A stretch of DNA of 64,000 nucleotides from Octopus vulgaris (Eukaryota). The notes under the pieces were generated by a model that was not told where the DNA came from, did not search any database, and worked only from the letters and a program-made list of their open reading frames with translations. The translations under genes were made by a program, and so were the position numbers. Location: contig OX597832.1 in the NCBI GenBank assembly GCA_951406725.2, forward strand, positions 6,634,001-6,698,000, written 5' to 3'. Shown piece after piece: positions 1-64,000 of the stretch (the stretch's first letter is position 1; every line of letters begins with the position of its first letter).

Positions 1-117
1 AGTGATTATAGTTACTAATTACATCAAATTTCATACTTCAGTTCTATGTTTAAGAGATGAGGAATTATGTACATTATTTACAATTGACGGATATTTGTCC
101 TCATCTTGTTTGTTGTT

Positions 118-165
118 AACACAACATTTCGGCTGATATACCCTCCAGCCTTCATCAGGTGTCTT
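118..165 (-). ncRNA. Minimal type I hammerhead ribozyme motif (family A, core intact)
   Basis: Minus strand reads aagacac-CTGATGA-a-ggctg[gagggtatat]cagcc-GAAA-tgtt-gtgtt. Helix I is gacac/gtgtt, helix II is ggctg/cagcc, helix III is vestigial. Confidence 0.75.
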
Positions 166-433
166 GGGGAAATTTCGAACCTGGGTTCTCATTCCTAAGG
201 TATTTTTTGATGCTGTTGTTTTTGTTGTTGATATTATTATTATTATTATTATTATTCAGGTCACTGCCTGGAATTGAACTTGGAATCTTGGGGTTAAGGG
301 CGAGGGCTACTAACCCCAAGATTCTGGGTTCAATTCCAGGCTGTGACCTGAATAATAATTAACAATAATAATAATAATAACAACAACGTTGAAAAATACC
401 TTAGGAATGAGAACCCAGGTTCGAAATTTCTCC

Positions 434-482
434 AAGACACCTGATGAAGGCTGGAGGGTATATCAGCCAAAACATTGTGTTA
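434..482 (+). ncRNA. Hammerhead ribozyme motif (family A, G12A-mutated)
   Basis: aagacac-CTGATGA-a-ggctg[gagggtatat]cagcc-AAAA-catt-gtgtt; two CpG->CpA changes relative to the four-copy consensus. Confidence 0.65.
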
Positions 483-577
483 ACAACAAACAAGATGAGG
501 ACAAATATCTGTCAATTGTAAATAATGTAAACAATTTAAATTTCATCCCAGAAGGATGGAAGGAAATGATTCTGCTA

Positions 578-745
578 AATAATAATAATAATGCTTTCCA
601 CTATAGGCATAAGGACTAAAAATTTGTGTGGAGGGGCTAGTTAATCACATGGCAACATTTGAACCCAGAACATAAAGCTGGAAGAAATACTACGAAGCAT
701 TTTGTCTAGTGCACTAATGATTCTGCCAGCTCACTGCTTTTATAA
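578..745 (-). mobile_element. SINE family N, internally deleted copy with (AAT)n tail
   Basis: Matches copies at 5193, 11472, 22461 and 30704 (ataggcacaaggcctgaaattt...gaactcagaac...ctaatgattctgccagctc). Confidence 0.7.
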
Positions 746-2589
746 TAATAATAACAGCAGCAATATATATATAAGGGTCTATGACTTCAAGAACCAAGAG
801 TCATTGATATATGAACTCTGAGCCATACAGCTTTGATTGCTCATGGTCAGTCACCCTGAAAATAGATTTTTTATTTTTTGCTTTCATTTGGAGATTTTTA
901 TTTTTTGCCTTTGTTTGGAGCTCCTAATCCACACCACTATTGATTAAGAGCATTAAGTTCCAGTTTTTGTTACTCAAAGCTGCGGCAACTGAATACTTAA
1001 GTGACATATATTTTCACCTCATCAGCCATGCTTAAATGAATTCAGTCCATACTCTAATATATTCAGACCATACTATTATTATTTTATTGCTATCAAAGCC
1101 AGGAAAAAAATTAGCTAAACTTTATAATCCACTGTACTGTTCAATCTAGCATTGAGTGAGTTTATTCTGTCTGCTAATTGTAAAAGTATAAATTCTTTCT
1201 AAATATCTTTGAAACAATTTTATCATCAACTTTCAGTTGTAATTGTATAAAAAAAGACGTATGCTGATAATCCTACATATTGTAAAAATATAAGAAAAGT
1301 TATCAGGTTTACTTATTACTATTTTGGTAAACAGAAACTTATGGGAAGTTTATATTTAATTTAGCTTAAACCTTCTTTTAATTGAAATAGAGTTGGAGAT
1401 GTTGGCATATTTGTAAATGAGCACATACAAAGAGACATCTTTGTTTTATATACATTCACATTTCTATTAGAATTGGCTTATACATATGACTCATAAAACC
1501 AGTAGATTTCTATGTAACCAACTACTAACGCATCATTCTAAGTTGTACAACTCTTCACTCTTAAGGGTACACACACACACACACACACACAAAGTGAGAG
1601 TGAAGGAGAGAAGTTGAATAACTCTTGATTTGTTTTTGTTTTTTTACTATAAAACTGTATTTACTGTCTGTTGCCTAAACACTATTGAACGTTTTTCTCT
1701 TTGGCTGTTGGAAATGTGTAAGGTGATGGGATGCATTATAACATTACTTGTGTTTCTGACAGCTTTTACTTCACACTCCAGTAAACATTTATAGCAATAG
1801 TTAGGATATAAATTATCTTTTGTTAAGCGAGTGTCTTGCTCTCAAGTTACCATTACGTGAAGAACTTGAAATCAATTTTTGGTTTCATTTTCTATGACTC
1901 ATCTGAAGTCTTATTGACTCGGATTGTGATAATTATTTATGTTTTTTTGAAGCTATGCTTTTTTAAATTTGAGATTAGTGTTAGGGTAAAGGAATTCCAA
2001 TCACTTTTTTTCATAAATTGATTTACGGTGAGAAATGGAAATAGCACTTCATTAAATGTCTCATTTTAATTAATCTGGTATTCACTCTTATATACTCAGT
2101 AAATTAAAAATTAGAAGCCTGGAAACAAGTTTGATCCAAGCTTTTTAAGACAGTAAGATTTGGAAACTGTGATATTTGTTTAACAAATATTGTCGGAGCA
2201 ATTCTATTATTAAAGCAGTTCTAATTGTTAAAAAAGTACATCTACCACAACTGGATATTAAATATCCGCAAATATATTTGATGTGGTAAAAGGTGTAATG
2301 GTGAGAAGGGAAGAAAGAGAGAAATGTTGCTTTTATTGTTGAGATATTATATAATTTGTTCATTTTCTGCTTCAAAATTACTATATCTATTAACCAATCC
2401 AATACTCATAAAGATTAGAATTATATGTCCAGTTCCTTAATCCAATATTTTACACAGTGTTACACTGAATGTACTAAAAGCTTACATTAAAATTACAAAT
2501 GTCTTTAATATACTTGACCTCTTTTGCTGAAATACAGTGCATAAGTAGTTCTTTTCTTTGAAACAAATGGAACCCTCATTCATGAAAAG

Positions 2590-3040
2590 CCATGTGGTAA
2601 GGAATCTGTTGTGCAAACAGTTTTAATTTTGATTTAACAGTGTGGTTGGGTCTTTAGGCAAGTAGCGTCTTCTATAGCTTCAGTCAACCAAAGCATTATA
2701 AGTGAAAGTCTGTTGATGTCAACTGTACAAAAGCTCATCAGATTTATGTGCATTCATGCATGCTTATGTGTGTAAACACACTCACACACATAGACATGCA
2801 CATACACATATATCAGTGAATGGGTAGCAGAATCACTTGAGCATTAGACAAAATATCTTGTGTTATTTGGTTAAATCCTAAGTTAAAATCCCACTTGGTT
2901 CTGCTTTACAGTTCCTCCTTCCAAGGTCAATAAAATAAGTACCAGATAAAGTACTAAAGTCTGTCAACATAATCAGCTAAATCCTTGGAGGTAGTTCCCC
3001 AACATAACCGCAGTCCAAAGACTGAAACCAGTACAAGAGT
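2590..3040 (+). mobile_element. Degenerate SINE family C copy with a nested family N fragment (~2820-2990)
   Basis: Blocks similar to 57867-58322 (ggcaagt..cttctatagc, gcagtccaaagactgaaac) and to 22461-22704 (gcagaatca..., aataagtaccag). Confidence 0.5.
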
Positions 3041-5192
3041 AGACTTTGTCTAATATATTATGTTTACGATTTTTTAATGTCTTTTTTTATTTCTTTACTT
3101 TTATAATGTTTTTTTTTAAAGCTTGTTGAAACTAACCAAAATAGCTGTACCGCTATAAGTTAGTATTGATGAGTCATAAACCAATAGGTCAGAAAATATT
3201 GTGAAATCTATAAATAGTTACATTTGTTGATTTCATTATCTATCTTTCTAGTGCATGGGTGTTGCAGCATTAGAGATGAATAACTGCAGTTGTGATCCAG
3301 TATCAGTTGTTTCCACCCATTTAAGCAGCTAAAGTTTTTTGGAAAGACATAAATGTTTATAAGATTGTAATTTTTTAAACAATCAGCCTCATCTTTAGAA
3401 ATGAATTTTTAAAAAATTTTATTATTTATATTGGAATGATCTCTGCTATCTTATTGGCTTTGTACATAATACCTCTCTGATAACTGTTCTTTTCTAAACT
3501 AAGTAAAAATGTTTTTATCCACTTATGTGTGCGGATGTCAGGTAGTGGATATACATATTCAAACATTTACTTATTTTGTTTTGCTTTCAAGAAATCTTAC
3601 ATTTCTGCCAAATGTAATGGGACAAAATTTTCAACTGATAGACGCGATATGATATGATAAGATAGATTAATCATCTTTCTGCCAGATTTGTTTAGGAAAC
3701 ACTTAAAAAAAACAGTGGCGTCTACTTCACAATAGAAGATATTTTATCCAAAATAAGGAATTCCCCCAGAAATAAGAAGCTACTGAAGAAAGATTTCATG
3801 ATACCATTTAGATATTTTAGTGTTTTCTCTATCAGTCAATGAGCTTTGTTTGTGTGGCCAAATTCTATTTTATTTTTAACTTAAATGGATCTTATTTATT
3901 ACCACCAGCATCTTCATTGTTGTTGTTTTTTGTCTATGCTGCCATTCATTAGCTCCATTTGCTATACTGTATTTTATTTCATGTTGGGATCCTTTATAAT
4001 TTCATTCATGAAGATTCACACCCTGAGATCTGATGTCACAACTTATATCAGTACAAAGCACTTTTTCACTCCGCATCTGTTCTCATTTTGGATACATCCC
4101 AGCACAGTTGTCTTTTCTGTATACATTTGCTTATGTCTTTAATATTTAACTATACTATCAACTCTTTTTGCTCTGTCTTTAAGACTGGTTAACATTGCAC
4201 ATGCAAACCATACTCCACAGATCTTTAACATTAAATACCCACGTCTCACTATCATGCAGTGTCTTACTTCTTGCATATGCTCTATACAGCCTACTTTGGT
4301 TATGAAAAGAAACCCCCTGTTGATAAGATGGGTTACATCTCCTTAAAATTATTTTCCCCCTTCCTACTTTAGCTACTATACTTTCATCACAAAACTACAG
4401 TTATTCATGATCATAAAAGTTACCAAAAAACATTTATGATAATTTTCTGCTAGTATGGTAAATATTTCGAGGTTTATCTTGTAGCATGCAGACCATTATA
4501 GAATGCTATATTTTTTTTAGTCCAGCTCTACCTGGCCTTGTTTGTATAGTATTATCCTTGGTATCAGAAATCTCTCTCTTTCTAAACAACTTAGAAAGCC
4601 ATGTTTTTCTTGTGTTTCATCTTATATGAACAATTCAGCACACATAACACTATTAATACTATGACCACTAAAGGGTTAATTCATAACATTTCGAATAATT
4701 TTGTGTTGATTTTTTAATTTGCTTATAGCTTCTCTTTCCAAGAATGTTGTCTGACTATTAAAACAAAATGCTCTTTACTATAATAGAATTCTACCTCTTT
4801 ATCTACTGGTCTGACTTAGTACTTACCATACCAATTCGTGGTGGTACCATGATAATTTTGATTATCACTTTACCTTCTCAGTTTTTTTACTGTACATTCT
4901 AATAATTATTGTAGCAAAAGCAACTTAAAGGTCATCTTAAAAGCTCTTTGTTACAAATTAAAATTTATAATAATCAAAATAAAATTTTTTTTATATTGGC
5001 AAAAGGCCATAGATTCAAAGAGAAGGATTGTAGTTAAATGAAACACAGTACATGACTGGTATATCTTTTATAGATTGTGTAGAGGTGAAAGTTGTAATAA
5101 TCCCAGCAAGATTTTAATTTGGATTAAAGAGAAAAATACTGCAAAAACATCCTGTGTGCTATTTTGCTATATTTGCCTTTACATTGCCTTAA

Positions 5193-5337
5193 TGCTACTA
5201 ACTCTAGGCACAAGGACTGAAATTTGAGGGGAGGGGGCTAGTCAGTTACATCAACCCCCATGCTGAACTGGTACTTATTTTCTCAACCCTGAAAGGTTGA
5301 AAGGTAAAGTCAACCTTAGCAGAATTTGAACTCAGGA
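5193..5337 (-). mobile_element. SINE family N, partial
   Basis: aggcacaaggactgaaattt...ctggtacttatttt...gaaaggtaaagtcaacc...gaatttgaactcag, shared with the other copies. Confidence 0.7.
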
Positions 5338-5459
5338 AATAATGATGATATTCGTAAAACTACTACTCATAATAATGGTAGTTTTGATAATACTGCTACT
5401 ACTACTAATAATAATGATGATGATGATCTTGATAGTAACATGCAATACAGAAACCATGA

Positions 5460-6767
5460 TTAACTCTTTAGCATTCAAATTATTCCATCAAATGTAATGT
5501 TTCTTTATTCATATTTTTTTTTAATTCACCATTATCATCATTTAACATCCACTTTCCATGCTGACATGAGTAGGGTGGTTTAACAGGGAATGTTACGCTG
5601 CAAGGCTGCATCATGCGTCAATGTCCTATTTGGCATGGTTTCTACAGTTGTACACTGAGTGCTTTTCTCGTGTCACTGGCACTAGTAAGGTTGCTCTGTA
5701 ACTTGCAAAACAGAAAAGAACAGAGAAGGAAAGAGAGTAAAAAGTTGCCACTACTTAAAAGAAGTATTTGGGAGGGGAAGGTGGAGATGAGTGGCTGTAT
5801 GCCAAGTGTTGAAAGGTTAAAGTATGATAGAGGGACAAGCACAGGTGTCTTGCTATAGAGGAGATGTATGATTGAATGAGATAAGAGGAAGGTAATAATG
5901 GGGTGCTGGAGCAAACTCTCAAGGAATAAGGAGGTAAGTATAAGAGAGGAAAAGAAAAGTGGATGATGGGAAGGAATGAGAGTGGATGCTTTCATAAGAG
6001 TGTGAGGAGGGAATAAACAGGTGGAGGTAGAGGTTAGTGTAGTGAGTCAAAAAAACAAGATTGGGGGCACAGATGATTGGAAATACCAGTATGCTGAGGG
6101 GAATGAGGTGGGAGACATAGGAGTGACTCAGGAAGGAGAATAGAATGATGTGTAAACCTCATTGGTTTGGCCATGTGATACATATAGATGAGGACAGCTG
6201 CATGAAGAAGTGCCAGTCGCATGAAGTGGATGGAACTCATGGAAGAGGTAGACCCAGGAAGACATGGGACGAGGTATTGAAGGCAGATCTCAACATATTG
6301 AACATTGCGGGAGATGACAAAGGACCAAAGAAGATTGGCTTCTTGCTGTGCTCGAGAAGACCTGCTCGTTACTATAAAAATGAAACCTTATAAACCACTC
6401 GGATATGCCTGTACATGTGAGGCTATGCCCCCTCCCTCACCCCCTATCTATTGTACTACACTAGCTGCTGTACTCACCTGCAAGCAATATTATGAATATT
6501 ACATCTCATATTCTATCAAACATGCCACCCCTGCATCCCCACCCCCAATCATCATTCCTCCCCACACCATTTCTATCAATCACCTCCTCACCTCCTTTCT
6601 GAATTAATCGCGTATTATCTTTTAGCTTCGATATTTCAGTGATGTGATTATTTATCTTTAGAATGACACTGTGAGATAGGTATGAGAGACTGGATCTTGC
6701 TGGGTTGAGCATAAAACGGGTAGAATATTTGGGCTGGATGTGGCTAGTTTAAATACTAAAGGGTTAA
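5460..6767. mobile_element. TTAA-flanked piggyBac-type MITE split by a ~1.07-kb RTE-derived insertion (about 5527-6600)
   Basis: Left end TTAActctttagcattc at 5460 and right end ctaaagggTTAA at 6767. The two halves joined match the intact 228-bp copy at 6937-7164. Confidence 0.7.
6145..6365 (+). pseudogene. RTE LINE ORF C-terminal fragment
   Basis: WFGHVIHIDEDSCMKKCQSHEVDGTHGRGRPRKTWDEV aligns with WYGHVARMDEDRCVRKCQSLAVEGTRGRGRPRKTWDEV of the 19038 ORF. Confidence 0.9.
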
Positions 6768-6936
6768 CATTATTATGTAACAGAAATTGACTTGCAAGTT
6801 TGTAAAGATGGACATGCATGTGAACTGTTTCTCAAACTATGTTATTATTCTGACTCTTCATGTAATGTAGACAGTAGGCAAGCGTTCAATATATTTACCC
6901 TCTAGTAGAAACTGTTTCTAGTGTTATAAAAATATC

Positions 6937-7164
6937 TTAACCCTTTAGTGTTCAGATTACTCTGTCAAATGTAATGCTTTTATATTCAAATTGTTTTGAA
7001 TTAATCATGCATTCTCTTATAGTTTTGAGGTTTCAGTTATGTAATAGCTTATTTTTTAAATGTCAGTGTAGGTTAGGTGTGAGAGGTTAGATATGGCCAA
7101 TTTGAATATTAAATATGTAGAACGTTTGGGCTGGATATGGCTGGTTTAAATGCTAAAGGATTAA
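6937..7164. mobile_element. piggyBac-type MITE (228 bp including TTAA ends)
   Basis: TTAAccctttag...ctaaaggaTTAA terminal inverted repeats; homologous copies at 38129 and 56969. Confidence 0.8.
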
Positions 7165-10100
7165 AAGGCATCAATAATAGATCCAAAAAGTAATGATTCT
7201 TTACCTCTGAGTACTGAACAGAGATGTCTTATGTGTTTTATATAAAAGTTTTGCTTCTTTCTTAAAAAGCACAAACAATGCTTATGAGGACAGTTTGAAT
7301 TCATGTATGTTGCCTCGTAGTTTAGTTATTAACTTGGGTTTGCTATACTAAAGGCAAGTAATATGATGTCAGTATAAGAATGTTTTGTGATTGAGAAATG
7401 AGCAGCAGATAAAGTAGATTTACATTCACAAGAGAGGAATTGGTTGCATGTGATCAAGTTAGAAGAAAAGCTGTTGCAAAGGAATTCAGTGAGCAATTGA
7501 ATATAAAATGCATTGGTTTGTGAATTCAAGCAGATTTACTGTATTGGTATGGAAGCAGATTATCCGTTATGTGAAAAGAGTATTCTAAGTCAAATGGAAA
7601 ATGGAGATGGATATATAATTCCATTATTGGAGAAAAAAACTCCAAGGTAAAATTTGAAGCACATTCTTCAGTGTTGGTCCATTCCATACATTGTACTAAA
7701 ATGTGATGTCATAAATAACCTTTTAAGAGTCAAGGTGAACAAGTTGGGCCCATATGATGAGAAAACAAAAACAAAGAAAAATGTTTTTTTATTTTATTGA
7801 AACAAAGAACTCATAATTGTAGCTATAGTCTCAAATTAACCATCAGTTCAGTGTTACCAAGCATAATTAAAATAAGTTTTATTTTAAAAGAGAGAAAACA
7901 GAAGAGACAGAAAGTTAGAGAATCAAAAACAAGAATTACTAGGTTCAGTGATTTAGGGTAAAAAGAAAGGAAGTAGGAAGAGAAGAAAATGGATAGTTCT
8001 GAATTATGGTACCACTGTTGATTTAACAAGCATTTGAGAAAATTTATTGATTTTATAATTATTTTTCTGCTAGTTTCTTTTCCATGTCATTCTTGGCTCA
8101 TTGCATTTTAATTTTTCTTCTCTCTGTATGTATTATTTTTTTGTTTTAGTTTTATTTTACTTTTTAGTTTTACTTTTCTGTTTTCCAATCTTCATCTACT
8201 GTAACTGCTGTAATTCTGAGAATTGATTCTGGATGTGAGTCATTTTTTAAAGTTTTAAATAGAAAGTTATTGGGAACCAGCTTGTCTTTAGTTTTATGAC
8301 AACCAGTTCAGCTTGTCATGTTTAAACAGAAGCTTTTCATATTTATTTATCAAAAGTATCTTTTTCGTGGATAGAGAAGACAAAGATTGGTAACATTAAA
8401 AATAAAACAAAAACAATGTAATACCATAGAAATAAGATTCCAAAGGATTTACGTATAGCTGAATCAGTTCTATGCCATATTTTTGAACATCAGGATCATG
8501 TTCAGTTTCTCTTTGTTGTTCTTTCTGTGAGATTTGGATGAAGAAAATTACTTGTTTCTTATTGTTTTAAAACATTTGTAGTTAAGGAATGGTTCCTGGG
8601 ATATAATTAATTTAAATATTTAGTTGTGTTTTATAGTTTTGTAAAAGGACAAATTGAAAGTTAAGACATGTGATACGAAATAAAATTCTCTAACAAGACA
8701 TATTAAACACAATGTATATAAGTATTTTACAGTCAGTGTTGTACTCATTTCTACTTAGTGAGTCTGCTGAACATATTTCTTAATAAAATATATAAGTTCC
8801 ATGTTGTTTAAGAAAGGAAAGCCTCGGGTTCTTTGTATGTAAATAGTAGTATATGTAAGTGTCTGACCGAGATTAGTTGTTAATATGAAATTAATTTTGT
8901 TCACTAACAACCACATCTTTAGAGAAAAATTGTTTTCTAATATTTACACAGAGGCTATAATCAGTACAGTATAATTTCCAATCATCATCTGGTGTCTTAT
9001 TCCTGTTTGTGTACACAGATCTGGACTTGCAGCTATGTACACATTCAAGAATGAGATATCTAATGGCAATCAAAGCATAGTGTAGATGTAAATATTAAAA
9101 CAGATGATGAGCTTAATAGTCCAAAATGATTTATAACCATATTAATTGCATGTTTGCCTAGCAAGACATTAATGGTTAATTCTTATGAATGGACTCCTTA
9201 ATATTTTCCTCAAATAAATTATTGTTTATAAATATATGACATTTAGTATGGGAGTGCAGGTTCACAGTTTTTACCCTGTCACTGGCTTTTCTTTATGGCT
9301 AGAATGGTAGGGACAACACATTGCTATGAGCAACACTTTGAAGTTGGCAAGTGGTTTATTAACTAGCAGTGTTAAGTTCATTCCATTACTAAGTTTTAGA
9401 CTTGCCCAATTGTCTCAGCTCTTTTTGTCATTTGAACTAGATTGTTGTTTTGATTATGTAAGAAATTAATCCTGAAAAACTGTTAAAATCTGGAATCTCA
9501 ACAACCATCTGATAATATTTACAGCATCTTTCCACCAAATTTTGTGACATACCTTGGAAATTATTCATGGACTACACCAAAGCTATGCAAGGCATTTGTT
9601 GCATAGATAGAAGTTAATCATTCATATTACCCCTATGTTTGGATCCAGATGGGAATATGTATGTGTATATATTTACATGTTAGAGTTGTTAAATTATAGT
9701 TAGAAACAAAAACAAATTTGTTACCTACTTTCTCTCCAAGCATTTATTATTATTTTTTTTGGCTTTGCTCAGTATAACTGATATAGTTTTAATAAGTTTT
9801 AGCAATATGACTTCATCAATTAAGATATTTTTCTCAGGTGTTTATTCACTTGTGTCTTTGTAATCAAGCAGGTTGATAGTTTGATTCTCTAGGGCTGTCA
9901 TTAAGGCCTGTAAATATGTTTTAAATTTTAAAATAGATAAGGAATTGATATTGACACTTTAATTTTATTTGAAGTGAAGCTATCCAAATATATTATAAAT
10001 AAACATGAAAATATTCTTGGAAATCATGTGACTTATAGCTGGAATAACTCATAAATGGGGAAAAAAGCATAGTGTCAGGCCACCATTTAATTGCATAATT

Positions 10101-11142
10101 ATGTATTTAATGCCTACTTTTACATGTGGTACAGTCAGTAACATTGGGAAAATAACCTAGTATTATTTTAGTTCAAATATGTCGTATTAGTTAGCTAGTT
10201 ATCACATCTGGATATATCTTCATAATTAGCTTATTTTCTTCTCATTACTTCTTGTAATGAACCAGTATTTATTATGATGTTATAAGTAAAAGATCATGGA
10301 TGGGCTCAAAAGATGATTGTCTTTGTTCAATTTCCTTTTGTGATTGGTTTTAACCTATTCATTACTAAAGAATATTGATTCTTTTTGACATGTCCATTTT
10401 GTAGAAAATAAAATACAGACAATTGAAATGTCTCCAATATTTTAGTTATTCTTACTTTGTTTATTTTGAAAGAATAATTTGTTCCAAATGAGATATAAAG
10501 CTAAAATATTGAGTTTAGATTCAGTAAAGCTTCTAGGTTGGTTCCCTAATCCTTTGAACTACCTTAGTGTATAAAAATATTGGTAAGAATGGCAATTGTT
10601 ATTTAGAGAGGTCTTTAGAATATTTCTGATAATCTCCTGCGGTGAATAAGTTGCTATAGTATGCTTCTTCTGTGCATATTTGATAATGATGAATAATTTA
10701 GCAAATTAACATGAATGCCATAGAGTCTGTTAAGTCTGTTAATGATGTTAGCTACATTTCCTTTCTCTTGTTACGCTCAGATATAAATTGAGGTCACTGA
10801 TATTTCCTGCCAACATTCTAGACATGAATCTGAGAATGATAAAATATTACTATTGTGTTTTAACTCCAAATGTTACATCATTATCCTGAAATGTTTAAAT
10901 TACATAACAATGCTCAGTTTAATAAAATCCCAGAATATATTCATTTCTACAGTTTACAAGTTTCTTTGTACAGAATGAATTTTAGTAATATCATTTGTGA
11001 TGTTAAATAACAAATTATATTATTACATTTCATAACTAACTGGTATTGAACATCCAGTTTTTCAAGATTTTCTACATTAGATGTATGAAGCATAAATTCT
11101 AGTTTTGGCTTCTTATTTTCATAGACTGTGTATGTTATTGAA

Positions 11143-11371
11143 ACTCTATTTTAAGACCAACTCATCCAAAACTGCTATTTGTTCTCTGATACAAACTTCC
11201 TGTTTAAAGTAATTTAAATTTAAACTTCCTATCAAAATTCCATGTTAGTTTATGTTCCAAACACCAGTTTTAATAACAACAAAGACGTTTTACTAAATAC
11301 TTCATTATTTTCAAAATTAAGTGAAGTAGAGACAGTGGATTTCAGTAGAAATTTGGTAATGAAGGGGTAAA
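11143..11371. mobile_element. Degenerate second MITE family copy
   Basis: Internal similarity to 36100-36270 (accaactca..actgct..gttct..tacaaactt; ttcatt..tttt.aaaattaa.tgaa). Confidence 0.45.
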
Positions 11372-11471
11372 ATTGATTGTGTTGATGGTGGTGGCATATT
11401 AGTTGTTGATGATGACAGCAAAGAATGACACCGACAACAAATATACTGACAAAAAATGTAATACTTAAAAA

Positions 11472-11675
11472 ATAATAATCCTTTCTGCAATAGGTACAAG
11501 GCCTGAAATTGGGGGGTGGGGGGACTAGTCAATTATATTGATCTCAGAGTTCAACTGCTATTATTTTATTGATCCTGAAAGGATGAAAGGCAAAGTTGAC
11601 ATCGGTGAAATTTGAACTCAAAACATAAAGCCAGAAGGAATGCCATGGAACATTTTGTCCAGCATGCTAATGATT
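11472..11675 (-). mobile_element. SINE family N
   Basis: aataataatcctttctgcaataggtacaaggcctgaaatt...gaaaggatgaaaggcaaagttgac...gcatgctaatgatt. Confidence 0.75.
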
Positions 11676-12879
11676 TACTTTTAGACTTCTTATTGTTATC
11701 AGAATCAACTTAGACTCAACATCAAACTTGGGAAATTTTTCTTTGGTTTGCATTCTCATTAATATTTTTACATATTTCCATATCTGACTCTGGTAATTAT
11801 CAGTGATTCTGATTAATCCCTAGATTTATTTTCAACTGATGTCTCTCTAATGTACTTTAAAATGTTTTCTACATGTTTTACACATATAAATCTTGCATGT
11901 TTTCTTAAATTGAAAATAATCTAAGCCACTCATGTTTATCAATCACCAACCTAACATAAGATTTCCTCTCCTGAAACTAAAAGAGCAATTTTCTTATTTG
12001 TTACAAGGATATGCAAGATACAACTTGACATACTTAACTCCTTATCTTAAGGAGAGTAGCAAAATTTCTGTCAACCAATCTTAGTTTCAGTTTAAAAGGA
12101 TATAATAAAGAGTTTTGTTTTTTATGTTAAAAATTTGAAGTTTTCCTCATTCAGTAGCTATTGACTTACTTTCAACTAATGGCAAAAGTGTCAACTTTAC
12201 AAATGTAAAGTGTTATCTACTTGGTATATGTTAAGTTAGCTGGTAGCTGTTTTTATTTTGGCTTTTACTGTCATGAAAATTGTAGAACCTTATGTCTGCA
12301 ACTAAAATCAGAAATTTTATTGAGGCAACTTTATTACATTGGATGATATTTTATCAGAATTTAAATAAAATATAGTATCCTTACAATTATTTGGGGGTTA
12401 AGCTGCCTTTAAATATTGACACTACTTCAGTGTTAAATACCATAACCAAACAATTTTTTCTAGATCTGAATTAACTAAATTCTGCAACATATTTTGATGT
12501 GCCTTTAACCCACACTCTTTCAACAATACTAACATAATGAATCTCTATATTTAAAGTTGTAACAGCATTAAGTAAAAGTGTTTATTGTCACTTATAGCAG
12601 TTCCTTTTAATTTTTCTGTCATGTAGACAGTATGTCTCTTATCTACAGTAAGGAATCCATTATGATATTAAGATGAGAAAAATAGTTTGTGATTAGTGTT
12701 CACAATTATGACTTAGCTTTTAAGAAATAAAACTAATAATTGTTTTTCATTTTCCTCACTACCTTGCTCCATTGATTACAAAATTTAATAGAACTATTTC
12801 TTTAATGCTGATTGGTTGCATAAATGTGCATAAAACTATGTATTTTGCTGAATGTTATTCTTACTAATTCATTGTTTGA

Positions 12880-13320
12880 TGTCTTATTTTACATGCTGGC
12901 ATGGGTTGGATTGTTTGCCAGGCACTGACAAGCCAAGCTCTACATTGAGCTGCTTTGACATGGTGTCTATGTCTGATGTCCTTCCTTATGCCAGTCACTT
13001 TACAGAATTCTTGCAAGACAAGATGCCTCAGCTGAGTAGAGGTGTAATATTGAGGGAGGTAACTTTATGCCTGGTGGGGAAAGGTTGGAGTATGAGAGAG
13101 GAACAAGTGTCTTGATGTAGAGGAGTTACATGGCTACCCCAACTGGAAAAAGATAGATGGTGATGGTGATGAGGTATCAGGGTGTACTCTCAAAATATTG
13201 GAAGGTGAATGCAAGAGAAATGGAGTGGTGGATCAGACAGAATGGATGAGTTGTTAAGTTCATAAGAGTGTGAAAGGCAAGTAGCGGTTGGATAGAGATG
13301 GGGATAGAGGTGAATGCAGT
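12880..13320 (-). mobile_element. Degenerate RTE 3' UTR/tail fragment
   Basis: catgctggcatgggttgga...gacatggt...gatgtccttcctt is the reverse complement of the tail at 20760-20910. The purine-rich part resembles 5720-5870. Confidence 0.6.
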
Positions 13321-16300
13321 GAATACAATCATTCTTCAAAACTTATTTAACTTTTTAATATTCATTTGTCTTCTCAAAAGAAATCTTCTTTGTGACCTCT
13401 GAATGTTAGTGAAACATCCCTAAGACAAGTGGAGAAATTTTATCTCAGAGCTTTGTTCACAAATGATTGAAAGCAGGAGACTGAAGAGGACACTAGAATT
13501 GCAGGTGCTGGCACAGTAATGGGCCAGCTCTTGCATTCAGTCCTTAGAACAGCAGAGGTTGAAAAAAAATGCCAGACTTGCTATTTTCAGTGCAGTTTAG
13601 TTTCATCTCTATCCTTACCTATGGTCATAAATGACTGAAATAATACAATCATGATCACAAGTAGCTGAGGTTCCTCCAAAAGATCTCTGGAGTAATGTTA
13701 CTTGACAGGGTGTGAAGCTCAGAGATCAGGGAGTCTCTTGAGGTCAGGCTGCTACCTTTCTGCTTTGAGAGGTTACAGCTCCAGTACTAGAGTCATGTGA
13801 TAAGAATATTGCAGGGAAGAATTACAAAATAGATTCTTCAAGCTGTGCCAACCAGCTGGAGACTTAGGGTATGCCAAGAGTGAGACAGATAATATCCATG
13901 GTTTCAGAAAGTGTAATGACAGTTACATCTGATAGGATCCTATGGAAGAGATACCTAAGGACTCAAATCCCTCTCAAAAATAGTGGTGGAGATGATGGCT
14001 GGATAGATAAATGGAATATTCATTGTGACAATTTTTACATCAACTTTCCATACTGGCACGGATGTGATGGGTTCTTAGCTGATTAAGTTCTTATTGTGAG
14101 CTGCTTATGTGTCATTTGTTTTGGTTTCTATGGTGGGCTGCTTTTCCTGTCACCAATCACTTTAGTGTGTTCCAGGTACCTTTTTCATGGCACCAACACC
14201 AGAGCGGTTTCATAAAGGGACTGTAGAATCCTACACACTTTCTATTCATTAACCAACCACTTTACAATGTGAACTGGATTCATTTTATGATATCCACACT
14301 AGAGGGAGATTGTCCTGCTCACCAGTCAGTTGTGGTCAAGGGATAAGATAAAGAGTGAGTGATAAGTGGAAATAGAAATGGTTCTGAGGGCAAGCGTGTG
14401 AGGGCTGGTAGTAGATAAAGGTAAAACTAGTAAAGAAGACAACTAAAGAGAAGGAATTGTTGAGGCATGAGGATGATCCAGTACAGTCTCTTATACATAA
14501 GCAGAGTGAAAGGGTAAGGGTGGACCAGTGCAGCTTTCTGGTACATAGTCCTGGGGAATTGGGGTAGAGATGAATTGAGAGTGGCTGACAACAACACAAG
14601 TGGAAAAAGATAAAGGAGGGTGATGGGATAAGTTAAAGAGTAAATGACAAGTGGCAACAGAAGTATCCATGAAGTGAGGAGAAAGTAAAATCCTGGTTAC
14701 TCTCTTTAACCTCTGTATGTTGTATGCATTTATTTCCATTACATCTTAGTTATAATTTAAAGCAAATATCACTGAAATGCTTCACTGACACTATACCTCA
14801 GTTGACACTATTGATTGGTGTATTAGTTTTCTTGACAGTCTCACTAGAACTTTGTCATATGCTGACTCAGACATATGATAATGACTAACACAGATAAGTT
14901 AGTGGAATATTTAGTACAAATCATTCCATTATGATTTTTAATTCTTCTTTTTTTTTTCTTCTTTTCCTTACATCTCATCATTTTCTTTATTTCACAACAT
15001 ATTTCTACTTCTTATTTCTCACATGTAATAATTAAAACTATCATTAAAAGAAACAGAATAAGCAAAAAATCAACATCTTGCATTCATTGGAGTAAGAGAA
15101 AAGGGTGTTGTCATAAATAAATAAAGTGGAAGAGAAATTACTGAGCTCACTAAATTTCTCCTCACTTATGCTCACCATCTGCCTCCAATTCTGTCTCTTT
15201 TCTCTTTTATATGTTTTCATGGATTAGACATGTCTATTTTCTTGGAGTAGATATTTTTGCAGCTGCAAATTTATCATAAGAATATTTTCTCCAATGTACT
15301 TATTTTCTATGTGGGCTAACCTAGGAGAGCCAAAAGATCTTGTCAAAGAACTTTTTTATGGCTTTGTCAGAAGAGAAAGAGCACTGCTTATGACCCTTGC
15401 AGGGTCTGCAAAACTAATGGAAGGAGAGTGGAAGAAATCAAAACTTATGGATTGTTGTAGTAGGAAGCAGCACATCAGGATATCAAATTATCCTCAGACC
15501 AGAGACCCTATATGAATGCTTACTACAGGATGAACACTACTAAAGGCAACCAAAAGCCAGGTTGTGAGATTAAACCAGATAACAGACTACATCTCTCACT
15601 TAGGAAAAGATACAACTAATCAAGAGGTTTTGATATAGTTTCTACTTCACTCCTAAAGGTTAACCTAAGCACTTATTCAAGATTCCATACAAATGAGACA
15701 GGACCATATGATTGTGAAACGAACATCTTGGACACAGAGCAATGCTTGTGTCCATAGTAAAGTGTCCCATTACTGTTAGGTTTGAGTTTCAACTTCCGGT
15801 GTGACTTACTGTCTGAAAATAAAAATGTACTGGTCAATATCTAATACAAAGGAATTATTAATTACACACAATTTATTTTCCTCTGTAGATTTTTTTCTGT
15901 AACTTACATTTTATTCAAACACAATAGCTATTATGTCACCTCAATTTTTATTGTTGATATCTGTAATGCTAGTATAAATATCTTTTAAAACATTTGATGG
16001 ATTTTAGGGTAAAGAGTGTGTCTTTGTGTAAATGACATGTTTGTGGGACATAATATTTCATTGAATTTCTGTTGTTTTTTGATTAATTTATGTCCTAAGC
16101 ATAATTTTGCCAGCTCTAATAGGTTGGACAGATATAGACAACTAGTTGAAAACTATCCTTGAAACCTGACAGCTGTTTATTTGTCTTATGTTGTCCCATA
16201 TCCTTCCTATCTTTCTTTCCTTTGGTAGCTAATATAATATTGTTATTGTCTTCCGGGTTTTTACTGTAGGATTTTTGTGTGATATTACTTTATCATAATA

Positions 16301-17706
16301 AAGAAAATACCATGGATCTAACTCATCATCACCTGGTCATTGGGTACCGTGAGAACACACTCCTGCTAACATTTAAATCAATTTCCTTTCTTTCCAGTCC
16401 CCTCCTTGTTTGTTATTCTCTCTTTGTAGATATTCAGGTTGGTCTCACCTGCATCAGTATCTGTTACTAGGTTATTAATCGCCAAATAAAGTGATTAAAT
16501 ATTTCTACACCTATTTTCAAATAAATATATAACTGAGAATTTGAATTGTTTTTAAACTACCAGCTGCTTTAAATATATGCATGTGCCGGAATGTATCATG
16601 AGGATTTATTTTTAAAATAGACTGTATGCTAATTACTTAACATGTTTAAGTAGTTTTTGTGTTCTTCATATGTTATTTGAATAATATTAAGACTTATTTC
16701 AATGTGTAAATAATAAACCAAACATACTAGTAACTTGTAAATACTCTCACTTTAAAGCTTCATTACTAATGTTGTGTGATTAAAATCTTGATAATCTATT
16801 CATTTTCTCTACTCTAATTGACACACCTGCATGTAAGGTTATCTGACATAACAGTACCTTGCACAGCTTGTTTTAGTAGTAGCAAATATTGTTCAACTGA
16901 TCAATTGTTGATTGGTAAATTCCACACGCACAATCCTGCTATGACATTAGCACTGAAGATTTTGTTTTGTTGCTCCTTGTTTTTTGTTTTTGTTTTTGTT
17001 TTTGTTTTTTTTTATTATTTCTAGTTAAAAAATACATTGAATGGTTATTTATGTTATTGCTGCTGCTGCTGCTGCTATGCATTCATATCAGGTTGAAAAT
17101 GTAGCAGTAGCAACAGCAGAAGCAGAAGGAACTAGGCAGCTTAGTTACTTCAAATTACTCAGTGTAGGTAGAAATCAGAAAATCAATAGATTGTTGTTTT
17201 CACCATTCAAGACTGGCCGCCAAATCTGTGTGTATTTGTAACTGTTTGACTGTCTGTCTGTGCATGTATGCAAAGTGTGCATATGGAAGAAAAATAGAGG
17301 AAAGAGTAATAAGAAAAAGATTTTAGTACTGTTCATGCACACTTGTACCCACACCCACGCACATACATGCAAGACACACATGTTCCTTCAAACACAAATG
17401 TAAAAGAAATATCTAACTTGAGAAGAAAATCAACAAGTGTAAACAAGGAAGCACAGAGTAATAAATATTGTGTTAAGAATAATTTTCATCCTGATGTTTA
17501 AATACTCTTAATCCATTCACTGAGCTAAATAGTAAACATAAAGCTACAAGCACAGAGTGCAGGGTCAGTTTGACTTGTTAGTACTGACCACTGCAAATAC
17601 CAAGATAGCATCCAATGTTTTTTCCTTTTTTTTATCTATTTTGTTGGTCTCATATAAAAATTTCAAGTTGTTGCAGCATGTAAAAATATTAAAATAATAT
17701 AAAAAA

Positions 17707-18218
17707 CTAGCAGTATCGCCCGGCGTTGCTCGGGTTTGTAAGGGAAATAACTATATAAGCATTTTTAGAGAGTTACTTCCCTTATAGATGCCAATTCGGG
17801 CTTTCTTAGCCATTTCTGTTTTGGTGTCTTCAAGCCATGAAGTCGTTGTTCTAAAAGAACACTAGTCTCCTTGACAACGCTTTACGACGTTGATTTCCTT
17901 ACACTCCCTTCCCACAGCTTCACGAGGGAGGGAAGAAGGGGGAGAAGCAAACAGGTGCAGGTGTGACCATGGACGCCAACTCTGCCGCCATCGACACACG
18001 AAAAATTATGCATTAAAATGGAATAAAAAATTATGTTAAATTATTTTTAAAATCGTAGACTCATCGTAGACGCGCGCTAATACTCAGACGGGCTCGATAT
18101 GAATCACGACTATAAGATACCCGAATTTGGTTAAACTGCACCGCAAAATGTGGGAGTAGTTAGGAATCTAAATCGAAGGGGACAGACACTCACACAACTA
18201 CAGTTTTATATATATAGA
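17707..18218 (-). mobile_element. Non-autonomous Helitron (512 bp)
   Basis: The minus strand starts A|TCtatatatataaaac and ends cccgagcaacgccggg(hairpin)cgatactgCTAG|T. It is inserted between A and T, has no TSD and is CpG-rich. Confidence 0.9.
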
Positions 18219-18608
18219 TTACATTTTTTTACTTTTGTATCCAAAACTACACTGTTTCTAGCTACACAACCAAAGGTAACTGTTAAATAGGCAAATTTAT
18301 TTTTTATGGAATTTTTCGTACTTTTTGCAGCTTGGGACGAAGGTTTAGATAGTTATGGTTTATATTCAGTTTGAATAGATGTTAACATGAATACAATATA
18401 ATGAAGATAATATTCCTTCCTATTGTAAAGAATCTACTGCTTATATTTAGTCCATAATTTTGGATTAGTAAAATAGGGGTTTTGACTCAGAAAATATGTA
18501 ACTACCACTAGTTAGATTCAGTAGCAATTGAAACCTATTCTGAACACATAATCAGGGTTAATATTTGTGCCTCTCATAAAATACTGAAGGTTTATATTTA
18601 TATATATA

Positions 18609-18958
18609 TTGAAGATTGTGGTTGGGTAAGGCCGGAACAATGCAAGAAGGTACAAAGTAAACTACAAAAAGAAAAGGAAACAGAACAAAGTTGCAGGTTT
18701 ACCTTGTATTTCTATATTTCAGGGTGAAGAGCCCTTCTTCAGGACATTTGGAAGAGTGGCTGTTGGAAAAGATTGTTATTCTGATGTAAGTGCAATAACC
18801 TTTTCCAACTACCACTTTTCCTAATATCCCAAAGAAGGGGTCTTCACCTCAAAATATAGAGATACAAGGTAAAACTACAACTTTGTTTTCTTTTCCTTTT
18901 GTACTTTACTTTGTACCTTCTCACATTGTTCCGGCCTTACACAACCATATTCTTTCAA
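18609..18958. mobile_element. Fold-back element family B with hammerhead-like motifs in both arms
   Basis: 18609-18780 is the near reverse complement of 18794-18958. Its sequence is unrelated to family A except for the hammerhead core. Confidence 0.7.
18706..18748 (-). ncRNA. Minimal hammerhead motif (family B)
   Basis: Minus strand reads aatgtc-CTGAAGA-aggg[ctcttca]ccct-GAAA-tata-gaaat. Helix I is weak. The mirror copy at 18823-18865 is core-mutated. Confidence 0.55.
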
Positions 18959-18992
18959 GTTATACTTCACAATGCTTCACCAAAACTTCCTC

Positions 18993-19028
<36 letters not shown>

Positions 19029-19037
19029 TGAGGGCTG

Positions 19038-20177
19038 GTGAGGGCTGTGCAAGCCATGTACAGAGATGCCGTAAGCAAGGTTAGGGTTGGCAACATGTAC
19101 ACAGAAGAATTCAAAGTAGAGGTTGGGGTCCACCAGGGTTCAGTACTCAGCCCCCTCCTATTTATCATAGTCCTCCAGGCAATAACAGAGGAATTCAAGA
19201 CAGGTTGCCCCTGGGAGCTCCTCTATGCTGACGACCTCGCTCTAATTGCTGAGTCACTATCAGAACTGGAGGAGAAGTTCCAGGTGTGGAAGGAGGGTTT
19301 AGAATCGAGGGGCCTTAGAGTCAACCTAGCTAAAACCAAAGTACTAATAAGTAGAAAGGTAGGCAATCCACAAATGTCCTCAGGAAGATGGCCCTGCTCG
19401 ATCTGTAGAAAAGGTGTAGGTAGAAACTCTATAAGATGTACCCAGTGTAAGCTATGGACACATAAGAGGTGCAGCAATGTCAAAGGTAGGCTAACTGGGA
19501 AGATAGTCTTTATATGTGGCAGATGCTCGGGAGCATTGACCTCCGAAAATCTGCAGAAAACAACTTCCGTCACTTTCCAGGGGGAAAAATTAGAAGTAGT
19601 TGATAGCTTCCGTTATCTAGGTGACCAAGTCAGTAGTGGGGGTGGGTGCGCTGAGAGTGTAACTGCTAGAATAAGAATAGCCTGGGCAAAGTTTAGGGAG
19701 CTCTTACCTCTGCTGGTGACTAAAGGCCTCTCGCTCAGAGTAAAGGGCAGACTGTATGATGCATGTGTTCGAACTGCCATGCTACATGGCAGTGAAACAT
19801 GGGCCGTGACTGCTGAGGACATGCGTAAGCTCATGAGGAATGAAGCCAGTATGCTCCGATGGATGTGTAATGTCAGTGTACTTACTCGACAGAGTGTTAG
19901 TTCCCTAAGAGAAATGTTGTACCTAAGAAGCATCAGTTGTTGCGTGCAAGAGAGACGATTGCGATGGTATGGTCATGTGGCGAGAATGGATGAAGATAGG
20001 TGTGTGAGAAAGTGCCAATCCCTAGCAGTTGAGGGAACCCGTGGAAGAGGTAGACCCAGGAAAACCTGGGACGAGGTGGTGAAGCACGACCTTCGAACAT
20101 TAGGTCTCACCATGGAAATGACCAGAGACCGAGACCTATGGAAGTATGCTGTGCGTGAGAAGACCCGGCAAGACTAG
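19038..20177 (+). CDS. RTE reverse transcriptase, C-terminal 379 aa (5'-truncated), with an internal PHD-type finger
   Basis: QGSVLSPLLF, LYADD, GLRVNLAKTK, FRYLG, HGSETW, RRLRWYGHV and RGRGRPRKTW motifs; no internal stops. Confidence 0.93.
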   Translation: MRAVQAMYRDAVSKVRVGNMYTEEFKVEVGVHQGSVLSPLLFIIVLQAITEEFKTGCPWELLYADDLALIAESLSELEEKFQVWKEGLESRGLRVNLAKTKVLISRKVGNPQMSSGRWPCSICRKGVGRNSIRCTQCKLWTHKRCSNVKGRLTGKIVFICGRCSGALTSENLQKTTSVTFQGEKLEVVDSFRYLGDQVSSGGGCAESVTARIRIAWAKFRELLPLLVTKGLSLRVKGRLYDACVRTAMLHGSETWAVTAEDMRKLMRNEASMLRWMCNVSVLTRQSVSSLREMLYLRSISCCVQERRLRWYGHVARMDEDRCVRKCQSLAVEGTRGRGRPRKTWDEVVKHDLRTLGLTMEMTRDRDLWKYAVREKTRQD

Positions 20178-20440
20178 TGAAGCCATAACCCGTGGCCCCT
20201 ACCTGGGACGTAGTCAGTCCGCCTGTGCATACCTTCCTGCTTGTGACACTTGAGAAGACCTGTTGAGGCAAATCAAATCAAAGTCAAATCGAATCAAGTC
20301 AAACCAAATCAAAATAGATGAACATCAATGGAATTTGTATCCTTGTGGTACCAGTGCCGGTGGCACATAAGAAAACCATCCGAACGGGACCGTAGCCAGT
20401 ACCGCATCGACTGGCCTCCGTGCTGTGGGCACGTAACAAA

Positions 20441-20750
20441 CACCGTCCGAGCGTGGCCGTCTGCCAGCCTCGTCTGGCACCTGTGTCGGTGGCACATAAA
20501 AACACCATCCGAGCGTGGCCGTCTGCCAGCCTCGTCTGGCACCTGTGTCGGTGGCACATAAAAACACCATTCGAGTGTGGCCGTCTGCCAGCCTCGTCTG
20601 GCACCTGTGTCGGTGGCACATAAAAACACCATCCGAGCGTGGCCGTCTGCCAGCCTCGTCTGGCACCTGTGTCGGTGGCACATAAAAACACCATCCGAGC
20701 GTGGCCGTTCGCCAGCCTTGTCTGGCACCTGTGTCGGTGGCACATAAAAT
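20441..20750 (+). repeat. About 5 near-identical 62-bp tandem units in the RTE 3' UTR
   Basis: ctgccagcctcgtctggcacctgtgtcggtggcacataaaaacaccatccgagcgtggccgt recurs at 20461, 20523, 20585, 20647 and 20709. Confidence 0.95.
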
Positions 20751-22049
20751 CACCCACTACACTCTCGGAGTGGTTGGCGTTAGGAAGGGCATCCAGCTGT
20801 AGAAACACTGCCAGATCTGACTGGCCTGGTGCAGCCTTCGGGCTCCCCAGACCCCAGTTGAACCGTCCAACCCATGCTAGCATGGAAAGCGGACGTTAAA
20901 CGATGATGATGATATATATATATACACACACACACATACACAAGTTTCATTTTAATCTTTTCTGATTTATGACACTGCATTCAGTGCTACATAAGCATTT
21001 TAGTAACATTTTTATGTGAATTTTCTATGCTACAATGAATAGTACTTATTATATACACAACAAATTTTAATTTTGCATAAATTACTGGAGCATATATTTT
21101 AAGGTGAAATGTTCTACCACACTCCACCCATTGAACCATAAAATAATTGTTATGCCTACTTTCTGCTAGACTGACAGTAACTTGTGACAATGTGACCTGA
21201 GAACTAGTTATGTATGTTTTAAACTATTTATTGCATCCCTAGAAATATTAGTAGAGATTGTTAACTTTGTTCAGTGAAGAATAGTTTAGAGTATTTTTAC
21301 TGGCTTACAGTGCACAGGGTTGTGATAGTTGCTATTGTAGCTGATATTTCTATTAAATAAGAGAAGCACATTAGTAGAAGACATATAGAAATTCAGTTGT
21401 TCAGGGAAAAGATTAATCTTACAATACAGAATAGGATATTTCACAATCATATTTAGAGGTCTAGATTTTAATAAATTGTGCAGTAATATATAGTTGGAGC
21501 AGTCATGGAGTAGGTTGAATATTTGGTAAAACAAAAATCTTTGCATGATTAGATTCAGGTAAAACAATAACCAATGTGTTATTGGGGGGGGGAAAAAATC
21601 ATTTTTGCATAATTTATCACAGTTCAGTCTTGCCAAATCTCATAGTCTTGAACTTTTTTTTCTTTTTTGTATAATTTGTTACTTAATACTGAACTGCTGT
21701 TCAACTTCCCTCTCCCCACTTCCCAAAATCAACTATTTCTTTGGTAATGACTCTCTCTCTCTCTCTCAATTTTAAAGCAAATTGACTGTTAAAAAATTTA
21801 TATCAGTTGGAAGTAGCTCTAATATTAAAATCAAAGAACAAGATGTATAAAAGTAAAATCTTCAAGTAGGTAACTCCAGTCTGTAAGCTATTTAAACATA
21901 TATAATTTGTTGAGATATTTTGAAATGATAACAAGTCTTAATATAGGTGAATCTCATCATAAAATAAATGTATCTATAGCACTTGGTGTAAATTTAGCTT
22001 ATGAGAGTACGTCAGTTCATCATACTTTGATTTTTAAAAAATATCTATA

Positions 22050-22400
22050 TCATATCCACCATCTTTTCTCCCTTTCCTGATAGAGTAACCTTGTATCTCT
22101 TCTACAGCAAAACACCTCTTCTATCATACTTCAGCCTCTCAATTTGCACAGAACCACCTCCTTCAATATTGCACTCTTACTCTATCAAGAGGTCTTTACT
22201 TGGCAACCTCACTAGTGCTGGTGTCATGAAGCACTCAGTTCACTCTGTAATATGGTTGATGTTATGAGGGGCATCCAACTGTAAAGACCATGCCAAAGCA
22301 GACATTGGAGTCCAGTGCAATCCTCTGGCTCATCAGATTGTGTCAAACAAGCCAACTCATGCCAGCATGGAATATGGATGTTAAATGGTGATGATGAAGA
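22050..22400 (+). mobile_element. RTE 3' UTR/tail fragment
   Basis: gggcatccaactgtaaagaccatgcc...aactcatgccagcatggaatatggatgttaaatggtgatgatga matches the tail at 20786-20910. Confidence 0.75.
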
Positions 22401-22460
22401 AGAGGCCTTGTCCCAAAATTTGAAACCATTATCGTCACCATTATCATCATCATCATTATT

Positions 22461-22704
22461 AAGGTAGCAAGCTGGCAGAATCATTAGCATGCCAGGCAAA
22501 ATGCTAAGCAGTATTTGATCCATCTTTACATTCTGAGTTCAAATTCTGCTGAGGTCAACTTTGCCTTTCATCCTTTTGGGATTGATAAATTAAGTACCAG
22601 TGAAACACTGGAGTCAATGTAATTGACTAGTTCCCTCCCCACAAATTTCAGGCCTTGTGCCTATAGTGCAAAGGATTATTATTATTATTATTATTATTAT
22701 TATT
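22461..22704 (+). mobile_element. SINE family N, near full length, with a Nin/Deu-like core and (ATT)n tail
   Basis: Head aaggtagcaagctggcagaatc..., B-box-like gagttcaaattc, core ctttgcctttcatccttttgggattgataaattaagtaccag. The core assignment is from recalled consensus. Confidence 0.8.
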
Positions 22705-23750
22705 TTGATTCTCAAGGGAGGAACAGGACTAAGAAACATTTGAAATATATTTGTTTGGGTCTTTGAACTCTTTGGCATTTGATTATCCAGGTATCTGTTT
22801 GCTTTGCAAATCCACATACTTGCATGAATGTTATTGTACAGGGGGAAGACCCTGAGAATAAGGTTTTTGATACTGGCACAAAGCCATAAATTGGAATCAA
22901 CCTTCAACATATGAAGTATTTTTCTATTTCCCTCACCACTACCTCCATCCCAAATGAAAGACAAATCTATACTGGCAGGATATGGGTCTCAAAGGTACAC
23001 AGTTAAAAACTAAAGCATTTAATCTAAAATTCTGTAATATCTGACATCTTACTTCCTTTGGTTATCTTAATATTACCTACTCAAGAGCATTGGATTTAAT
23101 AGGTGGCAAAGTACAGATTTAATGCATTTTTATTTTGATATTTAATTTGTAATCTCTTATTTCCATATTCAGTCCCAAACAGGATTAATCTTATCTTACA
23201 ATCCTCTAGTGTTAATAAAAGAAATCCGAATATTATATTAGAATCAAACCACTCAATAAGATCCCTCTCTTACAGAAATTGTATGTATGCATGGTCAAAT
23301 GAAATAAATACTAACTGCTCAGCCATGAAGTTGAGTGCTAGTCGGAGAAGTGTGTAAAGAATCTCCCGCCAATGCTTTCAGCTAAGATTGAATCCATGAG
23401 AGAAAAACATGTAATGAAACGATAATGATTTCTTAGACAAGAAAATAAGTGTGTGTGATAGCCATGCCTTTCCCAGGTATATTATCCATGCAAATGAAAT
23501 AGCTTGAGTCAAAAATCGAAGCCAGATCTCTGTAAAGTTGCAGGCTCTCTCAATTCTACTTGTTTCTTCACTCCCTTCAATTAAGTTGAATATACCATTT
23601 TCAAGATATCATGTTTTTCTTTTCCAAGTCATTTCCCTCTTCTGATATGGCATTCATATATTTTTCATCCTTCTCTTTATTTGACCTGTTGTTTCATTTG
23701 CAAATTTTTGAAAATTACATTGGTTTCATCTTATAGATATATATAGTTTA

Positions 23751-23806
<56 letters not shown>

Positions 23807-23819
23807 ATGATATATATAT

Positions 23820-24000
23820 ATGGCTGTGTGGTTAGGGAGCTTGCTTCCTAGCTACATGGTTTCGGGTTCAGTCCCACTGCGTAGCACTTTGGGTAGGTGT
23901 CTTCCACTATAGCCCCGAGCCGACCGGAGCTTTGTGATTGAATTCGGTAGGTGGAAGTTACTGCCGTGTGTGTATGTGTGCGTATAGCTGCTCAGTGCCT
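23820..24000 (+). mobile_element. tRNA-derived SINE family C, 5' half
   Basis: tggctgtgtggt (A box) ... gggttcagtccc (B box); aligns with 57878-58030. Confidence 0.85.
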
Positions 24001-24041
24001 CTCCGAAAGAGAGAGAGGGATATATATATATATATATATAT

Positions 24042-24335
24042 ATAGTTTACAGCATAAGATGCATAGAAGGTGCTTGTAAAGACTTGAACATGACATACAT
24101 AGGGGAGACATCTAGTAGCATTGCAGAATGACTAAATGAACATCTGAGACAATATGATAACAAAAAACAGTCCTCCATACTCTACTAACATGCCAAAGAC
24201 CAACATGGAGGCAACCTGGATCACCTTGACATCTGCATCTTATCCAACCACCCAAAAGACCCAACACTCAGACAAATACGGGAGTACGTCCTTATAAATA
24301 AAACTTCCTCAATACTAAATAGGAAATATACATAG
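24042..24335 (+). pseudogene. GIY-YIG endonuclease relic, probably from a Penelope-like retroelement
   Basis: Manual translation: IVYSIRCIEGACKDLNMTYIGETSSSIAE*LNEHLRQYDNKKQSSILY*HAKDQHGGNLDHLDICILSNHPKDPTLRQIREYVLINKTSSILNRKYT*. Stops at 24129 and 24186. Confidence 0.85.
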
Positions 24336-24741
24336 TAGATATCATGCCCCATACCCACAGTTTACTCAGGTAGAGTAGAATAGTTAGTAGGCTGTTATGT
24401 AGATAGATGTATGTATGTGTGGGTGGGTGTATGTATGTATATATGTGTATGTGCACATGTATGTAAGCATATAGATATGAAAATATGCAGATGGATAGGT
24501 ACATAGGTTATATGAACAGACAAGCACACATACGCAAATGGAGACTGAAACACATGACCATATATACACACACACTTTACTTCACACAAGGACACATATA
24601 GAGACACACGTCCACACATATGGAGATGCACATCCATACATACAAACACGGTACATAATTGCAAAACACACACACAAACACACGTTCACTCATACATGCA
24701 CACACAAGGAGACAGAGGTACATATACAAACACATGCACAC

Positions 24742-24938
24742 ACGTGTGTCTGTGTTTGTCCCCTAACATTGCTTGACAACCGATGCTAGTGTGTTTACAT
24801 CCCCGTAACCTAGCGGTTTGGCAAAATATACTGATAGAATAAGTACTAGGCTTACAAAGAATAAGTCCTGGGGTCGATAAGTCCTAAAGGCTGTGCTCCA
24901 GCATGGCCACAGTCAAATGACTGAAACAAGTAAAAGAG
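24742..24938 (+). mobile_element. SINE family C, 3' half
   Basis: gcttgacaaccgatgct...aataagtcctggggtcgat...gtcaaatgactgaaacaagtaaaagag, nearly identical to 58110-58320. Confidence 0.9.
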
Positions 24939-25200
24939 TGGGGAGGCATGTGGCTTAGTAGTTAGGGTGTCAGCACCATGATCGTAAGATTGTTGTTTCA
25001 ATTCCTGGACTGGGCAACATGTTGTGTTCTTGAGCAAAACACTTTATTTCACGTTTGTCCAGTTCACTCAGCTGGCAAAAATGAGTAACGCTGCGATGGA
25101 CTGGCGTCCCATCCAGCTGGGGAACACATACGCCATAGAAACCAGGAAACTGGGCCCATGAGCCTGGCTAGGCTTTAAAAGGGTGCATTTATTTATTTAT
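24939..25200 (+). mobile_element. tRNA-derived SINE with a Meta/MESC-like core and (ATTT)n tail
   Basis: gtggcttagtagttagg A box, gtttcaattcc B box, ttgtgttcttgagcaaaacacttt core, tgcgatggactggcgtcccatccag. Confidence 0.75.
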
Positions 25201-25796
25201 ATATATATATATATATAAATTGTCTGCTACAGTTGCCAGAACTGCCAGATCATGTGATTTCACCCTGCTAGGAGTTCCTTTGGTTCCTATTAATTATTTT
25301 TTTAATAAGCCCATTGGCAATCTGTTGCACCAGTGCTTGAATAGACACTGAAGTTCTATCTATCAACATACTCCCTCTCAAAATGACTGGCCCTTGTGCC
25401 AAAATTTGAAGCCAGTATCTAATTTGTGCACATTTAACAACTTAGCTAATTATTAATTGCAAGACGAAGATTGTAAAAGCTTCATTTGAGCTTCTTGCTC
25501 AATGTGATCTTAATAAATGTTGCTCATGTTATCGTAAGCTGATCAGTGTCAAGATAATTACATTCTTATAAAGTTCCACTTTGGACAAGTTTACATCAAC
25601 TCATTGTAGAAGTAAATCTGAACTGCCTTCAAATGAGATTGACACAAATGAGATTTCTGAACACTGGGATTATACATTATAATGATGCAACCTTCTTGTG
25701 TAACATACTCTTGATCATGGATTATCGATGTTAGTTTAGCTGTCTTGCTTCCAATTTCTGGATGGCAAATTATTTAAGAAATCTTTTTATCTAATA

Positions 25797-26160
25797 AGCA
25801 CCATCCAAACGTGGTTGATACCAGGTCCGCCTGACTGGCTTCTGTGCCAGTGGCACGTAAAAAGCACCAACCGATCGTGGCCGATGCCAGTACCTCTGAC
25901 TGGCTCTTGTGTCAGTGGCATGTAAAAAGCATCATCCTAACATGATTGATACTAGGTCCACCTAACTGGCTCCTGTGCCAGTGGCACGTAAAAAGCACCC
26001 ACTACACTCTCGGTGTGGTTGGAGTTAGGAAGGACATCCAGCTCTAGGAACATTGCCAGATCAGAATGGAACCTGGTGCAGCTGCTGGCTCTCCAGATCT
26101 CAGTCAAGCCGCCCAACCCATGCCAGCATGGAAAGCGGGTGATGATGCTGATGATGATGA
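25797..26160 (+). mobile_element. RTE 3' end with three ~63-bp repeat units and a (GAT)n tail
   Basis: Three gtgccagtggcacgtaaaaagcacc-type units followed by the same tail as 20752-20910. Confidence 0.85.
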
Positions 26161-28224
26161 ATAAGAAATGTACAATGTTACAGTTTCCCTATTATCTCAT
26201 ATAATACTTATTTTGTTCAAAATTTCTTCTGAGCTATATCATTCATGTTTTTTTTGTTATAGAATAAGCTGGTTGCAAATGATTACTATTAATTTGGATG
26301 TTAAAGGACAAAGGAAATGAATTCCTCTTGATAATTATATTGTGTTTTCCATTGTTCACAGCTTTCAGATCCTTTACAGGTTTTGTAGCGTTCTTGCATA
26401 AAAAGTAATATAACATATCCTATTAAATATTGCTTACTGCTACAAAAAAACTGCTCTACTGTACCATTGTAGGAACAATTTTTAACAATAATTTACTTTC
26501 CCCTTTAGCTTAAACATTGTGAAAGTAATTTTCTAAAATTCAGTATAAAATACTACTTCTATCAGTTACTATTTTCTATGTTTCAGTATTAAGCTGTTAT
26601 CTGATCATTGCAGCTAAATAATCATTGATACTCATTTGACTGATCATTTAAGAAATCTTGTTAAGTACAAAGAGAGTCTATGCAATTACCTGGAGAGAGA
26701 GACAGGTTTTGCAAAAATGTAAAAAATAAGCCCTAGACCAAAAGATACTCAGAGTAAAAGATGTTCTAACAATCTGAACCATTTAAAGGACAAATCTATT
26801 TTCTATGTCTGACATGAAATACCTCATTTAGGTATAAATGTATTGATTACAGTATTCATTTTAAATTCCTTCACAAATAACTCTACTCCTGTCTCTAACT
26901 TAATAGTATTATTTTGAAATGTAAAAAATAAAATTCCACTCTCATCTCAGAAAATTCTCTACAATTGCATCTTGCACTTTTATTTCTGCTGAAGAAAAAA
27001 AAAATATTGTACTTCTAGTTGACTGATTTGTTGTTATCTATGCTGTCTGAAAGCTTTTGTGATTATAATCCAAAAGATCTCTTTATTGGCTACAAATGAA
27101 CATAAGGTTTTTGTACTACCTTATATGTTATCATTGGTTTCTTTTTTTTTTACTCAGGATTAAATCAAATGTTTTCCTTGAGAAAACAATTCCATGGAAG
27201 TCTATTTTATACACAGAAAGAATTTTAAGAATGTTACTGTGTTTGCATCTTTATGATATTTACTTTATTAGAACAATTATAGTCCTTTATTGAAACTAAA
27301 TGGATGTTGTGTAAAAAAAAATTTAACCATGTTAGGAATATTATTGATAAAATTATGTAACAAGTAGAATATATTGTCTAAAGACATAGCATTTCAAAAG
27401 AAATAGTTCACAGATTGTATATACCTTCTGAAGCAGGCATTGCCTTTCTTTATTATCCTTATTATATTTATTTATAGGTCATATATATTCATGTGTAATA
27501 TACATTTTATTTCTAGAGTTGTAAACCAAAAGGCTTTGAGCATTCATGATATGCAAGAACTAAATGTTACTGATTTTTCTTGTCAGTGCATGGCCATGAT
27601 CAGGATGGTGTAACTGGAAATTAGTTTTCTGTTTTGTCCAAGCTGACTGATGTGAAATGAAGAGTTTAAATCTCTACAATAGTATATATTTTACTATGAT
27701 AGTGATAATACATTAAACGTCCATTGTATTTCATAAGTGTACCCATATAAGTGTTTCACTGAAGTTTTGTTGACTATTTTACTAAATGTGCTAAAAATGA
27801 TCGAAAAGTAAAATGCAAAACCAAAATGGAAACAGCAAAATTGTTAACTTGTTATTATAGGTATCCCAAGTGTGTCTATTCAGTCAATATATCATTTAGT
27901 ACACATGCAATATATATTAACAAATTTTATCATCATTTCTTTAACATCCATCTATCCATGCTCGCATGGGTTGGATAGAATTCTGTCGTGGGAGATTTTC
28001 TATGGCTATATGCTCTTCTTGTCACCAGCCCTCACGTGTTTCCAAGTAAGTGAATATTTCCCCATGGCCAGACATGTTTTCATGGAAACTGAAAAAGAAA
28101 GATACCACTTGCATGATGGTGACACTTGTTTACAACTATCACACAATGTCAAGCAGCAACACACATGAACTTGCATATATATATATATATATATATATCC
28201 TGGTCACGGCAGTGCAGCATAAAC

Positions 28225-28394
28225 TTTACTACACTCTCGGAGTGGTTGGCGTTAGGAAGGGCATCCAGCTGTAGAAACTCTTCCAGATCAGATTGGAGCC
28301 TGATGCAGCCATCTGGCTCACCAGACCTCAATCAAGTCATCCAACCCATGCTAGCAGGGAAAGTGGATGTTAAACGATGATGATGATGATGATG

Positions 28395-28396
<2 letters not shown>
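28225..28396 (+). mobile_element. RTE 3' tail
   Basis: actacactctcggagtggttggcgttaggaagggcatccagctgtagaaac is identical to 20756-20806; ends in (GAT)n. Confidence 0.9.
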
Positions 28397-28455
<59 letters not shown>

Positions 28456-28474
28456 TATACACAGACACTTACAT

Positions 28475-28625
28475 ACACAAGATTGGCTTCTTTCAATTTC
28501 TGTCCACCAGATCCATTCACAAGGTTTTTGACTGTAATAGAAAACGCTTGTCCAAGTTATCCTGCAGTAGGACTGAACCTGGAACCATGTGGTTTGGAAG
28601 CAAGCTCCTCACCGCTTGTACCTAA
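28475..28625 (-). mobile_element. SINE family C, 5' half
   Basis: Reverse complement matches the head of 57867 (ccacatggttccaggttcagtcc...cttggacaagcg). Confidence 0.75.
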
Positions 28626-30703
28626 TTTATATAAGAATAATTTCAAATACTTAAATGAGGTTGCCATGTACCTAAAGAATCCCTTCTACTGAGAGGAAGT
28701 ATAGTGTAGTAGGAGGTAGCTTTATGTGAGATTAATTTATGATAAAAGAAACAAGAACAGGTTTGTTGTTGTAGAGGCTACCCAACATTATTTGAGGGTG
28801 GGTTGGAATAAATAAGGTTGAGCTAGAAAGAGGTATAAAGATGGTAGTGACAAGGTATCAGAGTCTACCGTAAAGGAAAAGTGATGTATATTATACACAA
28901 GATATATTTCTTCTGGAATTTCATTGCCCATAAAGTGTTGTATATTATACATGAGTGTTTTTTTATATATGAATACAGTGTTTAAGTTGTTAATAGGTGT
29001 GTGTCCAAATAATAAAGCAATGTCTCTTATACCATAGCTTCAAGTTAACCCAGCTATAAAATTTGGGTTAACTGTAGATGGAAACTGTTGTATGGACTCT
29101 ACCTGTAAATTGAAGGCCTGAACTTGTTACTCATTATCATGCCAAATCTGTCTGAAGATTACATTAAGAGTACAAATGACTGTGGAATGTTCAGCTACCT
29201 ACACCATCATATTGCAAATAGATGACTCCATTGACTGAGCTGCTGGAATTTTCATTCACTGAAACATATGCAAGATCTATAGAATTCATTAATTTAAGTG
29301 CTCTAAAATTTTGTAAAGGAATTCCTTGGATTCTTTTTCCACTTATCAATTTTTATAATTCTTTAATACAAAACTTACTTATTCAAGTTTTCATATATAT
29401 CATCACATTTTAATGCAATCATTTTGCATCTGATATATAATTTACAACTTAGTCATATTGATTCATTGGATTTGCAAATGGTTTGAGAGTTACTAAAATT
29501 TATTGCTTCTTAGAAAAATGGTCTGAATGTTCTATTGCATGTTGATATTGTATATATTCGTAAACAGTAGCCAACATTGTGTAAATAGAAAAGATAGGCT
29601 ATATATTATCAAGCAAATTATCAAATATCATTCAATTGAGAAATGATATATTAGTGTTAAAGGATTTTATTCCACTGACTTTAGGATCTGATTAAGGAAC
29701 AGTTGTTATGACTCACTGAAAAGTCTGACAAAATTTTAAGGGAACTAAATTACCATACAAAATAGAAAAATGGGTCTTAGTTTCATATAGCTGTTAAGCA
29801 GAAAAACCATGTCAGGAACCTCATCAAATGTCATAAAGAGTTCCTTAATTCCCTAGATCAAAGTGAAATTTAATGAAAAGTTTTGTTTACTACAAAGGAA
29901 GGTCTGGATAGAGAAAATTATTAGGGTTTCAGAATACAAGATATATATATCAATACTTTAATTAAAACAAGATTAGACAGAGATGGAAAAATGAAATTCT
30001 TCATTATTAGAACTTTGGTGTATTCAGAATTAAATATGAATTTTCATTTTCAAATAGCATATTATTAAACAGATCAGCTGATAGAGCATTTACTGAAGAG
30101 TCTTGTATAAATAAAGAAGTGAAGCTAGAAAATAAACATGTATATCAAAGACTATGTAAAACTAATCCAAGAAAACTGATAATGGTCTGCATTGACAAAA
30201 ATTATGCAATGAATTTAATGAGTTTAGTTAAGTTTATGTGCTGCAGAGAGAAGAAGAATCTGAGGTTTCAAGATTCATTGGAAACTTTCTGTCTTCCTGG
30301 TGAAGGGTCTGTACTAAAATATTAGACTTTTTTTTTCTCTTCATAACATATAAATTTATCTGAACTCATTAACTTCACTGTATCATATAATGGCATACTT
30401 CTAAAGATGATGCATTTAATGGTACAAAAATTTAGCCAACAAAACTTCCAGGTGCAATGTCAGTGTGTATATTGAAATATAATTGCCAAATTCAGTTGTA
30501 ATAAGTTTTTTTTTGTTGAGATTTCGTAGTACAAAGAAAATGAAAGATACTAATTTCTTTCTAATTTCATTGTGTTTGTCTGAATAAAGCTAGTTATTGA
30601 TAAGTCGATATTTCACAAGTAGACTTCAATTTCTATTTTGAAGGATATCAGGTTGATCATTTGATAATATATTATTAGTAAATACTAACTAATCATTTGA
30701 TAA

Positions 30704-30905
30704 GAATAATAATCCTTTCTACTATAGGCACAAGGCCTGGATTTTTGTGGAGAGGGGACAATCAGTCATATCGACCCCAGTACTTGACTGGTACTTAATT
30801 TATCGACCCCAAAAGGCAGCGGAATTTGAACTTAGAACATAGCAACAGATGAAATACCGCTAAGCATTTTGTCTGGCATACTAGCAATTCTGTTGCCTCG
30901 CCATA
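30704..30905 (-). mobile_element. SINE family N
   Basis: aatcctttctactataggcacaaggcctg...ctggtacttaatttatcgacccc...gaaataccgctaagc. Confidence 0.8.
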
Positions 30906-33900
30906 ATGATGATAAGTTGGCTGTGTTCAGAGCAAGATGAATTCATTTTTGAACATTCAAAGTTGTCATTAGGAAGAGGAAAATTTCTAACATTTTATGG
31001 CAGTACTCTTTAATGGAAAATAATAATTTCTGATAGTTTTGAAGAGATATATTGTAGGGTAGTGAAAGAGAAAAAAAATAGTGAAGAATAGTTAAGAGGG
31101 GGGGTTGCAAGACAACACAACATGAACAATAATCAAGGAGAGAGAATAATCAACAAAACTGCTGGCAAATTTGGAAAATGAATAGGTAATGATTAGGGTA
31201 AGAGAAGACAACTCGGAAAAGATTGATAAGAACCATAGCAACTCAAGAAACAGGAAGCGATGAGTGAGAGTAACAAATTTGTAAAACCAGAGAGGCAAAC
31301 CATGAGAAAGGAAGATATAAATATATAAAATAGGAGTTTCCAAACTAAAGACCTGGAAATCATTTAGGAAATTGGGTTAGAATTCATTAATACCTATGGA
31401 CAAGGTGGATCCTAGAATGGTACTAAGGTATTTTTTTCTATACTATGGGTGTAGAGTAAGCCATCTCATATTGTGACTTTACAAACCAAGAAGTGATTCA
31501 TTGAATGGCCTTGCTACAAGTTTAGAGAGTGCTTGAGTATTACTATGAAAATTGAGTAGATGCTTTCAGAAATCATCACTTAAATGGCTGCCAGTTTCCT
31601 CCTTCTATAGAGATTTCCAGTATTTATAAGTGATGCAGTAAATAATATTTATAAAGTTAGAGACCATGGTATTAGTGACCTGGAATTGTACATGAAAGTT
31701 GGTTAACCAAATACTGCTGGATTTGAAGGAACAAGTGTAGCATATAGAGCGGGAGTCATTTGAAAGTTTGGGGATGTAAGTTACTCTTGCTACATTCAAT
31801 TTATTCATTCAATAGCATGAGGAAACATCACTTTCTGATGAAGGATTCTATCTGAAACATTAGTTTTTTTTTTCTGACACTCATAGCAAACAAATTTATT
31901 CCATCATTTTTAATTGTTATTTCTAATTGTTGATGCAGACTATCAAAAGTTTATTAATATTTATGTAAAAAATCAGTTTGTGCAGGAGAGCATTAGAAGT
32001 ATATTGAAGAAACATTGCAGAAAGTATATATTTTGATGATATAATTTAGGTTATAAAACAGCTAAAATTCTTTGAAGAAACCAAGAATAGATGGGGTTAG
32101 TTCAGGGATAGTGATGTCTAATGTAATTTGAATACCAACTGTTTTTAATAGCTCATTTGTTGATATATGATAAGGTATTGTGGTGAAAGAGCAGATGATA
32201 TTTATTGAGGCTCTATGCATCCTTGATTTATCAAATAAATACAGTAATAATGCTATGAGTTTCTAAATTACATGGTTGACCTTTGAATCTAGTGTCCTCC
32301 ATATTGATATAATTGAATAGGAGCAACATTGAAACCCTGTGTAGTTAAAGATAAAATCTACTAAAGTTGCTAAAAATTCTTTGTTTGAATAGTCAAAACA
32401 TTATAATCCTAAGTCAGTAAAATTTGTTTATAAGTTCATTAGAAACATTCTTACTAATGTCAAATATCTTTGTCTATGAAAAAATAATAATAATAAAAAA
32501 AAAAAAGCGTTGACTATGCCTTCAGTTAGAGATCTGAACAAGTTGAAAATTTGGTATACAACAGCAAGTAAAGATTACACATGTATACTTAACCTAATTT
32601 TTATAGATTAAATTGAACTTTTAGTGAAGAAAATTCTCTCCTATAATTTTTTTTACTTAAAATTTAAAAACCAAACTTTCTTTTGATCATCTAAATTAGG
32701 TTTTACAATTGATCTAACTGAAACTCATAATGCTTCACTTCTTGCCCTATCCTTTTCTCTAAATTTGTTTTATGCAGCTGGCCTCCTTATCAATAAATAA
32801 TTTATTCTATATTTTGGGCAATAAATATTTCCAAACACTGCCATTAATAATCAACATTCTTTCTCTTATGAGTTTAATAATGAACATTTTTCTAATTTGT
32901 TCAGTTTAAATCACTACATTTTTTTAGATTTATTCATTGGAATCAATTGGATTTAATGCATCGCTTGGCTGATATGAAAAGTATGGGGGAAAAATGCAAA
33001 AATAATTTTAAATTATTTCTTTCACTTGTAACATAACACAGTTCTTTCTAGTGGCATCTCTCCCTGGCTAACTGTTGCAGGAGTAAAATGTTTTACTTTC
33101 ACAACATTTTAGGTTGTAACTAGGTTGCCTTTTTATTTTAAATTCAAATACATTTTTACATCTTAAAAACTTTCCTAATTATATATTTTGAAGTCATATA
33201 AATGTTAAGTGGCTGATCAGAGGATGATATCAGTTGTGATGCTGGAAATAGTGATGATAATGTTGGATATCACTACCACCACTCTCGTGTAAATTTTCTT
33301 CAATAAGAATTGTTTCAAATTCTAATTGATGCATTGTTTTCTTTAGCAGACAGTGAAAACAATTTTGCTTTCTGCTATTCAGATAGCATCTCATAAATAT
33401 AGTACGTCAGTGACCATCATTTTAATCTATTGGATAGAACTACATGGTTTGGAAGAGAAGAGGTGTTGTACCTCAGTCTTAAGCTCTTGGTTTTCTTTCA
33501 AAATGTCAAGCATGGTGGCTTAACGTACTGAACTAATGTACTCTTGAACAAACAGGCTCTACTCTTTCTTTAACTAAGTTGCTAGCTTTAGGAAGGATAC
33601 CAGCTGTAAAAACAATTGCTAATATAAAATTTCACTCACTAATATGGAAAAATTTAATTAATCAGAAGTGGGCCTGTTTTGAAGAAACTGACATATTGCA
33701 TTCAGAAATTTCTCAGAGTTTTCATTTATGTTTTGCAATTCTCAAATTTGAGAGGTTTGTATAAACGTATGAGAAGTAAACTAAACTTGTATCTAGCAAT
33801 AGCTATAAATGTTCTTACAACAGTGACATGTGTTCATATTTTCATATTTACCTAAGAGTTCCTGTACTTTCTTCTCCATTAAGACATTTCATTATCCATA

Positions 33901-34592
33901 AAGTAATTAAAATGGAATTGATATATAAAGTATCCTGCCATGCTATCATACTGTTTAAATGAAACCATAAGACTCAGTGTACACCAAATGAAAACGTCCA
34001 CCAAAAAGTAAAAGTTTTAATTGTTCTAGTATGAGGAGCTATTAATCATTAATTCAGTTTGGGACTGATTTAATGATATACCATTTCCTTAAGATTCATG
34101 TCATTCCCTTTGAAAAGGAAAAAAAAATAATTAGAAGACCTTAAAGGTTTCCCTTAAATTTATGATGATGTCTGTACTGCAATAAAATGGTAACTTCTCA
34201 AAGAAACAGATTCATGACCAAAATTTCAACTCTCTTTACTTGTTCAACAGCCTTTTAAAACTGTTTTACATCCTTTTTTTTCTTTTTAATTTAAGATAAT
34301 TATGTATTACTGAAATAATAGTGGACAACTTTGTAATCAGTTGTAATATAGCAATAGAATCAAGTTGTCAGATGATAATTGAATTATGTGCATTTCACAG
34401 GAACACAGCACTGATAGTTATGAGATTTGAACTCATGACCATATGATTAATAATCCTTTACCCTAACCTCATATCATGGATACTACATAATCATTACCAC
34501 TTCTAAATGTCCCTCTTATAAAAGTTTCATGCTCTGTCAAAGCCATATGCTTACAGCTACTTATAAAACCTTGCTTGTCATAAACCTACATA

Positions 34593-34913
34593 CAGTTCTA
34601 TATTTAAGAGATGAGGAATTATTTACATTTGATGGATATTTATCTTCATCTTGTTTGTTGTTAACACAATGTTTCGGCTGATACATCCTCCAGCCTTCAT
34701 CAGGTGTCTTGGGAAAATTTCGAACCTGGGTTCTCATTCCTAAAGTATTTGTTGTCATCGTCACTGTCATCGTCGTTGTTGTTGTTCGGGTAATAATAAC
34801 ATCAAAATCTACCTTAGGAATGAGAACCCAGGTTCGAAATTTCCCCAAGACACCTGATGAAGGCTGGAGGGTATATCAGCCAAAACGTTGTGTTATCCGT
34901 CAAATGTAAATAA
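34593..34913. mobile_element. Second fold-back family A element; hammerheads at 34663-34710 (-) and 34847-34894 (+)
   Basis: Arms are near identical to 39-205 and 398-525, with a different centre and the same left terminus cagttctat. Confidence 0.8.
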
Positions 34914-36099
34914 GGAAAATAATATACAAACTCACATCTTTAGTCATGTTCACATTTCTGTCAGTTAAAAATGTTTGAAGATTTGGAGCTTTGCTTAAAA
35001 ATCAATCTCAGTTAAGATGAATCAACAATATGAAATTAACACTTTTTATTTTTTGTTATTACATATACTGTAATGTGCAAACAATTTCACTGCTAATCTC
35101 TATTTGACAAATCAAGAACAATTTCTCCTAAAATTACAAGATGAACTGGAATTTGTACTGATGTGTTTGTTGTCTTAAGCACTTCAAAGAATTTTCTCCG
35201 GTTATAGAAAACTGGAATTCATTTGATTTCAGTTGCCATTATTAAATCAGAAGTAATCACTGGATGTTTATATCATGTCCCACAGCAAGCTTTTTCCACC
35301 ATACTGAATTATCCATTTGAGATAACAATAAAACATGATGTAAACAAAGAATTGCCAGCCTTGCATTCCTGTCTATACAAAACAGATCAAAATTAATAAA
35401 ACTCTCACTTTGCTATTTTTGTTGCAAACAGATTTCTTGGAAATTCAAACAAACTAATACTACTGCAGATATATCTTAAGAATAAACTGAGAAGAATTTG
35501 GTCTCTATTGCTGAAAATCTCAGTCTTACTAAGTAACAACGCATATATCTATGCATTCATTATTGTATGTTATCTTCTGGAATTTTTGTGATATTTAGGT
35601 TGGTAAAAATATTATCAAGAACCTACTTTTTTGTTTGCACTATCTCTAGGAATAAATATTCCTTGAAAATATAATCTCTCAGTTAAGATTCACATGTAAT
35701 TTTCTTTCTTTTTTTGTTGGGTTTTTTTTTTCCATCACTTTTATTGTACATCCTTTTAGGGTTTTAATCATAATATAGTCAAGCTATTTTTAATGGCCAA
35801 AGTAATGAAATAATTATTCAGTCTTCTCATTAAATTTGTTTAACTGGGTCATGTTTTCACTTTTGTTTGATGTGCTTTATCAAAATAAGAAGCAAGTTAT
35901 AGAATTAATATTTGTAAAAAGTCTGTATCAGGTTGTGAAACACTTGCCCCAATGAAATTGTCTGAATTGAAAAGTATGTAATTTTATATAAAACAAATAT
36001 TCATTTAATATTTAAAGTGACAGCTTTATTTTAAATTCCCACTATTTTCTTAAGCATATAAGTATTTTCAGAAACACATTTAATATTTGTTAGATTCAT

Positions 36100-36270
36100 T
36101 TAACCCTTTTGATACCAACTCACCTGAGACTGCTCCTAGTTCTGTGGTACAAACTTTTTTTTCTGAACACCAAATTAATAATGTGCTTATTTGTCAAATT
36201 CTTCATTCGTTTTAAAATTAATTGAAACTAAGGCAGCATATTTCAGCCAAAACATGAACAAAAGGATTAA
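36100..36270. mobile_element. TTAA-flanked MITE, second family
   Basis: TTAAcccttttg...caaaaggaTTAA terminal inverted repeats. Confidence 0.65.
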
Positions 36271-37507
36271 AAATGCTCTGCAATTTCATAAAAAAAATTC
36301 AATTCACTCTATCAAACATCCTAACACAAGTGATTCACTTTGTATTGCATGTATGTAGGTACACACCAGCCACTCTCAGCAATGGGAAAAACATAGCTGT
36401 TTGAAACTCACTCTGAAATATATATATCCATGTAGTTGAGAAGTTTGCTTTGCAGCCATGGTTCATTTTCACAACATGGCATCTGAAGCATGTAGTCTTG
36501 AGTTTACCAATAACTCAAAAATGGCATTTGGTTGACGGAGACTGTGTAGTGGCCAATCATGTATGTAAATGTCTGTGTTTATGGTTTAGTTATTAACATA
36601 TCTAACTGTTGTGTCAAAAAGTATAATTTAACAATTCAATACAGCTCCGTAAAATAAGTAGTACTCTTATGTAAATATTGGGTTCAATATACTCAACTAA
36701 AACCCTTGCAAGCAATATTCCTCATAGCCACAATCTAATAACTAAAACCATTACCAGATATACATTGCCAAAGCAGTTGATCCTTCAGTCATTGCATACC
36801 ATTCTTAGTGCATTTATTTCCAAACTTTCCATACATCTTATTAATTTTATTTCTAGCATCTGATAATTAAGATCAAACTAATTTCCTGGAGTTTCATGCT
36901 ACCAAATATTTTTGCATTGTCTTTATTTCACTTAATCTCTGAATGGTTGCAGTCAGTTTCTCTGAATTTCAGTTCAGCACACCATTCAATATTCTTTCAT
37001 TATTAACTTGGAAATATATTTTGTACCAACTAAATACACTTCTACCACATTAAAATTTCTTTTACCATACTATTGCATTGTCCATAACTATTCTTCCAGG
37101 TCTTGTTGAATATTTTTTGATTTAACATTCTGGAGTTGAATAATAGTTAAATTTATCTAAAATTTTTGTAAAGACTAAAACATTTAGCAATCAATAGCTA
37201 TTATCTCAGCTTGATAAAATGTAAGATGTTGTTGATATTAGTAACTAAATTGTTCAGGGTATTAAAGGACATGATCTTAGATGAACATTTTGATTGAACT
37301 CATTAAACTAATTTCTACTTCTGAGCTGGAACTCAAGTGCTGTAAAATTATTTCACCTGTTAATGGCTATTATTTTACATCCTAAATACTTCAAGAGAGA
37401 TAATTTATATTATCTCCTGAACAAAATGCATTAATAATTTATAATACTTTACATTTAAGCAGCTCTTAGAATTTCCACTCATGTTTTGAACTTTTACTTC
37501 CTTTCAG

Positions 37508-37671
37508 TTCGTGATGGAGACACAGTCAAGCATTATAGAATTCGGCAACTTGATGAAGGAGGTTTCTTCATTGCACGAAGAGTCACATTTCGTACACTGT
37601 CAGAATTGGTGGAACACTACAGCCGGGATGCTGACGGCTTGTGTGTTAATCTCAGAAAGCCTTGTACACAA
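37508..37671 (+). CDS. Src42A: Src42A/FRK-like tyrosine kinase exon: SH2 C-terminal half
   Basis: ttcctttcag| acceptor and caa|gtatgt donor; encodes (V)RDGDTVKHYRIRQLDEGGFFIARRVTFRTLSELVEHYSRDADGLCVNLRKPCTQ; phase 1-0. Confidence 0.96.
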
Positions 37672-37823
37672 GTATGTATACTAATTTCCTTGAAGCCAAC
37701 TTAACTACATAACTCCTTTTGTTTTGTTTTGTTTCTGCAGATACTTCTTTAGAACAATTAATAATTTGTTTGACCATTATTTATGTTTTTTTAAAAAATG
37801 AATTAATTGTTTTTCCTTTTCAG

Positions 37824-37992
37824 ATTGAGAAACCTGTCACAATGGGTCTTTCCCATAATACTACAGACCAATGGGAAATTGCTAAGCATTCTCTAAAACT
37901 TATCAAAAAAATTGGTCATGGTCAGTTTGGCGAAGTATGGGAAGGTTTGTGGAACAACACAACTTCAGTAGCTATCAAAACATTAAAACCTG
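37824..37992 (+). CDS. Src42A: Src42A/FRK-like exon: SH2-kinase linker and kinase subdomains I-II
   Basis: ttttcag| and ctg|gtaagt; encodes [19 protein letters not shown]...[27 protein letters not shown]; phase 0-1. Confidence 0.97.
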
Positions 37993-38128
37993 GTAAGTTA
38001 CTTATAGTCTTTTAGATTTTATATAAAGGATTTCATGAAACCATTTTTTTAAATTGTTCAGTCCATTAATATCAGAGATAAAGATAAGTATTTGAAAGTA
38101 TTATTTGTATGCAAGGGAAATGACATTC

Positions 38129-38353
38129 TTAACCTTTTAGCATTTAAAATGACCATATTAGGCCTAAATATTTTACTTGTTTTATACTCAAACCAACCAG
38201 ATCTGGTCCCTCATACTTATCCAACAATGTCATTCAAAAATACACAATCATAATATCAAATTCCCAAAGCTACAAGATAATGCATGATTAATTTAAAACA
38301 GTGGGAATAAATGAACATTATATTTGACAGTAATCTGAACATTAAAGGGTTAA
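38129..38353. mobile_element. piggyBac-type MITE (reverse orientation relative to 6937)
   Basis: TTAAccttttagc...ttaaagggTTAA; interior matches 56969-57195. Confidence 0.8.
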
Positions 38354-38355
38354 AG

Positions 38356-39624
38356 TATCAGGTTGAGTAAAAAGTAAGCAATGTTTTGAACCATGAAGAA
38401 TTTGTACTGGATGTTTGCAGAGTTTTGAATTTTTTTAAACATTTTTTGCAATTGTCTGATAATAGACTTGCCCAAATGCATCAATAAATTAACATTGATA
38501 TTTTTTTCACTGTTGTTACAATCATCTGAAATGGAACTGTCAAAGTATGATATTCAGCCAATTTTGCTATTCAACTTCAAAAAAGGATGTAAAGCAGCTG
38601 AAACTGCTCATGATGTCAACAAAATGTTTGATGAGGAAATGACCAGTGAGTAGTCAGCTCGAAAATGGTTTAAACAATTTTGCAGTGGAGACCTGAGCCT
38701 TGAAGTTTGTGAGCATAGTGGACGCCCATCTGTCATCGATGACAGTCAATTAAAGACCGTCATTGAGAAAGATCCACATAAAACCACTTGAGAACTGGCA
38801 AAGGAACTTCAAGTTAGCCAGAAAATTGCCTGCAACCATTTGCATACGACTGGAAAATGAAAAAAGTTCAACAAATGGGTACCACATGATTTGAATGAAA
38901 ATCAGAAAATGTGCAGATATGAAATTTGCTCGTTGCTTCATCTCCATACCAGACCAATCAATTTCTTGACTGTATTGTAATTTGCAATGAAAAGTGGACT
39001 CTGTACAATAATAAAGAATGTTCTTCGCAGTGGTTGGACCAAAATGAAGCACTGAAAATCTTCCCTAAACCTGAGCTCTTCAAAAAGAAACATTATGGTG
39101 ATTGTTTGGTAGTGTACTGCTGGACACTATAACTTCTTAAAACCTGGAAAAACCATAACTGCAGAAACATTGCCACAAAATTGCCAAAATGAATGAAAAA
39201 CTTCTACTCCTCTATCCCAGACTTGTCAACAGAAGAGGGCCAATCATTCTTCATGACAATGCTCGACCACACATTTCACTAATGATGCTCCAGAAGTAGA
39301 GGGAACTTGACTACAAAGTTCTTCCCCACCCAGCTTATTCCCCAAACCTTTTTCCTACTGACTAGAACTTTTTCAAGCACCTAGATGGTTTCCTGTGAGA
39401 GGAGTTCAAAAATCAAACCGATGTTGAAAGTGCATTCAAAGAGTTCATCAGCTCCAGAACTTCTGATTTTTATGTTACTGGAATAAACAAACTTGTAATT
39501 CATTGGTAAAAATGTGTTGATTGCAATGGTACTTACTTTAATGAATAAAATTTCCACATTCTTGGAATATATTGTGATGAATTTCATGTTTCAAAACCTT
39601 GCTTACTTTTCACTCAGCCTGATA
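38356..39624 (+). mobile_element. Full-length, decayed mariner DNA transposon
   Basis: TA TSDs; TIRs tcaggttgagtaaaaagtaagcaa / ttgcttacttttcactcagcctga; about 1.27 kb. Confidence 0.93.
38531..39548 (+). pseudogene. Mariner transposase pseudogene
   Basis: MELSKYDIQPILLFNFKKG..AAETA, SGRP, WVPHDL, IVICNEKW, LHDNARPH and HPAYSPNL motifs, with several stops and frameshifts. Confidence 0.92.
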
Positions 39625-40121
39625 TATCTGATATGATTGTTGATAGTGAAATAGATCCAGCAACTCTCTTGAAGAAATTCTAATAGTTTTTCATGATACT
39701 TTAAGCTTTTTAGGCTTTTTATAACACTGCAAGTCTTATGTAAATACCTACTATTTAACAAATTCATAGTGCTTTTATTTAATAACTGGACAAATAACAA
39801 TCTTAATTATCTAACCTGATGATTATTAGTTTTAATTTATAAAAGTGTAGTTTATTATAATGGATTTTTATTCTTTTTAAATAAAGATTCCTTCAGCTGT
39901 GTCTCATTAATAGCATTATACCAGAATAGGTTAACAGTATCAATTTAATTTTAGTTACCACCTTTGTTCATAGCCAAAATTGTAGTGGCTAATCAATTTT
40001 TGTTGTTGTTAGGTATTAGAGAATGTGTGATAGTATTCGGTCAGTGAAAAAAATATGAATGAAGCAAGTAATTAATTACACTAAATTACTTAATACATTG
40101 TGTTCTCATTTATTAATTTAG

Positions 40122-40280
40122 GGACAATGGATCCCAAAGACTTCTTACAAGAAGCTCAAATAATGAAGAAACTTCGACACAGCAAATTAATCCAATTGTA
40201 TGCTGTATGTACCCAGGATGAACCAATCTACATTGTAACTGAACTTATGAGAAATGGTAGTTTACTGGACTACTTACAAG
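40122..40280 (+). CDS. Src42A: Src42A/FRK-like exon: kinase subdomains III-V
   Basis: ttaatttag| and aag|gtaatt; encodes (G)[52 protein letters not shown](G); 159 nt, phase 1-1. Confidence 0.97.
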
Positions 40281-42545
40281 GTAATTCTTGCACATTGTTA
40301 TTAATATTTCCCAGAGGATTAAGTATATTTTGTATACACAATACATATATACACACTCAACTTCTGCACATTAATATTAGGTACAGCATATCCACACATG
40401 AGAAACCTTCCTCAAACATATATATGCAAACATGGTGAAATGCAAACATTTTTTTGAAAATTACAAAGGGATTTGTGACCAAGCAACAGCAGATAAGAAT
40501 TTATTCTTTCTAACTATTCATAGTGTACTCCTTGTTACTATGGCCAAGTTTGAAGGACATGGTCCTGTGCTGGAAGTTTTCTTTTTTTTTTTTATCTTGT
40601 TGATCAGGTTTTATTTGACCCATAAAAAGATTTGATTATCTCTATTGCAAATGCACACTGATCAGTAACACTTATAGCTTGAAAAACTCCTCCATCAGTG
40701 ATGAATTGACATCAGCTGAAGTGCCTTATCTTATTTATTCCAGCTTCTTGCATTCTGAGTTCAGTTCCCATTGAATTTCCAAGTCTATCTTTCAGCCTTT
40801 CATAAATAAAATGCTATTCTAAGGTAATGGAACAGCAAAATCATTAAAAGTATCAAGCAGGAAGTCTTTTAGTATTTGTTAGGGCTCTTTACATTCTGAG
40901 TTCAAATCCTAGTGTGGCCTATTTGAGTGCTACACTTAATCCATTATCCAGTTTAGCACCATTGCCTGGCCCACAGTTAACTTTACTTGATTCCACTCTG
41001 TTTGTCGCAAGTTTTCAGACACTACAAATATTCTTGAGTGCTACACAGTCTAGCCTTAACTTTTGTATCTATTGTCATGTGACTTGTTTCATTTCATAGA
41101 ATTATGATCATTTGAACCAAGCTATATGTTTTGCTTATCAATTACTTTTTTCCTGATTTAAAAACTTGGACATTTAACTCGAATCTACAAAGTTCAATTT
41201 TTCTACTGGTGTACTCAGATTTTCTCTTCAAAATGAGTACACAAGGAATTGATCAAGTAAAGTTAGCTGCAGTAGTATCTGTGTATAGTTTATTGAACAG
41301 ATTATTAACAGATATGATATAATTCTATTCAAATATAGTAAAATATATAACAGGTTTGAGGAATGTAACCCACTTCAATATTCGAAATGTTTATGCCTAA
41401 ATTCCATATTTGAACTTTGTATATTAATTTGCATATTTAATTAGATATTGAGCTGATTTTTTTGTTCTGAAAGATAGGGCAACACAAGTAACTATCATAC
41501 TGAGTTTGACCATTGAACTGCTCAGAACTTTTTTTCGTTTTCAAAAGGAATTACATGACTCTTAGGGAGAGGGTATGACAGTAGATCATAAAATTTCATT
41601 TATGCATACCAAGTGAATTTAGTCACTTTTTTTTACCATCTCTGGTTATGGATGAAATTTTTACTGTACACTACATTTCCAAATGTCTATTAAACAAATA
41701 CACAATAAGTTGCATATCTGATTTGTTTATAAACTGAAAATGAGTAGAAAAGGTGATACTCAGTGCATGTTTCCATCAATTTATGTCCCAAATTTGAGGT
41801 TTAAAATTACAAAAAATGCCAGATTGTATTTATTTACAATAAATCTAGAATTGGTGTTCAAAGTATACAAATTTTGACTGAATGAAACATATTACCAAAT
41901 TTTTGAAATGTGACCAGTTTTCTACATGTCCTACGTATCTGAGATTTTGTTCTACTATATATATATCTCGATATCTATCTATATACACACACACACACAC
42001 ACAAAAATTTTACTTTATGCAGAACTCAAAATATAACTTTGTACCTAACATAATACTAGATATGCAACAAATATATGTACATAAGCACAACCATTTCATT
42101 TTTCTATACTGATTATATAATACACTATATTTTGATGTCCTTAATCTCCATGCGTCATTCATCCCCATCTTTCTTTTTTTTTTACATAAAAATACTGGTT
42201 TATTTTTTCCTTTTGATTACGATTTGTTATGATGCAATTTTTAAAATATAGCAAAATTTTATTGAAAGAAATTTATTTACATCTAATTGTTAATAAAATA
42301 ATTTGGGGAAATTGTCTCTCAGTCTAATTAGCAACCAGCAGGATTTCTATGATAATTCAGATATTAATTATTATTATTATATTATTACTGATAGTGAATG
42401 TAAAATCAGAAAGTTTGGACTAGTTCATGCATTAACTATTTTATGTTATTCATGTCAGTGGATTCAGTTTGTTGTTTCAACAAAGCTGATAGAATGCTGA
42501 TACTTCACAGTTTGAAGAAATTATTATTATTATTATTATTATTAT

Positions 42546-42870
42546 TGGTGGCGAGCCAGCAGCATTTCATCCATCTTTACATTCTGAATTCAAATTCTGC
42601 TGAGGTGAACTTTGCTTTTCATCCTTTCGGGGATCAAGCCAGCATCCAGTACCCTCTGTAAAATAGTTGACATCAGAGAGGGCATCCAGCTTTAGAAGTC
42701 AAACCAAAACAGATTATGGAATCTGATGCAGCTCTTGGCCTTGCCAGCTCCTGTCAAGCCATCCAACTCATTCCAGCTTCGAGAACGGACATTAAATGAT
42801 GATGATGATGATGATTGAACACTGAGATCAATGTAATCAACTATCACCTCCACCAAAATTATCATTATTA
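42546..42870 (+). mobile_element. SINE family N interrupted by an RTE tail (about 42645-42815)
   Basis: Family N core ctttgcttttcatcctttcgggg, then gagggcatccagc...(GAT)n, then gaacactgagatcaatgtaatc resumes the SINE. Confidence 0.7.
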
Positions 42871-42969
42871 AAGAATCTCTTCTTTGATCTTTTTTTTTTT
42901 TTTAATCTGAATCCTTGCCCATTTAGGTTTAGTAGATCTCTGTCTAAAATTTTACACCTTCAAGATAAT

Positions 42970-43250
42970 CTTCAAAAGCATGTTGGAACATCACCAAAGA
43001 GAATATGATAAAAAGTACAGGAACTGAAACAGCCCTGTTTAGTTCCAGTGGAAACGGAAAATGCCTTTGACTGCTAGATATCACTGTTGCCATCCTTCCT
43101 TCATGCTAAGATACTATTACCCTTATTGTTTTATCAAGCAGACCAACTTTTGGCAAAATTTTCCAAAGCCCTTCATGATTCACTGTATCAAACGTCTTGG
43201 TCAAGTCAATGAAGACCATATAACAGTCAGTATTTTGCTCACACAGGTCA
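42970..43250 (-). pseudogene. RTE-BovB-like RT fragment
   Basis: CEQNTDCYMVFIDLTKTFDTVNHEGLWKILPKVG resembles the RTE motif FIDLxKAFDTVxREGLWKIL. Confidence 0.85.
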
Positions 43251-45365
43251 TCTAGATCATATAAAAAGTTCAGATGTCTAAATTCCATTATGAAGTCATA
43301 GGCAAGATTTCTGAGGATTTTTTTCTTTGTTAATTTTGCAACACTTGATTGAGGCTTTTTTTTTTATATTCTACATTGTTAAAAATGTTTTGAGCATTCC
43401 GTCATATTAACTCTCATAGTCATTTGATATTTATATTTTCTCTTTAAACAAAAACAAATACATTTTGCTTCATTTTTAAGCAACAAATTTAATAGAAACA
43501 TTTATTTGAACTTTAATTTTGACATAGCTTTGATTTGAATTCCAGGCTTCCTATGTATATACTCATTCTTTGTTGCACCTGCCTCCATCATGTTTTTGCC
43601 TAATAAGAGAAGTTTTCATTTCACTAAATAGGAAATAAAGAACTCATTACCAGGATTGGCAAGACAGAATTTTCTCCTTAAGTTCTAGTAACAACTGCTA
43701 CTAATTAAATCACATATTTACTGGAGAAACTACTAAATAACCAAACCTCTCAGTCCTATAGAGCACTGTTGGATATCAATCTGATGTCACATAACTAGCT
43801 CTCCAGTTTACTATCACTGAAAAATGTTATCACAGCATAAATTGTTGATAACATATTATATAATGAGAAGCGAAACAAATATTATTCCATGTTTTCAGTT
43901 AATACTTAGCAGCAGAGAGAATAAAGTATCAACCTTTGAAATGTGGCACTGTGAGCTTGTATTATATCAGTGGTATTGGGCTAAGCTATAGATAAATCAG
44001 TTAAGCAAAAATAAAGAAATGACTTCTATTATTTTTTATTCTACCTATTAGGAAATTATCTTTTATTCCCATTTCATAATCGATTGCATAATGACATAAA
44101 ATGCGTCATTTGTAAAAGGTGTCAAAAGTTCATGCAGATATCCAAAATTGCTGATCTATCTCAAATGGAAAATATCTAGATAAAAGCATTTTATATCAGT
44201 CTTCAATTTTGGTTTAGACTTTCTGAAGAGAAAAAAGCTATGCTTGTGGTTTTGTTAGATTATCCTAGACTGAAGATATAAATAAAACCCAACCAATTCA
44301 AATTCAATTTGAATTTTTGTCAGGTTAATGATTGAGATACATAGATATGTAAGTTCTAGGACTAGAGACTGAGGGCTCTACATTAGATTACTTCATATAA
44401 AGAAACTAAATATTTATTAATCCAGACCAGTGAATGACAATATTTGTGGTATAGTTCCACATCAAAGTAACAGTTCTCTTTAATAGTGCTTGTCTTCAGT
44501 TGTTGATAAGAACAAACAATTTGGGATGTTAACATTTAAAATTTGAGTCATTTTTCAAATTGATTTCATTATATACACTTGCGATACACCAATCATTAAG
44601 TGATTTTAAGTGTACAAATAAACTAGAATTTTAACTCTAAACAGAGAGAATAACTTCTCACTAATTTCCTTGCATCACAAATTGGAAACAGTTTACTTTG
44701 GACATGTATCAAGTACTTTAGTTACTTCATAAATTAATTGAATATGCTAAAGTTTTATTTATTCATGTAAACATGTAACATATCTGCATATCCATAGACG
44801 TTTTTGTTCACTCCCATTGTGCTTCACTTCTCCCTCATCTCCCCAAATTCTCTTTCTTTCTCTCTCAATGATGTATCTTATTTCGATATCAGTGTATCAT
44901 TTTCGCTTTGCTTTTCAGCTAAAATGATTTATAACTGCAAAATCAGATATATTAATTAATATTTGAAACTAATTTCAAATATTGTTCTTTGTTGAACTTA
45001 TATCTTTACTATATTTATTTTTTCATCATCAAAATATTTCCAATATTTCAGGTTCAAGATTTCTTTCACTGAAAGATTTTATTAAAAATTTAAATATCCC
45101 TTATCATTCATTTAAAAAAAAGCCTTTTTTTAAAAAATTATTTTTCAAGTTCTATCCAATAAACTTAAACTGATGACTTATTTCTCATTTTTTCACAAAC
45201 AGTCTATGAGACATATAAACACATATTATTTATGCCATTTTATTTCTTTTGTTTTGTAAAGTGTGGACAAGCCTTTTTAACTACATTCTCTTTTCTTTTT
45301 TTTTATTTTCTTTTAATTCTCTAATCACCCTGATTAATGACGTATGATGATGGTTACTCACCTAG

Positions 45366-45374
45366 TGTCGGCAG
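45366..45374 (+). CDS. Candidate 9-nt microexon of the kinase gene (adds VSA)
   Basis: cctag|TGTCGGCAG|gtaagt; no AG between 45272 and 45363; upstream ttttaac plus a long pyrimidine tract; in frame at phase 1. Confidence 0.5.
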
Positions 45375-48300
45375 GTAAGTGACTGTAGAGGTGTGATAAC
45401 ACTAAAAAGTACTTAGCGCAGAAGACCAGAATAAGATTCCTGCTTATGCTATGAAAATCTACTACACTATAAGGTTTTCTCATTAAGTTTTGCATTGGAA
45501 TTTCATTCTTTCATGCACACACTACATTACTTACACGATCTGTAGACATTGCACTGCATTATATGAACAACAAACTCTTTATGAATTCTATTACCTCATC
45601 CAAATTACATTATCTTTATCTATGACATTATATAGCAAATATACATTGCAAAACATTTATAAATTATATTAGAATATTCCTATATTTTGTTGCACTATAT
45701 TGTCGACATACATGATCTACATGCATCAAATTACATATCATATAAGCTGGTAGAAATAAGCCTCTTAATAGAAAACAAGATGACATGCTATTGAATATCA
45801 ATTTTAGTAACATCTTGATTGACTATACATGTATATATTTTATAAATGTATACATTTTATAAATGTGTATTGAGAATCTGTATGATTCAATTGATAAATA
45901 CATCTTACAGATTTGAAATCTTATGCTTATGTGAAAATTTCTTTGAAACTATTTACTTTATTAAAATAGCTTTTCAGAATAAAATTATTAACATTTAGAT
46001 ACAAAGAAACAGGAAAAAAGAGAGATAAAGAAAAAAAAAAAGAAAAGGGTGAGGTATAGCAGCAGTAGATAGGAGGGGGAAATTGGCCACATACCCCAGA
46101 ACAAATTGTGTACTCAGTTGTACCCGTGACAGCATTGCCTTGGAGAATAGCCAGCAACACTCACTGCAGCAGCCACTTCCGGCTCACAGAGCTCATTACT
46201 CCAACAGACTGTCATTATCCCTATTTGGTGGAGGAAGTCTGTAGTACAGGGTCCTCGAACATCTGACGTCTGGACAGCAACTGGCTCAGTCTGATAGCGG
46301 CTGGTCAAGCCCTTATATTTATTGATCAAAATTATCATTGTAAATAATACCATACTGATGCTTATCAATCAGTTATTCAAATCTTGCAAAGAACAGCATA
46401 GTATAATTCCAATTTTGAGCTGAGATTTAGATGTTCATCCTACCAAGGGAAACTTTCTAATGAATGCCAGTATACATTATATGTATTCTCATTTTAGATA
46501 TATTTCTATGTATGCTTGTCAGGCTAAAAACAGAAGAACCACAATATGACACATAGCTTTACCTTTTTTCAAGATTAATCTTTAAAAAAAAGGAACTTTA
46601 ATGTCTCATCATCCTGGAATTTTTGTTAAAAACTTACCTAAATTTTAGTTCCTACATTGACTTTCAATTACATACTGATAAATAAAACAAATATACAACT
46701 TAAATAGTGCAATTACCCTCATATGTACATGCAACTACAAACAGATAAAGCAAAGAAAACATGCAAACACCCGTAATCATGACTATACAGATTAGACCAA
46801 CAAAGCAAACATCTATACTAATGCAAAGAAAAAAAGAAATGCCTAACCTCATATACATACTTATCACACTAACAGTAGTTTAAATGATTGTGCTTGTCAG
46901 CAATCACTAGTAGAGCTTTGAAACTCTAGTATAATGAGGTGTGTTTGTGTTGTGATAAACAACTAACTCTCAATCTCTCTCTCTCTCTCTCTTATCCAGC
47001 AGACAAACATTCAGCACGTTTTTTTGCTTATCTTCTCTTGCCAAACACATCTCAATCTTTCTCTACTGCTCTCCTCATCATTATCATCATCATAATTATC
47101 ATTACCAGCAGCTGTATTAGTACCATCTACATTGCTTCTTTGATTATTAGATTAATTAAAACTAATACACTCCTCATAACTTTTGCCTTTGTGATAAGAT
47201 TGCTGCCAAACAAGTTTCTTTTCACATATTCTGAGAGTTGATCTTAAGTTCTTATTAGACTTGAAACTCACTGAAATCTAGTTTGGCACAAAAACTGGTA
47301 TAGTGTAGCGGGTCCTCTTCATTTTACTGACTACAATTACAGACTATTAGTAGTTAAGGTAAACAAATAACAATGTTGACAATATGGTTATTGCTTGCTA
47401 TTGTTAACATTGCTCTTTAGTTCCTTGTTAGTTTGCTGAAAATGAGCATATATTGATGCTGTCATAACCATAATTACAATTACTCTTTATCATTATAATC
47501 ATCTTCAATATTACAGTTAGTGCTATCTTCAACAGAACGTCACTCTCTTTAATGTCATTACCACTACCATCATCATCATCATCGTTATCATTACTACTAT
47601 TGCTACTGCATATTTCTGACACTTTATTTTATTCTGCTGTATTTTTTCCTCCCTTTTTAATTCTATTTCCAGTTTTTCCTTGTTTTGGTTCTTTTGTCCA
47701 GCTTTCTTTTTTTGGTGATGGAATATTTTGATGAAAAAAAAAATTTTTACTTTAAAAGCCTTTATTAATCTAAACTGAATATTTGAAAAGATACTCCAAA
47801 CAAAATATTGCTCATTAATCAAGCATTTAAATGATTGTCTCCTTAGGTTTGTAGCTATAGAAAAAGAATTTAGTTTAATGATTTCATATTTTTAAAAAGT
47901 GTTGCATCATCCACTATACTTTTTCTTTTCCTTTTAAATATTTGGAAATGTAGTGATGAGTTTCTGATTATATTAAAACTCAGGTGCTATATTGTTAATT
48001 AATTCTCATGTTTTTCTACAGATATATAGGCAATCAATTGTAGTTAATAGTATTTATGTTATAGTATTGTCTATTTAGTTGTTGAAAAAAGATTAAAGAG
48101 AGAGTGCACAGGACTGGAAAGTTCCCATGTCAGCATTGAAAATGATCAGCTGAAATACTTGGGCACTTGTGTAAGAACTTCCCAATTCTATCACCATTCG
48201 TATCAGGTCCCAAAGGGTGCATTTTTTACCAGTGAGATGAGGTGGGGGTTTGAACTCCAAGTGTAGAAAGCTAGAACAGTTACATAATTGTTCCATACAA

Positions 48301-49419
48301 ACATGTTGTTTGTATGAAGAATGTTAGTCATTTATAATTTGATCATATTCTTCAAAATCCTTTAGACTAACTGAGAATACTGTCATGGTAACTATTCTAG
48401 TGTAGCAGATAAGTAACTTAAGGGGGAAATTCATAAACTCGTGCCATAGGTGTAAACATTAATAATACCCAGTAACTAAGACACCCACATTGCTTATATT
48501 AAAATTCCTAAGTATTTATAAATTAGATATAAAACTTCTTCATGCTGTCATTCCACGTTTTTCTCTTCCCACTTTCAAAGTCTGTGGTTAGAATATTTAT
48601 ATTTGAATCAGATACAAATTTTTATTTCCCTCTCCTCTGATTTTACCCATGCAAAAACCACTAATATAGTACTTGTTCTTTAAAATAGGAAAATTATAAC
48701 ATTTCCATTTAGTTTAGATTCCATAGAAGGCTCATTTTTAATCATCTTTCCAAGATCACTGGATGTTATGGAGCAACATTAAAATAGCTTCGCACGTGCA
48801 TGAAGTGTTCTGTGATGTGGTAACTGCTTCTTGGTTGATGAACAGAAATTATTAACCAGGCATTCTGTGAATATTCCAAAAAACTTTCATTTTTCAGACC
48901 TTGTCATATACAATATGGTTTCTATTTTCAAAAAGGATATCTTGATTTTAGTCTGTATTTCTGGCCTGATTTTTATCTTTCTTTTTTTCTTTTCTTTTTC
49001 AATTAATCAATTATTTTAGTAACTTATTTATTTCAGTCACTATACCTTTAAATAATTGCCATCAAGAAAAATTAATATTTATTTAATAAAGTTAATTAAT
49101 TTAAAATATAATTTTGAAAAAATAAAAGAAAGATTTTCTAATATCTTTAACTTTTAAAAGTTAAGCTTCTAGTAAGCCTTATAATTTCAATACATTCTTT
49201 TATATAACTTGAACACCATCATGAAAACCTTAGGTTAATAAACTCCTCTGCAATTAATACAACTAATTATTACTGGTATCATTAATTGGGTTTATAACTG
49301 GGAGAACTGATATCAATATTAGTAGTGAGAATTGGCAATTGTTTCAGTTAATTGACTAACTAAAAATTAAATGTAAACTAATTACCTACCAGTACTAGGA
49401 TATACCAACTTTACTATTT

Positions 49420-49760
49420 TTTTTACTGCTTTTAGTTATTAGGCTGCAGCTTAATAGGACACTAGTTTTTAGTCAATTGCATTGTCCTAGACCCTCTGCC
49501 AGCAAATAGTCTGGTACTTATTTTATTGACCCCTTGTGAAGAGAAAAGTCCGTTATGTTTGCATGGAAGATAACTCAGTTGATCATGAATACTACAATGT
49601 GTTCCTATTCAATGCACTGTTTTTGTTCCCTTCATGTTGGGGCTTCTGCACAGTTTCCACTTAACAAATTCCATTTATAAAATATTGGTGAAACTGAGGC
49701 TATGGTAGAAGTCACTTACCCAAGGTGCTGTGTAGTGGAATCAAACCCAGAGCCATGCTG
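49420..49760 (-). mobile_element. Degenerate SINE family C
   Basis: gggcttctgcacagtttcc...ggctatggtagaagtcacttacccaaggtgc is the reverse complement of the family C head. Confidence 0.65.
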
Positions 49761-49935
49761 CTGCTCATTTAGTAACCCATCTCATATTCTTAATAGTGTG
49801 TTGTTTAGTTACTATTACAGTGCATAATTACCCCAAGTTTTGTCTTCAGTTACCTACAAGTAACAAAGTAACAACAAATAAGAAAAACTTTCAATTCAGT
49901 TGAAATGTCTCCTTCTCTCTCTGTAAATACCATTG

Positions 49936-50330
49936 TCATTTAACATCTGCTTTCCATGCTGGTATGGGTTAGAATGGCTTGACTGGAACTGGTAAGCTGA
50001 AGAGCTATACCAGGTTCTAGTCTGAATTTGGTTTGGTTTCTATGGCTGGATGCCCTTCCTAACACCAACCACTCTGAGAGTGTAGTGAGTACCTTTTACG
50101 TGTTGCCTGCAATGCCCACAACTACGATTTCACTTGGCTTGACAAGTCTTCTCTAGCACAGCAAATCAACAAAGGTCATGATCACTTGTCATCACCTCTG
50201 TGAGGCCCTACATTCGGAGATCATGCTTCATCACCACGTCCCATGTCTTGTTGGGTCTACCTCTTCCACAGGTTCCCTCCACAGTTAGAGATCAGCACTT
50301 CTGTATGCAGCTCTCCTTGTCCATCTCTCT
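49936..50330 (-). mobile_element. RTE 3' end (ORF end plus tail)
   Basis: Minus strand encodes EGTCGRGRPNKTWDVVMKHDLR, followed by the tail gtggttggtgttaggaagggcatccagcc. Confidence 0.9.
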
Positions 50331-50373
50331 GTAAATATATATATATAATGTGTGTGTGTGTGTGTTTCTGTAG

Positions 50374-50431
<58 letters not shown>

Positions 50432-50539
50432 ATCACATGACCGACCAGACCATCAGATGTTGTTACACATCGCTGGTCACAATGTGTTCGCATTGTTTTA
50501 GCCTTCGAATGACGCCACCCCGCTGGCTAAGTGAGCAGG

Positions 50540-50585
<46 letters not shown>

Positions 50586-50983
50586 TTATTTTGGTTTCAC
50601 TTGTAGATACACAGAATTATAATTTCACTTACTTAAGATTAACACCTCAGTCATTTCTACTACTTTATTATCATTAAAATATAAAAAAATACTAATGCCA
50701 GTATTATCATAAAAAAGGGGATGTAGTTAACTTTTTGCTACACAGACATGCCAGCATGCCTTCAAAAGATATTAGTATTAAATCCATTTGAAATTACTAG
50801 AGTTTCTTTTTTTGTCTTTTGTTCTTTTTTTTTTTTGCTGCTTTTTTTCCAGTGATGATTCAAACATCTCACAATGGTCAAATTTGGGGAGTTATTAAAT
50901 AATGGTTTTCTTTTTTTTTTTTTAATCTTAATTTTTACTTTATTTTTATCTTTTGTCCTGCTTTTTGCATATTTAATTGTTAG

Positions 50984-51004
50984 TTAACATTGCAGTTTAT
51001 GATG
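50984..51004 (+). CDS. Candidate 9-nt (50996-51004, VYD) or 21-nt (VNIAVYD) microexon
   Basis: ttgcag|TTTATGATG|gtaagt, with an alternative in-frame acceptor gttag| at 50983. Upstream T-rich tract contains TGC motifs. Confidence 0.5.
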
Positions 51005-51844
51005 GTAAGTGTGCTATTTTGTATTCGTTGAGAACTAATCTAAACTTCAACAAGTTGTTAATTATTATTGTTAAATGCAGTTTGAACCAAAACAAAATGA
51101 TGACTTGTTATTGTTTTGCTTCACTTTTTTCACTGGCTTTTTTTTGAAAGTTTTTCACTTGTTGGAAATGAAGATGTTGTAACATAAGTTTTTGCTATTC
51201 ATGTTTTCATTAACTTTGTTTTCCTCCATCAATATTGAAAAGCTTGGAACTGGTTTACTAACTTTTAACTTTTGTTTATCTCTCTTAGTATGAAACACTG
51301 CTAGAATATTGTTTTAAAATGTTTGCTTACTCATGTACTAATATTATTATATTCACATTTCTAAATTGATAAAATGTTTGTGCTTATTACCTCCTATTTA
51401 ATTGTACTTATATAGCAACTGTTATTATCTTCCTGGTAATTATAGGATGGGTTAGATAGGTTTAACAACTTGTCAATTATATGGAGTGGTGACATATTAA
51501 AAAACAGCATTCTTTTGTAGTCAAACGGGTATTAACTATATATTAATCCTCAAATTAGATTTTGGGATTTGTTTATGCCAATTGCCTAACAATAAAAGCA
51601 TTAACTTCCTCTGGGGCCTTATTTAATACATCAGAACTTATGACGTGAAAAGAGTGTTTTTCATTTGTTTTTCTGCTACTAAAACATTTTGCAAATAAAG
51701 GGAGTCAATTTTCTCAATTTCTCAACGTAACATTTTCTTTCGTAAAACTGAACAACCTTCTTGATTTCATCTTAAATGTAAGCTTCCCTTTTGTAATAAT
51801 GTTTAGTTGTTTCACATTGTTTAAAGAATAAATCACAGACATTG

Positions 51845-52225
51845 GCATGGTTATGTGCTAAGAAGTTTTGCTTCCCAGCCACATGGTTCCAGGTTCAGCA
51901 CCACTGCATGGTAACTTGCAAGTGTCTTCTATAGCCCTAGCCAAGTGTCTTCTATAACCCTAGGCCAACCAGAGCCTTCTGGGTGGATTTGGTAGATGGA
52001 AACTGTTGTGTATGTGTTTATATATGTGTGTGTTTGTGTTTTTCCCCTCACTCCACCACTTGACAACAGGTGCTTGCTTGTTTATGTCCCTGTAACTTAG
52101 TGGTTCAGCAAAAGATATTAATAGAATAGGTAACAAAAATAATAAGTACTGGGGTCAATTTGTTCCAATAAACCCTTCAAGGCAGAGCTCCAGTATGGCC
52201 ACAGACCAATGACTGAAACAAATAA
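51845..52225 (+). mobile_element. SINE family C, near full length
   Basis: Aligns along its length with 57867-58322; small internal duplication of caagtgtcttctata. Confidence 0.85.
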
Positions 52226-53241
52226 CTGGAAGCCATAAGCAATTGCATATTGATCCACAACACCTATGTAAGGTACAAAAACAAAATTAAAATAAATTAG
52301 TCAATACTAATTGTATAAGCCTTGTATTTATAATATACACACAGTCAACTCATTGGGGATTTAGAGCATCAGTATAATCTGCATGTAGTATCCTCAGGAT
52401 ATGTCAACATGACAGAACTCATGCTACTAAATCAGTAATGTTAGTGCTGATGATCTCACAATGAAAATAGCAGTTATTGAATAATTTTACAGTGAAAATC
52501 TCTTTCAGTTGCAGTCTTTTGCATCCTCTGCTCTCCAGTTTGCTATGACTAAAGGTTTTGTTTTTTTTAATGTTAAGGTTAAATATTTATTCCCTGCACC
52601 AGAATGTTACATAGAATCAATTGCTTAACCTTTTCCAATCAGACATATCGTTCACATCTCAGCGCATTGATTTATGGAGAGGAGAGAAATATTGTGATAC
52701 ACATGCCTCCTTTCCTTAGAGCATTAATTGCACAAGTGAAGAGAAATAGCTTACAGGTGGGAATCAAGAGCCAAGTCACAAAAGCCCTATCTCTGTTTTG
52801 CTGAAGCTACTAACTTATTAAAAGGCAAACCCTGATACCGGATAAAGAACACAGTAGTAATAAGAAAATCAATAAATAAGGCTGCTTTATTTCTTCTTCC
52901 CTCCTTTCTTCAAAAAATTCAGAGAGTTTCAAGAATCTAGTTCTTAATGCTGATTCTACTTTGATCCTTTATGTACTGGTTCCTATATTTGGTCCATCTT
53001 TCAATTACTTCTCAAAGAGAAACATTACTGTTGAGAAATATAAGGTATGTTTTCTAAATAGTTTATACTGGGTTTGCTGTTTCCATTAACTCTCTTCATG
53101 CAACACTATTGAAGTATCAAGTTCTTGCTAATAAAAGAGTGTTGGAAATGGTTCTATATATCCTAAAGTGCAAAATTGCAACTCATTATTTTTTTTATAT
53201 TCTCTATAAGACATACACTCACAGACCCTCTCCCCCTCGTT

Positions 53242-53272
<31 letters not shown>

Positions 53273-53836
53273 GAAAAAAACTCAATATATATAATATTTT
53301 TTGCTTTTTATTATACACACACACTGTTTTAATGATGCTAATGTGGGAGGTTGATTCTATTGATGTAATGCAGTGAACATTGTACCCAAGTCCCACCAAG
53401 GAGATATGGGTTCAACTCCCACCAGCTTTCACATTTTTACTTTATCATGTTTGAACTCTTTGTAACTGCATATTTCATTTTAAAACTCAAACACATATAT
53501 ATATATACATACACATATATATATATATATATATATGTGTGTGTAATTTTACTTCTCTCTGTCTCTCTCACACACATGCGCGCACGCACTCACACACACA
53601 CACACACATTTTCTCTCACACGCACAACACACAGATGTACATACTTTTCTCTCTCATGAACAGTGAAAAATGTGTTATTCGACTGAATATGAGATCAGAG
53701 AATATGTTAATTTCCATAATGAGCCTGGTGAGTCAGCCACATCCTGTATGTATGTGAAAGCTTGATGTAAATCTCTTTCTTTGTTATTATTCATCCCCTC
53801 CTATAAAATGATGCAGTGCCTTTTAGCTTTCATTAC

Positions 53837-53888
<52 letters not shown>

Positions 53889-56419
53889 TAGCTCTCATTA
53901 CTTCTCTCTCTCTCTCTCTCTCCTTCGTGTTATGTTTTTAAATCTATATATTGAAGGCTCCCTTTCCTTTTTATTTATTTGTTAGGCCTCAGTACACGAT
54001 GTAAGCTAGTTGTTATAACACCTACCACATAACAAAACGGACTTAAAACATGGCAGTTACTCTCTTGCCCAAACACCCTGGATGTTACACACACACATAC
54101 ACATCATGCATTTGTGTGTGTGTGTGTGTGTGTATGTATATATCTGCATACATGCATATGCACACACACACACATACACTAATACACATATATATGGTAC
54201 ACTGAAATTCATTCCTGAACATATATAAATACTTGCACCTTTATCATTTCCAAATAAAAAGTGTGAGTGTGTATTCTAAACAATTGAAAAGTTCCTAGTC
54301 ATTTGTTCAAAAAGGTAAAAGTAAAAAGCAATAAGGTGTTGAGAAATCATTGGAGTTCAAGGTGTCTAGTACTTGGTTTATGTCAACTCAAGGCAATTGG
54401 AAAACATACCCACTTTATTCTGATGAAGTGTTCAACATAAACTGTTAATTTACATTTTACACACACACACACATACACACATACACACACTATCTGGATA
54501 ATTAACTATTAACTCTTTGAGAACATCTGTGGTTGAATAAGTGAAGCAGCTGTGGTTGAATAAGCCATCTGACATATTTGTTTTGGGACCAAGTGAGAAA
54601 TGAAACACTTCCATTTCTGTTGTAGATGGGTGAAATACATACAACCATGAAGAAATGTATCTAATATTAATGAAATTCCTCCCATCAAACTCTTATTTGG
54701 GAAAATTCCTCTCTTTAAGTATTTCTGAATCACTTTTATCTCAAATATAATGAAGAGAAAATATTTGCTTCACCTGTTGAGTGGGATTTTCAAATTTCCC
54801 TTAAATTCCTTGTCCTAAAAATTGTTGCAAGTTTGGGTGGTGGGGGTTCAGTTTTTTTGAGTTTTTTTTTTTTTTTTTTAAAGCAACAGATCACCACACG
54901 ATGGTCCACATAATGAAGGCTAGAATGTTTTTTTTATAAGGAAGTTCAATCTAATCCAACCCAATATGCAAGGTTATCCTATATTGGGAAAACTGGGTGT
55001 GGAGTTTGATTCTGAATAATATGATACCAAAAAGAGGATCTTTTGGTTCTTACTTCCTATTTACTATCATATTTTTAGTCATTGTTTAACCCAAGTCAGT
55101 CTTAACTGAATAGATCCAAGACCAAAAGCATTCAGTGACAACTATCACAATTTTTGTATATACAAGAAGAAATTGTTCAATGTTTTCTTCAGTTTTTAAG
55201 ACAGTAAGATATGATTTGAGGAGAATCTGGCTAATATTTTTTGCACATCAAGCAATAGTTGAGAGGATCCCTTATTAATTTTGGCCTTATACCTAGTTTT
55301 TCAGCATAAAAATGTCTTCAATTTCTGCTCTAAACCTGAACTCACTGGCTTTTCTTGTCTTCTTTGTAAATTAAAAAATAGTTCTTATCACTTTTATCAG
55401 TGTTACCCCTAAAGGTGTTCATTTTACTGTTTCCTAGACCCAAGTCACTATTTTGTTCTTCTTTGTTCACGTTAGTTCTCTTCCTGTTCACGTGAAGGTT
55501 TATTAGTGTTTATCATTTTATAGTAATTAAAGTAATCATGAGCCCAATATGTCTGAAAATGATTATTAATAAACACTCCAATACATATATTACATTCTAT
55601 TGAAGACAGATTGTTCACAAAATAATAGGAAAAAGAGTGTCAGAGTAACTAGCTTTAAAAAAATGCCTATGGGCTGTTTCATTTCACAAACCCACTAAAC
55701 AAATAGTGCAATCATTTTTTTTTTAAACAATAGTATTTATACTTAATGCTCTGTCTTGTGACCTCATCATTAAAATTTGCCAAAATTTACTGTTAATCAC
55801 TTTTAAACAAAAATTTGTCCTCCATTATGATTTCATAGTCTTTTTTTTTCTTTCTCTTTTTTTTCTGTTAGTCAGTGATGTAATAGTTTTACATTTTCAT
55901 TCAAATCTATCTGAAATCTTTGATTAATTTTCTGAAAATTTTCACCTTACAATGCAACAATCTGATAATTTATTCTGATTCTCCAGTTTGATAACCTATC
56001 AGTACAATATCTCTATTTCTCTCTTTACTTGATGCCAAGTCTTTCTGTTAAATATATCATCTATGTTCTGTGTCAAGTTTAAATTTGTACTGAAGCTGTC
56101 CAATGCTACACCACTCTACAATAATCATAAAATTTTACAATAAACATTTCTATAAAAGAGTGTCTCTTCCAAGTTGACCATTATCACGTTCCCTAGATAC
56201 AGAGCACTTCAGATGTTTTGATGTTCGTGAACCTAATCAATGCAAATCTAAACAACTTCACCAAGTTTGCCTTTATACATGATGCAAGTTTTGATGATAT
56301 TAGTCGGAATCGGTGAAAATAAGAAGCTAGATTCAAAAATCGATTATGAATTTAGTTTACTAGGAACTGAACTATACTCTATAGATCTATATGCCCGTTT
56401 TATTTAGTCCTCAGTCATG

Positions 56420-57510
56420 ACCTCCAGTAGTGCTTACAACTATCTTGGTCTTCCATGCATCTTACTAGCTGTCCAGTTTAATATATCCCCGTATGTTGGT
56501 GTAGAACACCTCTACTGTTATGCCCATATGGTGGCTTCCATATTACCGGCTGGCTGGCTAAGATCGTCTGGTGTCTCCAGCAACAATAAGCCAACCTCAT
56601 TCTTATGACTGCTATTTTCTCACTCATCCTTTGTAACCCCTACAGATGATTGTTGCTAACATTTTCATTCAGTTTACTGTTAACTACTGCTTGCCACATC
56701 CTGATATAGCATCCGTTCAGAGACTTCTGCAGGGTAATCATCAAGGTCCAGCAATCACAGATTCTACAATTGCACTGAAGCTAAACTTGATATGGCCATG
56801 TCATTCAGAGCCTTTCATGCTTTTACCTTCCTTGCTTTGATGGGGTTTTTTGGTCTGATGAATTGGCCCGTGATCTCAGGTATTTGAATTCTGACTTACT
56901 GCAAAGCAGTGCCTCTTGTTGGATGGTCTGGGAGAATATTGTTGACAATGACCTTGTTTTCATGTCATTTAACCCTTTAATATTTAAACCAGCCATATCC
57001 AGCCAAATATTCTACCTCTTTTATGTTCAAACTGACTAGATCCAACATCTTACACCTACCCTACATAGTCATTCGAAAGATAAACAATCACGTCGTCACA
57101 ATCTCAAAGTTATGAGATAATGCATGATTAATTCAAAACATTGTGAATAAACAAGCATTACATTTGACAGAATAATCTGAATGCTAAAGGGTTAACCGAA
57201 CACCAGTGTTGGCACACTCTTTCTCCACTCTGTTTAAGAGCTCCTCGCTTGCTATGCCTATCAGACAGCATGCTGATAGCCAGGTCCATAAAGACTATAG
57301 CAAGGAGTTGTCTAGACCCCAAAGGTATAACGATAAAGCAAAGTTCCTGTTCCAAGCCATTGTTGGCTTTACCAGGACTGCAATGAAGAGAATGTCTCTT
57401 GTAATAACCCTGCCAGAATGTTGTTGTCATCTGGGGATCACTACTTTTGTTCTTGTAGGCCACTGTAGTTGTGATATAGAGAGAAGAAAGCACATCAGAG
57501 AACCTAAGTT
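56420..57510 (-). pseudogene. Old RTE-clade RT relic interrupted by a MITE
   Basis: Minus-strand remnants ILAGLLQ (cf. AGVLQGD) and RMRLAYCCWRH..LASQ (cf. RRLRLAGHCxRH). Confidence 0.6.
56969..57195. mobile_element. piggyBac-type MITE
   Basis: TTAAccctttaa...ctaaagggTTAA; 227 bp; homologous to 6937 and 38129. Confidence 0.85.
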
Positions 57511-57866
57511 GTAGTGTGTTGCTGAAAGATAAATAAATGATCCAAAATTACTTAAAGTATCAACAAATTGTTTTTTGTTGATAACAATCAGATATATGAT
57601 GATGGTGATGATGATTGTGTGTCTATATGTGTGTTCAACTAGTTATGTGTTAAGGTGAGAACAATAACCTTTTTTAGTTATTCTTTTAACTATTCCCACT
57701 TGATTCATGATTGATACATAATATGATTAGTCATTTAAGTAAATTAAATATAGGACAAGCAAAAAAACTGATTATATGATAAACTTTGTCTTTCAACAAC
57801 AAAAACTAGATAAATTTTCCAATTGATCTTAAATTTAACATTATTTTAATATATATTATACATATA

Positions 57867-58050
57867 GGCGTAGGAGTGGCTGTGTGGTAAGTAGCTTGCT
57901 TACCAACCACATCGTTCTGGGTTCAATCCCACTGCGTGGCACCTTGGGCAAGTGTCTTCTACTATAGCCTCGGGCCGACCAAAGCCTTGTGAGTGGATTT
58001 GATAGACGGAAACTGAAAGAAGCCCGTCGTATATGTGTGTGTGTATATAT

Positions 58051-58102
<52 letters not shown>

Positions 58103-58322
58103 CGTATATGTTTGTGTGTCTGTGTTTGGCCCCCCAACATCGCTTGACAACCGATGCTGGTGTGTTTAGGTCCCCGTAACTTAGCGGTTTGGCAAAAGAG
58201 ACCAATAGAATAAGTACTAGGCTTACAAAGAATAAGTCCTGGGGTCGATTTGCTCGACTAAAAAGGTGGTGCTCCAGCACGGCCACAGTCAAATGACTGA
58301 AACAAGTAAAAGAGTAAAGAGA
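57867..58322 (+). mobile_element. Young full-length tRNA-derived SINE family C with a central (TA)n
   Basis: A box gtggctgtgtggt, B box gggttcaatccc, gcaccttgggcaagtg core, CpGs retained; many homologues in the window. Confidence 0.92.
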
Positions 58323-59299
58323 GATATATTTTTTAATATGTGTAATATATATATATATTAATGAAAGTAATTGTATTAAGATAGGTAATAGGTGGTGGTG
58401 TTCTGACCACTATATTATTGAAAGCATTAATTTGCTGCCTCTAATACTCTTGATTATACTTGGGTATAGGCATGACTCTGTTTAAGTACTCTAGTTTACA
58501 ACCATGTAGTTCTTGGTTCAGTTCTACCACACTACACTTTTGCAAGTCTCCAGGTCAACAAGTACTTTCCAAGTGGAATTTGGTAGATAGAAACTTGCAT
58601 GGCAGTTCGTCATATGTATTTAGGAATGTCTGTGTGCCTTTTGTTGATTTATATTGGCAGAGAACATAAACATCAGTGTAAAAACAAAAATGAAAAACAA
58701 TTCTTTTCCAACAAAGTCCCTTACCTTGGGTTAAACATTCTGTCAGTCTCACTGTTAGAAATACTGAAAATCAATGATCAACCTGTTGGAAGCCTATAAC
58801 CAATGATGTTAGTGTTAAAAAATCACTATATAAAATAAATAAGCTTTACTGCTATATAAACCATTGTCCTTGTTGACTTTAATGCAGACTTCAGATTACA
58901 ACCACTTAATTACAAATGATCTGTATTTTGTCTCTTTTACCAACAATGGTTCTGGCTCCCCTGGACTTCCTAATTATATTGCACCTAAACTGAAACCTAC
59001 TTCTATTCTGACTGCTTAGGAACTATACTAGACTCACTAAATCTTTCCTCCTTGGTTTTGTATTCTCTGGAATTCCTTCTCATGCTTTTATTCTCCCCCA
59101 CACACATACACACCAACCGTCAATTGTAAAAGTTCAAATTCAATATTTTACTATATCACATCCAATTCTGTTACCCTTATTCCCACAGCTCATAGGATAA
59201 GAAGATCCTTATCAAATTAACTAGAGAAAAAAATATCTTTTTTAGTATTCTAATACTGGCATTGACTCTGTGATTGGTTGGCATTCCATTGACGAGGAG

Positions 59300-59800
59300 T
59301 TCCACCTCTCATTTATTTAACACTGCAATTAATTCCCACTTAGTACGTTGTGCCAGCTCAACAGACAGTCTAGTCTCAACAGTACAAATACACACTCACT
59401 GCTCATACCAGGGAAACAGTCTTTTGTGTTATCCTTTCTAGTTATGGACAACACACCACTAAAACTATCAAAAGTCAATGCTTCAACTCTATTTGCTGAT
59501 CATCTATGAAACTTAAGACCTGCAATAGAGTATGGCTCTCACACAGCACATACGTATCCTAAACAATATTATAACAAAACCTATTCAACTGACTGGCAAC
59601 GAAACTCTCAGCAGCACATTAAAAATGTGCCCCACAGATGTGCTGTCTTCTCTGTCTTTGTTACAATAGACTGATTCTCTGAAGTAATGAGTTGCATATC
59701 ATCTCCTGCCAGGATCTCCCATTTCTTCTCTTTGTATGCTACAACAAATGGAATGGTCATGGTTGGAATACTTTTCAAAGAATGAAAAACTATCATTTAA
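59300..59800 (+). mobile_element. Possible heavily decayed LINE RT relic
   Basis: ttaagacctgcaatagagtatggctct translates as LRPAIEYGS (cf. IRPxLEYGS); boundaries are uncertain. Confidence 0.35.
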
Positions 59801-60386
59801 AAACAAATAGATCAGCACATAGGGAGAAAAATTCTGGGGAGTTAACTGTGCACAAACAAAGAGAATCTCAAGTAAATAACAAAAAGAGTCACCCCAGCAC
59901 CATAAATCTCACACACTTACAAACAAGCAACACATAGAATCAAGAACAGAAATGTACTTTCAATTGCAACAGAACACACCACTGAGCTAACTACAAAGTC
60001 TCCAGATCAGACATCATTTTCTGTCTCACAACTGCATCACAAACTATTTCTTTGGCCAACTTGCCTGTCATAACAACACACACTCGCATATCTCCGAACA
60101 AAATAGGCAAAAAAATCTGTTACAAAATTGGAAAATAAAATGGGGACATTTTTTTATCAAGAATTAGTTCAAAGAATCCAGCAATACTATAATCACGAAA
60201 GTTGACACTGCAGTACATACATTCAGCAACACCACAACCATCAACACTACCATCCTATGTTGTATAGGATTCTGCAGTAAAATACATTCAAGACCAACAC
60301 AGTCAGGAATGTAGACAGTACAGTACACCACTAAACTCAGCTGGTGTTTAAGTAATGCGTTTGTGGATAGTTGATAGGTTGGGTGT

Positions 60387-60431
60387 GGTGCTGATGAAAG
60401 AGCAATAATTCTTGAAATATGCACGTACACC
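60387..60431 (+). ncRNA. Type I hammerhead ribozyme motif (solo, third sequence family)
   Basis: ggtg-CTGATGA-aagag[caataa]ttctt-GAAA-tatgcac-GTA-cacc. Helix I is ggtg/cacc, helix II has 5 bp, and the triplet is GUA. Confidence 0.65.
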
Positions 60432-61349
60432 CATTTCCTATTTTTTTCTATCTTTGATCACATTGTTTACATAGACATATTTGTATATGAAACATTGTAA
60501 CTTGCAGTGCTGGCTCTGAATTCTATTGAAAATCTATAGAGATAAACTTAAAAATGAGTATATAAATATATATTCAATAACACTACATAGACATGTCTCA
60601 TATATGCAACGTCACAAGCACTAGCATAGACACTGCAGTAAATACATTCAACAATACAATATCAATGATAACGAAGATAATGCAGTACATATAACAACAC
60701 TACTATCAAAGTAGCTACTACCTGCTAAAAATAGCAGCCAAATCTTTCTTAAATTGTCTCCATGAAGGACATGTTGGATGATATGGTCCTTAGTCTGAAA
60801 TGTGTATTAAAAAAGTTGGGTGGTCACAGCTAGAATGCTTTTGCTCATAATTCTCTTTGATCTAGACTGACTTGAGGGCCAAACGATAATAGAAACACTG
60901 TAGTATATACATTTAATAACACCACAATCATCATCATGGGTTAAACAGTATATACATTTAACAGCATAGCTGCCAACACAGACTGCACAGTATTCAACAA
61001 CACCAAATAGATACCACAATACATTGAACAGTGCCACCATTCCCAGCACAGATATTACAGAACGTATATTCAACAACACAGCCACCAATGTAGATGCTAC
61101 ATTCAACAACCACACAATTACAAGAGTCTCAATTTATGAGAAATAGCAGCAAATCTCCCTCAAATTACACTCTACCATCTTAGAAAAGGGCATGCTGGAT
61201 AATGTGGTTCTAGGTTCCTTGCACATAGGGAAAAGAAAGGATTGTTTCAGCTGTTGTGTGCCTTTGAGTATAGGTCTGCTTGATCAGATCTGACCAGGGG
61301 CTAAACAACAATAGCATAGATACTACTACATATCTTCAATAATATCACA

Positions 61350-62240
61350 TACAAAGCAGTACTCAGAAGTAACCAAGAAATGTTCTGTGGTGGTCAAGCT
61401 TGTTGTAGTTCAGGCTTCCGTCACTAGAAGCCACCCTCAGGCGTTAGTATGCAGACCAGTGTCATCAAGTGAAGTCATACTGCCACTTGTTTTGCAGTGT
61501 TTCTCCCCTGTTCGTTGATTTTTGCAATGGGTGAAACAAAGGAACAGCTTGCTTCTATGAAATTCCATTTTCTGCTGGGGAAAATGGCAGCCGAAACAGT
61601 TGTCATGCTTCAGACAGCTTACAATGATCTTGTGCCATGAGCAAAATCCAAGTTTACAAGTGGTTTTCACACTTTAGGAATGGTCACTTGTCACTTGAAG
61701 ACCAACCTTGTTCGGAGTGTATGTCGACCTCCCGAATGAATGAAAACATCATGAAAATTCATGAACTGATCTTGGAAGGCCATCACTGAACAATTAACAA
61801 ACTTATTGATATGACATATGTACTGGAGCTCCTGCCAACGAATTTTGAGTGAGGAATTGCAAATAAAAAGAGTTGCAGCAAAATCTGTGCCTTGCTTGTT
61901 CATGGAAGATCAAAAGCAGTCATGATTGAATGCGTGTTGTGAACTGAAAGAACAGTTGGAAATTGATCTGGAACTCTTTTTGAAAGTTGTCACTGGTGAT
62001 GAAAACTGGTGCTATAGAATTTGTAGATGTGGAAGAGGTGGAGGAAAATAAAACAACAGAGGTTTTAAAAGGCATCACTTTTCCAAGAGTTCCAGCACTG
62101 CTTTGAACAGTAGAAAATGTCTGGACAATGCATTGCTTCAAATGGAGAATACTTTGAAGGTGATAAAAGTGTAAACATGTAAAACCAATTGAATAAAATA
62201 ATACTGCAAAATTCTGGTTTCTTTTGGGTACACCCTCATA
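61350..62240 (+). mobile_element. Internally deleted mariner transposon
   Basis: TA ends and degenerate TIRs; remnants LLGKMAAETVVMLQTAY, RVAAKSVP, VVTGDENWCY and CIASNGEYFEGDK; the catalytic middle is deleted. Confidence 0.88.
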
Positions 62241-63489
62241 CACACTACATTACATACATTCATGACATATACATTATATGCATCCAACACCACTGTGACC
62301 AACATAGATGCTGCATACATTCAATGCACCACAATCATTAGACAATGCAATAAATACATTCCATTAGTTGAGAGGGGATTGTATCTGATAGAAGAAAAAG
62401 TGATGAAATAATTGGACCATTGCTACTGGATTAACAAGGTTAAAAATTGGAAACAAATGAATGCACAAAGAGAAATATATAAAAGAAAAGAGTAGTTGAA
62501 TTTTCCATTATTAATTAATATTTAATATCTTTTAATATCTCTACTGCTTAGTATCCATAGATATTGTAACATTATTTATATAAACCTGTGTGTTAGCTGT
62601 AGACACTACAAACACACATTTGCATGCAATAGTTAGTAGTTTATACAACTATCACTTACATTGTACTGTGTCTCTGGTTCAAGTCCTCAGTTTCAGATAG
62701 GTACTATGAGTATGTTATTGAAGACTGCATCTTAAGTTTTACTTGTTCTACATTCCAAAACACTTGCAAATGAGAAATATCAGCCATAAAGAAAGGTATG
62801 AGCTGTGAGTTTAATGAAATGACCCACGTGGGTATTGAAATGGTTTGCTATTGCTCTTTAACATAGGTACATTAACTTGCTATACTGAATTAAAATATCC
62901 TCCTTGGTTATTCAAGTAGATTGATATTATTATTAGTACAATAGATGAGTGCCAAAGAGGTGAGTCCTCAACCAGTTGTGGATGTTGGAATTCATCTCAC
63001 TTGGTTACTGTGCTCATGGGAGCACCCATTTACTTTCAAACAGAACTGCAATTTTTGTGCCTACTTTGGAAAATTCAAGTCAAGTTTATTCTTCTTCTAG
63101 AAATGTTACATTACTTATACAATGCATCTTAGCCATTTAACTGACTAAGGTCACCCTACTATGATGCAACTGCTTTTTACTTGTTCATGCTAACTTTTCA
63201 TGTGTTTATTGATACCTCAATAGGAAAATTGAACAATTTTATCAATAAGATGTTGAAATTCTGATGATTTTTTATTGATAATTGAGGAGAGAGGGTGCAT
63301 TTCCAGTGTGTCTGTTTTCCTACTTTTCATATGTGCTTTTGTGCCACGTTTTATTATGTACATGTATACATACACATGCAGTCTTCTAACAATAAAACTA
63401 GCTAGATAATAAAGTTAAATATTTTATTTATTTCTGCAGATGTTATTTTCCTATTAGCTAGGTCTGGATGAAGGGGGTCAATGCATAAG

Positions 63490-63990
63490 GTCATCACAGG
63501 TTCTCCATGATAAAACTTATGCTGTTAATGTTCCAGTGAAACTATTGCAGGTTGATGGCTGTGAAAGAGACTTGCATGATGAGAGAATTACATGTGTGGT
63601 TGAGGTTTTGTGGTGGAAAAGCTGGGTAGGATGGATGTAACATGGGTGACAAGAGGTGAAAAGCCTAGTGAATCAAAAGTGCTTGGCTCAAGCTCGGCCA
63701 GCTCCAAGAAGCAGAAACCATTCTGTTGATTCATAGGGTGGCTTTTCTCTGGATTTCATCTGAGTTATCACTTGTGTGCAGCAGAAAACTCATCCCAGAT
63801 GCATGAATAGTTCTCCATTGTGGGTCTCACCTGAGCCTTGTAAATGACTTGTAGTTGTTGAGAGCTGAAGTATTTGTGGCTGCAAAGAGAAGGGGGTCAG
63901 TCTTTGAGATGTAGTCTAAGTCATGTTAACTATGTATAGTAGACAGATAATCAGTTGGTTGATCTTTCCAAATCACTGATATCCAACAAA
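63490..63990 (-). pseudogene. CR1/Jockey-type LINE RT C-terminal relic
   Basis: Minus strand reads YFSSQQLQVIYKAQVRPTMENYSCIWD...DEIQRKA (cf. LYKAQVRPxMEYCSHIW). Confidence 0.75.
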
Positions 63991-64000
63991 AGCATTTGCT

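Follow-up and report, generated by a model that had tools for sequence, protein, structure and literature searches.

A 9-nt microexon and a likely TG acceptor in the alphaD-alphaE intron of octopus Src42A

Short inserts in Src-type kinases and the octopus locus

The site between helices alphaD and alphaE of the kinase domain is where receptor kinases carry inserts, and those of the PDGFR/KIT type are long, constitutive, tyrosine-bearing docking segments. Src-type kinases can gain short inserts from microexons. For example, the neuronal N1-Src microexon puts 5-6 aa in the SH3 domain of c-Src (PMC5577857, available part), and the 27-nt exon DmeEX0006556 of Drosophila Src42A is among the eMIC (SRRM3/4, Srrm234)-dependent neural microexons in the available part of PMC8797185 (tables S2/S3). 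Another described system is the TG-AG tandem acceptor, for which the available part of PMC2374985 gives GNAS, DRD2, CACNA1A and OSBPL8.

The confirmed octopus inserts share the alphaD-alphaE position with the PDGFR/KIT-type insert domains but differ from them in being 2-5 small residues without tyrosine. As in N1-Src, a microexon puts a few residues in a loop of a Src-type kinase; whereas N1-Src is a neuronal SH3 insert, the octopus inserts of 2-5 aa lie in the kinase C-lobe of Src42A/FRK and are known from sequence records. The fly exon belongs to the same gene family and is likewise a tiny in-frame cassette exon, and the octopus genome has an eMIC-like exon; however, the fly exon is likely located elsewhere, in the SH2-kinase linker, as judged from a 9-aa insert in dolichopodid Src42A (P0412 versus P0413). 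With the listed TG-AG tandems the octopus site shares a GT donor, a TG 6 nt upstream of the AG, alternative use only and an in-frame insert of 2 aa. It differs in that it belongs to a mollusc, has a microexon in the same intron and was read from models and translation, the only invertebrate named in the available part of that paper being Drosophila.

The window analysed in this study is a 64,000-nt stretch of the Octopus vulgaris genome (contig OX597832.1, positions 6,634,001 to 6,698,000). Its exons tile P0121, the sole record named O. vulgaris, which is named Src42A and carries no insert. The gene is octopus Src42A, a Src42A/FRK tyrosine kinase with SH3, SH2 and kinase domains, and the named matches among those listed in protein searches were mostly Src42A records. 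An earlier note on this DNA had named the gene as Src42A/FRK, placed the junction in the alphaD-alphaE loop and found no HRDLAARN exon in 40281-64000. The first point was borne out by the tiling and the second by alignment to Src and the models, and the missing exon begins 768 nt past the window. The full intron, 40281-64767, is 24,487 nt long and of phase 1 (Table 1).

We believe that the four annotated isoforms probably arise from a two-part splice switch, the VSA cassette microexon and a likely TG acceptor, with the kinase fold predicted to stay intact. Direct support exists for the VSA exon with its splice signals, for all four protein forms and for the agreement between VV and the end of the intron. 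The RefSeq forms X1-X4 of O. sinensis carry VSAVV, VSA, VV and no insert, respectively, and the O. bimaculoides records carry VSA, VV or none, the XP_ records being predicted models. The combinatorial splicing put forward in the earlier note was thus recovered, with the addition of a VV module that was not among its proposed units; a 9-nt VSA cassette and a TG acceptor 6 nt upstream of the AG would together give the none, VSA, VV and VSAVV forms. These isoforms are already in RefSeq models, and the gain here is explanation, not discovery. Our literature search did not find them described; the long-read annotation of PMC9699675 (data S1) may hold them, and the available part of its main text has no mention of Src.

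Table 1. Features of the Src42A locus; positions refer to the window unless marked as outside it
Feature	Position	Strand	Remarks
Src42A exon, C-terminal half of SH2 (about aa 178-233)	37508..37671	+	exact tiling and tblastn with P0121; acceptor from flanks
Src42A exon, SH2-kinase linker to VAIK (about aa 234-290)	37824..37992	+	P0121 tiling
Constitutive exon upstream of intron, alphaC to alphaD, ends ...YLQ + G	40122..40280	+	phase-1 donor AAG|GTAATT
Phase-1 intron, alphaD-alphaE loop	40281..64000	+	767 nt more past window
3' splice region of VSA microexon	45274..45365	+	92-nt AG-free zone
Confirmed 9-nt microexon, adds VSA	45366..45374	+	donor CAG|GTAAGT; single copy (1 own-genome match)
Unconfirmed candidate microexon, 21 nt (VNIAVYD) or 9 nt from 50996 (VYD)	50984..51004	+	donor ATG|GTAAGT
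EYVNFHNEP unit (27 nt), likely chance	53701..53727	+	rejected
GLSTR unit (15 nt)	53986..54000	+	rejected as coding microexon
DECQR unit (15 nt), likely chance	62945..62959	+	rejected
Likely alternative TG acceptor adding VV	L005:762-767	+	outside window; last 6 intron bases TTGTAG after CTG
Next constitutive exon (GKGR...HRDLAARN...DFG)	L005:768-946	+	outside window

The VSA microexon and the VV module

One of the five proposed microexons, VSA, is confirmed: no other AG|x|GT/GC unit of the intron encodes VSA, and the peptide was found in database proteins. It is included in 5 of the 15 listed cephalopod proteins (P0008, P0123, P0124, P0130 and P0134; 18 proteins in the cluster) and skipped in the other 10. 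With 9 nt, AG/GT bounds and both included and skipped forms in transcripts or models, it falls under the definition of a microexon (3-27 nt). Two of the carriers, the Logan transcript assemblies P0008 and P0134, fall outside Octopus and Argonauta in the tree (93-94% identity). In that lineage VSA was seen in 6 contigs versus 100 for the no-insert forms, which fits restricted inclusion. Four RNA runs over 40001-60000 were dominated by intronic repeats, and the depth in the bin of the VSA exon was 0-0.18.

Exons controlled by eMIC have a long AG-free zone, a far pyrimidine run, CUAAY and a weak proximal 3' site (PMC8797185, available part). The VSA exon has such features, namely the 92-nt AG exclusion zone, a 19/20 pyrimidine run at -71, CTAAT at -45 and a weak proximal tract (11/20). 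The UGC motif near the 3' splice site that is typical of eMIC targets was not found as TGC within 40 nt of the VSA acceptor, and the donor is strong, whereas fly eMIC exons have weak donors according to the available part of the same study. The octopus genome has an eMIC domain exon, with PF15230 (SRRM_C) above the cut-off at G000:C25:37317492-37317626. Neural or eMIC control of VSA is plausible on these signals. Homology of VSA to the fly microexon was rejected on the dolichopodid isoform pair; no Drosophila record stood among the matches listed in the protein searches (best 120 of 1161, all 54, and best 120 of 489). The unconfirmed VYD unit, for its part, does have TGC motifs near its acceptor.

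The VV module was located at the intron end. If the last 6 bases of the intron are read as exonic, they give ...YLQVVGKGR, as in P0122/26/27/29, and joined after VSA they give ...YLQVSAVVGKGR, as in P0123. No AG|6 nt|GT/GC exon encoding VV (AG|TNGTNG|GT or GC) was found in the intron; four AG|N6|G[TC] units that differ from the intron end at no more than 2 bases encode VI, VQ, VL and VL, and 9 of 257 acceptor-like sites would give VV by chance. Translation and exclusion together suggest that splicing to a non-canonical TG, 6 nt before the normal AG, is the likely source of VV. The site fits the TG-AG tandem definition, with a TG 6 nt from the canonical AG (limit 28 nt), alternative use only and a GT donor. 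Table 1 of PMC2374985, in its available part, gives the human OSBPL8 tandem as CTG,TTGTAG, a motif identical to the octopus intron end, and also lists 6-nt upstream TG sites for DRD2, CACNA1A, CNBP and SAP30. The VV records belong to sister species, which may carry AG at the TG position.

An alternative is that in O. sinensis and O. bimaculoides VV stems from a conventional AG-AG tandem, which the TG variant here has lost, or that the VV models are alignment artefacts, so that only VSA is active in this genome. The available part of PMC2374985 puts TG at about 0.02% of sites, with AG tandems far commoner than TG ones, and reports that many RefSeq TG introns are SNP or alignment artefacts; moreover, P0121 has no insert, and VV was absent from the Logan proteins outside octopods. 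Against this, the alternative needs a substitution at exactly one base while the protein is 100% and 99.8% identical to those of two VV-bearing species, VV turns up in two species, and within O. bimaculoides in two distinct accession sets, and the octopus motif equals the OSBPL8 tandem. We regard this alternative as unlikely and prefer the TG acceptor.

The proposed units and the VYD candidate

The earlier note had proposed a possible microexon array in this intron, with five units. Each of these AG|x|GT units is present with the length and peptide that the note gave, and the joined pair VYD and EYVN translates as written. Four of them are open in phase 1 as claimed, and GLSTR is not, since it ends in T and makes a TAA stop at the normal acceptor. 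As a set, the five units are not above chance. The sense strand has 16 open 3n AG|x|GTRAG units of 6-27 nt and the antisense strand 23; neighbouring DNA, scaled to the same length, yields 16.6, and 40 block shuffles gave 10.1 +/- 3.9. VYD, EYVNFH, GLSTR and DECQR occur in 0 of 345 junction-spanning proteins (15 of them cephalopod). The acceptor of EYVNFHNEP is a GAG right after another AG, with an AG-free zone of 0 and 9/20 pyrimidines, and DECQR has an AG-free zone of 6 and a best pyrimidine run of 14/20. The far pyrimidine run of GLSTR is a CT repeat. Repeat origin of the candidates was rejected: the VSA and DECQR stretches have 1 own-genome match each, and the extra matches of the VYD and EYVN/GLSTR stretches cover flanking simple sequence only.

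We therefore consider it very improbable that the five units build up a modular insert in the kinase that carries a Grb2 site of the form pY-V-N. The units do exist, most of them open, at a site where receptor kinases carry inserts; however, their count is that expected by chance, EYVN and DECQR lack acceptor features, GLSTR makes a stop, four of the peptides are in none of the 345 proteins, and the second real module is probably a 6-nt acceptor shift beyond the window. An added pY-x-N site is likewise not supported; the confirmed inserts are tyrosine-free. The Grb2-docking reading is unsupported because EYVNFHNEP, GLSTR and DECQR are at chance level, and the units other than VSA, except possibly VYD, are read as chance.

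A strict filter (YAG, G|GTAAGT and an upstream pyrimidine run of at least 18/20), with thresholds chosen after the candidates had been seen, was passed only by VSA and VYD. Against these 2 donors, 677,513 control bases give an expectation of 0.04-0.07. GLSTR passes too once the donor is relaxed to GTRAG (3 versus 0.22 expected). One control donor was read 1 nt out of register, which leaves the conclusions unchanged. A scan of six Src42A introns (about 201 kb, leaving out the 150-nt intron 3) gave 3 strict matches, all in the 24,487-nt intron: VSA, VYD21 and a 19-nt unit that shifts the frame and lies in repeat-rich sequence.

VYD has a 90-nt AG-free zone, an 18/20 pyrimidine run and TGC motifs; both of its lengths (9 and 21 nt) are in frame, and the exon is single copy. 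These microexon-type signals are strong, but the peptide is present in none of the 345 junction-spanning proteins, and we regard VYD as a real microexon as only a tentative possibility. Equally tentative is a switch of three modules, in which VSA and VV would be joined by a rarely included, cell-type-restricted VYD placing a phosphorylatable tyrosine in the loop. The filter result speaks for it, as does the place of VYD21 among the strict matches of the intron scan; against it stand the post hoc thresholds and the absence of VYD from all 15 listed cephalopod proteins (18 in the cluster), although the same annotation pipeline caught the 9-nt VSA. Distinctly less probable in our view is a combinatorial dial on the Src42A kinase C-lobe made of a coleoid-conserved neuronal VSA, a cell-type-restricted tyrosine-bearing VYD and a rare TG acceptor for VV. 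If that were true, cephalopod neurons would have their own regulated Src isoforms, a parallel to N1-Src of vertebrates and Src42A of flies that uses a third structural site. VYD offers a cheap direct test of whether the loop ever receives a tyrosine.

Loop tolerance and possible function

In the preferred two-part switch, the weak 3' site of VSA would depend on an activator limited to certain tissues, with the neuronal eMIC form of Srrm234 as the likeliest candidate. According to the predictions, the inserts extend helix alphaD and make the alphaD-alphaE loop looser with the fold unbroken; being small and tyrosine-free, they may tune autoinhibition or C-lobe partner contacts instead of serving as a docking motif. 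In closed Src, helix alphaE begins close to the face on which SH2 docks. The locus provides a concrete cephalopod microexon in a Src-type kinase at a site different from those of vertebrates (SH3) and flies (likely the SH2-kinase linker), and a third site agrees with the idea that microexons of this kind have emerged more than once at hot spots. Should reads bear it out, VV would represent a non-vertebrate TG acceptor that two octopus species retain.

AlphaFold placed alphaD at H337-346 with VSAVV versus H337-342 without insert. The pLDDT of the loop block was 69 versus 89 and that of the whole model 77.9 versus 77.5, respectively; a pLDDT of about 69 makes the helix calls soft, and among the 51 aligned rows only a few contain an insert. 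The models thus predict that 2-5 small residues leave the kinase fold intact and lengthen alphaD. Loop length is variable: 22 of the 345 proteins have one residue more, Plutella has a 36-aa cassette, and human Src is one residue longer in the alignment. Inserts of +23 and +31 resemble retained introns in contigs, those of +12 and +24 resemble other or mis-modelled proteins, and none of these was used.

Because the loop tolerates much variation, VSA and VV may be real but nearly neutral splice variants on a tolerant surface, with no regulated switch. The free variation of loop length across animals, the extra residue of human Src and the unchanged predicted fold agree with this reading, which we consider rather unlikely. 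The VSA peptide is identical in Octopus and in the lineage outside Octopus and Argonauta, where only 47-52 of the N-terminal 75 residues agree, and a 9-nt exon inside a 24-kb intron depends on signals that are maintained.

The Src42A gene and its long intron

Together, the kinase exons of the window and further exons, up to 130 kb upstream and 9 kb downstream of it, cover the 524-aa protein P0121 end to end. In the sources this protein is named Src42A, for both Octopus vulgaris and O. sinensis. The coding part extends over about 203 kb between the outermost of these exons. A single exon holds codons 1-138 (unique region and SH3); the two introns after it measure 110 kb and 56 kb. The earlier note had found no next constitutive exon in the window, and we agree: because this exon starts 768 nt beyond the window end, the intron is 24,487 nt long and the miss was a window-edge effect. 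The alphaD-alphaE loop was also correctly named as the site, as the junction falls between helices alphaD and alphaE in the alignment to solved Src.

Features in and around the Src42A intron (window positions unless another stretch is named)
Feature	Position	Strand	Remarks
Window in the O. vulgaris assembly (2.8 Gb)	G000:C19:6634001-6698000		
LINE-type retrotransposon remnant (likely)	19032-20174	+	Src42A intron 2; open for 381 codons; matches reverse transcriptase (PF00078, E 1e-14) and has a weak PHD/C1-like stretch
~62-nt tandem repeat	~20300-20900		related copies near 25850-26000
Broken mariner-like transposase remnant	~38560-39520	+	intron upstream of exon 40122; one piece just above PF01359 cut-off
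Exon upstream of the intron	40122-40280		phase-1 end after ...GSLLDYLQ
VSA microexon	45366-45374		
19-nt frameshifting unit	49973-49991		strong microexon-like signals; repeat-rich, highly covered stretch
TTGTAG after CTG	L005:762-767, just past the window		last six intron bases
SRRM_C/eMIC-like exon	L036:1492-1638, a separate stretch; G000:C25:37317492-37317626		PF15230, 32 bits

Microexon units and protein isoforms

Five microexons had been proposed in this intron. All are present as described, but they are not enriched as a class, and three have defects. Open 3n units between AG and GTRAG numbered 16 on the sense strand; the other strand had 23, and neighbouring DNA had 16.6 for the same length. 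The EYVN unit has a GAG acceptor and no AG-free zone, the acceptor features of DECQR are weak, and a TAA arises when GLSTR is joined to the normal acceptor. A strict filter (YAG acceptor, G/GTAAGT donor, strong upstream pyrimidine run), with thresholds chosen after the candidates were known, left only VSA and VYD, against 0.04-0.07 expected. With a related filter, six Src42A introns (~201 kb) yielded three hits. Each of them lies in the present intron: VSA, VYD21 and the 19-nt unit, which is possibly a poison exon or chance.

One of the five proposed microexons is real, with both splice signals and matching proteins. VSA matches a single unit in the intron. This unit lies behind 92 nt free of AG, with a pyrimidine run far upstream, CTAAT at -45 and a weak proximal tract; its donor is strong. 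The junction is spanned by 345 of 458 stored proteins, and 306 of the 345 have no insert. The cephalopod cluster has 18 members; of the 15 listed, 6 have no insert, 4 have VSA, 4 have VV and 1 has VSAVV. O. sinensis RefSeq X1-X4 are exactly VSAVV, VSA, VV and none, in that order. The four isoforms already stand in RefSeq models, and the VSA, VV and no-insert forms are all present in O. bimaculoides records. P0008 and P0134, Logan proteins with VSA, group outside Octopus+Argonauta (93-94% identity); they are full-length ORFs on 2-3 kb contigs and therefore likely derive from spliced transcripts. Their lineage, which we infer to be squid or cuttlefish, has 6 contigs with VSA forms against 100 without an insert.

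VYD, EYVNFH, GLSTR and DECQR occurred in none of the 345 proteins, only 15 of which are cephalopod. The supposed phosphotyrosine docking array was an over-reading of chance units; the four splice forms add 0, 2, 3 or 5 small residues, all without tyrosine, and the case is not of the receptor-type phosphotyrosine insert. What is left is likely a small switch with one rare feature (the likely TG acceptor), and VYD as the one candidate microexon besides VSA.

The VV insert

No AG-6 nt-GT or AG-6 nt-GC unit in the intron encodes VV. Both VV and VSAVV are reproduced exactly by TTGTAG after CTG; by chance, 9 of 257 acceptor-like sites read VV. According to PMC2374985, TG works as an alternative acceptor at most 28 nt from an AG, human OSBPL8 is listed with the identical CTG,TTGTAG motif (Table 1), and SNP or alignment artefacts account for many TG-acceptor models. 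From the translation match and the motif, TG probably serves as the acceptor for VV.

Predicted regulation, effect and known systems

The weak VSA acceptor would require an activator. Its cis features overlap those of eMIC targets described in PMC8797185; it departs from them in its strong donor and in having no UGC near the acceptor. The SRRM_C/eMIC-like exon likely belongs to the octopus Srrm234 gene. Together, the cis features and this exon lean moderately towards neuronal, eMIC-driven VSA inclusion. Because one cis feature is lacking and eMIC dependence is predicted only, the exon cannot yet be counted as an eMIC target.

In AlphaFold models, helix alphaD covers 337-346 with VSAVV and 337-342 without it; loop confidence drops from 89 to 69 with VSAVV, and whole-model confidence is the same (77.9 and 77.5). 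The altered alphaD-alphaE surface would tune partner contacts or SH2 docking in the closed state, to which we presume this surface is linked from the Src structure, without making a binding motif. The reading that the inserts are near-neutral in function still stands beside this tuning, and the wide differences of this loop among animals speak for it.

The octopus case operates like two neural microexons: a 27-nt eMIC-dependent exon in Drosophila Src42A (PMC8797185) and vertebrate N1-Src, with 5-6 aa inserted in SH3 (PMC5577857). In a dolichopodid fly, however, the 9-aa insert of Src42A sits in the SH2-kinase linker, so that the octopus exon was likely gained in parallel. Literature searches on Src42A splicing and microexons, octopus Src42A and cephalopod microexons brought up no description of the isoforms; PMC9699675 data S1, outside this coverage, may bear on the question.

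Across animals, Src42A splice inserts recur at three hot spots (proteins P0412/P0413, P0455/P0456, P0231/P0100, P0238/P0081, P0229/P0186, P0154, P0159, P0164). The SH2-kinase linker takes the inserts of fly (9 aa), thrips (3 aa) and planthopper (4 aa); the alphaD-alphaE loop takes VSA/VV in cephalopods and a 36-aa cassette in Plutella; and those of gastropod (VE), clam (VN) and chiton (8 aa) fall in the activation loop, immediately ahead of the EDEY tyrosine.

Follow-up and report, generated by a model that had tools for sequence, protein, structure and literature searches.

The window analysed here is a stretch of 64,000 nucleotides (G000:C19:6634001-6698000) from a 2.8-Gb animal genome. The host gene has the domain order SH3-SH2-kinase, and its exons match P0121, a protein that carries the name Src42A for both O. 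vulgaris and O. sinensis. The gene is the Src42A/FRK tyrosine kinase. All its domains were located on G000:C19, where the full protein is spread over about 200 kb. An open frame of 381 aa inside an Src42A intron (window 19032-20177, + strand) carries a YADD-type motif and is presumably LINE reverse transcriptase-like. The features relevant to the site under study are as follows.

37508..37671 (+): constitutive Src42A exon, second half of the SH2 domain (tblastn with P0121)
37824..37992 (+): constitutive Src42A exon, SH2-kinase linker and kinase N-lobe (tblastn with P0121)
40122..40280 (+): constitutive Src42A exon ending ...LLDYLQ G with a phase-1 donor; 5' flank of the microexon intron
40281..64000 in the window (+): phase-1 intron of 24,487 nt, whose end lies beyond the window at L001:767 (G000:C19:6698767)
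45366..45374 (+): sister 9-nt microexon VSA, transcript-supported; identical to the VSA insert of database proteins
50804..50852 (+): upstream U tract with TGCTGC and CAG, a strong competing acceptor (AG 50851-52), 90% pyrimidine at -25..-5
50853..51004 (+): alternative exon of 152 nt that shifts the frame and reaches an in-frame stop after 16 codons (sequence only)
50905..50966 (+): U-rich tract of 62 nt, ending in UGC motifs (50959, 50966)
50984..51004 (+): candidate 21-nt microexon VNIAVYD with a TAG acceptor (evidence: sequence and chance estimate)
50996..51004 (+): candidate 9-nt microexon VYD with a CAG acceptor (evidence as for the 21-nt form)
51005..51010 (+): consensus donor GTAAGT
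L001:768-946: next constitutive Src42A exon, starting GKGRTLKL

The candidate lies on the sense strand of the phase-1 intron, at the YLQ|GKGR junction. The initial annotation had described a T-rich tract of about 60 nt followed by two acceptors 12 nt apart, both keeping frame, and a G|GTAAGT donor. All of these were located: the tract is 73% T and 84% pyrimidine, the acceptor AGs are at 50982-83 and 50994-95, and the donor is at 51004/51005. With either acceptor the exon fits phase 1, is free of stops and reads VNIAVYD or VYD. Three TGC motifs had also been named and are present (50959, 50966 and 50991), but the third is just the TGCAG acceptor of the 9-nt form or exonic in the 21-nt form. The AG-free zone measures 92 nt before the 21-nt form, while the 9-nt form has a second AG at -14. 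UGC stands at -25 and -18 of the 21-nt form and at -37, -30 and -5 of the 9-nt form, and the pyrimidine content at -25..-5 is just 67% and 57% for the two proximal acceptors. In favour of the 21-nt form, its acceptor is the first YAG past the tract, with UGC at -25/-18; in favour of the 9-nt form are the CAG acceptor and a length equal to that of the sister VSA exon.

Ranking of 1,645 microsatellite-free windows of the 204-kb locus by T content put the 600-nt window at 50801 second among non-overlapping ones, and the site itself at the 99.6th percentile. A DNA search of the own genome with the candidate region, in which simple repeats were skipped, returned the region itself and one low-complexity match (L014, 77% over 77 nt), with no second haplotype and no transposon source of the site. 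RNA folding of the candidate and VSA microexon regions gave z values of -0.31 and -0.50, which indicates no special structure.

The sister exon was found 5.6 kb upstream of the candidate. Its VSA insert occurs at the YLQ|GKGR junction in RefSeq O. sinensis isoforms X1/X2 (P0123, P0124), in O. bimaculoides (P0130) and in two Logan-derived proteins (P0008, P0134); the RefSeq records are XP_029648313/4 and XP_014775612, and the Logan proteins are more divergent, being 94% identical to Octopus. The candidate and the VSA exon share the intron, the phase, the 9-nt length, the donor G|GTAAGTG and a long upstream U tract. They differ in that the VSA exon is present in gene models and has a CTAAT at -45 and no TGC within 130 nt, whereas the candidate has UGC, lacks CTAAY and is absent from the fetched proteins. 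UGC is therefore not the mark of the proven exon at this locus.

The junction accepts several inserts, as VSA, VV and VSAVV were all found in cephalopod proteins. Among the 15 listed of the 18 members of the cephalopod cluster, five carry VSA (one of them together with VV), four carry VV alone and six have no insert. The VV insert (RefSeq O. sinensis X1/X3 and O. bimaculoides isoforms) corresponds to the last 6 nt of the intron (L001:759-767, G000:C19:6698759-6698767), which in this genome are preceded by CTG and not by AG. Three origins are conceivable: use of a TG-AG tandem acceptor, loss of an AG in this genome, or an artefact of how the gene models were aligned. Tandem acceptors of this kind, with the TG within 28 nt of an AG, are described for humans in the available part of PMC2374985. 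A separate 6-nt VV microexon was also sought and rejected, as the intron contains no AG-TNGTNG-GT/GC. At 44500-44505, AG-TTGTTG-ATAAGA could serve as a VV microexon only after A-to-I editing at the donor, and this position, upstream of VSA, is in the wrong order for the VSAVV isoform.

Aligned to c-Src, the insert falls at KGE-TGKY. In an AlphaFold model of the VSAVV isoform (P0123; mean pLDDT 66.9, 40 sequences), it sits where helix 337-346 ends, preceding the loop that leads to helix 355-374. We take these helices to be alphaD and alphaE, respectively. The model thus places the candidate junction at the predicted end of alphaD, in the 'kinase-insert' loop. We know of no SH2 motif that Y-D-G-K fits.

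To estimate how often such a site arises by chance, both strands of this genome were searched for look-alike sites, once in 60 held-out loci (1,200,000 strand-bases) and once over 2,768,000 strand-bases in total. The held-out loci contained 74 G|GTRAG donors that have a YAG 3-27 nt upstream, or 1.5 per intron length, and the total contained 182. A middle filter required this YAG to lie at a multiple of 3 nt and the best 40-nt window to be at least 75% pyrimidine. It left three held-out sites, which corresponds to 0.061 expected per 24.5-kb intron (upper 95% limit 0.18), and six sites in the total. When at least one TGC and an AG-free zone of at least 50 nt were added (the full rule), the held-out loci yielded none, with an upper bound of 0.075 per intron, and the total yielded none apart from the candidate. 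Under looser rules 0.2-1 site is expected per intron, with about one for the loosest (any last exon base, pyrimidine at least 70%). The thresholds were fixed after the site had been seen; the held-out loci were not used in setting them, yet the features were picked with the site in view. In view of the looser-rule counts and of this choice of features, the odds are shifted roughly 10- to 20-fold in favour of the candidate, which is not proof.

In an earlier scan of 1,568,000 strand-bases that included the Src42A introns, the middle filter returned the candidate, the VSA exon and three other sites, none of them in Src42A. Since VSA is found in gene models and Logan proteins, this indicates that the Src42A intron hosts microexons and that the filter recovers a real one. 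A further microexon-like site of 21 nt was noted about 80 kb downstream (L009:4119-4139, + strand), with a 90% pyrimidine window, a 145-nt AG-free zone and G|GTAAGT.

The insert itself was not found in the fetched proteins. None of the 15 listed members of the 18-member cephalopod cluster is a VYD or VNIAVYD isoform, and yet the RefSeq models of that cluster did capture the 9-nt VSA exon. Records that bear VSA and lack VYD are the main evidence against the candidate. The strings QVYD, VNIAV and AVYDG are absent from all 278 fetched proteins, which include these 15 members, and no VYD-type insert appeared in a search of shorter proteins (35 matches) or in ten further clusters. The downstream exon was present in at least 19 sequencing runs among the 24 entries listed, none of which is on record as RNA. 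A description of the candidate exon was not found in the searched literature on microexons with Src42A, octopus or the kinase insert; supplements of eMIC studies and VastDB-type tables may already list it.

Outside the cephalopods, 80 metagenome loci with the orthologous exon were compared; 47 covered the intron in full, 21 in part and 12 not at all. Its position is widely conserved across these loci. Neither a site comparable to the candidate nor a VSA-type site was found in the 47 complete and 21 partial introns (60,855 nt of metagenome contigs, with short introns from distant animals); these introns hold 14 donor-plus-acceptor sites, and not one of the 14 has a pyrimidine window of at least 70%. 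Because the introns are short and the animals distant, the result only suggests that microexons at YLQ|GKGR are a cephalopod feature. The same junction carries a 36-aa insert in Plutella isoform X3 (P0170), and Littorina Src42A (P0156, P0160) has a tyrosine in the same loop, reading YLQGYKGR. Another junction of Src42A, ARVIK|EDEY in the activation loop, has optional inserts in other molluscs (P0154, P0159, P0164, P0167 and P0214 against shorter isoforms): VE in three gastropod isoform pairs, VN in a clam and DSGTVVGT in a chiton. The corresponding octopus intron (L001:947-5812) contains no such activation-loop candidate.

The initial annotation had further ascribed an eMIC-type signature to the site. 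In PMC8797185, eMIC exons are characterised by an extended AG exclusion zone, a long tract and UGC close to the 3' splice site, and a strong CUAAY branch point and a UCUC tract are given as enrichments, UCUC in both fly and mammals (PMC8797185, PMC12871342). The signature is only partly borne out. The AG-free zone, UGC, a long set-back tract, weak proximal acceptors and an in-frame length of at most 27 nt are all present, but CUAAY and UCUC are absent: no CTAAY occurs within 150 nt upstream, where only the weaker YTRAY is seen at -62, -56 and -11 (numbering of the 21-nt form), and no TCTC or CTCT lies closer than -117. The genome does encode the eMIC domain (PF15230), which scored 32.6 bits against a cut-off of 27 bits at G000:C25:37317492-37317626 (L075); here the octopus Srrm234 gene has its eMIC/SRRM_C domain exon. 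If the candidate is a real microexon, eMIC control is rather probable.

Taken together, the proposal of a tyrosine-encoding microexon stands in part. Strand, phase, statistical rarity, the anatomy shared with VSA and the eMIC domain in the genome speak for it; its absence from the 15 listed cluster members speaks against it, and the 152-nt form had been overlooked. We see about an even chance that the site is a real, unannotated, frame-preserving microexon of octopus Src42A, of either 9 nt (VYD) or 21 nt (VNIAVYD).

The main alternative is a chance or decayed pseudo-exon, in which a consensus donor follows a low-complexity U-rich stretch by accident in a 24.5-kb AT-rich intron and no meaningful splicing takes place. 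This is a serious possibility, though short of probable. The candidate is missing from every fetched isoform, and chance alone would yield 0.2-0.3 G|GTAAGT donors per intron that have a YAG 3-27 nt upstream (0.2-1 sites under the looser rules). A low-complexity repeat at another genomic position (the L014 match) is similar to the tract, and 64 kb had been scanned for the initial annotation, which raises the chance of one match. However, the full combination was not seen again in 2,768,000 strand-bases, and the site is on the sense strand, keeps frame with both proximal acceptors and lies in the only intron of the gene in which a microexon is known. An unspliced site would amount to an ordinary, if well-formed, pseudo-exon. 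Descent from the neighbouring exon, by which the candidate would be a tandem duplicate of the VSA cassette and its mutually exclusive partner, appears very unlikely. Both exons are 9 nt long, have an identical donor heptamer and align without gaps around the exon, but only 8 of 21 positions agree once those dictated by splice signals are set aside, which is near chance in AT-rich DNA, and the alignment is not significant. Moreover, VSA and VYD together would stay in frame, and at 5.6 kb apart the two would not be subject to steric exclusion.

An unlikely reading of another kind is that the donor pairs chiefly with the upstream acceptor at 50851-52, giving a 152-nt poison exon subject to nonsense-mediated decay, with the 9- and 21-nt forms minor or neuron-only. 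This acceptor, which the initial annotation did not mention, is the strongest for the donor at 51005 and is out of frame. Its 90% pyrimidine at -25..-5 exceeds the 67% and 57% of the proximal acceptors; of 31 acceptors as strong in 204 kb, only two are followed by a G|GTRAG donor at 50-250 nt; and a transcript subject to decay would be missing from protein sets. Against this, a functional exon that contains a 62-nt U tract would be unusual. A 24-nt exon from the same acceptor (50853-50876) was rejected, as its donor GTCAAA is far from the consensus.

If the site is indeed a microexon of Src42A, its distal U tract and UGC motifs may allow the eMIC form of Srrm234 to activate the weak proximal acceptor or acceptors in neurons; in other cells the exon would be skipped. 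With the exon included, a tyrosine would stand in the loop after helix alphaD; that this tyrosine is a phosphorylation site is speculative. Because the gene models miss the exon, its inclusion is probably low or confined to some cell types or species. A broader proposal, to which we give little credence, is that, in a Src-family kinase with a short loop, cephalopods have put together a small modular kinase insert out of independent splice units (VSA, VV and VYD/VNIAVYD). The neuron-specific, eMIC-driven unit would then supply a phosphorylatable tyrosine and one donor would switch between a stop-containing exon and an in-frame microexon. If true, this would be a convergence both on the inserts of receptor kinases and on vertebrate N-Src.

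Several known systems offer a comparison. In the longDE tyrosine kinases, the alphaD-alphaE kinase insert holds functionally important or regulatory phosphorylation sites, according to the accessible part of PMC8662651. That kinase insert domain has the identical structural position; it differs in that only 3-7 optional residues are involved here, and the loop is short in nearly all fetched Src42A relatives. The vertebrate N1-Src microexon, as far as the available excerpts describe it, is likewise neural and lengthens a Src-family kinase by a few residues, but it is inserted into the SH3 domain of c-Src, whereas the candidate affects the kinase domain in the Src42A/FRK branch. With the neural microexons that depend on eMIC (Srrm234 or SRRM3/4), the candidate shares a length of at most 27 nt, frame preservation, the AG-free zone, the set-back tract, the weak 3' splice site and UGC, as these are given in PMC8797185 and PMC12871342. 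Its very long flanking introns and consensus donor set it apart from the fly eMIC exons, which have short introns and weak donors. In Drosophila, the same gene family contains a 27-nt exon (DmeEX0006556) that tables S2/S3 of PMC8797185 give as dependent on eMIC. Its upstream donor lies 439 nt from the acceptor chr2R:6009063, which is taken to be the start of SH2, and the YLQ|G junction lies 612 coding nt past the start of SH2. The fly exon is thus probably in a different intron, and it would be parallel to the candidate rather than homologous. If real, the octopus exon would be a small handle on cephalopod eMIC splicing and on the role of the alphaD-alphaE loop in Src42A, and it would represent the third independent recruitment of a Src-family kinase to a neural microexon programme, after vertebrate N-Src and fly Src42A, at yet another position.
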